From a virus (lineage: Duplodnaviria; Caudoviricetes): 64,000 bases of DNA. Location: the IMG/VR virus record IMGVR_UViG_3300027282_000088, positions 1 to 64,000 of that record; one strand, given 5' to 3'. A program made the position numbers and the translations under genes. The notes beneath the pieces are model-generated. The model was not told the origin of the DNA. It did no database searches and saw only the letters and a list, made by a program, of their open reading frames with translations. This document shows, piece after piece, positions 1 to 64,000 of this stretch. The number at the start of each line of letters is the position of its first letter. The stretch's first letter is position 1.

Positions 1-2952
1 TTACATCGAAGGGATGCTGACATGTCTAGGCCGTCTACGGCCTCGGTTCCTCGCAGCGTGTTGATAAGCGTTAGGCGCCCGCTTTTCTTGGGCGTTTCCT
101 TCCATCAACCATACAACTTTTTCTCGATTTATGTAATCTGGAAGCTTTGTTCCAATGGTGCCGACTGCAGAATTTAACGCAGAAAGTGATAGGTTAACTA
201 CCCCAGAAAGATCTGCGCCCGAAAAGTCTGTATTTTCAAGATGAGCACCTTCTAGATCAATGGAGCCCTTCACGCGCTCATTGTCGTATATGTTAAGTGC
301 AAAATGACTTCTGGTGCTTGAAGCATCAATATCGCGGAAACTTGCGTTTCTTAGATCGCACCCGCGCATACTGACACCCTCAAACATCGCGTTATCAAAG
401 GTCGACTTTGATAGGTCGCATTCCTTCAAATGTGTACCAATTAAACTTGCTTTTACTCCATCCGTATATTCGAGGCTGGCCCCTTTTAGGTTGGACCCTA
501 TTAATGTGGACCATATGATCGTCGTTGACCTAAGATCGGCACCTTCTAAGTTTGCTCGGCTCAAACTTTGGTTCCAAAGGCGTTGCTCCGCAAGATTGAT
601 CCTGCGGAGGACCTTTACGACTATTTTTTCGTCGGTGAGACCCATTTCGTTGAGAAGTGATTTCGTGCTAAGCCTATCGGTATTTGGCCAATCGATATTC
701 ACGGTCCAAGGTGTATTAAACTCTATGGTACTCCAATCTCCTATCGGGATAGCCGTAGCCAACGAGGAAGTGCATGCCATGAGCGCAGTAATCGCACAAC
801 GATGTCGGAAAACCAGATCGGTCCATTGTGCTTCGGGGGCCATTTTATGAACAGAAAAACCATTACTGAGTGTCCACCCCAGCAATTCAGTCAAAGCATT
901 TTTAGGGCCGAGCGCAGTCTCGGACGTTAACTTCTCACGCGCCTCATCATAAAGAAAATCTATGATCTCAGTTGTCAGTTCACCAGATCCAATAATCTGA
1001 CTCCATCTCTGCTCAACGTCTTCAGCTTCCGCGTCTTCCAATTCTTTTGCAACCTTCAGGGCGTGCGATAACAGACCACGAGCAGCAAGATATTCGCCAA
1101 AGCTCTTATGAATAAATTCGAATCCGCTGTCCGCGTCGCCTTGCCCAGCACGGGTATGAATGTTGAGAGCCACTGATTTAAGGTTTGCCGCAGGAAAGTC
1201 CTTAAATTTCTTTTCACGCCCAAGGTGCAATTTACGAATTTGGCGAAAGTCGTCTTCATCTCCTGTGCGCCCGTTTCCACGCCAAGCAGCAATGCCAAGA
1301 CATTCCATCAGCTCAAAGAATAGCTCCTCATTTACACCCGCGGCGACGAAGTGATCTTTCTCTTTGTTTCGTTCGAATATTTTCTGGAGGATATCCTCAT
1401 AAACAACGTTCTTATTATCAGCCGCTATTTCCCAATCGTCACTACTGTATTTTGAGATCACCAAAAGGTGCAATAGAAGGGGCTCAACATTAAGCTCTCT
1501 CATGCTGTCAGCGGTAACTGCAGCTGGTATTTTCTCTGGATCAAGATCCTTGAGAGTCGCCCATTTCCGCCAATAGGTTGCCCGCTGATCATTACTCATC
1601 AGGCCATCAGGGTCTTCGATTTCATCATCAGCCTGTGAGGGCATCATACATGTTTCGTTAGTCATCTTTGCGATCGGCGCAACGTTGAGCATGTGCTGCA
1701 CCGGAATATTGGAAGCCTTCATTGCGCCTTCACAAGCCAGATTACGACCCAGCACAAGTGCCCGAATAGGGGTGCCATCTGTGTTTAGAGGTGAAAGCAT
1801 TAGTTTAAGGGCAAGCAGAAGTTCTCTGGCGTAGCGCTCCCCGTCTTCTTCTTTAGTTGATAGCTCGTCCAGTCCATCGAAGATGATTAGAATAGGTAAC
1901 TCATCTGTTTTGCGCCAATCCAGGGGACTTCCGGGCAAGCCCGGGCTGCCGTGTTTGCCTGTCGAGGTATCGCGGCGGTCGACATAGCGCGCTATATCAT
2001 CATGTAGTGAGCCAGACAGAACCATGTGCTGAAGCTGTATGAATAGTACGCGATGAACGCCCTGTTCAATCACCTCATGTGCGAAGGCGCGCGCGAAAGA
2101 GGACTTCCCACTTCCCGGCCCCCCGGTAACTACACGGACAGGATCTTGTTGAGCATTTCCAGCCATCCAAGTATGCGTCGCCTTATGTAGCTCAGCTACA
2201 TGTGCGGTCTTACGCTCTGTTTCAGAACCATCCTCTTTTTGGAATTTTTCAATTTGGTGCCAAAAGCACCGAGGCGGCAGGTAGACAGCTTCAAGCGGAA
2301 TGACTTCGGCCTCATCTGGAGAGAATATCGGTGCATCCGTATATTGATGGGAAACCCAATATGCATGGCGTGCCCAATGTCCGTCGCGTCGAGCACTTTC
2401 GCCCCCAAGTCCTGTAAGCCCATCTTCGAGAACCCGAAAATAGCTGGGATCCTCGCAGAGTGTTCGATTTGAACCAGTTCGCAAGGCACGTCTGAAACGT
2501 TCCTCAAGCGTATCGATTTCGAGATCCATACTGGTTGTCGCCTTCAGGAGCATGGCTCCGAGAGCTTGATGCGCTTTATTGAACAGAGGCGAAAGACCTG
2601 GGTTTGTCAGCGTAAGGGCATCAAGCTCTTGTCCATCGAACTGCGCCGCAGTCTCGAGAAATTCACTGACCGCTTCATCTTTCTTCCCTGACAGTGGAGC
2701 TTTGATGCGCTCAGCCTTTAGCACATCACTAACCGCGTAACTGATCGTCTTAAAAGCCCAGATCCAAGCCCGTTGCCCCGGCTCGTCCTGTGCCGTGCCC
2801 GAAAGTGCGCTGAACCCGGATTTCAGATTTGAGAGAACATTCGGAATGTTTGGACCGGCGGGGCTTAGTGCTTCCAGAACCGCCAAGATACCATGAAACC
2901 CTGCGTCTATGTAATTGCGTTTGTTGTTTGGAGGAGTGAGTGGAATGGCCAT
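1..2952 (-). CDS. NACHT-like P-loop NTPase with C-terminal pentapeptide repeats
   Basis: Walker A VVTGGPGSGKSS, Walker B LIIFDGLDEL, pentapeptide repeats (LSRANLEGADLRS...); start at 2952 preferred (AAAGGG RBS) over 3081; AT-richer than phage core. Confidence 0.82.
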   Translation of the reverse strand: MAIPLTPPNNKRNYIDAGFHGILAVLEALSPAGPNIPNVLSNLKSGFSALSGTAQDEPGQRAWIWAFKTISYAVSDVLKAERIKAPLSGKKDEAVSEFLETAAQFDGQELDALTLTNPGLSPLFNKAHQALGAMLLKATTSMDLEIDTLEERFRRALRTGSNRTLCEDPSYFRVLEDGLTGLGGESARRDGHWARHAYWVSHQYTDAPIFSPDEAEVIPLEAVYLPPRCFWHQIEKFQKEDGSETERKTAHVAELHKATHTWMAGNAQQDPVRVVTGGPGSGKSSFARAFAHEVIEQGVHRVLFIQLQHMVLSGSLHDDIARYVDRRDTSTGKHGSPGLPGSPLDWRKTDELPILIIFDGLDELSTKEEDGERYARELLLALKLMLSPLNTDGTPIRALVLGRNLACEGAMKASNIPVQHMLNVAPIAKMTNETCMMPSQADDEIEDPDGLMSNDQRATYWRKWATLKDLDPEKIPAAVTADSMRELNVEPLLLHLLVISKYSSDDWEIAADNKNVVYEDILQKIFERNKEKDHFVAAGVNEELFFELMECLGIAAWRGNGRTGDEDDFRQIRKLHLGREKKFKDFPAANLKSVALNIHTRAGQGDADSGFEFIHKSFGEYLAARGLLSHALKVAKELEDAEAEDVEQRWSQIIGSGELTTEIIDFLYDEAREKLTSETALGPKNALTELLGWTLSNGFSVHKMAPEAQWTDLVFRHRCAITALMACTSSLATAIPIGDWSTIEFNTPWTVNIDWPNTDRLSTKSLLNEMGLTDEKIVVKVLRRINLAEQRLWNQSLSRANLEGADLRSTTIIWSTLIGSNLKGASLEYTDGVKASLIGTHLKECDLSKSTFDNAMFEGVSMRGCDLRNASFRDIDASSTRSHFALNIYDNERVKGSIDLEGAHLENTDFSGADLSGVVNLSLSALNSAVGTIGTKLPDYINREKVVWLMEGNAQEKRAPNAYQHAARNRGRRRPRHVSIPSM

Positions 2953-3107
2953 GTTTAACCCTTTACTTTGGGTCATTGTAGCCGTCGGTGGAATATCGGC
3001 AAGGTCCGGTTTCCGCCCCGGGTGCTGTCGAGGTCCCGGGCGCAGCGAAAGTCGGCTTTCCCGCCCCTGTTGTCGAAGCATCGGTAATATTCATCTTAAC
3101 GAAGCCC

Positions 3108-3794
3108 TCACCACGCATGCGCTGACCACACGATCTCGCCCAGGACGCGCATGCGGTTCATGTCGGGGCCACGGCGGGTTTCGGTCGGGTGGATCGGGTT
3201 GTCGGAGGTCAGCACCATCATCTCGTTGTCGACCAGGTCGAGGCGCTTGACGCGGGCGCTGCCATCGGTGTCGACGAAGGCGTAGACGTGGCGGTTGCGG
3301 ATCGTGGTGCGGCGCTCGTCGATCATGACAAGGTCGCCGTCGTTCAGGGTCGGGGCCATGCTGTCACCCGCAACGGTGAGCAGACACGCCTGCGCAGGTG
3401 AAATACCCCGCTCGCGCAACCAGTTCTGGCGAAAGGCCAGTGCGCCTTGCAGGCTGACATCGCCGTTCAAGGCCCCTGCCCCCGCCGCCAGCCGCGCGTC
3501 AACGCGCGGGATTGCGGCGAAATCTTCGTGGTCGATCTGGGTAGTGTATACAGCCCCCACTTCGCGCGGCGGACCAAAATATAGCTCTAGATCAAGTACT
3601 TCGGCTAGCCGCTCCAGTGAAGCCCAATTGTATCGTTTGTCGCCGTCGCGCTTCATTCGAAAGTTCTTAATCAAAGACGGATGACCGACCGCGAGCCGCG
3701 AGGCTTTCGCGTCTGAATAGCCCTTCTTTTTCAGGGCCTCATCGATCTGGTTAAGAATCACATCCATCTGGTCACGATAGCCAGTAATGGCCAA
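3108..3794 (-). CDS. CI/LexA-like repressor with S24 peptidase domain
   Basis: N-terminal HTH-like region, AG cleavage-like motif (LAAGAG), catalytic GDSM and VKRL; divergent from early operon; start may be 3767. Confidence 0.88.
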   Translation of the reverse strand: MAITGYRDQMDVILNQIDEALKKKGYSDAKASRLAVGHPSLIKNFRMKRDGDKRYNWASLERLAEVLDLELYFGPPREVGAVYTTQIDHEDFAAIPRVDARLAAGAGALNGDVSLQGALAFRQNWLRERGISPAQACLLTVAGDSMAPTLNDGDLVMIDERRTTIRNRHVYAFVDTDGSARVKRLDLVDNEMMVLTSDNPIHPTETRRGPDMNRMRVLGEIVWSAHAW

Positions 3795-3846
3795 TTCGTA
3801 AACATAAAGCTACTACAGGCTTGTATTGCCGGGCTAGTAGTGGCTA
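3778..3846. promoter_or_regulatory. Three 14-bp operator-like repeats in the prophage 1 immunity region
   Basis: TAGCCAGTAATGGC (3778-3791), AAGCTACTACAGGC (3807-3820), reverse-complement TAGCCACTACTAGC (3833-3846). Confidence 0.5.
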
Positions 3847-3856
3847 TACTCTCCTC

Positions 3857-4108
3857 ATGAAACAGAGAGACGCCCTTATAACACTCGCCACCACGCTCGC
3901 CGCGCATCGCGGGGTCACGCACTATGCGATCTCCATGCGCGCCTTGGGTAAGGGCGATTTCTTCAAGAAAATGATCGAGTGCGGCTGGGATTGCCGCACT
4001 GCGACAGCCGAGCGCTTGCTCGCTTGGTTCGACGAGAATTGGGACCGGGACCTCGAATGGCCCCGCGACATCCCCCGTCCATCCGCCAAACAGGAGGATG
4101 CCGCATGA
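3857..4108 (+). CDS. Cro/Ner-like small DNA-binding protein
   Basis: First gene divergent from repressor; helical 83 aa protein. Confidence 0.7.
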   Translation: MKQRDALITLATTLAAHRGVTHYAISMRALGKGDFFKKMIECGWDCRTATAERLLAWFDENWDRDLEWPRDIPRPSAKQEDAA

Positions 4109-4275
4109 GCCCGCGCCCCGACCCCGAAGGCAACCTTCCCCCCGGAAGCGGCTTTGCGATAGCCCTGCTGCTCGCCCTCGTCTTCTGGGCCGTAGTCGCT
4201 GCGGGCCTGTCTGTCGCGGTTCTGCGCCAAGGTGCCGCCCCTGAAACACCCCCTTCAACAGAGGATTTAATGTGA
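4105..4275 (+). CDS. Small membrane protein (early region)
   Basis: One hydrophobic helix; homologue at 42587-42790. Confidence 0.65.
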   Translation: MSPRPDPEGNLPPGSGFAIALLLALVFWAVVAAGLSVAVLRQGAAPETPPSTEDLM

Positions 4276-4487
4276 TGCGGTTATCCGATCTCATTCCCGA
4301 TGCCGGGCAGTTGCAGGCTGAGATCGCGGCCATCCCGCAGGCGCAGCGCGTGGCGCTGGCTTTGCAGTTGGTGCGCGACATCGACGAGCCGTGCTGTGCG
4401 CTGCCGCTGATGCGCCTCAGTCGCTTGGCCGAGGATCATGAGTTGTCGATCCGCAAGGAAGCGTTCGTTCTGGAGCGTGCCCGATGA
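4272..4487 (+). CDS. Hypothetical early protein
   Basis: Overlapping start/stop; near-identical homologue at 42795-43022. Confidence 0.7.
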   Translation: MMRLSDLIPDAGQLQAEIAAIPQAQRVALALQLVRDIDEPCCALPLMRLSRLAEDHELSIRKEAFVLERAR

Positions 4488-4672
4488 TCCGCCGCCTTGC
4501 CCATAAATTTCGTCTCCGCGCGCGTGCTGGCCTGTGCGCTGCGCGGTCACTGCGCCCCGGCTGTGCCCAATCTGCTTGCTCCGGCCGGGGCGTTTTTTCT
4601 GTCATTGGCGATGTAGTGGGGGTTATGGCGCTGTTCGTCCTGCTCTTTGCCGTCGCGAGTTTCGGAGGGTGA
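4484..4672 (+). CDS. Hypothetical early protein, hydrophobic C-terminus
   Basis: Coupled ORF; homologue at 43019-43207. Confidence 0.6.
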   Translation: MIRRLAHKFRLRARAGLCAARSLRPGCAQSACSGRGVFSVIGDVVGVMALFVLLFAVASFGG

Positions 4673-4677
4673 GCGGG

Positions 4678-4938
4678 ATGAGCCTGCATGTGCAAAGATG
4701 GGGCCATGGATACGCCGTTTTCGACGGTAAGGAGCGCTTATCTGGCGCGTTCAGCAACCGCGATATCGCCCTGCGCGCCCAAGACCGGATGGAGAACGAG
4801 ACAGCCAAATCCAAGCACGCCCGTAACCGCCCCTGCCTGACTTGCGGCACCGAGTTCTGGTCAACGGGATTGGGACACCGCATGTGCGGCAACTGCCGCA
4901 CCAATTGCGCCGGGCTCGACGCCCAGATGGTGGGCTAA
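4678..4938 (+). CDS. Small zinc-ribbon protein
   Basis: CLTC...CGNC motifs; homologue at 43212-43475. Confidence 0.7.
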   Translation: MSLHVQRWGHGYAVFDGKERLSGAFSNRDIALRAQDRMENETAKSKHARNRPCLTCGTEFWSTGLGHRMCGNCRTNCAGLDAQMVG

Positions 4939-5774
4939 TGATTGAACACCTGTCCACAATCACCGAATTGCCGATAGACGCGATCAAGGTCGAGGATCGG
5001 TTACGTGACACATCTCCAGACGGCATTGCCAATCTCGTTGAAGCTATAAGGGAAACCGGGTTCAGCGGCAGCATCCGGGTTCGCCGCAAGAAAGATGGAG
5101 ATTATCTCATAGACGGCGCCCACAGGCTTGCCGCGATGAGGGAGCTGGGCAAGACTTCAATTCCTGTCGATTTGGTTCGCTGTAACGACGCAGAAGCGCG
5201 ACTTATGGAGATCGACGGCAACCTCATGGGTCAACCCATGACCGTCCTTGATGACGCCTACTTTTTGGCCACGCGCCGGGAGATGATCCAGAAAATCCAT
5301 CCCGAAATGCGGCAAGGATCAGCTGGGGCTGCAGGACGTTGGATGCAACTGCATTTCAGTGCACTTGCACAAACCATCGCCACAGCTCGGGGCATCAAAA
5401 CCCGCCAAGTCTATAATATAATGGCAGCCGGAGCGTCTCTTTCACGCGAAGAATACGAAGCCCTTAAACACTCGCCGGCCCTCCGTCTGAATGACTTGCT
5501 GGCGCTCAGAAAGATCGTCGGCACAGAGGAGCGCAACTATGTTGTGGAAGCGCTCTCTGAGGGGCTGGTCAAGAATGCGGGGGCAGCACGAAAGGCTTAC
5601 CTTGCAGCACGCGGCGAGGCTCCAGCCCCGGCGAGCGATAAAGACCAGAAGCTGTCGCGCCTACTCGACGCTTGGGACCGCGCGGGCAAGCGCGAGCGCC
5701 GGGCATTCCTCGAGGAACGCGGCGCAGAGGTTGCGGCGTTGTTCGGCGAGCTTGACCAAGGGGATGCGGCATGA
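4938..5774 (+). CDS. ParB/Srx N-terminal domain protein
   Basis: YLIDGAHRLAAMRELG motif; directly upstream of transposase. Confidence 0.82.
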   Translation: MIEHLSTITELPIDAIKVEDRLRDTSPDGIANLVEAIRETGFSGSIRVRRKKDGDYLIDGAHRLAAMRELGKTSIPVDLVRCNDAEARLMEIDGNLMGQPMTVLDDAYFLATRREMIQKIHPEMRQGSAGAAGRWMQLHFSALAQTIATARGIKTRQVYNIMAAGASLSREEYEALKHSPALRLNDLLALRKIVGTEERNYVVEALSEGLVKNAGAARKAYLAARGEAPAPASDKDQKLSRLLDAWDRAGKRERRAFLEERGAEVAALFGELDQGDAA

Positions 5775-7894
5775 CTGGCCCGGCCCCTGCGCAGGAGTGG
5801 TGGAGTGCGGCTGAGCTGGCCGAGGCTGGGTTGCCCGACCTGCCCGGCACCAAGCGCAAGGTCAATCTGTTGGCGCAACGCGAGGGCTGGGCGCGGCACG
5901 CGGGTAAGGTCCGGCGGCGCAAGGGGGCCGGTGGCGGCGTTGAATATCACTGGAGCGTGCTGCCGTTGCGCGCCCGCATGCGACTTAGCGCCGATCTGGT
6001 CAAAGCCCCGGAGGAGAAATCCGGCAAAGACGAGGCGTGGGAACGCTATGCAGCGGCGGGCGACAAGGCCCGCACTGAGGCCGAGGCGCGGCTAGAGGCC
6101 GTTGCCGAGGTCGAATTGTTGGAAGGGGCCGGGTTGACCCGCTCCGCGGCCGTGCGCGAGGTCGCGCACAAGCTGGGACGGTCCGAGAAATCTCTCTGGA
6201 ATTACCTCGGGCAGGTCGAGGGAGCGGCCCCCGCCGACCGGCTGGCTTACCTGATCGACGGGCGCGCAGTGCGGCGTGCTCCCGCCCAACGGGGCGATAT
6301 CGACCCGGCCTTTCTGGCGCTGGTGCGCAGCGATTGGCTGCGCCTGTCGCAACCCTCGCTCACCAGTTGCTATGACCGCGCCGTGCGCGTCTGGACCTCC
6401 GAGCGGCGCAACAGCACCGTGCCTCCCCTTCACCAGGTGCGGCGCTGGATCAAGGCCAACGTCTCGGCACCGACAGAAACCTACCTGCGCAAGGGCGAGG
6501 AGGCACTCCGCCGCCTCTATCCCGCGCAGGTGCGCAGCAAGGCCTTCATGGTCCCGCTCGAATGCGTGCAGGGCGATTACCACAAGTTCGACGTGTTCGT
6601 GCGCTGGCCCGGCATCGACACGCCTGTGCGGCCGCAGATGATGGTCTGGTCGGACGTCTATTCCGGCAAGCTCTTGGCATGGCGTCTGTCGGACACGGCC
6701 AACAGCCACACCGTGCAGCTTGTGACCGGTGACCTGATCCGGACCTATGGCATCCCGCAATCAGTTCTGATCGACAATGGCCGGGAATTTGCCGCCAAGG
6801 CGATGACGGGCGGCACGCCAACCCGGTTTCGGTTCAAGGTCACGGACGAGGATATTCCCGGGCTGCTCCCGCTCTTGGGCGTGCATGTCCACTGGGCCAC
6901 GCCCTATTCCGGGCAATCCAAACCTATCGAGCGCGCCTTTCGCGACCTCTGCGACCGGGTGGCCAAACACCCCGCCTTTGACGGGGCCTATACGGGCAAC
7001 AAGCCAACGGCAAAGCCTGAAGATTACGGCTCCCGCGCCATCCCGCTCGACGAGTTCCGCCTCGTGTTGGAGGAAGAGCTTGCGCATCACAACGCCCGCC
7101 CCGGGCGGCGCAGTGAAGTTGCCATGGGACGGTCGTTCAATGAGGTCTTCAACGAGGGCTATGCGCGCGCCACGATCAAGCGCGCGACCGACGAGCAGCT
7201 GCGCCTCTGGCTCCTGCGGGCCGAGGGAGTGCGGGCCAAGACCAGCAACGGCGCGCTGAAACTCTACGACACGGAATACTGGTCCGAGTGGATGTACCGG
7301 ATCGCAGGGGAAAAGGTGGTAGCGCGGTTCGACGCGGATGATTTGACAGCCGGGCTCGAGGTTTATGATCTGGCGGGCCGGTACCTCGGCCATGCCAAGT
7401 GTCTCAAGGACGCCAAGTTCCGCGACGTTGGGGCCGCACGCGATCACAACCGAAAGCGCAAGACGTGGATGCGTGCGCAGCGCGACGAGGCCAAGGCCGC
7501 GCGCGAGTTGACGGCGGCAGAGGTGGCCGCACGTGTGCGCGCAGCCTCGGGGCTGGCGGCAGACGAACCCCTGCCCGAGGCGCAGGTGCATCAGCTGGTG
7601 ACACCGCATAAGGCCGCCCCAAAACGGCGGCGCGCGCAGAGCGTCGAGGAGATAGAGCGCGAAGCAGCGCTTGAGGCCCGCGTGACGCGCCTAGCTGAGC
7701 ATCGCGCACGCCCCGTTGAGGTCGATGAAGACGATCCCAAGGCCCTGTTTCTGCGTGCCCGCGCTCTTGAGAGCGCGCAGGCGGAAGGCGAGACACTCAC
7801 GCAGGCACAGGCCGATTGGCTGGCCGACTACCAACAGAGTTCCGACTACCGCGCCCAGCTGCGCATGGAGCGCCGCTTCGGTGCCCAAGAGTAA
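5771..7894 (+). CDS. Mu-type DDE transposase A
   Basis: N-terminal Mu HTH (WWSAAELA), GDYHKFD, LIDNGREF, KPIERAF, Mu transposase C-terminal region. Confidence 0.95.
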   Translation: MTGPAPAQEWWSAAELAEAGLPDLPGTKRKVNLLAQREGWARHAGKVRRRKGAGGGVEYHWSVLPLRARMRLSADLVKAPEEKSGKDEAWERYAAAGDKARTEAEARLEAVAEVELLEGAGLTRSAAVREVAHKLGRSEKSLWNYLGQVEGAAPADRLAYLIDGRAVRRAPAQRGDIDPAFLALVRSDWLRLSQPSLTSCYDRAVRVWTSERRNSTVPPLHQVRRWIKANVSAPTETYLRKGEEALRRLYPAQVRSKAFMVPLECVQGDYHKFDVFVRWPGIDTPVRPQMMVWSDVYSGKLLAWRLSDTANSHTVQLVTGDLIRTYGIPQSVLIDNGREFAAKAMTGGTPTRFRFKVTDEDIPGLLPLLGVHVHWATPYSGQSKPIERAFRDLCDRVAKHPAFDGAYTGNKPTAKPEDYGSRAIPLDEFRLVLEEELAHHNARPGRRSEVAMGRSFNEVFNEGYARATIKRATDEQLRLWLLRAEGVRAKTSNGALKLYDTEYWSEWMYRIAGEKVVARFDADDLTAGLEVYDLAGRYLGHAKCLKDAKFRDVGAARDHNRKRKTWMRAQRDEAKAARELTAAEVAARVRAASGLAADEPLPEAQVHQLVTPHKAAPKRRRAQSVEEIEREAALEARVTRLAEHRARPVEVDEDDPKALFLRARALESAQAEGETLTQAQADWLADYQQSSDYRAQLRMERRFGAQE

Positions 7895-7912
7895 CAAGAA
7901 AAGGAGAGCAGC

Positions 7913-8710
7913 ATGACCCCTTCCATTGCGCCCCTGCGAAACGTCGCAGCGCTGATCGGCCTCGTTGAGCGCGTCCAGTCCCGCGCCTTTGGCCTGCCCG
8001 GCATGGCCACGTTCTATGGCCCATCCGGCTGGGGCAAGACGACCGCCGTGACAGTCGCGGCCAATGAATATCAGGCCCATGTTGTCCAGGTCAAAGACTG
8101 CTGGACACCAACCTATCTGGCGCAAGCGATCCTGCGCGAGATCGGCCTGCCATCGCAACGCGGCGTGGCCGCCATGGTCGATGCAATCGGCGCACAGCTT
8201 GCACGCAATGACCGCCCGCTCATCATCGACGACGCGCAATATCTCCTGCGCAAGCGGATGATCGAGCTGGCCCGCGACATTTACGAGAGCTGTCAGGCCC
8301 CGGTCATTCTGGTCGGCGAAGAAAAGCTGCCGCAGGATCTGACCCGCTGGGAGAACATCCACAACCGCCAACTCGCATGGGAACCCGCCCTCGCCTGCAA
8401 CCTGCCGGACGCAGAAAAGCTCGCGCCAATCTACGCGGCTGGTATCGACGTCGGCGCTGACCTGCTCGGAGCCATCGTCGACGCCTCGGGCGGCTCGATC
8501 CGCCGGGTGGCGATCAATCTGGCACGTGCCAAGGAACTGGCCATGGGCCGGGGGCGGCGTCTGGCCGACCTCGAGCTTTGGGGCAACCGGGCCTTCGAGA
8601 CCGGGCAACCTCCTGCGGTGCGCCGTGTCGATGATTTCCGCCTCGCCGCCCCACTCGCCCCCGAAAAGATCGTGCCGCTCGCGGCTGAGAAGAAGGCGGG
8701 CCGGGCATGA
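7913..8710 (+). CDS. Transposition protein B, AAA+ ATPase
   Basis: Walker A GPSGWGKT, Walker B LIIDDAQ; follows transposase. Confidence 0.92.
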   Translation: MTPSIAPLRNVAALIGLVERVQSRAFGLPGMATFYGPSGWGKTTAVTVAANEYQAHVVQVKDCWTPTYLAQAILREIGLPSQRGVAAMVDAIGAQLARNDRPLIIDDAQYLLRKRMIELARDIYESCQAPVILVGEEKLPQDLTRWENIHNRQLAWEPALACNLPDAEKLAPIYAAGIDVGADLLGAIVDASGGSIRRVAINLARAKELAMGRGRRLADLELWGNRAFETGQPPAVRRVDDFRLAAPLAPEKIVPLAAEKKAGRA

Positions 8711-9240
8711 GTGACCTCTTTGATCGCCTTTGGACGCAGGTCCGCGAGCTTGAGGAGTTTGACTGGCAGGCCGTGTCCCGGCTCGGCTGCAGCCGCGAGA
8801 CTGCCGTGCGCTACCTGCGCCACTGGCGGGACGCGGGCAAGATCCGCGTGAGCCGCGTCACCCGCAATGGCAAACGCTGGTATGCCCCCACAGACCGCCC
8901 CCTGCCCGGCCCGCAGCCGGTCTCTGGCGAGGCAACACCCGAGGGCAATATGTGGCGCGCCATGCGCACGCTGCGGCATAGTTTCAGCCCCGTCGATATC
9001 GCAGCCCATGCCAACGCGGGCGGCGTCGCCGTCACCGTCGAGAAGGCGCGCGCCTATTGCCGCCAGCTTCTCGCCTCCGAACATCTGCGCGTGGTCGAAA
9101 TGGCCATTCCCGGTCGCCGCGAAGCGCTCTATCGCTTGGTCGAGGATACCGGCCCGCGCGCGCCCAAACCCGTGCGTCTGGCTGGCATTCTCGATCCCAA
9201 CACCGGCGAATTTGCCCCCGCGAAAGGTGGTGCAGCATGA
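8707..9240 (+). CDS. Winged-helix-like hypothetical protein
   Basis: Coupled to B gene; homologue at 47709-48239. Confidence 0.7.
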   Translation: MSDLFDRLWTQVRELEEFDWQAVSRLGCSRETAVRYLRHWRDAGKIRVSRVTRNGKRWYAPTDRPLPGPQPVSGEATPEGNMWRAMRTLRHSFSPVDIAAHANAGGVAVTVEKARAYCRQLLASEHLRVVEMAIPGRREALYRLVEDTGPRAPKPVRLAGILDPNTGEFAPAKGGAA

Positions 9241-9611
9241 GCGCGCTCGACACGGCCCGGGAATTCTGGGGCGAGGATTTGCCCGATTGGGTGGCCGCCT
9301 TGGCGCGCGCCTGCGACGAGACCAGCCAGAACAAGGTCGCGGTCAAGATGGAGCGCAGCGCGACCCTTGTGTCGAACATCCTGCGCAACCGCTATCCGGC
9401 TGACACCAGCATCGTCGAGGACGTCGTGCGCGGCCATTTCATGCGCGCGGTGGTCGACTGCCCCGCCTTGGGCGAGATCGGCAAACAGGTCTGTCGCAAG
9501 TGGCGATCCAAGGCGGCGCAGTTCGAGAATGTGAATTCGCTTACCGTCACGATGTACCGCGCCTGCAACCGTTGCCCGGTCCATAAGGGGGCCGACGATG
9601 ACGCGGCGTGA
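9237..9611 (+). CDS. HTH / Cys-rich hypothetical protein
   Basis: HTH-like middle, C-terminal Cys cluster; homologue at 48236-48610. Confidence 0.7.
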   Translation: MSALDTAREFWGEDLPDWVAALARACDETSQNKVAVKMERSATLVSNILRNRYPADTSIVEDVVRGHFMRAVVDCPALGEIGKQVCRKWRSKAAQFENVNSLTVTMYRACNRCPVHKGADDDAA

Positions 9612-9948
9612 TGACAGCCTCGATACGCCCGTGTCGGCGCTCGCCGCAGAGGCGGTGCCCGCCCGCGAGATCGCGCGCCGCCTCAGTGTCACGACGTCCC
9701 GCGTCCACAGCGTGCTGCATTACCTGCGCCGCCACGGGGCCCCGTTCCCGCCGGTCCGGCTGGGCAAACCCTGCGGGCGTCAAGGCGCGCAGCTGACCCG
9801 GCTCAACGCCGAAGTCCGTGGCGCGCTCGAGCCGCATGCCCTCGCGCGGGGCGTGCAGACCAAGGCGCTCGCCGTCCGCATTCTCGAGGTCGTGATCCGC
9901 GACAATCTGATCGACGCCATTCTTGACGACAAGGAGACCGACGCATGA
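9598..9948 (+). CDS. HTH-containing hypothetical protein
   Basis: REIARRLSVTTSRV HTH; counterpart at 48597-48944. Confidence 0.65.
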   Translation: MTRRDDSLDTPVSALAAEAVPAREIARRLSVTTSRVHSVLHYLRRHGAPFPPVRLGKPCGRQGAQLTRLNAEVRGALEPHALARGVQTKALAVRILEVVIRDNLIDAILDDKETDA

Positions 9949-10145
9949 ACGCCCCCGAACTCAACCGCTGGAGCCCCGATGAGATGCTGCGCCTCGCGGC
10001 CTCGGGCGTGGCCAAGGTGGACCTCCTTGGTCCGCGCGGCAGCACACTCTGCTCGATGGACGAGATCGCCGCCATGGCCGCCGTCTGCGCACTGCATGGC
10101 GTGGGTCCGCGCCTGCTTTCAACACCCCCTTCAACAGGAGAGTAA
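9945..10145 (+). CDS. Hypothetical protein
   Basis: Near-identical to 48941-49141. Confidence 0.65.
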   Translation: MNAPELNRWSPDEMLRLAASGVAKVDLLGPRGSTLCSMDEIAAMAAVCALHGVGPRLLSTPPSTGE

Positions 10146-10146
10146 A

Positions 10147-10797
10147 ATGTCTGAATTCACCCCTCATCACATCCCGGACGGACGCCGCGAGATCGACGGC
10201 AATATCTATATGGGCGACGGCCGGGGCGGCTGGCAGCCTCTGGAAACGGTCAAGCCGCAGCATCTGCTCGAGGATGAAACCGTGCGCAAGATCGTCAGCT
10301 ACGGCCTGCCGCTGTCCGAACAGGTCAAGCGCTTTAAGGCACACACTTTCGACGACATCAGCGCCTTCGAGGCGATCCTTGCTCAAGAATACGACGCAAG
10401 GATTGGCGGCAAGAAGGGCAACAAGACGCTGATGAGCATCGACCAGCTCTACAAGGTCGAGGTGCGCGTGTCCGACCGGATTGATTTTGGCCCCGAATTG
10501 CAGACGGCAAAGCAGCTCTTCGACGAGTGTCTGAACGAGTGGTCCGCAGAGGCGCGCGCCGAGTTGCGTGGCCTTGTGACCGATGCCTTCAACACTGACA
10601 AGCAGGGCCAGATCAACCGCGCTCTGATCTTCATGCTCCTGCGCCGTGACAGCACCGATGCACGCTGGAAACGTGGGCAGGACGCAATCCGCGACGCGAT
10701 GCGCACCGTCGGCTCAAAGACCTACGTGCGCTGCTGGCACAGGGCGGCACATGATGCGTCATGGGAGCCGATCACCATCGATCTGGCGAAGGTCTGA
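10147..10797 (+). CDS. DUF3164 family protein
   Basis: GGKKGNKTL, FGPELQ, AFNTDKQG motifs typical of transposable phages. Confidence 0.82.
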   Translation: MSEFTPHHIPDGRREIDGNIYMGDGRGGWQPLETVKPQHLLEDETVRKIVSYGLPLSEQVKRFKAHTFDDISAFEAILAQEYDARIGGKKGNKTLMSIDQLYKVEVRVSDRIDFGPELQTAKQLFDECLNEWSAEARAELRGLVTDAFNTDKQGQINRALIFMLLRRDSTDARWKRGQDAIRDAMRTVGSKTYVRCWHRAAHDASWEPITIDLAKV

Positions 10798-10801
10798 GGG
10801 A

Positions 10802-11254
10802 ATGAACCGCGCGCTGCAACAACTGATCTTCGCGGCTTGCCGCCAGTTGGGGCTCGACGAGGACGCGCGCCGCGATTTGCAGGTCAGCGTCACCGGCAAG
10901 GTCAGCTTGCGCGACATGAACGACGGCGAGCTGCGGTTGATCGTTAACCGGCTGAAGCAGGCCGGGTTCGAGGACAAGCCCCACAACCCGCGCCACAAGC
11001 CCGCACCGCGCGCCGATCTGCGCATGATCCATGTACTCTGGCGCAAGCTCGGCCAGTCGGGCGCGTTGCGCGACCCCTCCCGCGCCGGGCTCAACAAGTT
11101 CATCCGCGCTCGGTTCGGAGGCGTCTGGGGATCGGTCCCGGCCGACGTCGACATGCTGCGCGAGTGGAAGCTGATCGACGACGTGATCCAAGCGCTCAAG
11201 TCTTGGGGTGAGCGCGCCCAGATCGACTTTGACTGGGAGGATCACCGCCGGTGA
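10802..11254 (+). CDS. GemA/gp16-like (DUF1018) protein
   Basis: LGLDEDARRD...TGKVSLRDM motif. Confidence 0.8.
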   Translation: MNRALQQLIFAACRQLGLDEDARRDLQVSVTGKVSLRDMNDGELRLIVNRLKQAGFEDKPHNPRHKPAPRADLRMIHVLWRKLGQSGALRDPSRAGLNKFIRARFGGVWGSVPADVDMLREWKLIDDVIQALKSWGERAQIDFDWEDHRR

Positions 11255-11502
11255 AAAAGCCCCGCCACCCCGCCTCTGACCATGCCGTGATCCGCTATCT
11301 CGAGCGGGTCAAGGGCATGGATATCGACGCGGTGCGCCGCGAGATCGGGCGCGTGGTGGATCAAGGTCTCGAGGCCGGAGCCTGCGGCGTGATCAGCGGC
11401 GGGTTCGTCTACAGGATCGAGGGCGGCTGCGTCGTGACCATCACCCGGCGGCACACCCAGCCCCCGGGGCGGCGGCGCAGGAAGGCCCCCCATGGAGCGT
11501 GA
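11251..11502 (+). CDS. Hypothetical protein
   Basis: SDHAVIRYLERV motif; homologue at 51142-51393. Confidence 0.65.
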   Translation: MKKPRHPASDHAVIRYLERVKGMDIDAVRREIGRVVDQGLEAGACGVISGGFVYRIEGGCVVTITRRHTQPPGRRRRKAPHGA

Positions 11503-11881
11503 ACCCTCTTGGATTGACGAGATGCGCGCCGATCTGGGCGACACCCCGGTCGAGCGGTTCCTGTCGCGCGTAGGCGGTATGCGGCTTTATGTGCCTGGCA
11601 CCCGCCTTGCCGACAGCCTCCTAGTGACGCTGGCGGGTCGGGATATTGCCAGATGGATTTCCGCCCGCTACGCTGGCGAATATCTGGACGTGCCCTCGGG
11701 CCGCGCTCAGGCCCGGGAGGGGCTCAAACAAGCCCTGCGCGAGGCCCCGGATACGCCGGTTAATGAACTGGCCAACCGTTTCGGCGTCACCGCCCGCCGC
11801 GTCTTGCAGGTCAAGGCGGAGCTGGCAGAGGAGGAAGAACCACCCCTCCTCAAGGTCATGCGAAAGGCTTCATCTGAATAA
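11492..11881 (+). CDS. Mor/C-family transcription activator
   Basis: GGMRLYVP motif, C-terminal HTH; immediately upstream of lysis genes as Mu C. Confidence 0.78.
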   Translation: MEREPSWIDEMRADLGDTPVERFLSRVGGMRLYVPGTRLADSLLVTLAGRDIARWISARYAGEYLDVPSGRAQAREGLKQALREAPDTPVNELANRFGVTARRVLQVKAELAEEEEPPLLKVMRKASSE

Positions 11882-11903
11882 GCTTTGCGGCCCCCTTTAT
11901 CCT
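11861..11903 (+). promoter_or_regulatory. Putative late (lysis) promoter, prophage 1
   Basis: CGAAAGGCTTCA-TCTGA, then 25 nt from the dyad end to TATCCT; same geometry at three other sites. Confidence 0.65.
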
Positions 11904-11923
11904 GACGGGAAAGGGGGGCACCC

Positions 11924-12535
11924 ATGCAAACAGTCCGAACCATTGCCGAAGAGATTGTTGCCCGCGAGGGCGGCTTTGTGAATGACCCGGCCGATCCCGG
12001 TGGGGCCACCAATTTTGGCGTCACGATCCACACCATGCGCAGCCTCGGTCTTGATCTCGACCGGGATGGCGACGTGGACGTGGCCGATGTTCGCCTTATG
12101 ACCCGCGCCCGCGCCGTCGATATTTTCATCGAGCATTATTTCGTGCGGCCACGCATCGCGGAACTGCCCGAGGCGCTGCAGGCGAGCGTGTTCGACATGC
12201 AGGTCAACGCCGGGTCCAATTCCGTGAAAATCCTGCAGCTCCTTGTGACAGAGATGGGCTTTCCCGCCACTGCCGACGGCGCAATCGGACCGGCGACCCT
12301 GCGCGCGGTGCAGGCCGCCCATGACGCGGCCCCCGCCCATATCGCCGACGCCTACGCGATTGCCCGGCGCAACTACTATTTCCGCCTCGCCGATGCGCGG
12401 CCCGCAAGCCGCAAGTTCGCGCGCGCCCGCGCAGGCGGCAAAGGCGGCTGGATCAGGCGCGCCGAGGAATTCATGGCAGCGCGCTACCGCATGTCCGACG
12501 CAGATTTCAAACAAAGGGTGGTATCATGGGGCTGA
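11924..12535 (+). CDS. Endolysin, glycoside hydrolase family 108 with PG-binding domain
   Basis: EGGFVNDPADPGGATNFGVT motif. Confidence 0.9.
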   Translation: MQTVRTIAEEIVAREGGFVNDPADPGGATNFGVTIHTMRSLGLDLDRDGDVDVADVRLMTRARAVDIFIEHYFVRPRIAELPEALQASVFDMQVNAGSNSVKILQLLVTEMGFPATADGAIGPATLRAVQAAHDAAPAHIADAYAIARRNYYFRLADARPASRKFARARAGGKGGWIRRAEEFMAARYRMSDADFKQRVVSWG

Positions 12536-13098
12536 TCCGATTACTGGGCGCGCTCTTTGGTGGCGGGCGCAATGTCATTGCCGAGACGGCGGAGGTCTTT
12601 CGACCCAATGCCGAGGCGGCGGATGCGCGCGAGGCGTCCTTTCAGCAAGCTGCCCTTTCGCAGATGGCTGCGGAGTTCGGCCATGGCAACAACTGGTGGT
12701 CAGCGCTGATCGACGGGCTCAACCGCCTGCCGCGCCCGGCCATGGCTTTTGGCTGCATCTTTCTCTTCTGGTCGGCCATGTCGGACCCGATCTGGTTTGC
12801 CGAGCGCATGCAGGGCCTCGCCCTGGTCCCGGAACCGCTCTGGGCGCTGATGGGTGCCATTGTCGCGTTCTACTTCGGCGCGCGCGAGCTGCACAAGTTT
12901 CGGGGCGTCTCGATGCAGAAAGAGGCCGTCCGGATCATCGCACAGGCCCCCAAAGTGGCAAGCAACATCGCCCAGTTGCGGGCGCTGCGGGCGGATAGCC
13001 CGGGCGCGGCCGATACGGGACCGGACGCCGAGGTAGCGCTGGCTGCTGTCGCTACAAGCGACAATCTGGCGATTGATGACTGGAAGCGCGCGGCATGA
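12526..13098 (+). CDS. Holin (GTA 3TM-holin-like)
   Basis: NRLPRP motif plus hydrophobic helices; follows endolysin. Confidence 0.78.
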   Translation: MGLIRLLGALFGGGRNVIAETAEVFRPNAEAADAREASFQQAALSQMAAEFGHGNNWWSALIDGLNRLPRPAMAFGCIFLFWSAMSDPIWFAERMQGLALVPEPLWALMGAIVAFYFGARELHKFRGVSMQKEAVRIIAQAPKVASNIAQLRALRADSPGAADTGPDAEVALAAVATSDNLAIDDWKRAA

Positions 13099-13439
13099 TG
13101 GACTGGGATCTCTTCTGGAAGGCCTCGGGTGTCATCTTACCAGTGATTGTGGCCATCTACACCTTCATCGCCACCCGTCGCAAAGACCTCGATCAAAGGC
13201 TGGAGGCGGGACACGAGCGTATGGACCGGCACGAGGCGCGGATCTCGCGGCTTGAGCAGTCGGTCCAGAACATGCCGGGCAAGGATGACATGCACTCGCT
13301 GCAGCTCGAACTCGTCAGACAGACCGGATCAATGGAGAAGATGGCGGCTGTCATGGAGGGCAACGCCATGATCACCGCGCGGCTAGAGGCCATCGTGTCA
13401 CGGCACGAACAACACCTGCTAAACGGAGGCAAGACGTGA
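13095..13439 (+). CDS. DUF2730-like membrane-anchored coiled-coil protein
   Basis: N-terminal TM helix then coiled coil; conserved position before terminase. Confidence 0.65.
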   Translation: MMDWDLFWKASGVILPVIVAIYTFIATRRKDLDQRLEAGHERMDRHEARISRLEQSVQNMPGKDDMHSLQLELVRQTGSMEKMAAVMEGNAMITARLEAIVSRHEQHLLNGGKT

Positions 13440-13738
13440 GCGATTATCAGGCAACCTTGCGCAAACACCGCCGCCTCGCAATCCTGCGGCATCTCGAACA
13501 GGTCTCGGGCTACACCGCCAATGCCTCGATCCTGCGCGACGTCCTCAATGGCGTGGGCGTGGGTTCAACCTTTGACCAGGTGACCACCGAACTGGCATGG
13601 CTGCAGGAGGTGGGCATGGTCACCGTCGCCGATCATGGCGACTTTGTCATTGCCGAGGCCACACGGCGCGGCATCGAGGTCGCGCGCGGCGAGGCGGTGC
13701 ATCCGGAGATCCAGCGCCCAAGCGCACGGAGGCTCTGA
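13436..13738 (+). CDS. Winged-helix protein (Mu gp26-like position)
   Basis: RRLAILRHL...ELAWLQEVG...ATRRGIEVARG. Confidence 0.7.
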   Translation: MSDYQATLRKHRRLAILRHLEQVSGYTANASILRDVLNGVGVGSTFDQVTTELAWLQEVGMVTVADHGDFVIAEATRRGIEVARGEAVHPEIQRPSARRL

Positions 13739-13739
13739 C

Positions 13740-14309
13740 ATGCCCCCACCCCGCAAGGTCGAGCTGCTCCCCGCCGAGCTTCGCCAGTGGCTGCACGACT
13801 GGTGGAAGGCGAAAGGGTTTCACGGCTATGAGGAACTTGCCGAGGAGTTGAACTTTCGCCTCGCCGAAGACGGGCTCGAGCTGCGCATCGGCAAGAGCGC
13901 GCTGCATGCCTATGGGCAGGAATACGAGCAATTCGTCAAGCTGCAGGACGAGGCCGGAGCCTGGGCGCAACAATGGCTGGCCGACAATGACCTCTCCGAG
14001 GAAGCCGACCGTCACCGCGTCCTCTTCCAGATGATGACCAGCGTGGCCTTCAAGGTCCTGAAATCGCAGATGAGCAAGGAGGGCGAGGATATCGACCCAC
14101 GCGAGCTGCACTTTCTGGGCAAGATGATGAAGGACATCATGTCGAGCGCTGGCATCCGCGAGCAGCTGATGGTCAAGGAACGCGCCCGCATCGCGGCCGA
14201 GGAACGCGCCAATGCCGTCGAAGCATTGGACAGTGCCCGCGATGAGCTGGGACTATCGAGCGACGTCATCGGCAAGCTGCGTCGCGAGTTTCTGGGGGTG
14301 CGCGCGTGA
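13740..14309 (+). CDS. Terminase small subunit (DUF3486 / Mu gp27-like)
   Basis: MPPPRKVELLP start, IGKSALHAYG motif. Confidence 0.82.
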   Translation: MPPPRKVELLPAELRQWLHDWWKAKGFHGYEELAEELNFRLAEDGLELRIGKSALHAYGQEYEQFVKLQDEAGAWAQQWLADNDLSEEADRHRVLFQMMTSVAFKVLKSQMSKEGEDIDPRELHFLGKMMKDIMSSAGIREQLMVKERARIAAEERANAVEALDSARDELGLSSDVIGKLRREFLGVRA

Positions 14310-15955
14310 CAGAGCCGGTCCTCACCCGCGACCCCGACGCCCTGCCCGAAGAACTGCCGCGCGGCTCGGAGATCCCCGAGAGCCTCGATCCGCTGGCCGA
14401 CGGCATTCTGATGGCCCATCAACGCAGCTGGCTTGCGGATGAGAGCGACCTCAAGGTCTGCGAAAAGGGCCGACGCACCGGCATCACCTTTGCCGAGATG
14501 CTGGGCTGCGCGCTCATTGCCGCCGCCGCGCGTGGTGCGGGCGGGCAGAACTGTTTTTACATCGGCGACACCAAGGACAAGGGTCGCGAGGCCATCGGCT
14601 ATGTCGCGCATTTCGCGCGGGTGATTGCCGGAGCAGCACACCCCATCGAGGAGTTTCTTTTTGAGGATCAACAGCCCGATGGCACCACTAAGTTCATCAA
14701 CGCCTACCGGGTGCGCTTTGCCTCCGGGTTCCGCGTAGAGGCGCTGAGTTCCAACCCGGCCAATATCCGAGGCCTTCAGGGTACCGTGGTGATCGACGAG
14801 GCGGCCTTCCACAAGGACGTGCGCGAGGTGATCGATGCGGTGAACGCCATGCTGATCTGGGGCGGCAAGGTCCGGATCATCTCGACCCACAACGGCTATC
14901 TCAACGCCTTCAACGAATTGATCCGCGAGGCGCGCTCGGGCAAGAACGGCTTTAAGGTCCACCGCTACACCTTCGGCGATGCGGTCGCCAACGGGCTCTA
15001 TAAACGCGTCTGCATGATGCAGGGCAAGGCGTGGGGCGCGGAGGCCGAGGCGGAGTGGGAGGGCACGATCCGGCGCTCCTACGGGGCGCGCGAAGCCGCC
15101 ATGCGTCAGGAACTCGATGCCGAACCCGCCGAGATGCAGGGCGCGGCACTGACGCGCGTCCAGATCGAGGCCTGCATGGCGCAGGGCATCCCGTTCCATC
15201 GCTGGACGCAGCCCGACAGTTTCAAGAATGCCGACGAGGCGGTGCGCAAGGCCGCCGCCGTTACCTGGTGCAAAACCCACCTTGAACCCGTGCTTGAAAC
15301 CCTCGATCGAACCCGGCCGCATTTCATGGGCGAGGACTTTGCGCGCTCGGGTGACGCGACCGACATCATCATTCTCGAGCAGGGCGTCGATCTCACCCGG
15401 CGCACCAAGCTCATCGTCGAGCTGCGCAACATCCCCTTCGATCAGCAGCGCGACGTGCTCTTCTGGTTGCTCGACCGGCTGCCCAATTTCCAAAAAGGCG
15501 CGATGGACCGCACCGGCAACGGGGCCTATCTCGCCGAGGTCGCGGCCCAACGCTACGGCGCGCGGATCGTCGAGGTGGCCTTCACGCGGCAATGGTACGA
15601 GCTCGAGATGCCGCCTTATATCGAGGCCTTCTCGGATCGCACCATCGTTCTGCCCGCGCATGAGGACGTGCTGCGCGACCATCAGGCGCTGCAATACACC
15701 AACGGCATCATCCGCGTGCCTGAGAATTTCCGCTTCAAAGGATCGGACGGGCTCGACCGGCACGGCGACAGCGCCATCGCAGGCGCGCTCGCCTGGTATG
15801 CGAGCAATCAGGACGTGGTGCCGATGGAGTTTCAATCGACCGGACGGCGCACCGCCCTGACGGCCGAAGACTTTATCAGCCCGATGGGCGGACGGCGCAT
15901 GGGCTTTGCCAGAGGCGGCGGGGGCTTGGATTTTGGAGGGTTCTCGGATGGCTAG
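14306..15955 (+). CDS. Terminase large subunit (Mu gp28-like)
   Basis: EKGRRTGIT, VVIDEAAFH, GEDFARSGD, HGDSAIA. Confidence 0.93.
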   Translation: MTEPVLTRDPDALPEELPRGSEIPESLDPLADGILMAHQRSWLADESDLKVCEKGRRTGITFAEMLGCALIAAAARGAGGQNCFYIGDTKDKGREAIGYVAHFARVIAGAAHPIEEFLFEDQQPDGTTKFINAYRVRFASGFRVEALSSNPANIRGLQGTVVIDEAAFHKDVREVIDAVNAMLIWGGKVRIISTHNGYLNAFNELIREARSGKNGFKVHRYTFGDAVANGLYKRVCMMQGKAWGAEAEAEWEGTIRRSYGAREAAMRQELDAEPAEMQGAALTRVQIEACMAQGIPFHRWTQPDSFKNADEAVRKAAAVTWCKTHLEPVLETLDRTRPHFMGEDFARSGDATDIIILEQGVDLTRRTKLIVELRNIPFDQQRDVLFWLLDRLPNFQKGAMDRTGNGAYLAEVAAQRYGARIVEVAFTRQWYELEMPPYIEAFSDRTIVLPAHEDVLRDHQALQYTNGIIRVPENFRFKGSDGLDRHGDSAIAGALAWYASNQDVVPMEFQSTGRRTALTAEDFISPMGGRRMGFARGGGGLDFGGFSDG

Positions 15956-17441
15956 AAAAACCGGCACAATGCGGCTGCGCTCGGTTCGGCTGCGCAACCC
16001 GATGGAGCTGTCGGGCATCCAGCACGGGCGCGACATCACCCGACCATGGATCGGCCCGCTGCTGGAGCCGACGGACCCGATCCTGCGCACGCGCGGCGGC
16101 GGCAGTTTCGACATCTACAAGCCGATCCTGACCGACCCGCAGGTCAAATCAGTGATGACGCAGCGCATCTCGGCCGTGACCAGCCGGGAATGGGAAGTGG
16201 TGCCGGGCGAGGAAACGGCGGCGGGCAAACGCGCGGCCGACTGGCTGCGCGACGAGCTTTCGGCCATGAAATTCGACCGCCTGACCGAGAAGATGCTCTG
16301 GGGCCTCTTCTATGGCTATTCCGTCGCCGAACAGATGTTTCGCCGCGACGGGCAGCTTTGGGGCTGGGAGGAAATCCGCGTGCGCGACCGGGTGCGGTTT
16401 CGCTTTGATGAGGAGTGCGGCCTGCGCCTGCTGACCATGTCCAACATGCTCACAGGCGAGGAAATGCCACCCGAGAAGTTCTGGGTCTTCTCGACCGGCG
16501 CGGATCACGACGACGAACCTTACGGCTTAGGCCTCGCGCATTGGCTCTACTGGCCGGTCTGGTTCAAACGCAACGGGCTGAAGCTCTGGCTGATCGCCCT
16601 CGACAAATTCGGCATGCCGACCGCACGCGGCAAATACCCGTCGCAAGCCACTGAGGCCGAGCAAAAGAAACTGCTAGAGGCCGTCATGGCCATACGCTCA
16701 GAGGCCGGGATCATCATTCCCGAGGGCATGGATATTGAGCTTTTGTCAGCGCCCTCGGGGGCAAGTTCGCTGGATTACCAGAAACTGCACGACACGATGG
16801 ATGCCGCCATCTCGAAGATCGTGCTGTCCCAGACCATGACCACCGACAATGGCTCCAGTCGGTCGCAAGCCGAGGTGCATGACGACGTGGGCGACGCCGT
16901 CAAGAAATCCGACGCGGATCTCGTGTGCCAATCCTTCAACGAAGGGCCGGTGGCGCGGCTTTGCGGTTTCAACTTCCCCGGTGTCGCGCCGCCAAGGGTG
17001 TGGCGCAAGATGGAGGACCCGGAGGATACAACCGCCGCCGTCGACCGCGATGAAAAGCTGCATCGGATCGGCTGGCAGATGACCGAAGACCGCGTCAAGG
17101 AAATCTACGGCGACGGCTATGAGCGCGCCACGCCCCCGGAGAACACACCGCCAGACGAGGACACGCCCGAGGCCGGTTTCGCCGAACATGACGGCGCGCT
17201 CGACGGCCCTGTGGGCGATCTGGCAGACCGGTTGGCGAACGAGGCGTCGGTGCCGATGCTGGCGATGCTCGAACAAATCGAGGCGATGCTGGAGACGTCG
17301 ACCAGCCTTGCGGAGTTCCGCGAGCGGCTGCTGGCCGGGTTTCCGGACCTGGACGATGCAGCACTCCGCGACGTGATCGCGTCGGCCCTCACGGCGGCGC
17401 ATGCCGGAGGCCGCGCCGCGTTGGAGGAAGATAGTGGCTGA
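15948..17441 (+). CDS. Portal protein (DUF935 / Mu gp29-like)
   Basis: LDKFGMP, KIVLSQTMTT motifs. Confidence 0.92.
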   Translation: MARKTGTMRLRSVRLRNPMELSGIQHGRDITRPWIGPLLEPTDPILRTRGGGSFDIYKPILTDPQVKSVMTQRISAVTSREWEVVPGEETAAGKRAADWLRDELSAMKFDRLTEKMLWGLFYGYSVAEQMFRRDGQLWGWEEIRVRDRVRFRFDEECGLRLLTMSNMLTGEEMPPEKFWVFSTGADHDDEPYGLGLAHWLYWPVWFKRNGLKLWLIALDKFGMPTARGKYPSQATEAEQKKLLEAVMAIRSEAGIIIPEGMDIELLSAPSGASSLDYQKLHDTMDAAISKIVLSQTMTTDNGSSRSQAEVHDDVGDAVKKSDADLVCQSFNEGPVARLCGFNFPGVAPPRVWRKMEDPEDTTAAVDRDEKLHRIGWQMTEDRVKEIYGDGYERATPPENTPPDEDTPEAGFAEHDGALDGPVGDLADRLANEASVPMLAMLEQIEAMLETSTSLAEFRERLLAGFPDLDDAALRDVIASALTAAHAGGRAALEEDSG

Positions 17442-18693
17442 TCTCGGCGCGACGTTTCGCCGTCCCTTCCGCGAGCAGATCGCCGCCTTTCGCCTGCGCC
17501 TGGGCGATCTCGTGCCGACGGCGCGGTGGGATGACATCACCCTCGCCCAGCACGACCGGGCTTTCATGGTGGCAGGGGCACAGAAGGCCGACCTCTTGGC
17601 GGATCTGGCGGCCTCTGTTGATAAGGCCATCTCGCAGGGCACGTCTCTGGAAGAGTTCCGCCGCGATTTTCGCGCCACCGTCACCCGACGCGGCTGGCAC
17701 GGCTGGACCGGCGAAGGCAGCACGCGCGGCGAGGCATGGCGCACGCGGGTGATCTACCGCACCAACATCGCGACCAGCTACGCGGCCGGGCGGATGGCGC
17801 AGCTCATCGAGGGCAATTTTGCGTTCTGGGTCTACCAGCACGGCGGCTCAACTGAGCCGCGCCTGATCCATCTTGGCTGGGACGGGCTGGTCTTGCCACC
17901 TGATCACCCGTTCTGGATCACGCATGGCCCGCCCAACGGCTGGGGCTGCAGCTGCTACGTGATCGGCGCGCGCTCTGAGGACGGCGCACGTCGTCGCGGC
18001 GGCGACCCGGACAAGCGCCTGCCCGACGACTGGCAATCCCGGGATCCGCGCACCGGCGCGCCGAAAGGGATCGACAAGGGCTGGGATTACACGCCCGGGG
18101 CCAGCACCGTGGACGAAATTCGCACGATGGCGGCCAAGGTCGTCGATTGGCGGTATAACCTCGCGGTGGCCTACATGGCCAGCCTCCCGGACCGGACCCG
18201 CGATCTTCTGGTCGAAGGATACCGAGGCCTGCCGTCATTGGCTGACAATATCCGGCGCTACGCAGCGCGCGTCGAGACCGCGAACACCCAAGCCGCACGG
18301 AAGACCATTTCCGAGCGGGAGCCGATCCAGTCCCTCGGGTTGATGACTACCACTCAGGCCCGGCTCAACCGCGAGGGTGCGCGGCGCGATCTAGACCGCT
18401 ACGACGTGGCCGTTGACGCGGATTCCATCCGTCATATTTTTGCACGCCACGGGAACCCAGAGCGCGAGGCCTCCCGTGGGCAGATAGCGGTCACCCCGGA
18501 AGACTTGGGACGGTTGCCCGAGATATTCCAGCGCCCAGACAGCTTTGAATGGACGGATGCCCGTAGCGTGCAGTCTCGGGTCTTGCGTCTGACTAAGACT
18601 ATCGGCGCACGGCGCTATGTCGCGCATTTCGTCGCGCGACCGCGACGCCAGCGGCTCGTACTCTTGACCTATTGGGTGGAAAATATCGGCTGA
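17434..18693 (+). CDS. MuF minor head protein with C-terminal PBECR-like nuclease domain
   Basis: MuF PPNGWGCSC motif; C-terminus SIRHIFARHG...RGQIAVTPEDLGRLPEIFQRPD. Confidence 0.82.
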   Translation: MADLGATFRRPFREQIAAFRLRLGDLVPTARWDDITLAQHDRAFMVAGAQKADLLADLAASVDKAISQGTSLEEFRRDFRATVTRRGWHGWTGEGSTRGEAWRTRVIYRTNIATSYAAGRMAQLIEGNFAFWVYQHGGSTEPRLIHLGWDGLVLPPDHPFWITHGPPNGWGCSCYVIGARSEDGARRRGGDPDKRLPDDWQSRDPRTGAPKGIDKGWDYTPGASTVDEIRTMAAKVVDWRYNLAVAYMASLPDRTRDLLVEGYRGLPSLADNIRRYAARVETANTQAARKTISEREPIQSLGLMTTTQARLNREGARRDLDRYDVAVDADSIRHIFARHGNPEREASRGQIAVTPEDLGRLPEIFQRPDSFEWTDARSVQSRVLRLTKTIGARRYVAHFVARPRRQRLVLLTYWVENIG

Positions 18694-18772
18694 CCCCTCC
18701 CGTACGCCCAGACGCGTTCCCGCAACCTGAATGCGGTGGGTGGATGCACAGCCGACAGAAAGGAGAATAGCC

Positions 18773-19288
18773 ATGATCACCGTCGAAATCAATGAAGAGG
18801 AAATCACCCAAGCGCTCGCCCGCGTGTCCGCTGCCCTCACCGACATGACCCCTTTGATGCAGGATATCGGCGAACTGATGGTCAATAGCACGCGGGAGAA
18901 CTTCAAAGACGGCACCGATCCGGATGGCAATCCTTGGGCACCCAAGAGCCCGGCCACGCTCGAGGCGTACCGGCGGCGGGGCGACGGCCAGCCCACCCGG
19001 CCCCTGATCGGCCCCTCGCGCATCCTGTCGACCACAATCAATGCCGAGCCATCGGCGGACCGGGTCGCATGGGGTTCGAACGTCATTCAGGCCGCCGTGA
19101 TGCAGTTCGGAGCCGAGGCCGGGGCGTTCGGCGCGCGCGCCGGGCGGGACAAGAATGGGCGCGAATTCATGATATCGATCCCGTGGGGAGACATTCCCGC
19201 ACGTCCCTATCTCGGGGTCGGCGATGAGGACGCCGACTCCATCGTCGCCACCATCGAAGAGTATTTGGACAGTGCCGCCGGACAGTGA
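18773..19288 (+). CDS. Virion morphogenesis protein (Mu gpG-like)
   Basis: DPDGNPWAP, AAVMQFG, IPARPYLG motifs. Confidence 0.88.
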   Translation: MITVEINEEEITQALARVSAALTDMTPLMQDIGELMVNSTRENFKDGTDPDGNPWAPKSPATLEAYRRRGDGQPTRPLIGPSRILSTTINAEPSADRVAWGSNVIQAAVMQFGAEAGAFGARAGRDKNGREFMISIPWGDIPARPYLGVGDEDADSIVATIEEYLDSAAGQ

Positions 19289-19553
19289 TTTGCACCCCGC
19301 TTCAGGGCTAACAGGGCCAAATTTCTCTGAGAGCGGGGCCTGCAACCCGGCCTTTGTCCCGCAATGGCCTCTGAGCGCCTCATTAAATACCCCTTTAATA
19401 CCCCCCTCGGGGATTTTGCGACCCAACCCCCGCCAGAGGTATGAGCGCACTCAGTGGGGCGTTCAGTGGCCTTGTGCATTCCGGGCTTGCCGCGCCCACC
19501 CCTCGGGCGCTACTCTGATCCAAGGCGGCCTCTGCACCAGGACCGCTTTCCCC

Positions 19554-19596
19554 TGAAGTCCTTCATCTGATCTGGCCCGTCGCCCCGGCTTAATGT
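19554..19596 (+). promoter_or_regulatory. Putative late (head) promoter, prophage 1
   Basis: TGAAGTCCTTCA dyad, TCTGA, 25 nt to TAATGT. Confidence 0.65.
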
Positions 19597-19602
19597 CGGG
19601 TC

Positions 19603-20694
19603 ATGACAAAACCGCTTCACATCTTCCGCGCTGGCCGCCACACCGCCCAATCCGGGCAGAGCCTCGACTTTTCCGAGGCCGAGGTTGAGGGCATCGCCGC
19701 CGCCTATGATCCCGCCCTCCATGAGGCCCCCATCGTCGTGGGCCATCCCCGCACCGATGCCCCGGCCTATGGCTGGGTCAAGAGCCTGCGCGCCGACGGC
19801 TCGGAGCTCTTTGCCGAGCCTGACCAGGTCGAACCCGCCTTCGCCGAGATGGTGCGCGCGGGCCGCTTCAAGCGCATTAGCGCCTGCTTCTATCCCCCCA
19901 AAGCCGCAGCAAACCCGAGCCCCGGCACCTACTACCTTAAGCATGTGGGCTTTCTGGGTGCCCAGCCCCCCGCCGTGAAAGGGCTGAAGGCCGCCGAGTT
20001 CGCCGAGGACGCCGAGGCCGTGACCCTAGAGATCGCCTTCTCAGAGGCGGAGGCCGACGCGCCTGCCGCCAGTTTCGCGGACGCCCTGAAAGGCGCGGTT
20101 TCCGCCGTCCTGTCCTGGGCACGCACGCCCGCAGGCCAAGACGCGCTCCGCCACGCCATCGACGTGCCCGAGGACGGACAAGCCCCCTTTGCAGAAACCC
20201 AAGAAGGAGAGACCGATATGTCCGGCAAGGACACGCCAACCCCCGAAGACCGCCAAGCCGCGCTCGACGCGCGCGAGGCCGAGATCGCCGCGAAAGAGGC
20301 GGCTTTCGCCGAGGCGCAGAGCACGACCCGCCGCGCCGAAGATGCCGCCCTCCTCGACGCCCTTGCCAAGGACGGGCGCATCGCGCCGGGCCTCAAGGAC
20401 GAAATGGCCGCGTTTATGGAAAGCCTCGATGCGCAAGACGAGGTGGCCTTTGCCGAAGGCAAGAGCGCCAGCCCGCGCGACTGGTTCCGCGACCTGCTCT
20501 CCAAACAGACCAAGCCGCTGATCGAATTCGGCGAGCGGGCGAGCGGTGATGCCACGCCGCAGGTCAAGGGGTCGGACGATATCACCGCCGCCGCCAAGCG
20601 TCTGATCAAGGACGCCGAGGCGGAGGGCCGCACGCTGAGCTTCGCCGAGGCCGCACGCCACATCGAGGCAACCATGGAGAGCGACAATGGCTAA
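19603..20694 (+). CDS. Prohead protease/scaffold (Mu gpI-like)
   Basis: HEAPIVVGHP, PAYGWV, LKHVGFLGAQPPAVKGL. Confidence 0.9.
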   Translation: MTKPLHIFRAGRHTAQSGQSLDFSEAEVEGIAAAYDPALHEAPIVVGHPRTDAPAYGWVKSLRADGSELFAEPDQVEPAFAEMVRAGRFKRISACFYPPKAAANPSPGTYYLKHVGFLGAQPPAVKGLKAAEFAEDAEAVTLEIAFSEAEADAPAASFADALKGAVSAVLSWARTPAGQDALRHAIDVPEDGQAPFAETQEGETDMSGKDTPTPEDRQAALDAREAEIAAKEAAFAEAQSTTRRAEDAALLDALAKDGRIAPGLKDEMAAFMESLDAQDEVAFAEGKSASPRDWFRDLLSKQTKPLIEFGERASGDATPQVKGSDDITAAAKRLIKDAEAEGRTLSFAEAARHIEATMESDNG

Positions 20695-21052
20695 TCCCGG
20701 ACTGTTCATCAAATCCTACGCCGCCGAGGCGGCAGTGCCCGGTCGCCGGATCGTCAAATTCGGCGCGGCTGGCGGCGTCCTTGTGGCCGCCTCCGCGACC
20801 AATCTCGCGATTGGCATCTCGGACCAGCTCGACGCGAAACTTGGCGATCTTCAGGACGTGATCATGTCCGGCTCCGCCGAGCTTGAGCTTGCAGGCACGG
20901 TCGCTGCAGGTGCCCCTGTCACGTCAAATGCCGCAGGTTTGGGCGTCGCAGCCGCCGCCGGGGCCGGAAACGTCGCCGTCGGCTACGCGCTGCAGGCCGG
21001 TGTCGCTGGCGACATCATCGATGTGGCGATTGCCCGCCACTCCGTCACCTGA
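20687..21052 (+). CDS. Capsid cement/decoration protein (DUF2190-like)
   Basis: Ala/Gly-rich 121 aa protein between protease and capsid. Confidence 0.72.
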   Translation: MANPGLFIKSYAAEAAVPGRRIVKFGAAGGVLVAASATNLAIGISDQLDAKLGDLQDVIMSGSAELELAGTVAAGAPVTSNAAGLGVAAAAGAGNVAVGYALQAGVAGDIIDVAIARHSVT

Positions 21053-21072
21053 TCCTCAAGGAGCGCTGATCA

Positions 21073-22032
21073 ATGAGCACACCCACCCCCTTCGTCGTCG
21101 ATCCGGTCCTGACCGCCATCGCCGTCAACTACCGCAACCCCGATATCTCGTTCATTGCTGACCAGGTGATGCCCCGCGTTCCGGTCATGGGCACGGATTT
21201 CAAATGGACCTATTTCCCGCCTGAACAGATGTTCACGGTGCCTGACACGGAAGTGGGCCGCAAAGGTCTGGTCCAACAGGTCGAGTTCACCGGCGAAGAG
21301 CGCACCTCCTCGGTCAAGGACTACGGTCTCGACGACGTGGTGCCGCAGCGCGACATCGATACTGCCCGCAGCCTGCGCGCCGCTGGCAACTCGGCCTTCG
21401 ATCCCGAGGCCCGCGCGGTCGAAGGCGTCACGCATCTGATCCAGCTCGACCGCGAAAAGCGCGTCGCGGCCATGGTGCAGGACGCCGCAAACTATGACGC
21501 CGACAAGAAAGTGGTGCTGTCGGGCGCGGGCCAGTTCAGCGATCCCGCCTCCGACCCTATCGGCGTGATCTCTGCTGCCCTCGACGCCACCTTCATCATG
21601 CGCCCGAACGTGGCCGCAATGGGCCGCAAGGCCTGGACGGCGCTCTCAACCCATCCCGATATCCTGAAGGCCATCAACCGCACGTCGGGCGACAAGGGCC
21701 GCGCCAGCCGCGAGGCGGTGGCAGAGCTGTTCGAGCTGTCGGAAATCCTCGTGGGCGACAGCTACATCAACTCAGCCCGCAAAGGGCAAACGGCCGCTTT
21801 TGAGAAGGTCTGGGGCGGCAATATCGCCCTGATCCACCGCAACATGCAGGCAGGCCCCGACGGCACCGCCCCCGCATGGGGCTGGACCGCACAGTTCGAT
21901 GGCCGCGTCTCGGGGCGCTTCTTCGACCCCAAGGTCGGTCTAAAAGGGGCCACCACGCTGCGCGTGGGCGAGCAGCTCCGCGAAGTCATCGCGGCCCCCG
22001 CCACCGGCTATCTGATCGAGGACGCAGCATGA
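21073..22032 (+). CDS. Major capsid protein
   Basis: DPVLTAIAVNYRN start; position; strongly conserved in prophage 2. Confidence 0.85.
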   Translation: MSTPTPFVVDPVLTAIAVNYRNPDISFIADQVMPRVPVMGTDFKWTYFPPEQMFTVPDTEVGRKGLVQQVEFTGEERTSSVKDYGLDDVVPQRDIDTARSLRAAGNSAFDPEARAVEGVTHLIQLDREKRVAAMVQDAANYDADKKVVLSGAGQFSDPASDPIGVISAALDATFIMRPNVAAMGRKAWTALSTHPDILKAINRTSGDKGRASREAVAELFELSEILVGDSYINSARKGQTAAFEKVWGGNIALIHRNMQAGPDGTAPAWGWTAQFDGRVSGRFFDPKVGLKGATTLRVGEQLREVIAAPATGYLIEDAA

Positions 22033-22385
22033 GCTATCGCATCAAACGCACTGTGATCGCGGCCAAACGGCTGGAGATCGGCGACCAGGTAAACGCCAAG
22101 GATATCGGCACCGAGGCGCAGGTTGCGCGCCTCCTCGCCCTGGGCGCAATCGAAAAGGCCGGAGACGAGGCGGGAACCGTGACCCCACTCGAGATGGACG
22201 ACGCACTGCGCGCGGCCTTGACCAATGCCATCAACGACCTGCCCGGCGACGCCTTCGACAAGAGCGGCAAGCCTAAGGTCAAGGCGTTGCAGGACGCAGC
22301 CCCCAGCATCGCCGACCGGATCACCGCAGCCGCGCGGGATACCGTCTGGGCTGAGATGCAGGCCGCCGCCAACGCGGCCACCTGA
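22029..22385 (+). CDS. Head-associated hypothetical protein
   Basis: FDKSGKPKVKAL motif; homologue at 62939-63295. Confidence 0.65.
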   Translation: MSYRIKRTVIAAKRLEIGDQVNAKDIGTEAQVARLLALGAIEKAGDEAGTVTPLEMDDALRAALTNAINDLPGDAFDKSGKPKVKALQDAAPSIADRITAAARDTVWAEMQAAANAAT

Positions 22386-22419
22386 GAATACCCCCGAGGG
22401 GACGCCGCCTAGGATCAGG

Positions 22420-22445
22420 CGTGACAGCCGGGAGAGACCGGCACC
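22420..22445 (+). other. Conserved 26-bp hairpin element (GCCGG-GAGAGA-CCGGC)
   Basis: Identical copy at 63422-63447 within otherwise unrelated intergenic DNA. Confidence 0.6.
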
Positions 22446-22469
22446 CAAACAACGGACCCGGAGGCGGAC

Positions 22470-22895
22470 ATGCCCTATCTTTTGCCCAGCGACATGATCG
22501 ACCGCTACGGCGAGGGGTTTCTCGCCCAAGTCACTGCGCGTGACACAATGCCCGGGGTGATCGACACGGCGGCGCTGCAGGTGGCCGTCGACGATGCCGT
22601 CTCCGTCGCCGAGAGCTATGTCGCGGGGCTTTATGATACGTCCAACCCACCGCGTGCGCTCACCATGCACGCCGCCGCGATTGCCTGGTATCGGCTTCTC
22701 GGCGCGCGGGCCGCTGCCTTTGACGGGGCCAAGGAAGGCTATGAGGACGCCGTCAGTTTTCTGCGGCAGGTGCGCAAGGGCGAGGCCTCGCTCGGCGACG
22801 AGACGCCCGGGGACACTGTGCGGGGCAACCCCCAGCTTCCGCAGATCAGCGCGCCGGAGGGCACCTTCAGCCGCGACAGCCTGAAAGGGTTTTGA
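22470..22895 (+). CDS. Head-tail connector (Mu gp36 / DUF1320-like)
   Basis: AIAWYRL, YEDAVSFLRQVRKG motif. Confidence 0.82.
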   Translation: MPYLLPSDMIDRYGEGFLAQVTARDTMPGVIDTAALQVAVDDAVSVAESYVAGLYDTSNPPRALTMHAAAIAWYRLLGARAAAFDGAKEGYEDAVSFLRQVRKGEASLGDETPGDTVRGNPQLPQISAPEGTFSRDSLKGF

Positions 22896-22896
22896 A

Positions 22897-23328
22897 ATGA
22901 TCGGCGACGTCATCACCCGGATCGAGGCTGAGGTGCCCGAGCTTGCCGGTCGTGTCGACGGCGGGCGCGCCTTTGTCGATCTGATCCGCTCCAAGAAGCT
23001 GCCCGCGCAATCGGTCGCGGCCTACGTCTTTCCCTCCGGCATGCAGGGCGGGCGCGCCGATGCCGCGGCGGGCGTCTACAGCCAGATGCTGACCTATCGC
23101 ACGAGCGTGGTGATCTTCGTGCAATCCTTTGACCGCACGGGGGCCACCGCCCTCGACAAGATCGACCAGTTCCTGATGCGCGTGATCCGCGCCTTGGCGG
23201 GCTGGGCACCGGGTGACGAGGTCGGCGTGCACCGTTTTGAGCGTGGCCAGCTCATCGAGAGCGGGGCCGGTCGCCTCGCCTATCAACTCGATTTCTCCAT
23301 CGACGATCAACTGAGGATCATCTCATGA
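22897..23328 (+). CDS. Tail terminator-like protein (Mu gp37-like position)
   Basis: Size, position, ALAGWAPG motif. Confidence 0.65.
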   Translation: MIGDVITRIEAEVPELAGRVDGGRAFVDLIRSKKLPAQSVAAYVFPSGMQGGRADAAAGVYSQMLTYRTSVVIFVQSFDRTGATALDKIDQFLMRVIRALAGWAPGDEVGVHRFERGQLIESGAGRLAYQLDFSIDDQLRIIS

Positions 23329-23450
23329 CCAAACTTCCCACCTCCGGCGGATCCTACACCCGCGACGACAAGGGCGCGCTGAAACCTGCCGGGGCCAGCC
23401 CCAAGCCCACGTCCGCGCCCAAATCTGACAAGAAGGATGCCGACAAATGA
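23325..23450 (+). CDS. 41-aa basic protein (not in ORF track)
   Basis: MTKLPTSGGSYTRDDKGALKP...; overlaps upstream stop and downstream start. Confidence 0.6.
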   Translation: MTKLPTSGGSYTRDDKGALKPAGASPKPTSAPKSDKKDADK

Positions 23451-24382
23451 GCCTGCTCTGGAGACGCAAAGTCCTGCTCGCGAAGCTGGAAACCACCTAT
23501 GGAACGGACGCCACCCCTACTGGCGGCGACGCAATCCTCGCGACCGATGTGCGCCTGTCGCCGATGCAGGGTCAGGATCTCGACCGCAATCTCGACACGC
23601 CGCACGGCGGGCCCACCGGCACGATCCCGGTCGATCTGCACCGCACCATCTCGTTCAAGGTCGAACTGGCAGGCTCCGGCACCGCCGGAACCGCGCCCCG
23701 CTGGGGCCGCCTCCTGCGGGCCTGTGGCTGTGCCGAGACCGTGACGGCGGCGACGTCTGTGGTCTACAATCGGGTTTACTCGAACCTTGAGAGCGTCACG
23801 CTGCACCTCAATATCGGCGGCACGCTCTACGCCATGGTGGGGGTGCGCGGGACCGCCGCCTTTGACGTCTCGGCCTCGGGCATTCCCTATATCGAGTTCG
23901 AGTTCACCGCCCTCTACGTGGCCCCGGCCGACGTGGCGATCCCGACCCCAGATTTCACCGGCATTCCCGATCCGCTCGCGGCCTCGGATGCCAACACGCC
24001 CACCTTCACGATTGATGAGACGTCGCTTGTGATGCGGAGCTTCAAGCTCACCCTCGCCAATCGCGTCGAGGCGCAATTCCTGATCGGTGAGGAGGAAGTG
24101 CTACTCGACGGGCATGAGAACACCGTCGAGGCGCGGGTGCGTGCCGTGGCGCTGGCCACGTTCAACCCGTTCACCATGGCCGCCACCAAAGCCAAGGTCG
24201 CGCTCGAGATCGAGCACGGCAAGACGGCAGGCAACATCGTCAATATCGCCGCCCCGAATGCGCAGATGCAGCGTCCTGAAGGGCTTGAGGACGGTCAGGG
24301 TCGCAAGGAGTGGCCGCTGCGCCTTGTGCCGCTGCCCACCACCGCTACCGCTGCCGACCAGTGGACGATGACGCTCACCTGA
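23447..24382 (+). CDS. Major tail tube protein (non-contractile tail)
   Basis: KVLLAKLETTYGTD start, beta-rich; no sheath gene present. Confidence 0.8.
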   Translation: MSLLWRRKVLLAKLETTYGTDATPTGGDAILATDVRLSPMQGQDLDRNLDTPHGGPTGTIPVDLHRTISFKVELAGSGTAGTAPRWGRLLRACGCAETVTAATSVVYNRVYSNLESVTLHLNIGGTLYAMVGVRGTAAFDVSASGIPYIEFEFTALYVAPADVAIPTPDFTGIPDPLAASDANTPTFTIDETSLVMRSFKLTLANRVEAQFLIGEEEVLLDGHENTVEARVRAVALATFNPFTMAATKAKVALEIEHGKTAGNIVNIAAPNAQMQRPEGLEDGQGRKEWPLRLVPLPTTATAADQWTMTLT

Positions 24383-24430
24383 GGGGCTTTAACGCGCCCT
24401 TCAACGCCACTTTGAAAGAGAGTTTACCCC

Positions 24431-24760
24431 ATGTTCAAGATCGACCCGACCCCGGCCTTTACCCACCGCGTCGAGATCAAGGTGCCCACCGACGGGGGCC
24501 ATGACTTGCAGGACCTGCAAGTCACGTTCCGCGTGCTGCCCGACGATGAAATCGAGGCTTTCGACATGCGCACCACACGCGGTGAGCGGGAATTTCTAGC
24601 GGCGGCCGTGGTGGGCTTTGACGACGTCGAAGACGAGAAGGGCAAGACGCTGCCCTACAGCCACAGCCTGCGCGACCGGCTGATCGGTCTGGCCTATGTC
24701 CGCGTCGCCCTGGTCAATGCCTATCACGCGGCGCTCATGGGGAAGCGGGTAAAAAACTGA
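24431..24760 (+). CDS. Tail assembly chaperone (gpG-like)
   Basis: Between tube and tape measure; ends at slippery A AAA AAC TGA. Confidence 0.8.
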   Translation: MFKIDPTPAFTHRVEIKVPTDGGHDLQDLQVTFRVLPDDEIEAFDMRTTRGEREFLAAAVVGFDDVEDEKGKTLPYSHSLRDRLIGLAYVRVALVNAYHAALMGKRVKN

Positions 24761-25119
24761 AATGGGCCGGGCGGGCATGGGCGCGCGGCGACCTGATCGC
24801 TGATGACCAGGGCAGCGACCATGATGACGAGGCGGCGTTCTGGGGGATCGACCCGGGCCAGCTCACTCGCGATCCGTCCGGCTCTGGCACTGGCACTGGC
24901 ATCTGGCCGCAAAACGTCCCGGTCGTTCGGGCCTTCCTCGCGGTCTGCAATCAATGGCGCACTGTCTCGGCCGGGCTGGCCGGTTTCCGGGTCGTGGGCC
25001 TCGACTACACCGCTGCACGGGCGGGCCTGCGCATGAGCGGGATACGGATCACGCCCCAACTTTGGGCCGAGGTACAGGTGATCGAAAGCGCGGCCGTGGC
25101 CGCGATGCGGGAGAGCTGA
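24751..25119 (+). CDS. -1 frameshift extension of tail chaperone (gpGT / DUF1799-like)
   Basis: -1 frame open from heptamer 24751-24757 to TGA 25117-25119: ...IWPQNVPVVRAFLAVCNQWR...GLDYTAA... Confidence 0.8.
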   Translation, partial: KKLKWAGRAWARGDLIADDQGSDHDDEAAFWGIDPGQLTRDPSGSGTGTGIWPQNVPVVRAFLAVCNQWRTVSAGLAGFRVVGLDYTAARAGLRMSGIRITPQLWAEVQVIESAAVAAMRES

Positions 25120-25120
25120 C

Positions 25121-27730
25121 ATGACATTGGTCGCACGGGCCGAAATCCTCATGGACGCCGACCAGGCGAAGGCGGAGCTGCAGGCAACCGGCACCGCCGC
25201 CAAAGGGGCCGCCCAAGACATTCGCGGCGTGGGCACCCAAGGGGCCAATGCAGCGCGCGGTGTGAAACAACTCGAGACCGCCGCGCGGACCTCGGCAACG
25301 GGCCTGACCGCTGCCAGTTCCGCTGCGAATGTCAACACTGCTGCAACTCAGAAAATGGCCTCGGCCAATCGCCTTGCCGCAGGCTCGATGGGCAACCTGG
25401 TGGCGCAGGGCAATGACGTCTTCGTCATGCTGGCAGCGGGGCAGAACCCGCTGACACTGGCTATCCAGCAGGGCACGCAGATCACTCAAGTCATAGGCCC
25501 GCTCGGGGCTGCAGGCGCGTTCCGGGCTTTGGGCGGCGCGGTTCTTGCGATGCTGAGCCCCATTAATCTGATCACCATCGGCGCGCTCGCGGCGACGGCT
25601 ACCGTGGTCAACTGGTTCATGTCATCGTCAGAAGAGGCCGAGAGCTTCGCGGACAGCGTTGAAGCGCTCGAGACCCGCATCGACAGCCTGAAGGACAAGA
25701 TCGCCGAGGCCTCTGCCACCCGGCTGGAGCTGGCCGACCGGTTTGGTGAAGGCTTCGTTGACCGCGCGCAGGACATTCTCGACCGCATCGTCGAGGCAGA
25801 AAAGCGCGCGGCACAGCGCGAGGCGGCGTCAAATATCGGCTCGTTTGTCGGCGAGACGGGCATAAACCCCTCGCGTGGCGTCGGATTTAACCGCCGTGCC
25901 ATCGAAGACGAATTCGACTTCGGCGGCATTATCCGAGACCGAAGCGTATTTGACGAACAACGCAGGCTTGCGGAAGCCGTCGCAGAGGACCTGATCGCGC
26001 TGCAGGACGCCGCTGGCGGGACAATTGAACAGCAGCAAGGCGCCATTGAGGCGCTCATTCTAAGCTACACCGCCGCCGCCGAAGCGGTGGGGACAATATC
26101 CGAGGCAGAAGAAGCCCGACTTCTGACACTTGACCAGATGCGTATCCGCTTGGCCGAAGTCGCCGAGCTTCAATCGCAAAACCCTGAGGACAACCGCCAG
26201 TCCGAGGAAATGCTGACCTTCCTCGACCTGGTGACCAAAAGCACCGGCGAGCAGCTGAAGGCCGAGGCGGCGGCGCAGGCCATGCTTTTGACGCTGACCG
26301 AGCAGAATGCGGTCGCGGAGGCTATCGCCCGGACCGGCGCGGACAGCGTCGAAGTCTCGCGCCTACGCGCGCAGTTCGCCCTCAACGCCAAGCTGGAGGA
26401 GATCGCGGCTTCGGACGCAAGCGAGGCAACCAAGGAGGCACTGCGCGAGGCGGCTGAAGCTGCATTTGATCTGTCGACGGTAGATGTTTCCGGCGCGTTG
26501 AACGCCGCCGCAAATGAGGCAGCCCGCCTCTCGGCCGAGGTGCGCGGCGCTGTCGACGCAATGTTCGACCTGCAATCTCAAGGGCAGGCCCAGCTTGAGA
26601 CCGCGCGTATCCGTGCCGAGTTCCGCGACGACCCTGTTGGACGTGCGGGGGCCTTGGCCGGTGCACGTTTTGACAGAGACACACAACCACTTCGCCGCGA
26701 CGGCTTTGCGAACGCCGGGGAGGAAGCCTTTCTCAACAGCCAACGGCAAGCCGCCATCGAGCAGGCCCGCGAAATTGCGCGCCTCAACGAGCAGGCCCGA
26801 CCCACGCGGTCCGGCAGCGGCGCGCGGGGCACATCGACCAACGAGACCCTGCGCGAACAGCAGGCCCTTGACCGGCTGATCGCATCCAAACAGCGCGAGA
26901 TAGAGGCCCTGCGCGAAAGCGATCCGGTGCAGCGCGAGATGATCCGCTTGCGTGAACGCCTGACCGCCGCGACGCCAAAGCAACGTGCGGAGATCGAGGC
27001 TCTCGTCGAGGCCCATGAAAACGAGCGCGTCGCCATGGAGCGCAAGGAGGAATTCGGCAACGCCGTCGACGACGTGCTGCTCGAGGCCGAAAGCCTCCGG
27101 GACGTCTGGGAGGGGATCGGCGACATGATCATCCGCGCGGCCAAGGAAGCGCTCATCCTCGGCTCTGGCCCGCTGTCCGGTCTCTTTGGGGGCAGCGGCG
27201 GCGGCGGTCTCCTGAGCGGGATCTTCGGCGGCGGCGGGCTTGGCGATCTCTTTGACCTTTTCTCGGGAGGCTCGCTGCTCTCCTTCGCCAATGGCGGCCT
27301 GCCCGGCTTTGCCAGCGGCGGCGATCCTCTTGTCACCCGTCCCGGCCTCCTCTTGGGCGCAGGCACGGGCCGGGGCGACCGTATTCGCGCGATGGTGAGT
27401 GCCGGGGAATTCATCATGACGGCCGAGGCCACAGCGCGCAACCGCGCGGTGCTCGAGGCCATGAACGCAGGCGCGATCATTCCGGGCTTTGCCGGGGGCG
27501 GCCTGCCCCTGCCTGTGCAGGCTGCGGGCGCAGCGCCGGCAAGAGGTGGCGGCGCGGGCGCTTCGGCGGAGGGCATGACACGCCTGCGGATCGAGCCGTC
27601 GGACCTGTTCCGTGTCGTCGTCGAGGACCGCGCGCGGGACGTGGCCGTGGACGTAGTCGACAACTTTTCAAACGAGCAGCTGCCGCTCCGGGTCGAGACG
27701 ATCCGGCGCGACCCGCTGGGGAGGGGATAA
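25121..27730 (+). CDS. Tape measure protein
   Basis: AGQNPLTLAIQQGTQI motif, long Ala-rich helical protein, C-terminal FASGG/GEFIM. Confidence 0.9.
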   Translation: MTLVARAEILMDADQAKAELQATGTAAKGAAQDIRGVGTQGANAARGVKQLETAARTSATGLTAASSAANVNTAATQKMASANRLAAGSMGNLVAQGNDVFVMLAAGQNPLTLAIQQGTQITQVIGPLGAAGAFRALGGAVLAMLSPINLITIGALAATATVVNWFMSSSEEAESFADSVEALETRIDSLKDKIAEASATRLELADRFGEGFVDRAQDILDRIVEAEKRAAQREAASNIGSFVGETGINPSRGVGFNRRAIEDEFDFGGIIRDRSVFDEQRRLAEAVAEDLIALQDAAGGTIEQQQGAIEALILSYTAAAEAVGTISEAEEARLLTLDQMRIRLAEVAELQSQNPEDNRQSEEMLTFLDLVTKSTGEQLKAEAAAQAMLLTLTEQNAVAEAIARTGADSVEVSRLRAQFALNAKLEEIAASDASEATKEALREAAEAAFDLSTVDVSGALNAAANEAARLSAEVRGAVDAMFDLQSQGQAQLETARIRAEFRDDPVGRAGALAGARFDRDTQPLRRDGFANAGEEAFLNSQRQAAIEQAREIARLNEQARPTRSGSGARGTSTNETLREQQALDRLIASKQREIEALRESDPVQREMIRLRERLTAATPKQRAEIEALVEAHENERVAMERKEEFGNAVDDVLLEAESLRDVWEGIGDMIIRAAKEALILGSGPLSGLFGGSGGGGLLSGIFGGGGLGDLFDLFSGGSLLSFANGGLPGFASGGDPLVTRPGLLLGAGTGRGDRIRAMVSAGEFIMTAEATARNRAVLEAMNAGAIIPGFAGGGLPLPVQAAGAAPARGGGAGASAEGMTRLRIEPSDLFRVVVEDRARDVAVDVVDNFSNEQLPLRVETIRRDPLGRG

Positions 27731-28401
27731 TGGCGGTCCAGGTTTGGCCCATTCCGACGTCTGGATTTTTCGACCTCTTGGGGATCGAAGAGGCCACCTT
27801 TTATCTGCCGGGCGACAGCACAAGCTCTGTCACGGCCGGGGGCGAGGTCATCACCCATCGGCGAGGGGCACGGCTCTGGCAGGGCGAGGTCGTTCTGGGC
27901 AAGTCGGAGCCCGACGTGATCGCGGCGCAAGACGCGCTGATCGAGCACCTGCTCGAGCCGGGGGCGTCCTTTATGATCTATGACCGCCGTCAATTCGCGC
28001 CCCAAGACCCCGCCTATCCGGCAGGCATCAACTGGGCCGCGCAACCGGTCACGATCAAGAGCCTCGTGCCCGGCAACCGCGAACTGAGCCTGCAAGGCCT
28101 GCCGCCGAACTTCACCCTGCGGCGCGGGCAGAAAATCGGGTTTCAGTATCTGACGAGCCCCGTCCGATATAACGTCCACCGCATTCTCAATGCGACCGTC
28201 ACGGCGGATAGCACCGGGGCGACTGCCCGGTTCGAGGTGTCCCCCTTCCTGCGACCCGGCGTCGTGGTCGGGGCCTCAGTGGTCGTTGATCGCCCGCAGG
28301 CGCGGGCAAAACTACTCAGCTTCAAACCGGGACCGGGGCGCTCGCGCCGCACCGAGGGCGGCAGCTTCACCTGGCAACAGACGCTGGGGGGCGGCGTATG
28401 A
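27730..28401 (+). CDS. Distal tail-like protein
   Basis: Position after tape measure; beta-rich. Confidence 0.6.
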   Translation: MAVQVWPIPTSGFFDLLGIEEATFYLPGDSTSSVTAGGEVITHRRGARLWQGEVVLGKSEPDVIAAQDALIEHLLEPGASFMIYDRRQFAPQDPAYPAGINWAAQPVTIKSLVPGNRELSLQGLPPNFTLRRGQKIGFQYLTSPVRYNVHRILNATVTADSTGATARFEVSPFLRPGVVVGASVVVDRPQARAKLLSFKPGPGRSRRTEGGSFTWQQTLGGGV

Positions 28402-29057
28402 GCTTTGATCTCGCGCAGACAGATCAGTTGGCCGAGCGCAGCGGCACGGATGCGCATATCCTCGTGTTGATCGAGCCACGCGACCGGGTCACGGGCGAGA
28501 TCGTCCAGATGGGGCTCTGGACAGGGGACGATCACCAGACCTTTAGCGTCGACGGCGAAACCCATCTCTTTCTGGGCGCGGGCAATGTGATCGAGGTGCC
28601 GCCGATCCGCGCCGGGATTGGCCTTGAGGTACGCCGCAACCGGGTCATCCTGCCGCCAATGACGGATGCCGCAAAGCTCGCCTTGCAGGTCTATCAGGCC
28701 TCACAGGCGCGGGTGCGGGTCTGGTCACAGCCGATGGATATCTACACCGGCGCGCCGTTGGGCACGCCACAGCGCGTCATCAAGGGATGGTTAGAGACGG
28801 CACCGGAGACGCTGGGCAAGCTCGGCGATCAGTCGCGCACGGAGCTGGTGATTTCCTCGGCCGCGCGGCGGCTTACGTTTCGCCAGCCTCTCTTCAAATC
28901 TGACGCGGCACAACGGTTGCGCGACCCGGCCGACAGGTTCCGCGAATATGCCGCCAGCATCGCCGACCGCCCGATCCCATGGGGTCAGGAAACGGTCGTG
29001 ACCGAGATCCCGCCAGCGCCACCGCCCTTGAACGTGGACGGAGACAACCGGCGATGA
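28398..29057 (+). CDS. Minor tail/hub protein
   Basis: Position; SDAAQRLRDPADRFREY motif. Confidence 0.6.
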   Translation: MSFDLAQTDQLAERSGTDAHILVLIEPRDRVTGEIVQMGLWTGDDHQTFSVDGETHLFLGAGNVIEVPPIRAGIGLEVRRNRVILPPMTDAAKLALQVYQASQARVRVWSQPMDIYTGAPLGTPQRVIKGWLETAPETLGKLGDQSRTELVISSAARRLTFRQPLFKSDAAQRLRDPADRFREYAASIADRPIPWGQETVVTEIPPAPPPLNVDGDNRR

Positions 29058-29455
29058 CGGGACGCGTGCATCTTCTGCGGCAATTCCTCGACGCCCGGCG
29101 CGCGGTAGCATTCCGGCCGAGCCTGTCCGACTGCGCAATGTTCGCGGCCGACTGGATCGCCGTGCTGACCGGGCAGGATCCGGCCGCACGGTGGCGCGGG
29201 CGCTATCGCAGCATTGAGGAGGGTCGCACGCTTCTAGCCGCCGACGGGTTCGCGTCGCCCGCCGAGGTTCTGGCACCGATCCTGTTGCCGGGCGCAGGCT
29301 GGATGCAGGCGCAGACCGGCGACGTGGCCGTGCTGATCGAGGCAGGCGAGGAGGTCATGGGCATCATCGGTGGCGGTCATATTCACGCACTGCGTCCCGG
29401 TCGCGGCCTTGGCGCTGCCCCACTAAATCGCGCCATCCGGATTTATCGGCCATGA
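29054..29455 (+). CDS. NlpC/P60-like tail-associated protein
   Basis: DCAMFAADW...TGQDPAARWRGRY motif. Confidence 0.7.
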   Translation: MTGRVHLLRQFLDARRAVAFRPSLSDCAMFAADWIAVLTGQDPAARWRGRYRSIEEGRTLLAADGFASPAEVLAPILLPGAGWMQAQTGDVAVLIEAGEEVMGIIGGGHIHALRPGRGLGAAPLNRAIRIYRP

Positions 29456-32400
29456 GACTGTTTGCTTGGATAGCGGCACTCGTGCTCGCCTCGACGGCAC
29501 CCGCTTCGGCCGGGCCGCTGGCCGCCGCCGCCGCCGCCATCTTTGCCGGGATCACGGTCAAAGCCGTCGCGCTCTTTGCCCTGCGGCTATTCGCATCGGT
29601 CGGGCTAAGCCTGTTGCAACAGCGCCGAGCCCGGCGCGGGCGCAACACCGCCTTCGGGCTGCAGGTGACCGCGACCACGCGCGGCGAGCTGGAGAGCGAG
29701 ACCACAATCGTCGGCCTCTACGCCACCAAAGGGCATCTGATCTATCACAACAGCCACGGCCCCAATAACAAATACTACCAGACCGTCATCGAGCTGGGCG
29801 GCCTGCCCGGGGCCACCTTCAGCCGCTTGATGGTGGACGGCGTCTATTCCGAGTTGGGGACAGAGGAACATCCCGACTACGGCTTTCCAGTCCTCGCCAA
29901 GCGCGACCTTGGCGTCGATTATGCATGGATCAAGGTCTACGACGGCACCCAGACCGGCGCAGATCCGACACTCGTCGCCAAATATGCCGAGGACCCCGAG
30001 ACGCCCTGGACAGAGGCACATATCGGGCACGGCATCCCCTACGCGATCCTGACGATGGAAGTGAGCTCCAAGGTCTGGCCCAATGGAGCGCCGGAGCAGC
30101 GCTATGAGGAGAACGGCATCCCGTTCTACGATCCCCGCCTCGATAGCACGGTCGGCGGCACAGGCCTGCACCGCTGGGACGATCCAACGACATGGGGGCC
30201 GACACGCAATCCTATCGTGAAGACCTACAACATCCTGCGCGGCCTGTCGCTCCATGACGGCTCGATCTGGGGCGGCGAGGCCGACGCAGAGGATCTGCCG
30301 CTTTGGAACTGGGTGCCGGGCATGAACGCCTGCGACGTGGACGTGGACGGGCGGCCTCAGTACCAGTCCGGCTATGAGATCAAATTCGCCGAGGACACGT
30401 CCGGAGATGTGATCAACGAATTGCTCGCCGCCTGCAACGGCCAGATCGCGGAGTTCGGGGGCTTCTGGTATATTCAGGTCGGCGCACCCGACATCGCCGT
30501 GGCCGCGATCACGGACGACGATCTTCTGGTGACGGACGCCGCCACCAAAGACCCGTTTCCCGAACTGCTTGAGATCTTCAACCGGGTCACCGCCAAATAT
30601 GTCTCGCCCGGCGCGCTCTGGAACGGCGTGCCCCTCGATCAGATCCGCAATCCCGACTGGGAGGCAGAGGACGGTATCGTGCGGAATTTCGAGCTGGACC
30701 TTCCGGCCGTGTTTAACCCGGGACAGGCCGGGCAACTGGCCGAGGACACGCTGCGCGACCATCGCCGCTGGCGGCGTCACGCCTGGCCACTGCCGCCCGA
30801 CTATGCCGGTCTGCGCCCCCTCAATACTGTGGTCGTCACCAGCGCCTGGAACGACTACGACGCCAAGCTCTTCGAGGTCACGGAGATCGTGCTCGATCTG
30901 CACCGGTTGACCATTGTCACCTCGCTACGCGAGCGCGACCCGGATGATTTCGAGATCGACCCGGCGTATGAGATCCCCGACCGCGCCTCTATCCTGCCCC
31001 GCCCAATCCCTACAGACGCAGGCCTGCCCTTTTTCGACGCCGACGCGCGCATTGTCACCAATCAGGCAGGCACCCGTGCGCATGCGGCCGTCGACGTCTT
31101 CTGGGATGCCTCCGGGATCGCCGAGACTATCAAGGGCATCGCCATTGAATGCCAAAAGCGCGAGACCGAGGAGGAGGTCTGGAGCGGCACCGTGCTCGAT
31201 GTCGAGCGTGGCGCAATGACCATCCAGCCCGTGCCGCCACTCACGAACCTGCGCGTGCGCGCCAAAGCGCTTTCTGACAATCGCCGAGGCACATGGACTG
31301 CATGGATCTGGGTGACCACTGACGACGTGCGTATCCAGCGGGCTGATTTTGCTGCCGGTATCGAACCCGTCACGATTGTCGAGGGCACGCTCCCAACGGT
31401 CAAGCTGACCGAGGCGATCATGTTTGAGAGCAAGCTCTATCGTTGGAGCGGCACGGCCTATGTCGCCACGGTGCCTGCCGTTGATGTCACTGGGCAGTTG
31501 ACCGATGCGCAGATCGCGGCCTTGGCGGCGGCAAAACTGACCGGGCAGATACAGACACCGCAGATCGCGACCGGCGCAGTCACGGACGCCAAAATTGCGG
31601 GGCTTGCTGCCTCGAAAGTTACGGGTCAGTTAACCAACGCGCAGCTTGCCGCCATCGCAGCCGCAAAGGTGACGGGGCAAATCACCGGTACGCAAATCAC
31701 GGACGGCGCGATTTCGACACCCAAGATCGCTGTGGGTGCCGTGACCGCCTCGCAGATCGCAGCAGACACGATCACAGCCGCCAAGATCGCATCCGGCACG
31801 ATTACAGCAACTGAGATTGCATCGGGCACCATTACCTCTGCCAAGATCGCGGCAGGCACGATCCAAGGATCCAACATCGCCGCAAACACGATCACCGCGT
31901 CACAGATAGCGGCCAGCACCATCACTGCCTCTGAGATTGCGACGGGTGCTGTTACAGCGGTCAAGATCGCCGCCGCGACAATCACGGGTGATAAGATTGC
32001 GGGCACGACGATCACCGGTGACAAGATCGCCGGCAATACGATTACTGCGGCCAAGATCGCCTCGGGAACTGTCACCGCCGCTGAGATCGCGGCGGGCACC
32101 ATCACAGGCGACAAGATTTCCGCCAACACGATAACGAGCGCACTGATCGCGACGGCTGCGATCAACGCCGGGCAAATCGCTACGAATGCAATCACAACGG
32201 CCAAGATCAACGGACGCGCTGTCACTGAGCCGTCCACGTTCTTCGAGAACTACGGCGGCGGCACCAAGACGCCCGCGACAGCCACGGCATGGAACAACGC
32301 GACGTCTTTCATTGTGAACGTGCCGGATAGTGGCTCGCTTCTGATGATTGACTGCCATGTGAATTGGCTGCTGAACGGCGGGCCAACTGCTGGGTCGTGG

Positions 32401-32595
32401 GGGCTGCGTCTGCTGCTGAGCGGGTCGCCCTTTGACTCTCAGGGTGGTGCACATTTTCAGGAGCTTGTTCCGTTTCGGCGAACAATCTCAGTGGGGACTG
32501 GCAATCAGACAATCACGCTGGAATGCCAGCGCGGCTCGGGTGTGCCCTTCCTGATCCAGAACGTCCATTCCGTCGCCACGATCCTCAAGAGGTAA
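29452..32595 (+). CDS. Tail tip/host-specificity protein with decapeptide repeat stalk
   Basis: 1047 aa, tail-tip-like N-terminal part, repeats such as TITAAKIASG. Confidence 0.8.
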   Translation: MRLFAWIAALVLASTAPASAGPLAAAAAAIFAGITVKAVALFALRLFASVGLSLLQQRRARRGRNTAFGLQVTATTRGELESETTIVGLYATKGHLIYHNSHGPNNKYYQTVIELGGLPGATFSRLMVDGVYSELGTEEHPDYGFPVLAKRDLGVDYAWIKVYDGTQTGADPTLVAKYAEDPETPWTEAHIGHGIPYAILTMEVSSKVWPNGAPEQRYEENGIPFYDPRLDSTVGGTGLHRWDDPTTWGPTRNPIVKTYNILRGLSLHDGSIWGGEADAEDLPLWNWVPGMNACDVDVDGRPQYQSGYEIKFAEDTSGDVINELLAACNGQIAEFGGFWYIQVGAPDIAVAAITDDDLLVTDAATKDPFPELLEIFNRVTAKYVSPGALWNGVPLDQIRNPDWEAEDGIVRNFELDLPAVFNPGQAGQLAEDTLRDHRRWRRHAWPLPPDYAGLRPLNTVVVTSAWNDYDAKLFEVTEIVLDLHRLTIVTSLRERDPDDFEIDPAYEIPDRASILPRPIPTDAGLPFFDADARIVTNQAGTRAHAAVDVFWDASGIAETIKGIAIECQKRETEEEVWSGTVLDVERGAMTIQPVPPLTNLRVRAKALSDNRRGTWTAWIWVTTDDVRIQRADFAAGIEPVTIVEGTLPTVKLTEAIMFESKLYRWSGTAYVATVPAVDVTGQLTDAQIAALAAAKLTGQIQTPQIATGAVTDAKIAGLAASKVTGQLTNAQLAAIAAAKVTGQITGTQITDGAISTPKIAVGAVTASQIAADTITAAKIASGTITATEIASGTITSAKIAAGTIQGSNIAANTITASQIAASTITASEIATGAVTAVKIAAATITGDKIAGTTITGDKIAGNTITAAKIASGTVTAAEIAAGTITGDKISANTITSALIATAAINAGQIATNAITTAKINGRAVTEPSTFFENYGGGTKTPATATAWNNATSFIVNVPDSGSLLMIDCHVNWLLNGGPTAGSWGLRLLLSGSPFDSQGGAHFQELVPFRRTISVGTGNQTITLECQRGSGVPFLIQNVHSVATILKR
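31492..32226 (+). repeat. Coding repeats (17-aa GQLT units, then about 17 decapeptides)
   Basis: GQLTDAQIAALAAAKLT-type units then [T/A]IT-x-x-[K/E/Q]IA-x-x units. Confidence 0.85.
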
Positions 32596-32598
32596 CGC

Positions 32599-33006
32599 AT
32601 GACCGTCAGCGCCAACATCTATAACCCGGCCACGGGTCAGATCACGGGCCACGTTGAGGCATCGGCAAGCACCATTGCCGCCAATGTCACGCCTGAGCGG
32701 GGCCTGTTTGTCGGTGCGCTGGCAGACACTGCGACACACTACATTGCGTCGGACCCGCTGCGCATCGAGGCGCGCCCGACGATCACGCCGCCTGCCACCA
32801 CGCAAGACACCGGCTGGGTTTATGACCTGTCCCTGCTACCCGTCGGGAGCGCGGTAACAGTGCGCAACGAAGTGGGCGACGAGCTCGTCATCATGAACCT
32901 GTCGGAGCCTCTGACGCTGGTCGATGCAGGCGTGTACGCCCTCGCCGTCGCCCCGCCGTTTCCGTGGGTCGGGTTTGATGCAGAGGTGGAGGTAAGCGAT
33001 GCCTGA
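32599..33006 (+). CDS. Tail-associated hypothetical protein
   Basis: Follows tail tip; coupled ORF. Confidence 0.6.
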   Translation: MTVSANIYNPATGQITGHVEASASTIAANVTPERGLFVGALADTATHYIASDPLRIEARPTITPPATTQDTGWVYDLSLLPVGSAVTVRNEVGDELVIMNLSEPLTLVDAGVYALAVAPPFPWVGFDAEVEVSDA

Positions 33007-33340
33007 GTTCCGCCAAAATACACCCCGCGCACAGGCCATCCGCGCCGCCCAAATCAAGGCGGACTGCAGGACCCTCATCCTCTCCGTGGCCGACTTGGAA
33101 ACACAGAGCAACATCGCCCAGGCGGGCATCCTGTTCTCGACAGCCACCATCAACGGCGCGGCGCGCGCCGACGCGCTGGCACTCGCAGGCCTCATCGAGG
33201 GCGACCAGGAGCGCGCCGTTGCATGGACCGCGTGGCGCAAGGCGATGCAGGCGGAGAGCCGTCGCGCCATCGAGGACGGGGATGCACCCGTCTGGCCAGA
33301 CGTACCAACCGGGGTCGCGGAATTCGCGGCCCGACACTGA
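32999..33340 (+). CDS. Tail fibre assembly-like protein
   Basis: C-terminal AWRKAM...PVWPDVP resembles fibre chaperones. Confidence 0.55.
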   Translation: MPEFRQNTPRAQAIRAAQIKADCRTLILSVADLETQSNIAQAGILFSTATINGAARADALALAGLIEGDQERAVAWTAWRKAMQAESRRAIEDGDAPVWPDVPTGVAEFAARH

Positions 33341-33373
33341 AACCACGAACACCCAAACCAAAAGGAAACTGAC

Positions 33374-33778
33374 ATGTCGACCTTCTCCACCTACCTCGAA
33401 GCCGCCCTGCTCAATCACGTTTTTCGCAACACCCCGCTGCCCAGCCCCGAGGCGGTGTATCTGGCGCTCTTTACGGCCGCGCCCACTGACGCAGGCGGCG
33501 GCACTGAAGTGACCGGCAGCGGCTATGCCCGCGCGGCCGTGACCTTTGCCGCGCCCGCTGCCGATCCGGAGGATGGCACCCGACAGGCGGTGCTCAACGG
33601 CCCGGACGTCGTGTTTTCCTCGACCCACGATCCGGTGCAGAGCGTTGTTGCCGTCGCCTATTACGATGCGGCGACAGGGGGCAATTTTCTGAGCTGGTCG
33701 GCAATCCCCCCCGCCGATCTGGGCGTGGGCGCGGAGATCAAGTTCCCGGCGTCGAAACTCAAGGAATTCCTTTCCTGA
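33374..33778 (+). CDS. Minor tail/fibre-associated protein
   Basis: YLEAALLNHVFR...YLALFTAAP...EVTGSGYAR motif. Confidence 0.7.
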   Translation: MSTFSTYLEAALLNHVFRNTPLPSPEAVYLALFTAAPTDAGGGTEVTGSGYARAAVTFAAPAADPEDGTRQAVLNGPDVVFSSTHDPVQSVVAVAYYDAATGGNFLSWSAIPPADLGVGAEIKFPASKLKEFLS

Positions 33779-33996
33779 TGAACCGCGTCGCCTATGAGAG
33801 CAACGGCGGCCCGGTGGTGGATGGCGTTCGCGCCATCCACGCCTGGAACGCGGCTCTCATGGCGGCAATCGACCTGCTCGAAAAATACGAGCGCCCGAAT
33901 GTGAGCCTCAAGACCTTAAGTTCGGACACGTTCGACGCGGGGCGGATGGATCTCGCGGCCTCACTCAAGCGGGATCTCCGCGCTCTCAAGCTGTGA
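33778..33996 (+). CDS. Hypothetical protein
   Basis: Coupled start/stop. Confidence 0.5.
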   Translation: MNRVAYESNGGPVVDGVRAIHAWNAALMAAIDLLEKYERPNVSLKTLSSDTFDAGRMDLAASLKRDLRALKL

Positions 33997-34018
33997 CATC
34001 ACGTAAGGAAGCCCAAAG

Positions 34019-35488
34019 ATGGCGCTGATCACCACGAATCTTAAAGCTCAGTTCGAGACAACCAACACGGTTGTCTCCCCGACGCTGTGGGTGGACGAAG
34101 TCGCCGGGATTGAGCTAGTCCAAGAACACCTTATGACTGCGCCAGTGTTGCGGACAGGCGAAGAGGGAACACCTACTGGAGCGAGTTATTTTCAGTTTGT
34201 CGGTAGCATTGACGGACTTGGGAATGACACCTTATACGACCACGATCTGCCAGACGGGGCGGAGCCTCGTACGATGTACATCGTTGCCCGTTATCCTAAC
34301 CAAGTGAACGCCGGTAACTTCAACGGCGTGATGTATGGCAATCCCTCTACGCGCCAGGCATTCGGTATGGTGATGAGCGGCACTGAAAAAGTGCTCACCG
34401 ACTTCTGGGCGGCCAGCTATGCGTCGGTCGATAGTTTCAACGATGACCTTTGGCATGTGCTAGCGGTCACTTTTGACGGGGAAGATGTTGAAGGGTTCAT
34501 CGACAACGTGAACCTGATGGGCGGCACCCCGGCCACGCTCAACACGGTACTGGAACGCCTCTATATCAATTACAAACTCAGCAACAACAGCGGTGCCTTC
34601 ATGGATTGTGCCGCTGTTTTGATCTATGCCGGGGCGCATAATCCGGCGCAGTTGGCTGAGACGAACGCCTATCTTCGCAACAAGTATATCGAGGAAATCC
34701 CTAGTGGCGGTGGGACGGTTGTTTCTGAGCGCGCCGCATCGAGTGGCGGCACCTCGGGTCTGAACGCCGCTCCTGTCTCCGTGCTCTCACGAACCGCATC
34801 GAACGGCGGCACATCGGGAGCTACGGCGGCCCCCGTTATCGTGCAGGGCCGCGCTGCGACCTCCGGCGGAACATCTGGTGCCGACGCGGCAGCCACTCTC
34901 GTCTCGGGTCGCGCTGGCGCATCCGGCGGCACCTCTGGCGCGTCTGCAAGCCCTGTCCGGATCGCCACGCGCAGCGCACCGGGCGGCGGCGCGTCGGGCT
35001 CGCCTGCGGCCCCTGTGCAGGTCGCGCTGCGCGGGGCATCAAGCGGCGGCGCGTCGGGATCCGAGGCCTTGCCCCAGGCGGGCACTCAAACAAGCCGCGG
35101 CGCCACGTCAGGAGGCGCATCTGGGTCTGAGGCTATGGCGGTCCGTGTGCAGACGCGCAGCGCCTCCAGCGGCGGGGTCTCTGGCACCGGGGCCATGGCC
35201 GTGCATGTCAGCGTCAAGGCGGCGGCGTCAGGAGGGCTGTCAGGGGCAGAGGCCATACCCGCCGCAGTCACACTGCGCGCGGCCAACGCTGGCGGTGTGT
35301 CCGGCCTCACAGCCGAACCCACGCTGATCGCGGCCCGGTCTGCGGTCTCGGGAGGCACATCCGGGTCAGAGGCCGCACCCGCTGACACAAGCCGGGTGGT
35401 GGATTTCAGGGCAACGGCGCTCTGGGATGAACCACGCTTTACCGCTCTTTGGGATGAGCCACGTTTTGTGGCCGAATGGAGAGACTGA
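34019..35488 (+). CDS. LamG/ConA-like domain plus 20-aa SGG repeat protein
   Basis: NDDLWHVLAVTFDG...GFIDN lectin-like motif; about 11 R-x-A-x-SGG-x-SG repeats. Confidence 0.68.
   Translation: MALITTNLKAQFETTNTVVSPTLWVDEVAGIELVQEHLMTAPVLRTGEEGTPTGASYFQFVGSIDGLGNDTLYDHDLPDGAEPRTMYIVARYPNQVNAGNFNGVMYGNPSTRQAFGMVMSGTEKVLTDFWAASYASVDSFNDDLWHVLAVTFDGEDVEGFIDNVNLMGGTPATLNTVLERLYINYKLSNNSGAFMDCAAVLIYAGAHNPAQLAETNAYLRNKYIEEIPSGGGTVVSERAASSGGTSGLNAAPVSVLSRTASNGGTSGATAAPVIVQGRAATSGGTSGADAAATLVSGRAGASGGTSGASASPVRIATRSAPGGGASGSPAAPVQVALRGASSGGASGSEALPQAGTQTSRGATSGGASGSEAMAVRVQTRSASSGGVSGTGAMAVHVSVKAAASGGLSGAEAIPAAVTLRAANAGGVSGLTAEPTLIAARSAVSGGTSGSEAAPADTSRVVDFRATALWDEPRFTALWDEPRFVAEWRD
34721..35388 (+). 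repeat. About 11 coding repeats of about 60 bp (20 aa)
   Basis: e.g. SERAASSGGTSGLNAAPVSV / LSRTASNGGTSGATAAPVIV. Confidence 0.8.
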
Positions 35489-35781
35489 TGGACGAGATGA
35501 AGACCTTCGAGAAAAACACCTATTCCGCCGTCATCACCTTTCTCAGGAAGGACAGCACCGCGCCCGATCTCAGCGGGGCCGCTGTAGAGGCATGGGCGCT
35601 CGGCGCTGGCCCCACCATCCCCTTGGGGGTGAGTGTCCTGGACGGCATGGCCGGCGTGGTGCGCGTGTTCTGGCCTGCGGAGACATTTGCGGCGGGGCTC
35701 TACGAGGTCCAGCTGCGCGCCTCGAAAGGCGGCAAGACGGAAACCTATGCGGCGCGCCTGACAGTCGCCCGGTCGATCTGA
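35488..35781 (+). CDS. BppU-like Ig-fold tail/baseplate protein
   Basis: DLSGAAV...GVVRVFWPAET...GLYEVQL pattern. Confidence 0.55.
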   Translation: MDEMKTFEKNTYSAVITFLRKDSTAPDLSGAAVEAWALGAGPTIPLGVSVLDGMAGVVRVFWPAETFAAGLYEVQLRASKGGKTETYAARLTVARSI

Positions 35782-35952
35782 AGACATCCCCCAATGTGTG
35801 GGGATTACCCGGTGGCCGTGAGCGGCCGCCCTACAGGAGGCCCCGAGCGTGCTGGAGGGCACGCCCGGGCACGCGGGGCCAGTCACCAAACATACCCCCG
35901 CCGACCAGAAACACCTCATGGCCGCTCCCTGCCCCAAGGGGGCGGCGGGACT

Positions 35953-36171
35953 ATGAGGCGATTCGATTTGGAAGGTCTAGAACTGCGTTGCTGCGCATGC
36001 AGCCGTTTGCTATTTAAATATCAGAGAGGGGCGCAAATATCCGGCGTCTCGATCAAATGCCCGCGCTGCCGGGCGATGAATATCCTGAGGCCAAGAGCCC
36101 TTCCCCAAACGCGCGATGCGCAGAGAGAAGGAGCCAAACTTGACCAGATCGACCACACTCCCGAAACCTGA
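35953..36171 (+). CDS. com: Com-family zinc-finger regulator
   Basis: RCCACSRLLF...IKCPRC aligns with Mu Com RCKNCNKLLF...IRCPRC; located at right end of late genes. Confidence 0.85.
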   Translation: MRRFDLEGLELRCCACSRLLFKYQRGAQISGVSIKCPRCRAMNILRPRALPQTRDAQREGAKLDQIDHTPET

Positions 36172-36322
36172 GCTGCCGCCCGGTGCGCCGGGCCTGCCCA
36201 AAGGCGTCCGCTACCGGCGGCAATATGGCGTCATCGTCCTCCTCGAGGACGAGGTGGCTCAAATCAACGCCTTCGGCCGGTTGCGCCGCCAAGGCTTCAA
36301 ATGCCGCGTGGTGGTCACATGA
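36140..36322 (+). CDS. 60-aa protein (TTG start inside com)
   Basis: GAAGGAG RBS then TTG; YGVIVLLEDEVAQINAFGRLRRQGFKCRVV; stop overlaps next ATG. Confidence 0.7.
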   Translation: MTRSTTLPKPELPPGAPGLPKGVRYRRQYGVIVLLEDEVAQINAFGRLRRQGFKCRVVVT

Positions 36323-37428
36323 AGCTCGCCATCCACCACGCCAGCCCCATCCCGGATACCTACCGCGCCGCCCGGGTCTCCAGCCTCTTCAACGTCGAGG
36401 GCGACGCGGATTTCCGCATCGAGGTCGAGGCCGATCTGGCAGCACAGCCCTGGCAGATAGGCCTCATCGTCGGCCCCTCTGGCAGCGGGAAATCCTCGCT
36501 CGCCCGCGAAGCCTTCGGAGCGGAGCTTGACCCGCGCCCGTGGCCCGAGGGCGCGCTGATCGACGCGATTGACCCCGAGGGCGAATTCGACGCCGTCGCG
36601 GCCGCCCTCTCCGCCGTGGGCCTCGGCACGGTGCCCAGCTGGCTGCGCCCCTATCCCCACCTCTCCACCGGCGAGCAGTTCCGGGCCGAGCTCGCGCGCA
36701 TTCTGGCCGAGCGGCCGAGCTTTGCCATTCTCGACGAGTTCACCTCGACCATTGACCGGCGCGTGGCCCAGATCGGGGCGGCAGCCTTTGCCAAGGCATG
36801 GCGGCGGGGCTCTGGCCAGTTCGTCGCCGTCACCTGTCACGAGGACGTCGTGTCCTGGTTGCAGCCCGATTGGGTGATCGACACCCGCCGGGCCGAGTTT
36901 CGCTGGAGGCGTCTTCGACGGGCACCCCGCATTGCCATGGACATTCACCAGACAGACGGCTCCTTCTGGCCCGCCTTTGAGCCGCATCACTACCTGAAGC
37001 TGCCCCGCATGATCGCGGCCAATTACTACGTGGGCTTCGTCGACGGCGCACCGGTGGCGCATCTGGCCGTCTCGACCCGGCCGGGGCTGGTCGAAGGCCG
37101 CGCCTGCCGCCTTGTCGTCATGCCTGAGTGGCAGGGCGCGGGGCTGGGGCTGCGCTTTCTCAACGAGGTTTGCGCGCTCTGGCGGCGCGGCGTGAACCGC
37201 TACGACAAACCGATGCCGATGCTGTTTCACACCTCGCATCCCGGCCTCGCCGCCGCCCTGCGCCGCGATCCCCTCTGGGCACAGGTTTCGGCCATCCTCT
37301 ATGCCGAGGCCAAGGAACGCAGCATGAAGACCCTCGCCGCCGCCCGGGCACGCAAAGGCCTCAAACCCGCCGGGAGCGGCTACGGCGGGCATTTCCGCGC
37401 GGTGCAGGGCTTTCGGTATGTCGAGTGA
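36319..37428 (+). CDS. ABC-type ATPase fused to GNAT acetyltransferase-like domain (mom position)
   Basis: GPSGSGKS, LSTGEQFR, ILDEF, VTCH; C-terminal RLVVMPEWQGAGLG GNAT motif A; no TM partner. Confidence 0.85.
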   Translation: MKLAIHHASPIPDTYRAARVSSLFNVEGDADFRIEVEADLAAQPWQIGLIVGPSGSGKSSLAREAFGAELDPRPWPEGALIDAIDPEGEFDAVAAALSAVGLGTVPSWLRPYPHLSTGEQFRAELARILAERPSFAILDEFTSTIDRRVAQIGAAAFAKAWRRGSGQFVAVTCHEDVVSWLQPDWVIDTRRAEFRWRRLRRAPRIAMDIHQTDGSFWPAFEPHHYLKLPRMIAANYYVGFVDGAPVAHLAVSTRPGLVEGRACRLVVMPEWQGAGLGLRFLNEVCALWRRGVNRYDKPMPMLFHTSHPGLAAALRRDPLWAQVSAILYAEAKERSMKTLAAARARKGLKPAGSGYGGHFRAVQGFRYVE

Positions 37429-37755
37429 GGGGGGTGTTAAAGGGGCGTTGAAACAGCCCCTCATGTTCCTTCCCAATGATCGGTGTCAGGCGGTAGCCGA
37501 TCGAGATCAAACTCCCAGCTAGCCGACGCAGCACGAGCAGGAAGGGCGGAAAGCGGAAGTTCGCTATGGGTGCGAGGCCTGAAAACCATAGTTTCTAGGC
37601 GGATATTCATTTGGCCAATCTCTTATGCCTTCGTGTTGGGCCAGCGATTGGCCCTCGACTTGGACTTGATGAGCAATCAGTCGCGACGTTTTTCTGATGT
37701 GCAACGGTCAAATTTGGTTTAGGGTCCCCCGAAAAGGCAGCGGCGAATTCGACCA

Positions 37756-38652
37756 ATGTACACAGATAGAACTCGCGACCACCACAAGGATGCGGCGATT
37801 GCTCGCCTTTTTTCGGCCGGCGTTGTTAGAGAACTTGCTGAAAAAGGCAGCTCTGCCAAGTTTAGCTCGTTGGTAAATCAAGCTGAACTATTCGAACTTC
37901 AAGAAGTTCGCACCGTCGGTGACGCGTTTGACTTTGGCTTCGCTCAATTACGCCGAAGTGGCCTCCGAAATGAATACATTTATCAGTCGGCTATAGTTCA
38001 AAACGTGCTCTTAGGTAAACATTCCCTGAAAACAGCCAGTATGGTGAGAGAGTTTCGAACTGGAGCTAGCAGAGCGGATGTTGTCATATTGAACGGCACA
38101 TCTACAGTCTATGAGGTTAAATCCGAACGTGACAGTCTCCAGAGACTTGAGAAACAACTAGAAGACTACGCCGATATATTTGCTCGTACGTATGTAATTG
38201 CTTCAGAACGTCACATCAACGCGATAAAAGAGCTCGCGCCGCTTCACGTAGGCGTTATGTATCTGAAAAGATGGAATAGCATAAGCACAGTTAGAGAAGC
38301 CGTCGATCGGCCAGACGAAGTTAAACCACTCAGCATTCTGGGGGCTCTTCGAAGAACTGAGGCAATTCGTATTCTCAAACACATAGGCAAGCCTGTACCT
38401 TCCGTGCCAAACACTCAGATGTTTAGCGCGCTTTCAGAACTCTACGAACGCCTTGATCCAAGAGAAGTCCATGACGCAATGGTTCAGGTGCTCAGGCAGA
38501 GCCGAACACAACATTCTTTCCAGAGACTCGTCGAAGATCTACCTTTATCGTTGCATGCCGCCGCATTGATGTACAACTTAAGGCTAAGTGACGGGGCAAA
38601 ACTGGTGCAAGCCATTAAAACTCCAATCGAACAATCAATATTTTGGAGTTAG
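37756..38652 (+). CDS. sce7726-family protein, PD-(D/E)XK-like
   Basis: RADVVILNGTSTVYEVKSERDSLQRL motif. Confidence 0.75.
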   Translation: MYTDRTRDHHKDAAIARLFSAGVVRELAEKGSSAKFSSLVNQAELFELQEVRTVGDAFDFGFAQLRRSGLRNEYIYQSAIVQNVLLGKHSLKTASMVREFRTGASRADVVILNGTSTVYEVKSERDSLQRLEKQLEDYADIFARTYVIASERHINAIKELAPLHVGVMYLKRWNSISTVREAVDRPDEVKPLSILGALRRTEAIRILKHIGKPVPSVPNTQMFSALSELYERLDPREVHDAMVQVLRQSRTQHSFQRLVEDLPLSLHAAALMYNLRLSDGAKLVQAIKTPIEQSIFWS

Positions 38653-38660
38653 GATGTTAA

Positions 38661-39608
38661 ATGTACTTTCCATACTTTCGCGGTAAGCAATTTGAGCTCA
38701 TCACTATTCGAGATACCGCAGAATTGCTGGCGAAGGCTGGTTTCATACCCATAATTGAACCCGTAAAAGAAGCACTGAAGGGGTTGACCCGTGCGCTTGA
38801 CGCGGTTTGTGAAAGCGGTGGGCATGCGATCGTAATAGTGAATCCTCAACATGGAAGCTTAGCTGGAAATGGAGCCGCAATATCGACTTTTCTCAAGGAA
38901 GGCTATCTTGAGACCGACAACGTAAGCGCTGGCATCTTATTGACGGATACGATGACGGTAATAGATGCCATGACGCTTTTTGAAGCTCATACAAATCATA
39001 GGCCGTATTTTATTCACTCGGGCTTTCTGCAGGAAAACGGCCTCGCAGAAAAACTTGGGGACGAGCTCAGTCATACACGACATGTCTTCATCGAACAGGC
39101 TAGCCCTGTATTATACCGAAAGAAGTTCAGCAGTGCTTCTCGAGTGCTGCTTCGGGATGGATTCAACAAACAGCGGAATGCTAGTTATCCTGCTGTTGAG
39201 CTTTTTTCAGATTTGCATGTAACATTTAATTCCGAGTTGGGTTTGAATGGTTTTGGAGACTTCCTAACTGTCGGGGATGACTATAGTGAGACAGGTGGAC
39301 CTGCTTATGCCGTCGCCATTCACATGACGTTCATTGATCCAGACAAAGACGATCAGATGTACGTGCGCCATTTTGTGTCAGATTCAAATAGCACTCCAAC
39401 GGATCCTGCTGGAAAGTTCGCAGAAGCGCTCTCTAAGCTGGTCACGAAGTTCAATCACGGAACATCAAACCTGTTTCATGGTAAGGCTTTATCTGAGTTC
39501 CTAGAGTTGCATGCAAAACAACACTTTCCAGGGCTGGGTCAGGTTAAAAAACTTTCGATGATCCATCACATTGAGACACTGGCAGACTATTTTTCTGAGG
39601 CGAATTGA
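38661..39608 (+). CDS. sce7725-family protein
   Basis: MYFPYFRGKQFEL start, GFGDFLTVG...GGPAYAVAIH, HFPGLGQVKKLSMIHH. Confidence 0.78.
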   Translation: MYFPYFRGKQFELITIRDTAELLAKAGFIPIIEPVKEALKGLTRALDAVCESGGHAIVIVNPQHGSLAGNGAAISTFLKEGYLETDNVSAGILLTDTMTVIDAMTLFEAHTNHRPYFIHSGFLQENGLAEKLGDELSHTRHVFIEQASPVLYRKKFSSASRVLLRDGFNKQRNASYPAVELFSDLHVTFNSELGLNGFGDFLTVGDDYSETGGPAYAVAIHMTFIDPDKDDQMYVRHFVSDSNSTPTDPAGKFAEALSKLVTKFNHGTSNLFHGKALSEFLELHAKQHFPGLGQVKKLSMIHHIETLADYFSEAN

Positions 39609-40672
39609 TGCCAAATAAATGCTGCCCAAACTGTTTTGGGGACCGTGGACTCGAAAAACACCTGTTTCAATTTCTGGCTACAGAATTGGCGAAAGGGGAT
39701 TGTAATTATTGCGGAGACCCTTCGGACAAACTTGTTGAACCGTCGGAGCTTTCTGATGTTTTTGAGCTGCTAGTCGAATCTTATGAAGAAGCTGAAGGCG
39801 GTGTAAGTCTTGTGGCAAACTTCAAAAAGGACTGGGGGCTTTTCTCTCATGCCAAAATGGACGAAGCACACGCCAAAGAACTACTTTCCGATATTTTAGA
39901 TGATGGAGAGATCGTTCGAAAGTCGTTTAGACCCTTGACCGCGCCGGATGACTCTAAGGTCGGTGATTGGCTTGAACTTCGTCAAGAACTTCGCTTCAAG
40001 AATAGGTATTTTCTAGACGAAAAAATTAAGGAAGAACGGTTGAAGCTTTTGCTCGAGTTCTTGCTTTCAGCACCGCTAGAAAAGATCTGGTTTCGAGCCA
40101 GGATCTCGCCTGATAATCAGCCTTTCGATGCCCAATCGATGGGAGCGCCACCAAAAGGTTCCGCTTCCCACGGAAGAGCCAACCCCGCAGGCATTCCGTA
40201 TCTCTATCTTGCATCTGATGAGAACACAGCGATTTCGGAAATACGCCCTCATACGGGTGAATTCGCGACCGTTGCAGAATTTGAGCTGCGTGAAGGACTT
40301 ACAATCGTCGATTTACGATCACCTAAGACACTCGTCTCTCCTTTTATCTGTGGATCTTCCGATGAGATTGTTCAGCTTAGGGCAGACTTGCCGTTCCTAG
40401 AAAGTCTGGGCCACGAACTCACTCGTCCGGTGCTGCCCCGCAGCGCCGCAACTGACTACGTTCCAAGTCAATATCTCTGCGAGTTTATAAAGAAAAAAGG
40501 ATTTGACGGTGTACTTTATACGAGTTCTGTGGGGACGGGAAAGAACTTGGCCCTCTTCGATACCGAAGCGGCAAATTGCATACGAGTATCCGTTTTTAGT
40601 GTCGCTAGCGTTGCAGTCACCGCTCATGAGTTTCGCACACAGGTTCGCCCGTTGGAGCGCGTTGAAAATTAG
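39608..40672 (+). CDS. RES-domain protein with N-terminal Cys motif
   Basis: WFRAR, GRANPAGIPYLY, AISEIRP, YVPSQYLCEFIK, FDGVLYTSS; N-terminal CPNC...CNYC. Confidence 0.88.
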   Translation: MPNKCCPNCFGDRGLEKHLFQFLATELAKGDCNYCGDPSDKLVEPSELSDVFELLVESYEEAEGGVSLVANFKKDWGLFSHAKMDEAHAKELLSDILDDGEIVRKSFRPLTAPDDSKVGDWLELRQELRFKNRYFLDEKIKEERLKLLLEFLLSAPLEKIWFRARISPDNQPFDAQSMGAPPKGSASHGRANPAGIPYLYLASDENTAISEIRPHTGEFATVAEFELREGLTIVDLRSPKTLVSPFICGSSDEIVQLRADLPFLESLGHELTRPVLPRSAATDYVPSQYLCEFIKKKGFDGVLYTSSVGTGKNLALFDTEAANCIRVSVFSVASVAVTAHEFRTQVRPLERVEN

Positions 40673-40813
40673 AAATAGATCTGGGGCGCGATAGGCTCGG
40701 TTTTACACTCTCGGCGAATGTCCGGTGTGACGTTCCGGGTCGCAGCATCTGGGTTGATCGACGAACGGTCGCTTTGGGCCGGACGTCACAGTCACCAATT
40801 TCTAAAAACCCCG

Positions 40814-40863
40814 TTGCTGTAAACTTCACTGTAATTCACTGCAAACTTCGCTGTCACGCTACA
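40814..40863 (-). repeat. Right end of prophage 1: terminal CA and two tandem transposase-site-like repeats
   Basis: Reverse complement TGTAGCGTGACAGCGAAGTTTGCAGT GAATTACAGTGAAGTTTACAGC (22-bp period). Confidence 0.82.
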
Positions 40864-40868
40864 ACAGT
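40864..40868. other. 5-bp spacer ACAGT between the two prophage ends (probable shared target duplication)
   Basis: CTACA|ACAGT|TGTAG; 5 bp is the Mu-family target duplication length. Confidence 0.75.
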
Positions 40869-41002
40869 TGTAGGGTTACACTCTAGTTTACAGTCATGCC
40901 GGAAGACCCAGAATGAGGCGGGATGAAGCCGGATAGGTCAATGAAATAAGGCATATTTCTGCGCGGACGCGGGGCTGCGGTTGGCATGGGTGAAGTTTGC
41001 AG
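40869..41002 (+). repeat. Left end of prophage 2: L1-like site, about 90-bp gap, L2-like site
   Basis: TGTAGGGTTACACTCTAGTTTACAGTCA matches the right end at 20/28 positions; GGTGAAGTTTGCAGT ending at 41002. Confidence 0.78.
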
Positions 41003-41312
41003 TAAAGTGCGAGAAGCGGGCGAAAACGGCGATGTTGGCGTTTTCGGGGCCACTGCGAACTGCGAAGCGCAAAATGTGCGAAACCCTATTGAAATATGGT
41101 TCAAACGGCTCTGAGAGGGGTGTTTAAGGGGGCATTTAACGGCCCCCGGCACGTCCGGAACTGGGACCAAGTCCGCCCAGTTCTAATTTGCCGTCCCACT
41201 TCCATGTTTCCGCTAATGAAATCAAATACATAGAGATTTCTGAAGTAGGATAAACGGAGAATAGAAGTGGGACGGTTTTTCTAGGCCTAAGGAACGCTAA
41301 AAGGTAGGTTCT

Positions 41313-41690
41313 TCAACGCGCATGAAGCTCACCGCGTTCACACGACCCGGCCCAGTCTGACGCAAATCCGTCGATCACTTCACGATAGACATCAGTTGGC
41401 ATCGTGCCTCCCTTAACCATTATGGGGCGGCCATAGGCATCGCGGATAATCCGTTCATAAACTGAACGCTGCGACGCAGTACGAAAAACACTTGGGCTGG
41501 TGTATTCTTGTAAAGTCTCTTCGAGAGACACCAGCCCGTACTGGCTACTACCGATTGCAACGCGGGCCACGAGAAATACAAGTTGGCAGTCGCCCTCATA
41601 GTCTTGATGGCTAACTTGCGCCGACGCAGAGTACGGGGCGGCGGCCACAAACATCGCCGTAAGAGCGGCACGGCATAGAAGCGTTCGCAC
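41313..41690 (-). CDS. Secreted/periplasmic hypothetical protein
   Basis: GGAGG RBS then GTG; signal peptide ending ASA-Q; AT-richer; downstream of repressor. Confidence 0.62.
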   Translation of the reverse strand: MRTLLCRAALTAMFVAAAPYSASAQVSHQDYEGDCQLVFLVARVAIGSSQYGLVSLEETLQEYTSPSVFRTASQRSVYERIIRDAYGRPIMVKGGTMPTDVYREVIDGFASDWAGSCERGELHAR

Positions 41691-41763
41691 GTTGAAACCT
41701 CCAAGTTTATCGTTGTGGCCTACCACGCATGTGCCGGTCAGGCAATGTCGCCCAGGATACGAC

Positions 41764-42255
41764 TTAGGGATCAACGGAATTGTGCAGGCGGGTTTTAAGC
41801 AGTTGCCGGATGTCCGGCAGCAGAGCCTCTAGCTCGTCGCCGTCCTCGGGATTTTCCATGCGCGAGAGCAGCTCGTTGTAGAACCATACGCCTTCCTTAA
41901 AATGCGTATCGCTAGGAAGGTCGAGGCCGAGATCGGCGTAGACCTTGCGGACTTCCGTTCCGCAGATCATCAGGATCATCGGATCGAGGCGCGCGCGCGT
42001 TGGCGGTGGCGGTTCGGCGGCGACGGGGTCGCCTTCGCCATAGAGAATGTAATCGGCTCGCAGGCCAAAGCGCCCTTGCAGCCGGATCAGGAAGTTGCGC
42101 GACGGTTCGCTCCGTCCGGCTTCGATATCACCAATATATCCTTGGCTCACCTCCATCGTAGAACCAAGGGCGCGTTGGGACAGCCCCTGCTTCTTTCTCC
42201 AGAGCGCAAGCCTTTTACCGGGATCCGCTGACATTCTGATAAAACCTATTGACAT
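41764..42255 (-). CDS. XRE-family HTH repressor without peptidase domain
   Basis: GLSQRALGSTMEVSQGYIGDIEAGRSEP HTH; start may be 42234. Confidence 0.85.
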   Translation of the reverse strand: MSIGFIRMSADPGKRLALWRKKQGLSQRALGSTMEVSQGYIGDIEAGRSEPSRNFLIRLQGRFGLRADYILYGEGDPVAAEPPPPTRARLDPMILMICGTEVRKVYADLGLDLPSDTHFKEGVWFYNELLSRMENPEDGDELEALLPDIRQLLKTRLHNSVDP

Positions 42256-42301
42256 GAACGTATTTCACGTTCAAAACTAAGCTTGAACGTGAAATACGGT
42301 C
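42249..42301. promoter_or_regulatory. Prophage 2 immunity region: TTGACA -35 and two 17-bp operators
   Basis: GAACGTATTTCACGTTC (42256-42272) and inverted GAACGTGAAATACGGTC (42285-42301). Confidence 0.72.
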
Positions 42302-42329
42302 ATTTTGTGACCTACTAGGGAAAAAGCAT

Positions 42330-42590
42330 ATGACAGAAAAAGTCACAACAATCCAGCCGGGACCCGTCTTCTATGACGTGTTCCTAGGGTATCTGCGGGT
42401 GATCGGCACCAACCTGAAGGATTGGTGCGTGCCGCATGGGGTGACGCCGACCAATGCCAAGAGCGCTGCCACCGGCGGATGGAACGGGACCAAGGCCCGC
42501 GCCCTGCGCCAAAAGATGCTTGACGAGGTGGGCGAGGAGACCTTTGCGCGGCTCTATGCCGACCGCATGCGGCGGGAGGACGCCGCATGA
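42330..42590 (+). CDS. Ner/Cro-like protein
   Basis: First gene divergent from repressor. Confidence 0.65.
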   Translation: MTEKVTTIQPGPVFYDVFLGYLRVIGTNLKDWCVPHGVTPTNAKSAATGGWNGTKARALRQKMLDEVGEETFARLYADRMRREDAA

Positions 42591-42790
42591 GCGGTATCAA
42601 GCTAGGCCGTGGCATGCGTGGGCGACTACGCGAAGTGCGCGACCCCGAACGCAACCTTCCTCCGGGCAGCGGCCTTGCTATCGCTATGATGCTCGCGTTC
42701 GTCTTCTGGGCCGTGGTCGCTTTCGGCCTGTCCTATGGGGTGCTGAGCCGAGACGCCGCCCCTGAAACACCCCCTTCAACACAGGATTAA
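42587..42790 (+). CDS. Small membrane protein
   Basis: Homologue of 4105-4275. Confidence 0.62.
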   Translation: MSGIKLGRGMRGRLREVRDPERNLPPGSGLAIAMMLAFVFWAVVAFGLSYGVLSRDAAPETPPSTQD

Positions 42791-42794
42791 TGCG

Positions 42795-43022
42795 ATGCGG
42801 ATTTCCGATCTGATCCCCGACGCGGGCCAGTTGCAGGCCGAGATCGCGGCCATCCCGCAAGTGCAGCGTGTGGCGCTGGCCTTGCAGCTGGTACGCGACA
42901 TCGACGAGCCCTGCTGTGCGCTGCCGTTGATGCGCCTGAGCCGCTTGGCAGAGGATCATCACCTGTCGATCCGCAAGGAAGCGTTCATGCGGGAAAATGA
43001 CCTGCGGAGGGTGCATCGTTGA
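42795..43022 (+). CDS. Hypothetical early protein
   Basis: Homologue of 4272-4487. Confidence 0.68.
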   Translation: MRISDLIPDAGQLQAEIAAIPQVQRVALALQLVRDIDEPCCALPLMRLSRLAEDHHLSIRKEAFMRENDLRRVHR

Positions 43023-43207
43023 AACCCCTGTTCAAACCCGTTTCCAAGATCCGCGCGCGTGCTGGCCTGTGCGCTGCGCGGTACCTGCGCCCCGGCTGTG
43101 CCCAGTCTGCTTGCTCCGGCCGGGGTGCTTTTTCTGTCATCGGCGATGTGGTGGGAGTGCTGGCGCTGTTCGTCCTGCTCTTCGGCGTCGCGTGCTTTGG
43201 AGGGTGA
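43019..43207 (+). CDS. Hypothetical early protein
   Basis: Homologue of 4484-4672. Confidence 0.6.
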   Translation: MKPLFKPVSKIRARAGLCAARYLRPGCAQSACSGRGAFSVIGDVVGVLALFVLLFGVACFGG

Positions 43208-43211
43208 TCGC

Positions 43212-43475
43212 ATGAGCCTGCATGTTCAAAAAACGGGCCGCGGCTACGCCGTTTTCGACGGCAAGGAGCGCGTGTCCGGCACGTTCAGCAACCGCGATAT
43301 CGCCCTGCGCGCCCAAGACCGGATGGACGTCGAGGCGGTTAAGTCACAGCACGCCCGCAACCGTCCTTGCCTCACCTGCGGCACCGAGTTCTGGTCGACG
43401 GGGCTGGGGCACCGCATGTGTGGCAACTGCCGTTCCGGTTGCGCCGGGCTCGATGCTCAGATGCTGGGCTGCTGA
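43212..43475 (+). CDS. Small zinc-ribbon protein
   Basis: Homologue of 4678-4938. Confidence 0.68.
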   Translation: MSLHVQKTGRGYAVFDGKERVSGTFSNRDIALRAQDRMDVEAVKSQHARNRPCLTCGTEFWSTGLGHRMCGNCRSGCAGLDAQMLGC

Positions 43476-43699
43476 TGCACCACGCGCCGCTCACCTCGCC
43501 CCGCCTGCAACGGGTTCTGGCCGTCCTCAAGGACGGTCGCCCGCATACCACGCGCGAGATCGTGCGCCGGGCGCATGTGGTGGCGGTGAACAGTTGCATT
43601 TCTGAACTGCGCGCGAACGGGGCGGAAATCCTCTGCACCCGCGAACGGAAAGGCGACCGGCTGATCTGCCGGTACACAATGACGAAGGCCCCAGAATGA
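43475..43699 (+). CDS. Small winged-helix protein
   Basis: RLQRVLAVLKDGRPHTTREI...ISELR; absent from prophage 1. Confidence 0.65.
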   Translation: MHHAPLTSPRLQRVLAVLKDGRPHTTREIVRRAHVVAVNSCISELRANGAEILCTRERKGDRLICRYTMTKAPE

Positions 43700-43908
43700 C
43701 CAAAACAGACAAATTGCACAAATTTGACAATCTCGCTCAGCTTGCCTTGGAAAAGGCCAATGCGATCAGGTTCGTTGCGCGCCAGCTGGCGAACGGGGAC
43801 CCCTTGTACATGGCCCTCCCAGACGTGCCGGTTTTCCTGATCAAGAGCGATATCGAAGCGCTTAAGGGGATACTAGAGGCCCTCGAAAAGGCGCTCGACA
43901 ATGAGTGA
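43696..43908 (+). CDS. Hypothetical protein
   Basis: Coupled ORF; absent from prophage 1. Confidence 0.55.
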   Translation: MTKTDKLHKFDNLAQLALEKANAIRFVARQLANGDPLYMALPDVPVFLIKSDIEALKGILEALEKALDNE

Positions 43909-44773
43909 AATGCGCCTGATCGAGACACGGGAGATGGCTGTTGCTGAAATCGTCATAGAGGACCGGCTGCGTCCTGTAGACGAGGTTGGTATCTCGGCCA
44001 TCCTCATGACAATCGACGAAGGTGGCTCTACCACCGATCCGATTGATGTGCGCCGCGTACGACGCAAAGGCACCGTAGTCTATCGCCTTATTGACGGCGC
44101 GCATCGGATTGAGGTCGCAAAGCGGCTCGGGAACGTCACGATCCTTGCGTCTGTCTACGACGGGACGGACGCCGATGCCCGCCTTATGGAGATCGAGCGC
44201 AATCTGGCCCGTGCTGAGATGAAGCCGATAGATCGCGCGGTCTTTCTGCTGGAGTACAAAGAGGCGTACGAAAAGAAGCACCCCGAAGCCCGCGCGGCGA
44301 TTGGTGAGGCTCTTGTTGCCAAGCGGTGGGATACGACGGGCACGATGCCCGTCGTATCTTTCGCCGTGAAAGTCGGGCAAATGACGGGACAGGATGAGAG
44401 CACGGTTCGGCGTCAGATCAGGGCTGTGAAGGCTCTGGAGGCGGATGAAGTTCGTGCAATCCAGTTGGCACCCCAATACCTCGGATACAAGGATATAGCA
44501 GAAATCGGCAAGATTTCTGATCCTGGAGAACGTAGCGAAGTCATGAAGGCGCTCTCTTCCGGGGAGGCAAAGACAGTCAACGCTGCCCGTAAGGCTTACC
44601 GTGTTGCACGGGGCGAAGCCCCGGCCCCGGCAAGTCCCAAGGACGCAACCCTGTCACGCCTCTTGGACGCATGGGACCGCGCGGGCAAGCGCGAGCGCAT
44701 GGCGTTTCTGGAGGAGCGCGGCGCGGAGGTTGCGACGCTGTTCGGGGAACTTGACCAAGGGGATGCAGCATGA
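43901..44773 (+). CDS. ParB/Srx N-terminal domain protein
   Basis: YRLIDGAHRIEVAKRLG motif. Confidence 0.82.
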   Translation: MSEMRLIETREMAVAEIVIEDRLRPVDEVGISAILMTIDEGGSTTDPIDVRRVRRKGTVVYRLIDGAHRIEVAKRLGNVTILASVYDGTDADARLMEIERNLARAEMKPIDRAVFLLEYKEAYEKKHPEARAAIGEALVAKRWDTTGTMPVVSFAVKVGQMTGQDESTVRRQIRAVKALEADEVRAIQLAPQYLGYKDIAEIGKISDPGERSEVMKALSSGEAKTVNAARKAYRVARGEAPAPASPKDATLSRLLDAWDRAGKRERMAFLEERGAEVATLFGELDQGDAA

Positions 44774-46896
44774 CAGGCCCGGCCCCTGCGCAGGAATGGT
44801 GGAGCGCGGCAGAGCTGGCGGAGGCCGGGCTTCCGGATCTCCCGAGCACAAAGCGCAAGATCAACGAACTGGCACAGCGTGATGGCTGGGCGCGACACGC
44901 GGGGAAGGCCCGGCGGCGCAAGGGGGTAGGCGGCGGCATCGAATATCACTGGAGCGTTCTGCCATTGCGCGCCCGCATGCGGCTAAGTTCCAGCCTGGTC
45001 AAAACCGCACCCGTTCAGCAGGGGCAAGACGCGGCATGGGATCGATATGCGGCGGCGGGTGACAAGGCCCGCGCTGAAGCCGAGGCGCGGCTGGCAGCCA
45101 TCGCCGAGGTCGAGTTACTGGAAGGGGCCGGGCTGACACGGTCGGCGGCGGTGCGGGAGGTCGCACGCAAGTCGGGACGCGCCGAGAAATCGCTCTGGAA
45201 TTATCTCTCGCACATCGAGGGCGTCGCACGCGCCGACCGGCTGGCCTATCTGATCGACGGGCGGGCGTTGCGGCGGGCACAAGGATCCCGACTGGATACA
45301 GACCCGGCCTTTCTGGCGCTCGTGCGCAGTGACTGGCTGCGCCCGTCCCAGCCCTCTCTCACAAGCTGCTATGACCGTGCAGTGCGCGTCTGGACGTCCG
45401 AGCGACGCAACAGTGTCGTGCCGCCGCTGCATCAGGTGCGGCGCTGGCTCAAGTCCAGCGTATCGGCCCCCACTGAAATCTACTTGCGCAGGGGCGAAGA
45501 GGCATTGCGCCGCCTCTATCCCGCGCAGGTCCGCAGCAAGGCATTCATGACCCCGCTCGAATGCGTGCAGGGCGACTATCACAAGTTCGACGTCTTCGTG
45601 GACTGGCCCGGCTACGACAAGCCCGTGCGCCCGCAGATGATGGTCTGGTCGGACGTCTATTCCGGCAAACTCTTGGCGTGGCGACTATCCCCGACGGCCA
45701 ACAGCCACACCGTGCAGCTGGTGACCGGCGATCTGATCCGGACCTATGGCATCCCGCAGTCGGTTCTGATCGACAACGGCCGGGAATTCGCCGCCAAGGC
45801 GATGACGGGCGGCACGCCGACCCGGTTTCGGTTCAAGATCACCGACGAAGATATCCCCGGCCTCCTTCCGCTCCTAGGTGTCGAAATCCATTGGGCCACG
45901 CCCTATTCGGGGCAATCCAAGCCCATCGAGCGCGCGTTTCGCGATCTCTGCGACCGGGTGGCCAAGCACCCGGCCTTTGACGGGGCCTATACCGGCAACA
46001 GACCGGAAGCCAAACCGGAGGACTATGGCTCCCGCGCCGTCCCGCTCGACGAGTTCCGCCTCGTATTGGAGGATGAGCTCGAGCATCACAACGCCCGGCC
46101 CGGGCGGCGCAGTGAAGTGGCCATGGGACGCTCGTTCAATGAGGTGTTCAACGCGGGCTATGCCAAGGCGACAGTCAAGCGCGCGACGGACGAACAGCTG
46201 CGCATGTGGCTCCTGCGCGCCGAGGGCGTGCGGGCCAAGACCGGAAACGGCGCGCTGAAGCTCTATGACACGGAATACTGGTCAGAGTGGATGTACCGGA
46301 TCGCAGGCGAAAAGGTGGTTGCGCGGTTCGACGCGGATGATTTGGGAGCCGGGCTCGAGGTCTATGATCTCACGGGCCGCTATTTGGGCCATGCCGCCTG
46401 TCTCGAGGCCGCCAAATTCATCGACGTCGAAGCCGCACGCGACCATGCGCGCAAGCGCGGGGCGTGGGCGAAGGCACAGAAGGCCGAGGCCAAGGCTGCG
46501 CGCGAGTTGACGGCAGCCGAGGTGGCAGCGCGGGTGCGTGCGGCCTCTGGCCTCGCAGCCAGTGAACCCTTGCCAGAAGCGCAAGTTCATCAGCTGGTGA
46601 CGCCGCACGCCGCCGCACCCAAGCGGCGTCGGCGCGCTCAAAGTGCCGAGGAGGTCGAGCATCTGGCCGAGATCGAGGCCCGCGTGATGCGGCTTGAGGA
46701 GCACCGCGTGCGGCCCGCCGAGCCCGCCGACGACGATCCCGAAATCATGTTCGCCCGCGCCCGCGTCCTTGAGCGCGCACAGGCGGACGGAGAGGCGCTG
46801 ACACAGGCGCAGGCCGACTGGCTGGCCGACTATCAGCAGAGTTCAGACTATCGCGCCAAACTACGCATGGCGCGTCTCTTTGGCACCCAAGAATAA
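44770..46896 (+). CDS. Mu-type DDE transposase A
   Basis: Same motifs as 5771-7894, with many substitutions. Confidence 0.95.
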   Translation: MTGPAPAQEWWSAAELAEAGLPDLPSTKRKINELAQRDGWARHAGKARRRKGVGGGIEYHWSVLPLRARMRLSSSLVKTAPVQQGQDAAWDRYAAAGDKARAEAEARLAAIAEVELLEGAGLTRSAAVREVARKSGRAEKSLWNYLSHIEGVARADRLAYLIDGRALRRAQGSRLDTDPAFLALVRSDWLRPSQPSLTSCYDRAVRVWTSERRNSVVPPLHQVRRWLKSSVSAPTEIYLRRGEEALRRLYPAQVRSKAFMTPLECVQGDYHKFDVFVDWPGYDKPVRPQMMVWSDVYSGKLLAWRLSPTANSHTVQLVTGDLIRTYGIPQSVLIDNGREFAAKAMTGGTPTRFRFKITDEDIPGLLPLLGVEIHWATPYSGQSKPIERAFRDLCDRVAKHPAFDGAYTGNRPEAKPEDYGSRAVPLDEFRLVLEDELEHHNARPGRRSEVAMGRSFNEVFNAGYAKATVKRATDEQLRMWLLRAEGVRAKTGNGALKLYDTEYWSEWMYRIAGEKVVARFDADDLGAGLEVYDLTGRYLGHAACLEAAKFIDVEAARDHARKRGAWAKAQKAEAKAARELTAAEVAARVRAASGLAASEPLPEAQVHQLVTPHAAAPKRRRRAQSAEEVEHLAEIEARVMRLEEHRVRPAEPADDDPEIMFARARVLERAQADGEALTQAQADWLADYQQSSDYRAKLRMARLFGTQE

Positions 46897-46914
46897 GAAG
46901 AAAAGGAGAGCAGA

Positions 46915-47712
46915 ATGACACCCTCTATTGCGCCCCTGCGGAATGTCGCGGCGCTGATTGGCCTGGTCGAACGAGTTCAGACCCGCGCCTTTGGTCTGCC
47001 CGGCATGGCCACGTTCTACGGCCCCTCCGGCTGGGGCAAGACTACCGCCGTGACGGTCGCGGCCAACGAGTATCAGGCCCATGTTGTCCAGGTCAAAGAC
47101 TGCTGGACACCGACGTATTTCGCGCAGGCAGTTTTGCGGGAGATTGGCCTTACGCCGGTGCGCGGCGTGCCCGCGATGGTGGACGCCATCGGCGCGCAGC
47201 TCGCCCGGACCGACCGGCCGCTCATCATCGATGACGCGCAATATCTCCTGCGCAAGCGGATGATCGAGCTTGCCCGCGACATCTACGAGAGCAGTCAGGC
47301 CCCGATTATTCTGGTCGGTGAGGAAAAGTTGCCGCAGGATTTGACCCGCTGGGAGAACATTCACAACCGGCAACTTGCATGGGAGCCCGCTCTTGCCTGC
47401 AATATCAGCGACGCGCAGAAGCTGGCCTCGATCTATGCGGCCGGCATCGACGTCGCGGACGATCTTCTGACCTCCATCGTTGACGCCTCGGGCGGCTCGA
47501 TCCGTCGCGTGGCGATCAACCTCGCACGTGCCAAGGAACTCGCCCACGGGCGGGGTCGCCGGTTGGCGGATCTTGATCTATGGGGCAACCGGGTCTTCGA
47601 GACAGGCCAGCCTCCGGCAGTACGTCGCGTCGATGATTTCCGCCCGGCGGCGGCGCGTGGTCCGGATACGGTCGTGCCGCTTGGGCCGGGCGGAAAGGCG
47701 GTGCGCGCATGA
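46915..47712 (+). CDS. Transposition protein B, AAA+ ATPase
   Basis: GPSGWGKT, LIIDDAQ. Confidence 0.92.
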   Translation: MTPSIAPLRNVAALIGLVERVQTRAFGLPGMATFYGPSGWGKTTAVTVAANEYQAHVVQVKDCWTPTYFAQAVLREIGLTPVRGVPAMVDAIGAQLARTDRPLIIDDAQYLLRKRMIELARDIYESSQAPIILVGEEKLPQDLTRWENIHNRQLAWEPALACNISDAQKLASIYAAGIDVADDLLTSIVDASGGSIRRVAINLARAKELAHGRGRRLADLDLWGNRVFETGQPPAVRRVDDFRPAAARGPDTVVPLGPGGKAVRA

Positions 47713-48239
47713 GCGACCTCTTTGCGCAGATGTGGGCAGAGGTGAAAGGCCTCGAGGAGTTCGACTGGGCCGAGGTGGCCCGGCGCGGGTGCAGCCGCGA
47801 GACCGCCGTCCGCTATATCCGCCACTGGATGGACGCAGGCCAGATCCGCGTGACGCGGATCGCGCGTAATGGCAAGCGCTGGTATGCCCCGGCCCATATG
47901 CCCCAGCCCGGCCCACAGCCGGTTACAGGCGAGGCCACGCCCGAGGGCAACATGTGGCGGGCCATGCGCCATCTGCGCCATTTCAACCCGACCGATGTGG
48001 CGGCCCATGCCAATGCCGGGGGCGTCGAGGTCACTGTCGAGAAGGCCCGTGCCTATTGCCGCCAGCTACTGGCCTCCAACCACCTGAAGGTACGCCAGAC
48101 GGCCATCCCCGGCCGTCGTGAGGCGCTCTACCAGATAATCGAGGATACTGGCCCACGTGCCCCCAAGCCCGTGCGATTGGCGGGCATCCTTGATCCCAAC
48201 ACGGGCGATTTCAGCCCGGCGAAAGGCGGTGCGGCATGA
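47709..48239 (+). CDS. Winged-helix-like hypothetical protein
   Basis: Homologue of 8707-9240. Confidence 0.7.
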   Translation: MSDLFAQMWAEVKGLEEFDWAEVARRGCSRETAVRYIRHWMDAGQIRVTRIARNGKRWYAPAHMPQPGPQPVTGEATPEGNMWRAMRHLRHFNPTDVAAHANAGGVEVTVEKARAYCRQLLASNHLKVRQTAIPGRREALYQIIEDTGPRAPKPVRLAGILDPNTGDFSPAKGGAA

Positions 48240-48610
48240 GCGCGCTGGACACCGCCCGCGAGTTCTGGGGCGAGGCCTTGCCCGACTGGGTGGCCGCTCT
48301 GGCCGAGGCCTGCGACCGGGATAGCCAGAACAAGGTGGCGCGGCGGATGGAGCGCAGTGCGTCGCTGGTCTCGAGCATCCTGCGCAACCGCTATCAGGCG
48401 GATACGAGCCTCGTTGAGGATCTCGTGCGCGGGCATTTCATGAAGGCGACCGTTGCCTGCCCCGTCCAGGGCGAAATCGGGCTACAGGTCTGCCGCAAAT
48501 GGCGCGGCAAGGCGCGTCATTTCGAGAACGTCAACTCGCAGACCGTCACTATGTACCGCGCCTGCAACCGGTGCCCGGTCCACATGGGGGACGACGATGC
48601 AGAAGCATAG
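48236..48610 (+). CDS. HTH / Cys-rich hypothetical protein
   Basis: Homologue of 9237-9611. Confidence 0.7.
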   Translation: MSALDTAREFWGEALPDWVAALAEACDRDSQNKVARRMERSASLVSSILRNRYQADTSLVEDLVRGHFMKATVACPVQGEIGLQVCRKWRGKARHFENVNSQTVTMYRACNRCPVHMGDDDAEA

Positions 48611-48944
48611 CCTCCTTCTTCCGGCGATGCTGGACATGGCGCGGCGTGGCAAGCGCCCCTGCGAGATCGCCGAGTTGACCGGCATGTCCCCCAATGCCGT
48701 CTCGTGTCGACTGAGCTACTGGCGCAAGCGCGGCGTGAACGTGGCACCCGCCCGTTCCGGCCCCCTGCCCGCACGCCGCAAGATTTGCGCCACGGGCGTG
48801 GCCGAGGATTTGCGCGACCTGCTCAAGGTGCACGCCGATCTGCGCGGCGTGACCGTGGGCGTGCTGGCGCGCGACATCCTCGACCGCGCCGCACGCGACA
48901 ATCTGATCGACGCCGTTCTCGACGACAAGGAGACCGACGCATGA
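48597..48944 (+). CDS. HTH-containing hypothetical protein
   Basis: EIAELTGMSPNAV HTH; shares C-terminus RDNLIDA.LDDKETDA with 9598-9948. Confidence 0.65.
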   Translation: MQKHSLLLPAMLDMARRGKRPCEIAELTGMSPNAVSCRLSYWRKRGVNVAPARSGPLPARRKICATGVAEDLRDLLKVHADLRGVTVGVLARDILDRAARDNLIDAVLDDKETDA

Positions 48945-49141
48945 ACGCCCCCGAACTCAACCGCTGGAGCCCCGACGAGATGCTGCGCCTTGCAGCCTCG
49001 GGAGTGGCCAAGGTGGACCTGCTTGGCCCGCGCGGCAGTACGCTCTGCTCGATGGACGAGATCGCCGCCATGGCCGCCGTCTGCGCGCTCCACGGCGTGG
49101 GTCCAAGCCTCCTTTCAACACCCCCTTCAACAGGAGAGTAA
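48941..49141 (+). CDS. Hypothetical protein
   Basis: Near-identical to 9945-10145. Confidence 0.65.
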   Translation: MNAPELNRWSPDEMLRLAASGVAKVDLLGPRGSTLCSMDEIAAMAAVCALHGVGPSLLSTPPSTGE

Positions 49142-49142
49142 A

Positions 49143-49793
49143 ATGTCTGAATTCACCCCCCGCCCGGTGCCGTCGGGCATCATCGAGGAGAACGGCCGCC
49201 GCAAGATGGTCGACGCCAAGGGCCGCGAGGTGCCGCTCGATCTCGTGCGCGCGCAAGACCAGCTGATGGATGAGCAGGTGCGCAAGATCGCCGGATATGC
49301 GCTGGCGCTGAGTGACCAGCTCAAGCGCTTCAAGGAGCACACCTTCGACGACATCTCGGACTTCGAGGCGATCCTCGCGCAAGAGTACGATACGACCGTG
49401 GGCGGGGCCAAAGGCAACAAGACGCTGTCCACCTATGACGGGCTCTATCAGGTGCAGGTGCAGGTACAGGACCGCGTTGACTTCGGCCCCGAGTTGCAGA
49501 TCGCCAAGGGCCTGATCGACGAATGCCTCAATGAGTGGGCCGCCGACAGCCGCCCGGAAATTCAGGCCATCGTGACGCGCGCCTTCAACACCGACAAGGA
49601 AGGCCAGATCAACCGCGCCGAGATCTTCATGCTGCTGCGCCTCGACATCGCCGATGCCCGCTGGAACCGGGCGATGGACGCCATCCGCGACGCCATGCGC
49701 GTGGTTGGCAAGGCCACCTATGTGCGCGTGAAGCACCGCCCCAACACCGAAGCGCCATGGCAGACCGTGGTTCTCGATCTGGCGAAGGTGTGA
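49143..49793 (+). CDS. DUF3164 family protein
   Basis: GGAKGNKTL, FGPELQ, AFNTDKEG. Confidence 0.82.
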   Translation: MSEFTPRPVPSGIIEENGRRKMVDAKGREVPLDLVRAQDQLMDEQVRKIAGYALALSDQLKRFKEHTFDDISDFEAILAQEYDTTVGGAKGNKTLSTYDGLYQVQVQVQDRVDFGPELQIAKGLIDECLNEWAADSRPEIQAIVTRAFNTDKEGQINRAEIFMLLRLDIADARWNRAMDAIRDAMRVVGKATYVRVKHRPNTEAPWQTVVLDLAKV

Positions 49794-49797
49794 GGGT

Positions 49798-49986
49798 ATG
49801 AGCGCCGTTCTAATCATTGTGGCTGGGGTCGTCTTTCATCTGCTGGCGCTGATGGTCGCCGCATTGTGCGGCCAGCAGCTTGACAAGGGCGAGTTAGATA
49901 AGGCGAAGGCGACCTCCATTGCCGCGCCATTTTTCAGCCTGCTGGGCACGGCACTCGTCGTCTTGGCTCTTCAGTCGAGGTTCTGA
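49798..49986 (+). CDS. Two-TM small membrane protein
   Basis: Two hydrophobic stretches; absent from prophage 1. Confidence 0.55.
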   Translation: MSAVLIIVAGVVFHLLALMVAALCGQQLDKGELDKAKATSIAAPFFSLLGTALVVLALQSRF

Positions 49987-49989
49987 GAG

Positions 49990-50229
49990 ATGGACGACAC
50001 CGTCAACAAGCTGCTTGCGGCAGCGGAACAAACCTCCAGCGCGTCCTTCGATTTGATCGAGGCCGCGCGCGAGGGCAAGATTTGCCCGGTCGGGAATATC
50101 AGGGGCGGCGACACCCTCGCGATTTTGGCCGACGCGATGCGGCTCCTGATCGAGGTGATGCCCGGCGAGGATGAAGACCGCGACCAGTTGCTCGGCGCGG
50201 TCACCCGTTACTTGGAGAGTTCGCTATGA
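49990..50229 (+). CDS. Hypothetical protein
   Basis: Operon-embedded ORF. Confidence 0.55.
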   Translation: MDDTVNKLLAAAEQTSSASFDLIEAAREGKICPVGNIRGGDTLAILADAMRLLIEVMPGEDEDRDQLLGAVTRYLESSL

Positions 50230-50432
50230 GCCGTCCGAGCTATGAGCCTTTTACCGAGGAATGCCGCAACCCGGGCAGGGACGACAATTGGACCTGCCCG
50301 GGTTGCTATCACGATTTGGGAGACGTCAGCTGGGGCACCCATACCTGCCCTGAGTGCGAGCGCCGGATCGTGTGTTCAATCGAGGTGGAACCGGTCTGCG
50401 TCGCGACGTTGGCCAGCACAATAGAGGAATGA
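50226..50432 (+). CDS. Zinc-ribbon protein
   Basis: CPGC...CPEC. Confidence 0.6.
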   Translation: MSRPSYEPFTEECRNPGRDDNWTCPGCYHDLGDVSWGTHTCPECERRIVCSIEVEPVCVATLASTIEE

Positions 50433-50435
50433 GCA

Positions 50436-50696
50436 ATGACTTCTCAGGATGATAACTATCGGGTGACTGCAGAAGAGCTGCGCCAGTTCATCGAACGGTG
50501 GGAGCAGCTTGAATCTGAGAAGAAGGACCTCACGGAGCATCAAAAGGAGCTGATGGCAGAGGCCAAAGGGCGCGGTTACGACACCGCCGTGATGCGCAAG
50601 ATCATCGCCCTGCGCAAGCGTGACATCAACGACGTCGCCGAGGAACAGGCGGTTCTCGAGATGTACGCGCAAGCGCTCGGGATGACACTGGCATGA
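50436..50696 (+). CDS. GapR-like nucleoid-associated protein (DUF2312)
   Basis: ELRQFIERWEQLESEKK...AEAKGRGYDTAVMRKIIALRKRD...EQAVLEMY. Confidence 0.88.
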   Translation: MTSQDDNYRVTAEELRQFIERWEQLESEKKDLTEHQKELMAEAKGRGYDTAVMRKIIALRKRDINDVAEEQAVLEMYAQALGMTLA

Positions 50697-51145
50697 ACCG
50701 CGCGCTGCAACAGCTGATCTTCGTGGCCTGCCGCCAGTTGGGCCTCGACGACGAAGCCCGCCGCGACTTGCAGGTCAGCGTCACCGGCAAGGCGTCTTTG
50801 CGCGACATGAACGACGGCGAGTTGAAGCTGATCGTCAACCGGCTGAAGCAGGCCGGGTTCGAGGATCGTCCCCGCAACCCGCGCCACAAGCCCGCACCGC
50901 GTGCCGATCTGCGCATGATCCACGTCCTCTGGCGCAAGCTCGGACAGTCCGGCGCGCTGCGCGACCCCTCCCGCGCCGGGCTCAACAAGTTCATCCGGGC
51001 GCGGTTCGGGAGCGTCTGGGGATCGGTCCCGGCTGATGTCGACATGCTGCGCGCGTGGGAACAGATCGACGCCGTCATTCAGGCCCTCAAAACGTGGGGC
51101 CAGCGGCAGAACATCGACTTCGATTGGGAGGACCACCGCCGGTGA
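50693..51145 (+). CDS. GemA/gp16-like (DUF1018) protein
   Basis: Homologue of 10802-11254. Confidence 0.8.
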   Translation: MNRALQQLIFVACRQLGLDDEARRDLQVSVTGKASLRDMNDGELKLIVNRLKQAGFEDRPRNPRHKPAPRADLRMIHVLWRKLGQSGALRDPSRAGLNKFIRARFGSVWGSVPADVDMLRAWEQIDAVIQALKTWGQRQNIDFDWEDHRR

Positions 51146-51393
51146 AAAAGCCACGCCACCCCGCCTCTGTCCATGCCGTGATCCGCTATCTCGAGCGGGT
51201 CAAAGGCGTGGATATCGACGCGCTCCGCCGCGAGATCGGGCGCGTTGTGGAGGAGGGCCTCGAGGCCGGTGCCTGCGGCGTGATCAGTGGCGGGTTCGTC
51301 TACAGGATCGAGGGCGGTTGCGTTGTGACCGTCACACGGCAGAACACGCCGCCTCCGGGGCGGCGGCGCAGGAAGGTGCCCCATGGAGAATGA
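51142..51393 (+). CDS. Hypothetical protein
   Basis: Homologue of 11251-11502. Confidence 0.65.
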   Translation: MKKPRHPASVHAVIRYLERVKGVDIDALRREIGRVVEEGLEAGACGVISGGFVYRIEGGCVVTVTRQNTPPPGRRRRKVPHGE

Positions 51394-51772
51394 ACCTCTC
51401 TGGGTCGACGAGATGCGCGCCGATCTGGGCGATGCCCCGGTCGAGCGTTTCTTGCTCCGTGCAGGCGGCATGCGCCTCTATGTGCCCGGGACGCCAAAGA
51501 CCAAAAGCCAGCTGACGGCGCTCGGAGGGCCGGATATTGCCAGATGGATTTCCGACCGCTACGCTGGTGACTACGTGGACGTGCCCTCCATCCGGGCGCA
51601 GACCCGAGACGGTCTGAGACAGGCCCTGCGCGACGCCCCGGACACGCCGGTCAATGAACTGGCCAACCGTTTCGGCGTGACCGCCCGCCGTGTTTTGCAG
51701 GTCAAGGCGGAGTTGGCACAGGAGGAAGAGCCCCCTCTTCTGGCCGTCATGCGAAGGGCTTCATCTGAATAA
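51383..51772 (+). CDS. Mor/C-family transcription activator
   Basis: GGMRLYVP plus C-terminal HTH. Confidence 0.78.
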   Translation: MENEPLWVDEMRADLGDAPVERFLLRAGGMRLYVPGTPKTKSQLTALGGPDIARWISDRYAGDYVDVPSIRAQTRDGLRQALRDAPDTPVNELANRFGVTARRVLQVKAELAQEEEPPLLAVMRRASSE

Positions 51773-51794
51773 GCAGCGGCACCCCCTTTATCCT
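51752..51794 (+). promoter_or_regulatory. Putative late (lysis) promoter, prophage 2
   Basis: CGAAGGGCTTCA-TCTGA, 25 nt to TATCCT. Confidence 0.65.
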
Positions 51795-51813
51795 GACGGG
51801 AAAGGGGGCACCC

Positions 51814-52425
51814 ATGCAAACAGTCCGAACCATTGCCGAAGAGATTGTCGCCCGTGAGGGCGGCTATGTGAATGACCCCGCCGACCCCGGCGGGGCGACC
51901 AATTTTGGCGTCACGATCCACACCATGCGCAGCCTCGGCCTTGATCTCGACCGGGACGGCGACGTGGACGTGGCCGATGTGCGCCTCATGACCCACGCCC
52001 GCGCCGTCGATATCTTCATCGAGCATTACTTCGTGCGGCCGCGCATCGCGGACCTTCCCGAAGTGCTGCACGCAAGCGTCTTCGACATGCAGGTCAATGC
52101 CGGGTCCAACGCCGTGAAAATCCTGCAGCGCCTTGCAACGGAGATGGGCTTTGCGGCGACGGCGGATGGCGCAATCGGTCCGGCCACCCTGCGCGCGGTG
52201 CGCGCCGCTCATGACGCGGCCCCAGATCACATCGCAGACGCCTACGCTGTCGCGCGGCGCAATTACTATTTCCGCCTCGCCGATGCGCGGCCCGCAAGCC
52301 GCAAGTTCGCGCGCTCCCGCGCTGGCGGCAAAGGCGGCTGGATCAGGCGCGCCGAGGAATTCATGTCGGCGCGCTACCGGATGACGGACGCGCAATTCAA
52401 GCAAAGGACAGCATCATGGGGTTAA
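51814..52425 (+). CDS. Endolysin, GH108
   Basis: EGGYVNDPADPGGATNFGVT. Confidence 0.9.
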   Translation: MQTVRTIAEEIVAREGGYVNDPADPGGATNFGVTIHTMRSLGLDLDRDGDVDVADVRLMTHARAVDIFIEHYFVRPRIADLPEVLHASVFDMQVNAGSNAVKILQRLATEMGFAATADGAIGPATLRAVRAAHDAAPDHIADAYAVARRNYYFRLADARPASRKFARSRAGGKGGWIRRAEEFMSARYRMTDAQFKQRTASWG

Positions 52426-52988
52426 TCCGATTTCTGGGCGCGCTGTTTGGCGGCGGCCGCAATGTCATCGCCGAGACGGCAGAAGTTTTTAGGCCCAATG
52501 CCGAAAAGGCGGACGCAAGGGAGGCGTCGTTTCAGCAGGCGGCGCTGAGCCAGATGGCGGCCGAGTTCACCGGCGGACAAGGCGCGTGGGGCCAGTTTGT
52601 AGACGGTCTGAACCGCCTGCCGCGCCCGGCCATGGCCTTTGGCTGCATTTTTCTCTTCTGGTCTGCCATGTCGGACCCGATCTGGTTTGCGGAGCGGATG
52701 ACCGGCCTCGCCCTTGTGCCCGAACCGCTCTGGGCGCTGATGGGGGCCATTGTTGCCTTCTACTTCGGCGCGCGCGAGCTTCACAAGTTCCGGGGTGTCT
52801 CGATGCAGAAGGAAGCCGCCAGGATCATCACGCAGGCACCTAAGGTGGCGAGCAACATCGCCCAATTGCGGGCGCTGCGTCACGATAGTCCTGGAGCAGC
52901 CGATACCGGTCCAGATGCTGAAGTCGCGTTGGCTTCAATCGAAGTGACGGACAATCCGGCAATTGATGACTGGAAGCGCGCGGCATGA
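52416..52988 (+). CDS. Holin (GTA 3TM-holin-like)
   Basis: Homologue of 12526-13098. Confidence 0.78.
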   Translation: MGLIRFLGALFGGGRNVIAETAEVFRPNAEKADAREASFQQAALSQMAAEFTGGQGAWGQFVDGLNRLPRPAMAFGCIFLFWSAMSDPIWFAERMTGLALVPEPLWALMGAIVAFYFGARELHKFRGVSMQKEAARIITQAPKVASNIAQLRALRHDSPGAADTGPDAEVALASIEVTDNPAIDDWKRAA

Positions 52989-53329
52989 TGGATTGGGATA
53001 TCTTCTGGAAGGCGACCGGCGTCATTTTCCCGATGCTGGTAGCTTTCTACACCTTCGTCGCCACGCGCCGCAAAGATCTCGACAAGGACCTGAAGGACGG
53101 GCGCGACCGCATGGACAGGCACGAAAGCCGGATCTCGCGGATTGAGCAGACGATCTCCAGCATGCCGGGCCGGGATGACATGCACGCGCTGCAGCTCGAA
53201 CTGGTCAAGCAGACCGGAGCAATGGAGAAAATGGCAGCCGTGATGGAAGGCAACGCAAAAATCACTGAGCGGCTGGAGATCATCGTCACACGCCACGAAC
53301 AACACCTGCTCGATGGAGGCAAGAAGTGA
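52985..53329 (+). CDS. DUF2730-like protein
   Basis: Homologue of 13095-13439. Confidence 0.65.
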   Translation: MMDWDIFWKATGVIFPMLVAFYTFVATRRKDLDKDLKDGRDRMDRHESRISRIEQTISSMPGRDDMHALQLELVKQTGAMEKMAAVMEGNAKITERLEIIVTRHEQHLLDGGKK

Positions 53330-53628
53330 GCGATTATCAGACAACCCTCCGCAAGCACCGCCGTCTGGCGATCCTGCGGCATCTCGAGCAGGTCTCGGGC
53401 TACACCGCCAACGCCTCGATCCTGCGCGACGTCCTGAACGGCGTGGGTGTCGGTTCCACCTTCGACCAGGTCACGACTGAGCTGGCCTGGCTGCAGGAAG
53501 TCGGCATGGTGACGATGATCGATCACGGCGACTTTGTCATTGCCGAGGCGACCCGGCGCGGCATCGAGGTTGCGCGCGGTGAGGCGCCGCATCCGGACGT
53601 TCAGCGCCCAAGCGCGCGGAGGCTCTGA
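53326..53628 (+). CDS. Winged-helix protein (Mu gp26-like position)
   Basis: Homologue of 13436-13738. Confidence 0.7.
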   Translation: MSDYQTTLRKHRRLAILRHLEQVSGYTANASILRDVLNGVGVGSTFDQVTTELAWLQEVGMVTMIDHGDFVIAEATRRGIEVARGEAPHPDVQRPSARRL

Positions 53629-53629
53629 C

Positions 53630-54202
53630 ATGCCCCCGCCTCGCAAGGTCGAACTCTTGCCGCCGGAGCTACGCGCGCGGCTCCACGGCTGGTGGAAGGA
53701 AAAGGGCTTTCACGGCTACGAGGAGCTGACGGATGAGCTCAATTTCTGGCTGGAGGAAGAAGGCCTCGAGCTGCGCATCGGCAAGAGCGCCCTGCATGCC
53801 TACGGGCAGGAGTACGAGCAGTTCGTCAAGCTCCAGGACGAAGCCGGAGCCTGGGCACAACAATGGCTGGCCGACAATGACCTATCGGAAGAGGCCGACC
53901 GCCACCGCGTCCTCTTCCAGATGATGACCAGCGTCGCCTTCAAGGTGCTCAAATCGCAGATGGGCAAGGAGGGCGAGGACATCGACCCGCGCGAGCTGCA
54001 TTTCCTCGGCAAGATGATGAAGGACATCATGTCGAGCGCCGGGATCCGCGAGCAGCTCTTGGTCAAGGAACGCGCCCGCATCGCCGCCGAGGAGCGGGCG
54101 AACGCCGTCGAGGCGCTGGACAGCGCCCGCGATGAGCTGGGGCTCTCGAGCGACGTCATCGGCAAGCTGCGCCGGGAGTTTCTGGGGGTGCGCGGTGGAT
54201 GA
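53630..54202 (+). CDS. Terminase small subunit (DUF3486-like)
   Basis: Homologue of 13740-14309. Confidence 0.82.
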   Translation: MPPPRKVELLPPELRARLHGWWKEKGFHGYEELTDELNFWLEEEGLELRIGKSALHAYGQEYEQFVKLQDEAGAWAQQWLADNDLSEEADRHRVLFQMMTSVAFKVLKSQMGKEGEDIDPRELHFLGKMMKDIMSSAGIREQLLVKERARIAAEERANAVEALDSARDELGLSSDVIGKLRREFLGVRGG

Positions 54203-54434
54203 ATTGATACCGACAGCACTGGATGACCTCGCGGGAATACCGAACAAGGATCTGTCGACCGGTGGGAAAGTGATGGTGGGTGACCACAACTGGCGTCGCG
54301 CCCCATTGTCCCACCGCGTGCGAATATTTCTGTTCGGGCGCAGGGAGCGCATCACGCATCTGGGCGTGCACTGCACCATCGCGTGGTGGCGGGAGCAGCC
54401 CTATCTGATCTGGATTGCCGAGGCGCGTCCATGA
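54195..54434 (+). CDS. Hypothetical protein (terS-terL insert, ORF1)
   Basis: GTG start overlapping terS end. Confidence 0.55.
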   Translation: MDELIPTALDDLAGIPNKDLSTGGKVMVGDHNWRRAPLSHRVRIFLFGRRERITHLGVHCTIAWWREQPYLIWIAEARP

Positions 54435-54727
54435 TCCGCGCCATTGAATTCCCCAACCCGGCTGAGTTCCGCCGCCAAAAACTGCCGGGCAGTTTCCACA
54501 TCGATCTGACCCAAGGCGGCCCGGACGGCGCGGCCCTCTGGTTTTACTGCCCCTGCGGCTGCGACGGTCCGTCCCGGATCATTATCGGCCTGCGCGGCAA
54601 GCCCGCGTCTACCCCGAGCTGGGATTGGAACGGGTCCATGTCCGAGCCGACGCTCACGCCGTCGGTCAATCAACTGCGTTGCGGCTGGCACGGCTGGCTG
54701 CGCGACGGCTACTGGGAGGTTGCATAA
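54431..54727 (+). CDS. DUF6527-like Cys/His protein (insert ORF2)
   Basis: FYCPCGC...WDWNGS...PTLTPSV...CGWHGWLRDG. Confidence 0.65.
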   Translation: MIRAIEFPNPAEFRRQKLPGSFHIDLTQGGPDGAALWFYCPCGCDGPSRIIIGLRGKPASTPSWDWNGSMSEPTLTPSVNQLRCGWHGWLRDGYWEVA

Positions 54728-55017
54728 TGTCTGAACTGGTTTTCATCTGGGCTGTTTATCTGCTGGCGCAATTCGCCGACGTGGCGTCCACGCGCGCCGC
54801 CCTGCGCGGCGGGCTGGTCGAGGCCAACCCGCTCATGGCCCGCCTCATGGGCCTGACGGGCAATTGGTGGGCCGTCAAGCTCGGCGTGGCACTCGCTGCT
54901 GGCATTCTGCTGACGTGGCTGGGTCAAGAGCGCTGGATCATGCTGCTCGCCGCGATCACCGGCGGCGTGGCCGTGAACAACTGGCGGCTGGTCCGCAAGC
55001 ATCGGGAGCGGCGCTGA
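54727..55017 (+). CDS. DUF5658-like membrane protein (insert ORF3)
   Basis: ADVAST...GLVEANPLMA; three hydrophobic helices. Confidence 0.62.
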   Translation: MSELVFIWAVYLLAQFADVASTRAALRGGLVEANPLMARLMGLTGNWWAVKLGVALAAGILLTWLGQERWIMLLAAITGGVAVNNWRLVRKHRERR

Positions 55018-55289
55018 TGGCCACACCCGCCCAAATCGCCAACGACATGGCCGCGCATGCCAAATACTGGGCCGGGCGTGATTGTAACATAGAGCGCGTT
55101 TGCCGCGACGCGGCGTGGGTGATCCGTTCGATGCTGGAGGGACCAAAGGTAGACGGCCGCACGTACGGCGGCGTTCATCGGCGGCTCTTGAGATTGGAAA
55201 TGGGTCCGGGCTGGAGGGTCAAAGGCTATCCGGACCTTGTCCGTGCAAGGCTTTGTATAGAACGCCTGCGCCGGGAGGCGCGTTGTTGA
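55017..55289 (+). CDS. Hypothetical protein (insert ORF4)
   Basis: TGATG coupling at both ends. Confidence 0.55.
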   Translation: MATPAQIANDMAAHAKYWAGRDCNIERVCRDAAWVIRSMLEGPKVDGRTYGGVHRRLLRLEMGPGWRVKGYPDLVRARLCIERLRREARC

Positions 55290-55483
55290 TGGCCTATCGA
55301 TGGAAAAGACCGGACGGCAAAACCGGCAGCTGGGTTTCGACGGAGGATGCCGCAATTCAGGACGCGGTGCAGAAGAAAAGCTCAGGTCCGGGCCTCAAGG
55401 TTACGTTCGACCTTACCATTGCTCGGCTGCTCTTCAAATCGCTCGCCCGCAACGGTTGGAGTATAGAGGAGGGTAACCCGTGA
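55289..55483 (+). CDS. Hypothetical protein (insert ORF5)
   Basis: Coupled to terL start. Confidence 0.55.
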   Translation: MAYRWKRPDGKTGSWVSTEDAAIQDAVQKKSSGPGLKVTFDLTIARLLFKSLARNGWSIEEGNP

Positions 55484-57129
55484 CAGCCCCCGTCCTCACC
55501 CGCGACCCGGACGCGCTCCCCGAGGAGTTGCCGCGCGGCTCGGAAATCCCCGAGAGCCTCGATCCGCTGGCCGACGGCATCCTGATGGCGCATCAACGCT
55601 CCTGGTTGGCCGACGAGAGCGACCTCAAGGTTTGCGAGAAGGGCCGCCGCACCGGCATCACCTTTGCCGAGATGCTGGGCTGTGCGCTCATTGCCGCCGC
55701 CGCGCGCGGCGCGGGCGGGCAGAACTGCTTTTACATCGGCGACACCAAGGACAAGGGCCGCGAGGCCATTGGCTATGTGGCGCATTTCGCGCGGGTGATT
55801 GCCGGGGCGGCCCACCCCATCGAGGAGTTTCTCTTCGAGGATCAACAGCCCGATGGCACCACCAAGTTCATCAACGCCTACCGGGTGCGCTTTGCCTCCG
55901 GGTTCCGGGTTGAGGCGCTGAGTTCCAACCCGGCCAACATCCGGGGTCTTCAGGGCACCGTGGTGATCGACGAGGCGGCCTTCCACAAGGATGTGCGCGA
56001 GGTGATCGACGCCGTCAACGCGATGCTGATCTGGGGCGGCAAGGTCCGGATCATCTCGACCCACAACGGCTATCTTAACGCCTTCAACGAACTGATCCGC
56101 GAAGCGCGCTCCGGCAAGAACGGCTTCAAGGTGCATCGCTACACCTTCGGCGATGCCGTCACCAACGGGCTTTATAAGCGCGTCTGCATGATGCAGGGCA
56201 AGGTCTGGGGTGCCGCGGCCGAAGCGGACTGGGAGAGCACCATCCGCCGCTCCTACGGCGCGCGCGAGGCCGCCATGCGTCAGGAGCTCGATGCGGAGCC
56301 CGCCGAGATGCAGGGCGCGGCCCTCACCCGCGTGCAGATCGAGGCTTGCATGGCGCAGGGCATCCCGTTCCATCGCTGGACGCAGCCCGACAGCTTCAAA
56401 AACGCCGATGAGGCCGTGCGCAAGGCCGCCGCTTTAACATGGTGTAGAACCCACCTTGAACCGGTGCTTGAAACCCTCGATCGCACCCGGCCGCATTTCA
56501 TGGGCGAGGACTTTGCGCGCTCGGGCGACGCGACCGACATCATCATCCTCGAACAGGGCGTCGATCTCACCCGGCGCACCAAGCTCATCGTCGAGCTGCG
56601 CAATATCCCCTTTGACCAGCAGCGCGACGTGCTCTTCTGGCTGCTCGACCGCCTGCCCAACTTCCAAAAAGGGGCGATGGACCGCACCGGCAATGGCGCC
56701 TACCTCGCCGAGGTCGCAGCCCAACGCTATGGGTCGCGCATTGTCGAGGTGGCTTTCACGCGGCAATGGTACGAGCTCGAGATGCCTCCCTATATCGAGG
56801 CCTTCTCGGATCGCACCATCGTGCTGCCCGCCCATGAGGACGTGCTGCGCGATCACCAGGCGCTGCAATACACGGGCGGCATCATCCGCGTGCCGGAGAA
56901 CTTTCGCTTCAAAGGCTCGGACGGTCTCGACCGCCACGGCGACAGCGCCATCGCGAGCGCGCTCGCCTGGTACGCCAGCAATCAGGACGTGGTGCCGATG
57001 GAATATCAATCGACCGGGCGGCGCGCCACGTCCGGTGCGGATGACTTCACAGGCACCATGGGTGGCCGACGCATGGGCTTTGCCCGGGGCGGCGGCGGTT
57101 TGGATTTCGGAGGGTTCGGAGATGGCTAG
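55480..57129 (+). CDS. Terminase large subunit
   Basis: Near-identical protein to 14306-15955. Confidence 0.93.
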   Translation: MTAPVLTRDPDALPEELPRGSEIPESLDPLADGILMAHQRSWLADESDLKVCEKGRRTGITFAEMLGCALIAAAARGAGGQNCFYIGDTKDKGREAIGYVAHFARVIAGAAHPIEEFLFEDQQPDGTTKFINAYRVRFASGFRVEALSSNPANIRGLQGTVVIDEAAFHKDVREVIDAVNAMLIWGGKVRIISTHNGYLNAFNELIREARSGKNGFKVHRYTFGDAVTNGLYKRVCMMQGKVWGAAAEADWESTIRRSYGAREAAMRQELDAEPAEMQGAALTRVQIEACMAQGIPFHRWTQPDSFKNADEAVRKAAALTWCRTHLEPVLETLDRTRPHFMGEDFARSGDATDIIILEQGVDLTRRTKLIVELRNIPFDQQRDVLFWLLDRLPNFQKGAMDRTGNGAYLAEVAAQRYGSRIVEVAFTRQWYELEMPPYIEAFSDRTIVLPAHEDVLRDHQALQYTGGIIRVPENFRFKGSDGLDRHGDSAIASALAWYASNQDVVPMEYQSTGRRATSGADDFTGTMGGRRMGFARGGGGLDFGGFGDG

Positions 57130-58675
57130 GAAGACCAGCACGATGCGACTGCGGTCAGTGCGGATGCGCAACCCGATGGAGCTTTCGGGCATCCAGAACG
57201 GTCGTGACATCACCCGGCCGTGGATCGGCCCGCTGCTCGAGCCGACCGATCCGATCCTGCGCACGCGCGGCGGCGGCAGCTTTGATATCTACAAACCGAT
57301 CCTGACCGATCCGCAGGTCAAATCGGTGATGACGCAGCGCATCTCGGCCGTGACCAGCCGGGAATGGGAAGTGGTGCCGGGCGAGGACACGGTGGCAGGC
57401 AAACGCGCGGCCGACTGGCTGCGGGACGAGCTTTCGGCCATGAAGTTCGACCGCCTGACCGAGAAGATGCTCTGGGGGCTCTTCTATGGGTATTCCGTCG
57501 CCGAGCAGATGTATCGGCGCGACGGGCAAATCTGGGGCTGGGAGGAGATCCGCGTGCGCGACCGTGTCAGGTTTCGCTTTGACGAGGACTGCGGCTTGCG
57601 CCTGCTGACCATGTCGAACATGCTTATGGGCGAGGAGATGCCGCCCGAGAAGTTCTGGGTCTTCTCGACCGGGGCGGATCACGACGACGAGCCCTATGGC
57701 CTCGGCCTCGCGCATTGGCTCTATTGGCCGGTCTGGTTCAAACGCAACGGCCTCAAGCTCTGGCTGATCGCCCTCGACAAGTTCGGCATGCCGACCGGAC
57801 GGGGCAAGTATCCGGCGCAAGCCACAGAAGAGGAGAAGAAGACGCTGCTCGAGGCCGTAATGGCAATCCGCTCCGAGGCGGGGATCATCATTCCCGAAGG
57901 CATGGATATCGATCTGCTGTCGGCACCGTCAGGGTCCAGTTCACTCGATTACCAGAAGCTGCACGACGCGATGGACGCCGCCATCTCGAAGATCGTTCTG
58001 TCGCAAACCATGACGACGGACGACGGCTCCAGCCGCTCTCAGGCCGAGGTGCATGACGGCGTCGGTGATGCCGTTAAGAAGTCCGATGCGGATCTGGTCT
58101 GTCAATCCTTCAACGAGGGACCGGTGGCGCAGCTCTCCGCGTTCAACTTCCCGGGCGTTGTGCCCCCAAAGGTGTGGCGCAAGATGGAGGACCCGGAAGA
58201 CACCACCGCCGCCGTGGACCGCGACGAGAAGCTGCATCGCATGGGCTGGCGCATGTCCGAGGACCGCGTACAGGAGACCTATGGCGATGGGTATGAGCGT
58301 GCCGCACCTCCGGACACCCCCCCGCCGGGTGAGGAGGCCGCACCGGAGGCCGGTTTCGCCGAGCATCGCCACGATAGCGCACTCGATGCGCTTGCGGCCG
58401 AGATTATCGCCGAGGGACATGCCGAGGCGGCCGTCGAGCCGCTATTCGCAGATATCGCGTCCCTTCTGGGCAGCATCGCACCGGGCACCACGCTTGAGGC
58501 GCTGCGCGCCCGTATCGACGCCTTGGCGGCCGCACCGAGCGACGGACAAGCGATGACTGACCTCTTGACTGAGGCCAGTTTCGCCGCGCGTCTGGCGGGT
58601 GAGCTGGGGGCCGTGGTGGATGACAGCGAGGCGGCGGACGGGTCGGACACCCTGCCCGGCTCCGTGGCCCCATGA
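57122..58675 (+). CDS. Portal protein (DUF935-like)
   Basis: Homologue of 15948-17441 with a different C-terminal region. Confidence 0.92.
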   Translation: MARKTSTMRLRSVRMRNPMELSGIQNGRDITRPWIGPLLEPTDPILRTRGGGSFDIYKPILTDPQVKSVMTQRISAVTSREWEVVPGEDTVAGKRAADWLRDELSAMKFDRLTEKMLWGLFYGYSVAEQMYRRDGQIWGWEEIRVRDRVRFRFDEDCGLRLLTMSNMLMGEEMPPEKFWVFSTGADHDDEPYGLGLAHWLYWPVWFKRNGLKLWLIALDKFGMPTGRGKYPAQATEEEKKTLLEAVMAIRSEAGIIIPEGMDIDLLSAPSGSSSLDYQKLHDAMDAAISKIVLSQTMTTDDGSSRSQAEVHDGVGDAVKKSDADLVCQSFNEGPVAQLSAFNFPGVVPPKVWRKMEDPEDTTAAVDRDEKLHRMGWRMSEDRVQETYGDGYERAAPPDTPPPGEEAAPEAGFAEHRHDSALDALAAEIIAEGHAEAAVEPLFADIASLLGSIAPGTTLEALRARIDALAAAPSDGQAMTDLLTEASFAARLAGELGAVVDDSEAADGSDTLPGSVAP

Positions 58676-60003
58676 TCGACCTGCAGCGCCTGCGCCCCGA
58701 GGATGCGCTGTCCTTCTTTCGCTCCAAGGGCCTCGCCCCGCCCGATGCGCGGTTCGATTTCCGCGACGTCTGGCGCAATGAGCACGCGAGCAATTTCGTT
58801 GTCGCCAAGGCGATGCGGACTGACGTGCTCGAGACGATCCGGGGCGCGCTCGACCGTGCGCTGGCCAACGGCGGCACGCTGGGCAGCTTCATGGATGACC
58901 TCGAGCCCGAGTTGAAACGGCTCGGCTGGTGGGGCAGCGGCACGGAGCGCGACCCCCTGACCGGCGAGTTGAAGAACGTCCGGCTTGACTCGCCGCGCCG
59001 CCTGCGGGTGATCTTCGACGCCAATATGCGCGCGGCCCATGCTGCGGGCAAATGGGCGCGCATTCAGCGCACCAAGGCGGCCTTCCCCTTCCTGCGCTAC
59101 GTCCAGATCCAGCGCGACACCAAGCGCGAGGACCACGCGCGCTATCACGACCTGATCCTGCCCGTCGATCACCCGGCATGGCTTCGCATCTTTCCCCCCA
59201 ACGGCTGGCGGTGCGGCTGCACCGTTCAGCAACTCTCGCAGGGCATGCTAGAGCGGCGCGGCCTCAAGGTGACAGAGGATTTCGAGCTGGAGGAGCGCGG
59301 GGTGCTGAACCGTCGCACCGGTGAGATCGAACCCACGGCACTCGGGGTCGATCCCGCGTGGGATGGCAACCCGGGTCAGGCGTGGCTTGACCTCGGGGCG
59401 CGCCACGCAGGCGTATCGGCCGGGCTTTCCGCCCCGGCGGCGGCGACCGAGCTTGGCTTTGTCATGCGCGCCCGGCTCATGGGCCTGGGCGATGGGCGGG
59501 AGCATCTTGGCGCATTCGATCTGAGGACCGGCGAGGAAATCGACTGGAGCGTGGGCAAGCCGAAGCGCGTCAAACTGACCCCCTCCATAATCCAGCGGCT
59601 GGAGAGCGGCACGGCCGTCGGCCTCGTGCACAATCACCCCAGTTCCGCGCCGCTCAGCCCGGATGACATGGCGGTTATGTTCCAGCGCCAAGTTCGATCA
59701 ATCATCGCCGTTGGTCACGACGGCTCACTCTACCGGGCACAGATGCTGAGACTTAGCCGTGGCGACATGCGCGAGCTTTCGGAGGTGGCGGCAGAACTCA
59801 TTGACGAGTTGGCCCCGGCCTTGACCAATACAGAGCGCGACCATGCGGTGCGCCTCGCGGTCCTCGACGTCTTGCAGTCTCAGGGCCTGATCTTATATCA
59901 AGAGAGCCTTGGCGCGCAGTCGCGAGCAATCCGGCAGCGCATAGAAGAGTCCGCCCGGGGTGTTGCCGCTGCCATTGTCAGGGCCATGAACGGAGATCCG
60001 TGA
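58672..60003 (+). CDS. MuF minor head protein with C-terminal JAB/MPN-like domain
   Basis: PPNGWRCGC MuF motif; C-terminal E...GLVHNHPSSAPLSPDD. Confidence 0.82.
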   Translation: MIDLQRLRPEDALSFFRSKGLAPPDARFDFRDVWRNEHASNFVVAKAMRTDVLETIRGALDRALANGGTLGSFMDDLEPELKRLGWWGSGTERDPLTGELKNVRLDSPRRLRVIFDANMRAAHAAGKWARIQRTKAAFPFLRYVQIQRDTKREDHARYHDLILPVDHPAWLRIFPPNGWRCGCTVQQLSQGMLERRGLKVTEDFELEERGVLNRRTGEIEPTALGVDPAWDGNPGQAWLDLGARHAGVSAGLSAPAAATELGFVMRARLMGLGDGREHLGAFDLRTGEEIDWSVGKPKRVKLTPSIIQRLESGTAVGLVHNHPSSAPLSPDDMAVMFQRQVRSIIAVGHDGSLYRAQMLRLSRGDMRELSEVAAELIDELAPALTNTERDHAVRLAVLDVLQSQGLILYQESLGAQSRAIRQRIEESARGVAAAIVRAMNGDP

Positions 60004-60221
60004 TGCGAACGTTGCTGGTTGAGCCGCCCGACGAATGGAGCCGCGAGGCTTATGAGGCCGCATTGCGCGAAGCGGAAGCATTGCCTGACGACGATCCGGA
60101 CAAGGAAGAGCTGGTCGCGGTCCGCCGCGAAGATCTGTTTGGGTATTTCGACCGCCCTAAGAGGACGCCCGAAGAGCGCCGTGCGATCCTGCGCGCATTC
60201 CTTGTCGATCCGGCCTCCTGA
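60000..60221 (+). CDS. Small acidic protein, candidate immunity partner
   Basis: Overlaps MuF stop; Glu/Asp-rich. Confidence 0.55.
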   Translation: MMRTLLVEPPDEWSREAYEAALREAEALPDDDPDKEELVAVRREDLFGYFDRPKRTPEERRAILRAFLVDPAS

Positions 60222-60469
60222 GGCGATTTCGGGCAAATTGGCCTTGCGAGCGCACCTGCAACCGAGGCCGCGCCACGGAATACCCCGTCAGAGCGCCATT
60301 AAATACCCATTGAATACCCCCCTCGGCCCTGCGGGCCACCTTCCCCCGCCGTCAGGGGGGAGGCCATTCTGGGGGCCTCTCAGGGCCTCTTGGCATTCCG
60401 GCCTTGCCGGATGCCCGGTTGGGCGGATAGTGTGGCCACAAGGGGACCCTGCCAAAACCTCGCCTCCCC

Positions 60470-60512
60470 TGAAGCCCTTCATCTGATATGGCACCCGCGC
60501 CCGGCCTAGTGT
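60470..60512 (+). promoter_or_regulatory. Putative late (head) promoter, prophage 2
   Basis: TGAAGCCCTTCA-TCTGA, 25 nt to TAGTGT. Confidence 0.65.
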
Positions 60513-60519
60513 CGGTCGC

Positions 60520-61605
60520 ATGACAAAACCGCTTCACATCTTCCGCGCTGGCCGCCACACCGCCCAATCCGGGCAGAGCTTCGAATTTTCCGAGGCTGAG
60601 GTTGAGGGCATCGCCGCTGCCTATGATCCCGCCCTCCACGAGGCCCCCATTGTCGTGGGCCATCCCCGCACCGATGCCCCGGCCTATGGCTGGGTGAAAT
60701 CCCTGCGCGCCGAAGGGGCCGAGCTTTTCGCCGAGCCTGACCAGGTCGAGCCTGCCTTCGCCGAGATGGTGCGCGCCGGACGCTTCAAGCGGATCAGCGC
60801 CTCTTTCTATCCCCCCAAGGCCGCCGCTAACCCGACCCCCGGCATCTATTACCTCAAGCATGTGGGCTTTCTGGGTGCTCAGCCCCCCGCCGTGAAAGGC
60901 CTCAAGGCGGCCGAGTTCTCTGAGGACGCCGAGGCCGTGACCCTTGAGATCGCCTTCTCGGAAGAAGACGCGCCTGTCGCCAGTTTCGGCGATGCCCTGA
61001 AAGGCGCGATCTCCGCCGTCCTGTCCTGGGCACGCACGCCCGCAGGCCAGGAGGCACTCCGCGACGCCGCAGGCGCGCCCGAGACCGAGCCCGCCCCATT
61101 CGCCGAAACCCAAGAAGGAGACCCCGATATGTCCGGCACGGACAAGCCAACCCCCGAAGACCGCCAAGCCGCGCTCGATGCGCGCGAGGCCGAGATTGCC
61201 GCCAAGGAGGCGGCCTTCGCCGAAGGTACGCGCGCCGCACGCCGCGCCGAAGACGCGGCCCTCCTCGACGCCCTTGCCAAGGACGGGCGCATCGCCCCCG
61301 GCCTCAAGGATGAGATGGCCGCGTTCATGGAAAACCTCGACGCGACGGACGAGGTGTCTTTTGCCGAAGGCAAGACCGCCAGCCAGCGCGACTGGTTCCG
61401 CGACCTGCTCTCAAAACGGGCCAAGCCGCTGATCGATTTCAGCGAGCGGGCGGGTGGTGACGCCCTGCCACAGGTCAAGGGAGCGGACGACATCACCGCA
61501 GCGGCCAAGCGGCTGATCAAGGACGCCGAGGCCGAAGGCCGAACGCTGAGCTTTGCGGAGGCGGCCCGGCAGATCGAAGAAACCATGGAGAGCGACGATG
61601 CCTAA
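60520..61605 (+). CDS. Prohead protease/scaffold (Mu gpI-like)
   Basis: Homologue of 19603-20694. Confidence 0.9.
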   Translation: MTKPLHIFRAGRHTAQSGQSFEFSEAEVEGIAAAYDPALHEAPIVVGHPRTDAPAYGWVKSLRAEGAELFAEPDQVEPAFAEMVRAGRFKRISASFYPPKAAANPTPGIYYLKHVGFLGAQPPAVKGLKAAEFSEDAEAVTLEIAFSEEDAPVASFGDALKGAISAVLSWARTPAGQEALRDAAGAPETEPAPFAETQEGDPDMSGTDKPTPEDRQAALDAREAEIAAKEAAFAEGTRAARRAEDAALLDALAKDGRIAPGLKDEMAAFMENLDATDEVSFAEGKTASQRDWFRDLLSKRAKPLIDFSERAGGDALPQVKGADDITAAAKRLIKDAEAEGRTLSFAEAARQIEETMESDDA

Positions 61606-61963
61606 TCCCGGTATGTTCATCAAATCCTACACCGCCGAGGCGGCGGTGCCCGGCCGCCGGATCGTCAAATTCGGCGCGGGCGGCGGCATCCTTGTGGCCG
61701 CCTCCGCGACCAATCTCGCGATTGGCATCTCGGACCAACTGGATGCGGCCATTGGCCAGACAGCGGACGTGATCATGTCCGGCTCCGGAGAGCTCAAGCT
61801 CGCGGGCACAGTCGCCGCAGGTGCGCCCGTCGCCTCGAACGCCTCGGGCCTCGGTGTGGCCGCAGTGGCCGGAGCCGGAAACATCGCCATCGGCTACGCG
61901 CTGCAGGCGGGCGTCGCTGGCGACATCATCGACGTGGCCATCGCCCGTCACTCTGTCACCTGA
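61598..61963 (+). CDS. Capsid cement protein (DUF2190-like)
   Basis: Homologue of 20687-21052. Confidence 0.72.
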   Translation: MPNPGMFIKSYTAEAAVPGRRIVKFGAGGGILVAASATNLAIGISDQLDAAIGQTADVIMSGSGELKLAGTVAAGAPVASNASGLGVAAVAGAGNIAIGYALQAGVAGDIIDVAIARHSVT

Positions 61964-61982
61964 TCTTTAGGAGCGCTGATCC

Positions 61983-62942
61983 ATGAGCACCCCCACCCCC
62001 TTTGTCGTCGATCCGGTCCTGACCGCCATCGCCGTCAATTTCCGCAACCCCGACATCTCGTTCATTGCCGACGAGGTCATGCCGCGCGTGCCGGTCATGG
62101 CTACGGATTTCAAATGGACCTATTTCCCGCCTGAGCAGATGTTCACGGTGCCCGACACGGAAGTCGGCCGCAAAGGTCTGGTCCAACAGGTTGAGTTCAC
62201 CGGCGAAGAGCGCACCTCTTCGGTCAAGGACTACGGTCTCGACGACGTGGTGCCGCAGCGCGACATCGATGCCGCCCGCGCCCTGCGCGCCGCTGGCAAT
62301 TCGGCTTTCGATCCCGAGGCGCGCGCCGTCGAGGGTCTGGCCCATCTGATCCAGCTCGACCGCGAAAAGCGCGTGGCCGCCATGGTGCAGGACGCGGCCA
62401 ACTATGACGCGGACAAAAAAGTGGTGCTCTCGGGCGCGGGCCAGTTCAGCGATCCCACGTCCGATCCCATCGGCGTGATCTCTGCCGCCCTTGATGCCAC
62501 CTTCATCATGCGCCCCAACGTGGCCGCGATGGGGCGTAAGGCCTGGACGGCGCTCTCGACCCATCCCGATATCCTGAAGGCCATCAACCGGACCTCGGGC
62601 GACAAGGGCCGCGCCGGCCGCGAGGCGGTGGCGGAGCTTTTCGAACTCTCTCAGATCCTCGTGGGCGACAGCTATATCAACTCGGCCCGCAAGGGTCAGA
62701 CGGCTGCCTTCGAGAAGGTCTGGGGCGGCAATATCGCCCTGATCCATCGCAACACTCAGGCCGGTCCGGACGGCACCGCCCCCGCATGGGGCTGGACGGC
62801 GCAGTTCGACGGGCGCGTCTCGGGGCGCTTCTTTGACCCCAAGGTCGGCCTCAAAGGTTCCACCACGCTCCGCGTAGGCGAGCAGGTCCGCGAAGTCATC
62901 GCGGCTCCGGCCACCGGCTATCTGATCGAGGATGCGGCATGA
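61983..62942 (+). CDS. Major capsid protein
   Basis: Homologue of 21073-22032. Confidence 0.85.
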   Translation: MSTPTPFVVDPVLTAIAVNFRNPDISFIADEVMPRVPVMATDFKWTYFPPEQMFTVPDTEVGRKGLVQQVEFTGEERTSSVKDYGLDDVVPQRDIDAARALRAAGNSAFDPEARAVEGLAHLIQLDREKRVAAMVQDAANYDADKKVVLSGAGQFSDPTSDPIGVISAALDATFIMRPNVAAMGRKAWTALSTHPDILKAINRTSGDKGRAGREAVAELFELSQILVGDSYINSARKGQTAAFEKVWGGNIALIHRNTQAGPDGTAPAWGWTAQFDGRVSGRFFDPKVGLKGSTTLRVGEQVREVIAAPATGYLIEDAA

Positions 62943-63295
62943 GCTATCTCATCAAACGCACCGTGATCGCAGCCAAGCGGCTGGAGGCGGGAACGACCGT
63001 CCCCGCGCAAAAAATCGGCGGGGAGGCGCAGATTGCGCGCCTTCTCGCCCTGGGCGCAATCGAAGAGGCCGGGGACGCGGCAGACACCGCGCCGCCGCTT
63101 GTCCTCGACGACGCGCTGCGCGTGGCCTTGACCAATGCCATCAACGCCCTGCCCGGCGACGCCTTCGACAAGAGCGGCAAGCCCAAGGTCAAGGCACTGC
63201 AGGACGCGCTTCCCGGTTTGGCCGACCAGATCACCGCCGCCGCGCGGGATTCGGTCTGGGCCGGGATGCAGGCCGCCGCCAACGCGGCATCCTGA
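62939..63295 (+). CDS. Head-associated hypothetical protein
   Basis: Homologue of 22029-22385. Confidence 0.65.
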   Translation: MSYLIKRTVIAAKRLEAGTTVPAQKIGGEAQIARLLALGAIEEAGDAADTAPPLVLDDALRVALTNAINALPGDAFDKSGKPKVKALQDALPGLADQITAAARDSVWAGMQAAANAAS

Positions 63296-63471
63296 AATTC
63301 CAGAGCGAAAGGATCAATCGCGAACCTCACGGGCACATAGGGCGACAACCAGACCCCTCCGGAGGCGATCCGAGTAGGCGCGGCCCACGCGAGTTGGAGC
63401 CTGCAACGTCTGAGGAATGGACGTGACAGCCGGGAGAGACCGGCACCAAACACCCAACCCGGAGGCGCGCC

Positions 63472-63699
63472 ATGGCCGAGACGATCAAGAGCACCGACGA
63501 CACCCGGGTCGAAAACAGCCCCGTGCGGCACAGCTACCGCAAACTGGGCGACATCGAGAAGGCCCGGGTCGAGGCGATCAAGGATATCGGCCAAAGGTTT
63601 CTCGACGAGATCGCCGCCGATCAGGGCCGCGAGTTTTCCCTCGCGCGCACCAAGATCGAAGAGGCCGTCATGTGGGCCGTCAAAGGGGTGGCCCGCTGA
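63472..63699 (+). CDS. Acb2/Tad1-like helical hairpin protein (candidate immune-signal sponge)
   Basis: YRKL...EAIKDIGQRF and REFSLARTKIEEAVMWAVK resemble Acb2 YRDL...RVKELGSQF and Tad1 RENACALTHVEEALMW. Confidence 0.68.
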   Translation: MAETIKSTDDTRVENSPVRHSYRKLGDIEKARVEAIKDIGQRFLDEIAADQGREFSLARTKIEEAVMWAVKGVAR

Positions 63700-64000
63700 T
63701 GGCCTACCTGACTGTGCAAGACATGATCGACCGCTACGGCGAAGGCTTCCTCGCCGAAGTGACGGCGCGTGACACAATCCCCGGCGTGATCGGTATGACC
63801 GCGCTGCAGGTGGCCGTGGACGACGCCGTGTCTGTCGCCGAGAGCTATGTCGCAGGGCTTTACAATGCAGACAATCCGCCCCGTGTCCTGACGATGCATA
63901 CTGCGGCAATTGCCTGGTACCGGCTGCTCGGTGCGCGGGCCGCCGCCTTTGACGGGGCCGAAGAGGGCTATGAGGCCGCGATCAGCTTTCTGCGCGAAGT
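63699..64000 (+). CDS. Head-tail connector (gp36-like), truncated by window edge
   Basis: DMIDRYGEGFLAEVTARD...AIAWYRL homologous to 22470-22895. Confidence 0.8.
   Translation, partial: MAYLTVQDMIDRYGEGFLAEVTARDTIPGVIGMTALQVAVDDAVSVAESYVAGLYNADNPPRVLTMHTAAIAWYRLLGARAAAFDGAEEGYEAAISFLRE

What the first reader, a model, noticed from the sequence alone, without database searches (positions are those of the whole stretch)
35953..37428. com followed by a small ORF and an ABC-ATPase/GNAT fusion in place of mom: candidate alternative DNA-modification system
Seen: a clear Com zinc finger, a 60-aa ORF whose TTG start lies inside com, then a 369-aa protein. That protein has complete ABC-ATPase motifs (GPSGSGKS, LSTGEQFR, ILDEF, VTCH) fused to a GNAT motif A (RLVVMPEWQGAGLG), with no membrane partner. 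Known: in Mu, com overlaps mom and activates its translation; Mom is a GNAT-fold enzyme that modifies adenine against restriction. Inference: this is an ATP-coupled acyl-transfer module under Com control that modifies phage DNA or another substrate late in infection. The chemistry would differ from Mom. ABC-GNAT fusions may have been noted computationally, but I know of no functional characterisation.
Basis: partly seen in the sequence, partly recalled or inferred. Interest (0 to 1): 0.82.

Follow-up and report, generated by a model that had tools for sequence, protein, structure and literature searches.

The report
Com-controlled ABC-ATPase/GNAT phage modification module
At the spot where phage Mu keeps its DNA-protecting mom gene, this Mu-like Roseovarius prophage carries a small adaptor gene and an ATPase-acetyltransferase fusion from a very large, functionally untested phage family that most likely puts an acyl mark on phage DNA.

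Summary
The operon is com (35953-36171), a 60-aa ORF starting at a TTG inside com (36140-36322), and a 369-aa ABC-ATPase/GNAT fusion (36319-37428) that overlaps the small ORF by ATGA. All catalytic motifs are intact.

The enzyme is not a Mom relative. It belongs to a large family: PHROG 11143, at least 4544 clusters at 90% identity. No function has been shown. Aravind's group predicted in 2013 that it acylates a DNA base.

- **The small ORF derives from ParB.** It matches the C-terminal mini-domain of the ParB-like protein that precedes the enzyme in most phages. Some proteins fuse ParB, the mini-domain, ABC and GNAT in one chain.
- **The com slot holds DNA modifiers.** In 80 com loci, the downstream gene was a DNA methyltransferase or Mom in 63 and this enzyme in 9.
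- **The formyltransferase-like partner is missing.** Many relatives carry it; this copy does not.

DNA modification is the best reading (about 0.55), but the substrate, acyl donor and product are untested. The same module has been noted elsewhere in this scan.

The parts
35953..36171 (+). com: Cys4 zinc-ribbon protein, the presumed translational activator of the downstream genes
   Evidence: Pfam Zn_ribbon_Com 3.9e-8 and phrog_6417 6.7e-11. It aligns with Mu Com, with the CxxC...CxxC motifs conserved. It is the only com in the record.
36086..36142 (+). mRNA leader inside the com 3' end: conserved TGAGGCC / GAGCCCTTC block, a GCGC hairpin, a Shine-Dalgarno AAGGAG and the TTG start. It is a possible Com target and a structure that hides the ribosome-binding site.
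   Evidence: In the minimum-free-energy fold, GCCCUUC pairs with the GAAGGAGC that holds the Shine-Dalgarno sequence. The z-score is only -0.5. The blocks are conserved across 11 loci with little covariation. This part is weak and inferred.
36140..36322 (+). 60-aa small protein. Its last ~37 residues form a beta-alpha-beta mini-domain homologous to the C-terminal domain of the ParB-like partner proteins of this enzyme family.
   Evidence: phrog_28816 1.2e-8. tblastn with the Gordonia ParB-like protein, residues 150-200, hits window 36182-36316. Alignment A4. The mini-domain lies directly upstream of the enzyme in 77 of 80 viral loci. It is fused in one chain with ParB and ABC-GNAT in P0147, P0154 and others.
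36319..36909 (+). ABC-type ATPase domain of the fusion protein (residues 1 to about 197)
   Evidence: Walker A S54/G55/G57/K58, signature L115/S116/G118, Walker B D139/E140 and H-loop H174 are invariant in 105 sequences. AF2 model pLDDT 92.4, pTM 0.87. Foldseek's best matches are ABC nucleotide-binding domains.
36910..37428 (+). GNAT acyltransferase domain of the fusion protein (residues 198-369)
   Evidence: The domain model has pLDDT 86.8. It matches canonical acetyl-CoA GNATs at VIA Z 13-15 and Foldseek TM 0.55-0.62. Q272, G273 and G275 of the motif-A loop, plus R264, V266 and P269, are at least 90% conserved.

Best explanation
This is the late, Com-gated DNA-modification operon of a Mu-like Roseovarius prophage. 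It fills the role that mom fills in Mu.

Proposed mechanism, with each step marked:
1. Com is translated first. It binds the mRNA near its own 3' end and frees the ribosome-binding site of the small ORF. This is inferred from homology and gene arrangement.
2. Ribosomes finishing the 60-aa ORF restart at the overlapping ATGA, so adaptor and enzyme are made together. The sequence arrangement is shown; the coupling is inferred.
3. The enzyme dimerises through its ABC domain with ATP between the two subunits. The 60-aa protein is what remains of the C-terminal domain of a ParB-like DNA-loading partner, and it helps the enzyme engage DNA. This is inferred.
4. The GNAT domain transfers an acyl group to an exocyclic amine of a base in double-stranded phage DNA. 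The donor is most likely an acyl-CoA, because the CoA pyrophosphate loop is intact. ATP hydrolysis drives clamping, base exposure or release. This is inferred.
5. The mark protects packaged DNA from host restriction. This is inferred.

This copy lacks the formyltransferase-like third gene of many relatives. Its product would therefore be the simpler, one-step form.
For: - **Position:** the module follows the tail-fibre genes of a prophage with Mu transposase A, a B-like AAA ATPase and MuF. The record holds no Mom or DNA methyltransferase.
- **What follows com:** in 80 diverse viral com loci, the downstream gene was a D12 adenine methyltransferase in 22, an N6/N4 methyltransferase in 22, a C5 methyltransferase in 11, Mom in 7, a ParB-methyltransferase in 1 and ABC-GNAT in 9. 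Every identified occupant of the slot acts on DNA.
- **ParB link:** a ParB_N domain protein precedes the enzyme in 56 of 80 viral loci. Eight of the 150 listed representative relatives fuse ParB, mini-domain, ABC and GNAT in one chain. A phage ParB-like protein is an experimentally required activator of a DNA base-modifying dioxygenase (PMC13229309).
- **Genome position in ParB-type phages:** the pair lies directly before terS/terL in the loci examined. Strep phage Javan141 has DNA methyltransferase genes a few genes upstream.
- **Conservation:** both catalytic centres are conserved across 105 sequences. One homologue carries an intein in the ATPase.
- **Literature:** the family was independently predicted to acylate a DNA base (PMC7824862 section 3.4.7, citing Iyer et al. 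2013).
- **Precedent:** Mom shows that a GNAT-fold enzyme can modify double-stranded DNA (PMC13219725).
Against: - No result here or in the searched literature shows the substrate, the donor or any modified base.
- The nearest structural neighbours of the GNAT domain acetylate proteins or small molecules: RimI, Naa50, SpeG.
- No DNA-binding domain is recognisable in this ParB-less version.
- The RNA structure that would mediate Com control is not statistically supported (z -0.5; little covariation).
- Gene neighbourhood is indirect evidence. The com loci were retrieved with a pattern taken from an alignment rich in ABC-GNAT-linked Coms, which could inflate the ABC-GNAT share. It would not inflate the methyltransferase share.
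Confidence: 0.55

Rival explanations
1. Protein acyltransferase. The enzyme acetylates a phage or host protein late in infection, for example a nucleoid protein, a packaging or virion protein, or a host defence protein. The ABC domain would act as an ATP-dependent clamp or switch.
For: The closest folds are protein N-acetyltransferases such as RimI, Naa50 and Ard1. The genes lie next to terminase genes in ParB-type phages. Phage GNATs that acetylate host proteins are known, for example Rac of phiKMV-like phages, as reviewed in PMC7824862.
Against: It does not explain why the gene shares the com slot with methyltransferases and Mom only. It also does not explain the constant pairing and fusion with a ParB-type domain. 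A shared GNAT fold does not indicate the substrate, as the Mom authors stress.
Confidence: 0.2
2. RNA or tRNA acyltransferase working like TmcA/NAT10. An ATPase-coupled GNAT would acetylate a base in tRNA or mRNA, or an aminoacyl-tRNA, to reprogramme or shut down translation.
For: TmcA/NAT10 are the only characterised ATPase-GNAT fusions, and they acetylate cytidine in RNA (established knowledge; TmcA is named among tRNA-acting GNATs in PMC13219725). A formyltransferase-like partner in relatives recalls Met-tRNA formyltransferase.
Against: There is no sequence match to the TmcA families, and no tRNA-binding domain. ParB partners and the com slot point to DNA. The ATPase is ABC-type, not helicase-type.
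Confidence: 0.1
3. Toxin-antitoxin or abortive-infection pair, or an anti-defence enzyme acting on a small molecule. The GNAT would be the toxin or effector and the 60-aa protein its neutraliser.
For: A small upstream ORF translationally coupled to a GNAT resembles the TacAT/AtaRT layout. An automated pipeline labelled the Porphyromonas small ORF 'acr candidate'.
Against: The small ORF is the C-terminal domain of ParB-like proteins and is often fused in the same chain as the enzyme. That does not fit an antitoxin. There are no matches to known antitoxin or defence families beyond generic ABC similarity. The module lies in the late structural operon under com.
Confidence: 0.08
4. Ordinary ABC transporter ATPase subunit, as most database names say.
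For: Source names such as 'ABC transporter ATP-binding protein'. The ABC_tran Pfam hit.
Against: No permease or binding-protein gene lies nearby in any locus examined. All NCBIfam transporter matches are 30-37 bits against cut-offs of 130-900. The helical subdomain is shortened. The GNAT domain is fused and conserved. The family is phage-borne.
Confidence: 0.02

Closest known systems
Phage ABC-ATPase/GNAT module predicted to acylate a DNA base (Iyer, Zhang, Burroughs, Aravind 2013 NAR, as cited in Iyer et al. 2021 Viruses, PMC7824862); PHROG 11143
   Same: Same protein family: phrog_11143 at 2.2e-131 over the full length, with the same ABC plus GNAT architecture and phage-borne.
   Different: The published description is a computational prediction only. 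The 2013 paper itself could not be read here. The window's version is Com-gated, has only the C-terminal mini-domain of the ParB partner as a separate 60-aa gene, and lacks the formyltransferase-like gene.
com-mom of phage Mu (Mom: GNAT-fold, Gly-tRNA-dependent N6-carbamoylmethyl-adenine formation; PMC13219725)
   Same: Same genomic position after the tail-fibre genes. A Com zinc finger is present. The next gene starts inside com. The effector has a GNAT fold. The presumed purpose is late protection of DNA.
   Different: There is no sequence relationship to Mom (Pfam Mom not hit; hhalign probability 0.1%). The canonical CoA-binding loop is present, so an acyl-CoA donor is more likely than charged tRNA. 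An ABC ATPase is fused. An extra small ORF sits between com and the enzyme.
TmcA / NAT10 (ATPase-coupled GNAT making N4-acetylcytidine in RNA)
   Same: It is the only characterised case of an NTPase domain fused to a GNAT that acetylates a nucleobase with acetyl-CoA plus ATP. It is therefore the best mechanistic analogue.
   Different: Its ATPase is helicase-like, not ABC. Its target is RNA. It has a tRNA-binding domain. There is no sequence match.
ParB-dependent phage thymine dioxygenases (5mYOX with ParB-like activator; PMC13229309)
   Same: A phage ParB-like protein with an N-terminal nucleotide-binding domain and a C-terminal domain is encoded beside a post-replicative DNA base-modifying enzyme and is required for its activity.
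   Different: The enzyme class differs: Fe/2-oxoglutarate dioxygenase versus ABC-GNAT. In the window the ParB N-terminal domain is absent.

Membership tests
Mom family (Pfam PF25680) | Sequence match to the Mom profile | tested here: not met
   No Mom hit at E <= 1 in Pfam. hhalign of the GNAT-domain profile against Mu Mom gave probability 0.1%. The same Pfam model scores 9.4e-76 on a true Mom that follows com in L142.
Mom family (Pfam PF25680) | GNAT fold | tested here: met
   AF2 domain model has pLDDT 86.8. It matches solved GNATs at VIA Z 13-15 and TM 0.55-0.62.
Mom family (Pfam PF25680) | Gene begins inside com and depends on Com for translation | tested here: inconclusive
   It is the small ORF, not the enzyme, that begins inside com (36140 versus com stop 36171). 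The enzyme is coupled by ATGA. Dependence on Com is not testable here, and RNA structure support is weak.
Mom family (Pfam PF25680) | Gly-tRNA(Gly) as acyl donor and the essential helix-turn-helix-like insertion | not testable with these tools
   The donor cannot be read from sequence. The window's GNAT keeps a QGAGLG CoA-type loop. It has an extra helix and a loop between the last two strands, whose equivalence to Mom's insertion is unknown.
ABC ATPase superfamily | Walker A, ABC signature, Walker B with catalytic Glu, and H-loop His | tested here: met
   GPSGSGKS, LSTGE, ILDE(F) and TCH are invariant or nearly so in 105 sequences. Pfam ABC_tran 4.2e-9, above the cut-off. The fold matches ABC nucleotide-binding domains.
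ABC transporter (membrane transport system) | Partner permease, and a match to a transporter equivalog above its cut-off | tested here: not met
   No permease gene lies near the enzyme in the window or in the loci examined. NCBIfam scores are 30-37 bits against cut-offs of 130-900.
GNAT superfamily | beta-alpha core fold and motif A Q/R-x-x-G-x-G/A pyrophosphate-binding loop | tested here: met
   The secondary-structure order fits a GNAT. Q272, G273 and G275 are at least 90% conserved. Structural matches. Pfam GNAT hits are below the cut-offs.
Phage ABC-GNAT module (PHROG 11143 with its partners) | Full-length match to the family profile | tested here: met
   phrog_11143 at 2.2e-131, residues 2-368 on profile positions 2-349 of 357.
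Phage ABC-GNAT module (PHROG 11143 with its partners) | Mini-domain (beta-alpha-beta) encoded directly upstream | tested here: met
   Window 36182-36316 matches the ParB C-terminus. The mini-domain is present in 77 of 80 viral loci.
Phage ABC-GNAT module (PHROG 11143 with its partners) | ParB_N domain on the upstream partner | tested here: not met
   The window's small ORF has no ParB_N part. ParB_N is present in 56 of 80 viral loci. The window belongs to the ParB-less, com-linked variant.
Phage ABC-GNAT module (PHROG 11143 with its partners) | Formyl_trans_N-like gene directly downstream (only in the clade nearest the window) | tested here: not met
   tblastn with three such proteins finds nothing in the window. 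The gene is present in relatives L017 and L020 and in 61 of the 80 best genome loci.
TmcA/NAT10 | Helicase_RecD-type ATPase, GNAT_acetyltr_2 and tRNA_bind_2 domains | tested here: not met
   None of these Pfam families is hit at E <= 1.
GNAT toxin-antitoxin (TacAT/AtaRT type) | Small RHH/DUF1778 antitoxin and a stand-alone ~170-aa GNAT toxin | tested here: not met
   The small ORF has no Pfam hit and is a ParB C-terminal domain homologue. The GNAT is fused to an ATPase. PADLOC gives only generic ABC similarity.

The most novel reading that the evidence does not exclude
The module installs a DNA modification never demonstrated before: ATP-dependent, acyl-CoA-driven acylation (for example N-acetylation) of an exocyclic amine of a base in double-stranded phage DNA. 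It would be carried out by an ABC-clamp/GNAT enzyme guided by a ParB-derived mini-domain. Relatives with the third gene would add a second, formyl-type step. If so, one of the most widespread phage DNA-modification systems has gone unrecognised.
Probability: 0.45. Interest if true: 0.8.

Novelty: new member of a known kind. Interest (0 to 1): 0.55.

Why it matters
The family is very large. It has at least 4544 clusters at 90% identity, 506 clusters at 50% identity with E <= 1e-30, and matches in at least 587 bacterial species genomes across many phyla. It occurs in cultivable phages of Burkholderia, Pseudomonas, Gordonia, Streptococcus, Oenococcus and Porphyromonas. No function has been shown, and databases mostly name it a transporter subunit.

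If it acylates DNA, that would add a new chemistry to phage anti-restriction. It would also add a second nucleobase-modifying use of the GNAT fold after Mom, and a second case of ParB-type proteins steering a DNA-modifying enzyme. Such marks would affect restriction digestion, sequencing-based detection of modifications, and phage host range.

The com-slot survey and the ParB-relic finding give simple, testable handles.

Tried and rejected
- **Complex prediction:** the 60-aa protein with the enzyme returned no verdict (score 0.01). It is not evidence either way.
- **Solved structures:** a sequence search of the PDB with the family profile found only generic ABC domains. No family member has a solved structure.
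- **Full-model Foldseek:** the list was filled by ABC nucleotide-binding domains. The GNAT domain was therefore folded and searched separately. Mom (8BV8) did not appear among the rows shown for the GNAT domain, which does not exclude a relationship.
- **RNA folding of the com 3' region:** z-score -0.5, and the alignment fold showed little covariation. No claim of a proven Com operator is made.
- **Literature:** searches for any experimental work on the fusion found none. The 2013 NAR paper and the 2020 ABC classification paper are not held.
- **ESM Atlas search with the small ORF:** only unnamed clusters.
- **Left end of prophage 1:** not located. The end motif GAAGTTTRCAG occurs only at 40817-41002.
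- **Transporter reading:** rejected.
- **Toxin-antitoxin reading:** rejected because the 'antitoxin' is fused into the enzyme chain in relatives.
Full report
**What is there.** The window holds two Mu-like prophages in tandem. Mu-type transposase genes lie at 5771-7894 and 44770-46896 (DDE_2, HTH_Tnp_Mu and Mu-transpos_C domains). A B-like AAA ATPase lies at 7913-8710 and a MuF protein at 17401-18693. The record is an IMG/VR virus record of 79,888 bases. The nearest bacterial matches are Roseovarius genomes at 96-99% identity.

After the tail-fibre genes of prophage 1 come three genes:
- com, 35953-36171.
- A small ORF whose TTG start at 36140 lies 32 nt before the com stop. An AAGGAG sits 6 nt upstream.
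- A 369-aa ORF, 36319-37428, whose ATG overlaps the small ORF's TGA.

Com matches Pfam Zn_ribbon_Com (3.9e-8) and aligns with Mu Com. It matches ABC_tran (4.2e-9) and, weakly, GNAT families. It matches PHROG 11143, of unknown function, at 2.2e-131 over its full length. The small ORF matches PHROG 28816. The TTG start aligns with ATG or GTG starts in relatives.

**The enzyme.** In an alignment of 105 family members at 31-76% identity to the window's protein, these positions are invariant or at least 90% conserved:
- Walker A, the ABC signature, the Walker B Asp-Glu and the H-loop His.
- The GNAT beta-4 strand (R264, V266, P269).
- The Q272-G273-x-G275 pyrophosphate-binding loop.
- Several Trp and Arg residues.

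AlphaFold2 gives a confident two-domain model (pLDDT 92.4, pTM 0.87). The N-terminal domain resembles ABC nucleotide-binding domains. The C-terminal 172 residues were folded alone (pLDDT 86.8). They form a canonical GNAT at VIA Z 13-15 and TM 0.55-0.62 to RimI, Naa50, SpeG and similar acetyl-CoA enzymes.

The domain is not a Mom relative. There is no Pfam Mom hit, and hhalign against Mu Mom gives a probability of 0.1%. No family member has a solved structure. The transporter names given by databases are not supported. NCBIfam scores are 30-37 bits against cut-offs of 130-900, and no permease gene lies nearby.

**Size and spread of the family.**
- At least 4544 clusters at 90% identity.
- 4888 clusters at 50% identity with E <= 1e-3, of which 506 reach 1e-30.
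- 74 deposited phage genomes from Burkholderia, Pseudomonas, Porphyromonas, Gordonia, Streptococcus, Oenococcus, Nonlabens and others.
- At least 587 matches in species-representative bacterial genomes of many phyla.
- One homologue carries an intein in the ATPase domain.

**The small ORF is a relic of ParB.** In Gordonia, Streptococcus and Oenococcus phages, the gene before the enzyme encodes a ParB-like protein. That protein's last ~40 residues align with the window's small ORF. tblastn with the Gordonia protein, residues 150-200, hits window 36182-36316. The upstream partners carry Pfam ParB_N (4e-11, 1.8e-9, 2.2e-7).

Eight of the 150 representative relatives listed are single chains of about 570-620 aa. 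They read ParB N-domain, mini-domain, ABC, GNAT. This fusion argues that the small protein is a working partner of the enzyme.

In 80 diverse viral loci:
- The mini-domain lies directly upstream of the enzyme in 77.
- It is joined to a ParB N-domain in 56.
- It stands alone behind com in 8.
- It stands alone without com or ParB in the rest.

In the ParB-type loci examined, the pair lies directly before the small and large terminase genes.

A maximum-likelihood tree splits the family into two deep clades. One clade is almost entirely ParB-type. The other holds all com-type, all mini-only and all formyltransferase-linked members.

**The third gene.** In phiE255, Komp_PAO1_1, Porphyromonas phages, Gordonia phages and the window's relatives L017 and L020, a ~200-aa Formyl_trans_N protein follows the enzyme. 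In Gordonia it is mis-named a tRNA methyltransferase. It is present in 28 of 80 viral loci and 61 of the 80 best genome loci.

The window and its closest relatives lack it. After 37428 the G+C content drops. A three-gene low-GC cargo (37756-40672) fills the space up to Mu-end-like repeats at 40817-40894. A close relative has different cargo in the same slot before a conserved end sequence.

**Is it tied to com, and what does that say?**

Among the 80 best genome loci, 36 have com plus the mini-domain before the enzyme. A further 21 have neither com nor ParB.

The survey was also run in the other direction. I took 80 viral loci that encode a Com homologue and classified the gene that follows:

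| Gene after com | Loci |
|---|---|
| D12-class adenine DNA methyltransferase | 22 |
| N6/N4 DNA methyltransferase | 22 |
| C5 cytosine DNA methyltransferase | 11 |
| ABC-GNAT | 9 |
| Mom | 7 |
| ParB-methyltransferase | 1 |
| Short or unclassified | 8 |

Every identified occupant of the com slot modifies DNA. The record itself has no Mom or DNA methyltransferase. This is the strongest argument here that the enzyme acts on DNA.

One caveat applies. The search pattern came from an alignment rich in ABC-GNAT-linked Coms. This may inflate the 9 but not the 63.

**Mechanism.** The best-supported reading is a Com-gated late operon. Com relieves a block on the small ORF's ribosome-binding site. ATGA coupling delivers the enzyme. 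The ABC domain dimerises with ATP and, with the ParB-derived mini-domain, engages DNA. The GNAT transfers an acyl group, probably from an acyl-CoA because the CoA loop is intact, to a base.

Three precedents support this:
- Mom shows that a GNAT can act on double-stranded DNA (PMC13219725).
- TmcA/NAT10 show ATPase-coupled nucleobase acetylation (established knowledge).
- ParB-dependent phage thymine dioxygenases show a ParB-like activator of a DNA modifier (PMC13229309).

All steps after the gene arrangement are inferred. The RNA evidence for Com control is weak. The anti-Shine-Dalgarno pairing GCCCUUC/GAAGGAGC appears in the minimum-free-energy fold, but the z-score is -0.5 and covariation is slight.

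[quoted passage not shown] 2013). I found no experimental study.

The window's copy is therefore a new member of a described but uncharacterised kind. It is the Com-gated, ParB-less and formyltransferase-less arrangement.

The same module has been noted several times in this scan on other DNA, and one earlier follow-up reached a similar reading. New here are the identification of the small ORF as a ParB C-terminal relic, the fused forms, the two-way com survey and the clade structure.

**Verdict.** DNA modification has confidence about 0.55. The rivals are protein acylation (0.2), an RNA or tRNA target (0.1), a toxin-antitoxin or anti-defence role (0.08) and a transporter subunit (0.02). Interest is moderate to high: the family is widespread and testable in cultivable phages, but it has already been predicted and this instance adds no direct functional evidence.

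Noticed in passing
window 37756-40672: A low-GC (about 46%) three-gene cargo lies between the enzyme gene and the Mu-end-like repeats. The third protein has a RES domain (7.2e-21). The first matches PADLOC model PDLC02989 'cll' (4.5e-19). A close relative (L015) has different low-GC cargo in the same slot before a conserved end sequence (window 40798-40951 matches L015 at 83%). The slot looks like a variable moron or defence site.
   Followed up: partly
G000:C1:1760-2059 (L009:1594-1833), upstream of the window: A degraded copy of the last ~100 residues of the enzyme (61% identity, one stop inside) lies in the DNA flanking prophage 1. It may be the remnant of an older Mu-like prophage right end.
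   Followed up: partly
window 40817-41002: The motif GAAGTTTRCAG occurs twice on the minus strand (40817, 40839) and once on the plus strand (40992). This fits the right end of prophage 1 abutting the left end of prophage 2. No matching motif was found at the presumed left end of prophage 1.
   Followed up: partly
window 17401-18693: The MuF-like protein of prophage 1 carries a C-terminal PBECR3 (barnase/EndoU/colicin-like nuclease) domain (3e-9). This is a polymorphic-toxin-type extension.
   Followed up: no
P0251 (homologue, 715 aa): One family member has an intein (Hint plus LAGLIDADG homing endonuclease) inserted in the ATPase domain.
   Followed up: no
L001:6119-6733, L002:6113-6730, L004:1805-2452, L017:5067-5666: The formyltransferase-like partner genes keep the HPSLLP motif and a downstream Asp. 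They read G-Y/F-H where PurN/Fmt have the catalytic N-x-H, so the usual Asn is missing and the chemistry may differ. In Gordonia phages the gene is annotated 'tRNA-methyltransferase', which the homology does not support.
   Followed up: partly
L131:2876-4351: In one viral contig, com is followed by a 491-aa protein with a ParB-like N-terminal part and a methyltransferase domain. This links the com slot and ParB-guided modification in a single gene.
   Followed up: no

Follow-up and report, generated by a model that had tools for sequence, protein, structure and literature searches.

Stacked Mu-type prophages in a Roseovarius-like bacterium point to insertion directed by the right end of a resident prophage

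Mu, Tn7 and Tn3-type elements are textbook cases of target immunity, in which an element avoids DNA close to its own ends, and in Mu it is MuB that confers immunity near the ends. Mu-type transposition prefers target pentamers of the form N-Y-S-R-N. Other transposable elements are steered to particular sites or ends. Tn7-like elements form tandem arrays at attTn7, where successive elements enter one regenerated position head-to-tail, and Tn7 is guided by TnsD to the host gene glmS. Several insertion sequences target the ends of other elements or of their own kind, as in IR-targeting and the (IS30)2 joints of IS30, the tandems of IS21, the insertion of IS911 near IRR-like sequences and that of IS231A into the ends of Tn4430. 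The Tn5053/Tn402 'res hunters' use TniA and TniB, which are relatives of MuA and MuB, need TniQ, and insert in one orientation at a resolvase-bound res site. For Mu, DNA near the ends is a poor target according to Adzuma and Mizuuchi (1988), as cited in PMC5977238. In the Mu-like phage Ab30, 0.4% of 13 million insertions lay within the phage itself, and the insertion hotspots adjoin host repeat elements (BIME) and not phage ends (PMC5977238). Our literature searches found no published account of Mu-like prophage stacks with abutting ends or of end-directed insertion by a transposable phage, and the paper on the isolated phage vB_ThpS-P1 (PMC5488378) mentions neither a stacked arrangement nor end targeting.

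In this study, we analyzed a 64,000-nt stretch of viral DNA (the window), which corresponds to bases 6800-70799 of a 79,888-bp virus record assembled from porewater and subsurface short-read metagenomes. The window holds most of one Mu-like prophage (P1) and the first part of another (P2), and a remnant of an older prophage lies upstream of it. We read the locus as a chromosomal stack of Mu-type prophages in a Roseovarius-like bacterium, which arose by successive 5-bp-staggered insertions aimed beside the outermost right (R) terminus, and assign this reading a probability of about 0.8.

The locus resembles each of the described systems in part. Its phages share with Mu the MuA-type DDE transposase, the MuB-like ATPase, TG...CA ends, the L1-gap-L2/R1-R2 layout of the end repeats, 5-bp duplications, and portal and MuF genes, but here the resident R terminus appears to be the preferred landing point, which is the opposite of Mu target immunity. 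That these phages also encode a MuB-like protein is a point we count against the tip-targeting reading. As with Tn7, the array is head-to-tail and grows through a regenerated position; unlike Tn7, its guide would be the R end of the resident element itself, stacks are seen at more than one host locus and in more than one genus, and no TnsD or other Tns-type families were found among the scanned ORFs. The likeness to IS end targeting lies in a DDE transposase that inserts beside or into a terminal repeat, with a spacer as long as the target duplication. However, IS elements measure 1-2 kb, whereas here different 40-kb phages with a MuB-type target selector form viable prophage stacks. Tn5053/Tn402 likewise represent a MuA/MuB-type system that is steered in one orientation, there to a protein-bound DNA site, while the target here is a Mu-type R end; the scanned ORFs included no TniQ-like gene.

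The junction between P1 and P2

The features on which the analysis rests are as follows (window coordinates unless stated otherwise).

1..40863, plus strand: prophage 1 (P1), a Mu-like siphovirus, complete, 44.7 kb, with ACAGT at both ends
G000:C1 2974, i.e. 3,826 bp upstream of the window start: left (L) end of P1
5771..7894, plus strand: P1 MuA-type transposase (tblastn 708/708 aa, 85% identical to the P2 copy)
7913..8710, plus strand: P1 MuB-like AAA+ transposition ATPase (265/265 aa, 87.5% identical to the P2 copy)
40805..40863, plus strand: P1 right end (attR), two transposase-site repeats 22 bp apart, terminal ...CGCTACA
40864..40868, no strand: ACAGT, single target-duplication copy, right flank of P1 and left flank of P2
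40869..41290, plus strand: P2 left end (attL), L1 at 40869-40896, L2 motif at 40992-41002, then a conserved leader of ~420 bp
40869..64000, plus strand: prophage 2 (P2), continues past the window; R end found in other assemblies of the same population
41764..42234, minus strand: P2 HTH repressor-like gene (156 aa as called in public assemblies)
44770..46896, plus strand: P2 MuA-type transposase (DDE_2 9e-45, HTH_Tnp_Mu_1, HTH_Tnp_Mu_2, Mu-transpos_C)
46915..47712, plus strand: P2 MuB-like AAA+ transposition ATPase (AAA_22 4e-14; phrog_296 'DNA transposition protein' 1e-57)

Judged from their sequences, P1 and P2 are true Mu-type phages: the DDE transposase carries end-binding domains and is encoded next to the MuB-like ATPase, the termini are TG...CA, R1 and R2 are adjacent while a gap separates L1 from L2, insertion is flanked by 5-bp duplications, and P1 has Mu-type structural genes (Portal_Mu 8e-111, Phage_Mu_F 2e-11, tail tube and tape measure). 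The MuF protein of P1 bears a C-terminal PBECR3 nuclease-like domain (window 17401-18693). The closest isolated phage is Thiobacimonas phage vB_ThpS-P1 (KT381864), whose MuA is 61% identical and whose R end is nearly identical (95% to that of P1). P1 and P2 are colinear at a DNA identity of only 75-89% and hence represent two related but distinct phages and not a duplication.

The joint reads ...gctgtcacgctaca / ACAGT / tgtagggttacac..., with the R terminus of P1 at 40863, the L terminus of P2 at 40869 and the pentamer between them (40864-40868). This confirms a preliminary description of the DNA, which had proposed that two Mu-like prophages abut over exactly one 5-bp site. The same description had noted that the 28-mers of the R end and L end agree at 20 of 28 positions, a level that random pairs of 28-mers from the window reach in 2e-5 of trials, and this identity was borne out. 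It had also reported a motif that occurs twice in tandem at the R end and again about 90 bp inside the L end. We recovered all three copies: GAAGTTTRCAG has exactly three matches in 64 kb, each at the joint (40817-40827 and 40839-40849 on the minus strand, 40992-41002 on the plus strand), the R-side copies being spaced 22 bp and the third lying 123 bp inside the L end, ~95 bp past site L1.

The termini of P1 and P2 are correctly placed. The record of vB_ThpS-P1 terminates with ...gctgtcacgctaca and begins exactly at TGTTGGGTGACAC, and the L end of P2 is homologous to the L ends of P1, vB_ThpS-P1 and phage B of Roseovarius sp. 217. Solitary relatives carry 5-bp duplications directly outside the termini in this placement, namely CCCCG at either end of a 39-kb R. 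mucosus prophage and CCGGG around one in R. ramblicola; the corresponding pentamers are CACGC for phage B of sp. 217 and ACAGT for P1 and P2. Another parse, in which the R end finishes ...CTACAACA, was rejected because only ...CTACA plus 5 bp agrees with the solitary relatives and with the flanks of P2 itself.

P1, P2 and vB_ThpS-P1 each have, ~300-420 bp in from their L ends, inverted copies of AAGTGGGAC and a GAACTGGG/CCCAGTTC hairpin (window 41150-41290; L001 3260-3400; L003 39170-39310). These could be operators or a structured leader.

The array beyond the window

If the 5-bp spacer resulted from a second element re-using the same target pentamer, as had been proposed from the window, ACAGT should also be present on the outer flanks of the two prophages. 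We found it both to the left of P1's L end and to the right of P2's R end. A second, identical 16-mer junction, CTACAACAGTTGTAGG, is located at G000:C1 2964, 3.8 kb upstream of the window, where it joins the R end of the remnant to the L end of P1, which is preceded by ACAGT. Synteny with Roseovarius sp. 217, R. mucosus and a MAG identified contig positions 1 to ~1114 as host DNA and ~1115-2968 as the remnant, which contains a 3' stub of a phage ABC-GNAT gene, a fasciclin-like ORF (its translated 3' end was judged by eye) and an intact R end, with neither L end nor transposase. The record stops inside P2's tail gene, and the R end of P2 was reached by walking contigs that are 100% identical to the record's end. 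In six assemblies this end reads ...gttgtcacgctaca / ACAGT / CACGCTACA cccc..tttgcaatagtt and is followed by host acyl-CoA dehydrogenase genes. The array consists of host / 1.85-kb remnant / ACAGT / P1 / ACAGT / P2 / ACAGT / 9-bp R-tip leftover / host, and its three copies of ACAGT are identical.

The locus was also found without P2. One assembly (JGI 3300027640; L091, a 56.9-kb contig) shows the R end of P1, one ACAGT, CACGCTACA and host DNA, which provides the empty site for the second insertion. Together with the threefold ACAGT, this allele supports re-use of the pentamer by the second element, although it could in principle also represent precise loss of P2 between the 16-bp direct repeats formed by the R tip and ACAGT. 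The read depth of the P1 right arm versus the P2 left arm was 52.9 versus 14.6, 228.6 versus 129.8 and 407 versus 360 in three runs; the greater depth of P1 fits the presence of P2 in only part of the population, as does the P2-free allele.

We then compared the locus with Roseovarius sp. 217, to which contig positions 1-3457 are 96% identical through the remnant and into the L end of the next phage. The spacer at the orthologous junction between remnant and phage is ACAGT here but CACGC in sp. 217. There, phage B, which is ~87% identical to P1, has CACGC on both flanks, and TACA and then the same host site adjoin the right copy. The same base beside an orthologous R end was thus entered by different phages with different pentamers, i.e., in separate insertion events, and the recurrent use of this position that the preliminary description had envisaged was indeed found, with a duplicated pentamer of its own. 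R ends are present at this one locus in sp. 217, R. mucosus, two MAGs and the present population. A scan of 401 genomes of the family yielded no case besides sp. 217 again.

Beyond the window, the right arm of P2 (L095 13289-17159) encodes, ahead of the R end, ABC-GNAT, a BLUF photoreceptor and a Fic-domain protein, with a second ABC-GNAT 3' stub and two small ORFs between the last two. The arm looks layered, as though made of stacked and collapsed ends.

Recurrence of abutting ends across the phage clade

We searched whole genomes, IMG/VR records and metagenomes with patterns of the R end, and with MuA followed by a profile of the L end. Recurrent use extended beyond the Roseovarius locus, with seven to eight further R-5bp-L junctions with other pentamers in unrelated records. 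The spacers at which an L end follows the R terminus by exactly 5 bp, and the L ends at other distances from an R tip, are listed below.

Spacer ACAGT, present array: L end exactly 5 bp after the R terminus
Spacer CACGC, Roseovarius sp. 217: L end exactly 5 bp after the R terminus
Spacer ACAAC, host-derived provirus record carrying vB_ThpS-P1: L end of the phage adjoins the R terminus of another prophage (90-96% identical)
Spacer AACGC, L032: exact 5 bp
Spacer TACAA, G407: exact 5 bp
Spacer AACAG, L068: exact 5 bp, behind a leftover tip
Spacer AAAAA, L069: exact 5 bp, behind a leftover tip
Spacer CACAC, L103: exact 5 bp
Spacer GTCAC, L111: exact 5 bp
Offset +30, L116: intact L end
Offset +8, L031: intact L end
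Offset +3, L066: intact L end
Offset +1, G407, second joint: intact L end
Offset -3, L064: intact L end
Offset -4, G406, ...GCTGTCACGC / TGTAGGG: intact L end
Offset -18, L071: intact L end

Nine distinct abutting pentamers were thus found, with seven further L ends at -18 to +30 bp of an R tip. L060, in which an L end stands straight after a degenerate R-end-like sequence, was left out of the count because an offset could not be assigned. Since several cases share the one Roseovarius locus and are not fully independent, we counted distinct pentamers as separate events, and the nine different pentamers therefore reflect at least nine events at the abutting position. The abutting 5-bp position of the preliminary description holds up as the commonest one but not as the only one.

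The L end is whole in every case while the R end is cut in some, which identifies the right-hand phage as the incomer. All cases found are tandem, with no R-R (tail-to-tail) or L-L (head-to-head) pair among them. The single orientation may be mechanistic, with L pairing with R, or may reflect the loss of 40-kb inverted repeats through instability. Ordinary host DNA flanks about a dozen related prophage ends, which indicates a strong preference and not an obligate site; IMG/VR provirus records favour ends whose neighbour is also viral, and this inflates the stacked fraction. By comparison only, the near-random choice of target with avoidance of resident ends is a behaviour that this clade does not display, though such behaviour does not define a Mu-like phage.

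Many R ends are trailed by copies of the R tip of 6-23 bp, e.g. CTACA GCTACA GTCACGCTACA GTCACGCTACA in R. ramblicola. These leftovers correspond to the right-side product of insertion inside a resident tip, and G406 shows the matching left-side product. No corresponding L-tip leftovers or truncated L ends were seen among the examined ends.

Across the clade, these junctions argue for a strong preference of incoming phages to land in tandem, on or a few bases from a resident R terminus. As far as end products can tell, the joints establish that the insertions are staggered by 5 bp and positioned by the resident R terminus and not by host sequence; the targeting itself we infer from products that survived selection. 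The preliminary description had suggested site-selective or end-directed integration, and our results support this, with the refinement that targeting tracks the phage R end and not a host site. The abutting pentamers are A/C-rich and, by eye, fit N-Y-S-R-N more poorly than the duplications around solitary prophages (CCGGG, TCCGT, ACCAT and others), which would agree with the tip and not the pentamer setting the position.

Three records show further arrangements of ends. In G407 (IMGVR_UViG_647533124_000002, reverse-complement 4864-17587), three elements stand in a row, and the middle one, of 12.7 kb, has L and R ends and gave no match to MuA; it resembles a mini-Mu-like unit that arose by deletion within a stack. 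The related 41-kb contig G409 (IMGVR_UViG_3300037589_000052) has 102-bp direct terminal repeats and, within bases 200-400, an internal R end, a 23-bp leftover, AACAG and an L end, which makes it either a tandem of one phage or a circular form. At a contig end in R. ramblicola (G003 C1 138300-138477), an L end is followed by several inverted R-tip fragments, a pattern that may be an assembly bubble at the repeated phage end.

Alternative explanations and possible mechanism

About 45 bp are identical across the junctions, and strain variants or separate prophages could have been misjoined there during assembly. The short-read metagenome source, the breaks of Logan k=31 contigs in the shared node and the depths of P1 and P2, which are not 1:1, would all fit such an artefact. 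However, the P2-free allele accounts for the unequal depth, and the Logan contigs end inside the node, none with 31 nt on both sides, so that they neither bridge nor break the junction. Four independent assemblies from different samples span the joint (ENA ERZ937901, with a 38-kb MEGAHIT k127 contig, and JGI 3300030426, 3300030429 and 3300002468). Their contigs, which were retrieved with the encoded proteins starting at ATG 39608 and 42234, extend from the RES gene in the right arm of P1 via ACAGT to the repressor and MuA of P2 and are 100% identical to the window, over 1.8 kb in three assemblies and over 1.47 kb in L094, P1- and P2-specific DNA included. The isolate genome of Roseovarius sp. 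217 shows this architecture too, as do proviruses whose IMG-style genome ids suggest isolates. With unique sequence bridged on either side, the junction is real, and the artefact, which had been raised as a concern at the outset, is extremely improbable. An R-5bp-L joint could also be the closed form of a single phage, either a concatemer or a transposon circle as in IS3/IS30, and G409 with its terminal repeats and internal joint indeed assembles as a circle or same-phage tandem. Both ends of an (IS)2-type joint come from the same element, but at remnant/P1 and at P1/P2 (75-89% identity) the abutted ends belong to different elements. Moreover, host DNA borders the stack on both sides and each member lies between two copies of its pentamer, the outcome expected from insertion, which leaves a circular or concatemeric origin very unlikely.

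A host hotspot would be a Roseovarius intergenic site upstream of ...CCCCCCTTTGCAATAGTT... that draws Mu-like phages irrespective of a resident end, and the R ends shared at this locus by several Roseovarius genomes and MAGs are what it would produce. However, descent from a single old insertion accounts for the shared locus, and new phages sit at the R tip and not at a fixed host base, the landing point being displaced by ~45 kb and then by ~85 kb from the left-hand host DNA. R-L junctions also occur in other genera and at other loci (the host of vB_ThpS-P1, G406, G407, L103, L111, L031 and L032), and we regard a hotspot as improbable. The ~45 bp of identity, together with the palindromic 15-mer CTACAAC.GTTGTAG at the junctions, could instead have served Campbell-type homologous recombination between end sequences, or a site-specific recombinase acting on an attP-like joint. 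Yet the spacers vary from case to case while they match on the two flanks of each member (ACAGT three times, CACGC twice), which is the signature of a staggered cut. The junctions have no constant core as in site-specific polylysogeny, since the sequence of the spacer varies between cases and sometimes its length does too; R ends truncated at -3, -4 and -18 are unlike a fixed crossover site; and no integrase family was found among the scanned ORFs, a subset of all ORFs. Recombination of either kind thus has very little chance of being the source of the array.

Under R-end-directed transposition, the simplest order of events would be remnant, P1, P2. An old prophage would have decayed to the 1.85-kb remnant with its R end retained, P1 would have entered at the ACAGT beside this R end, and P2 would have entered the regenerated ACAGT beside the R end of P1 in part of the population. 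Every insertion duplicates the pentamer, so that the landing site is remade at the new outer R end and the stack extends rightwards. The incoming complex would read the resident R end as an oriented signal, via the terminal sequence or the transposase at R1-R2; candidate guides are transposase bound at R1-R2 or DNA bending there. Where the L end sits in its most frequent place, the bond attacked on the top strand would be the one that MuA cuts at that end, which suggests that the tip is held in or near the active site. Homologous recombination between stacked relatives could subsequently collapse arrays, leaving short R-tip leftovers and layered, cargo-rich right arms.

There might even be a dedicated target pathway that reverses immunity, in which the incoming MuA complex recognises a resident R tip, perhaps a 9-23-bp leftover, in an oriented manner and centres strand transfer on the MuA-cut bond. 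We put this forward tentatively, as a proposal slightly more apt to fail than to hold. If true, the resident end could be a safe harbour for an incoming phage, a competitor could be disabled when the hit falls inside its tip (-3, -4, -18), and recombination among stacked phages could yield mosaic genomes and stepwise gain of cargo at right ends.

MuA/MuB phages that home to a resident right end would contradict the target immunity expected of MuA/MuB systems. Such homing would offer a natural system for steering a Mu-type transpososome to a defined base. It would also explain prophage stacks and the islands of defence genes and other cargo at Mu-like right ends in marine Rhodobacterales (RES, NACHT, BLUF and Fic here), and would constitute a new phage-phage interaction, in which a phage lands beside a competitor or cuts off its tip. 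The idea is directly testable, as the isolated phage vB_ThpS-P1 and its cultured host exist.

P1 carries cargo in both arms. Just inside its R end is a three-gene low-GC block (window 37756-40672), of which the first gene matches Phage_P4_cII in public gene calls and the last encodes a RES-domain protein. The repressor adjoins the L end in Mu; in P1, ~7 kb of lower-GC cargo lies between the L end and the repressor (G000:C1 2974-9880, the right part being window 1-3081). This left cargo comprises one weakly permease-like ORF, one with HEAT repeats, one with an Excalibur domain and one for a NACHT-pentapeptide protein of ~1000 aa, which looks like a defence NLR.
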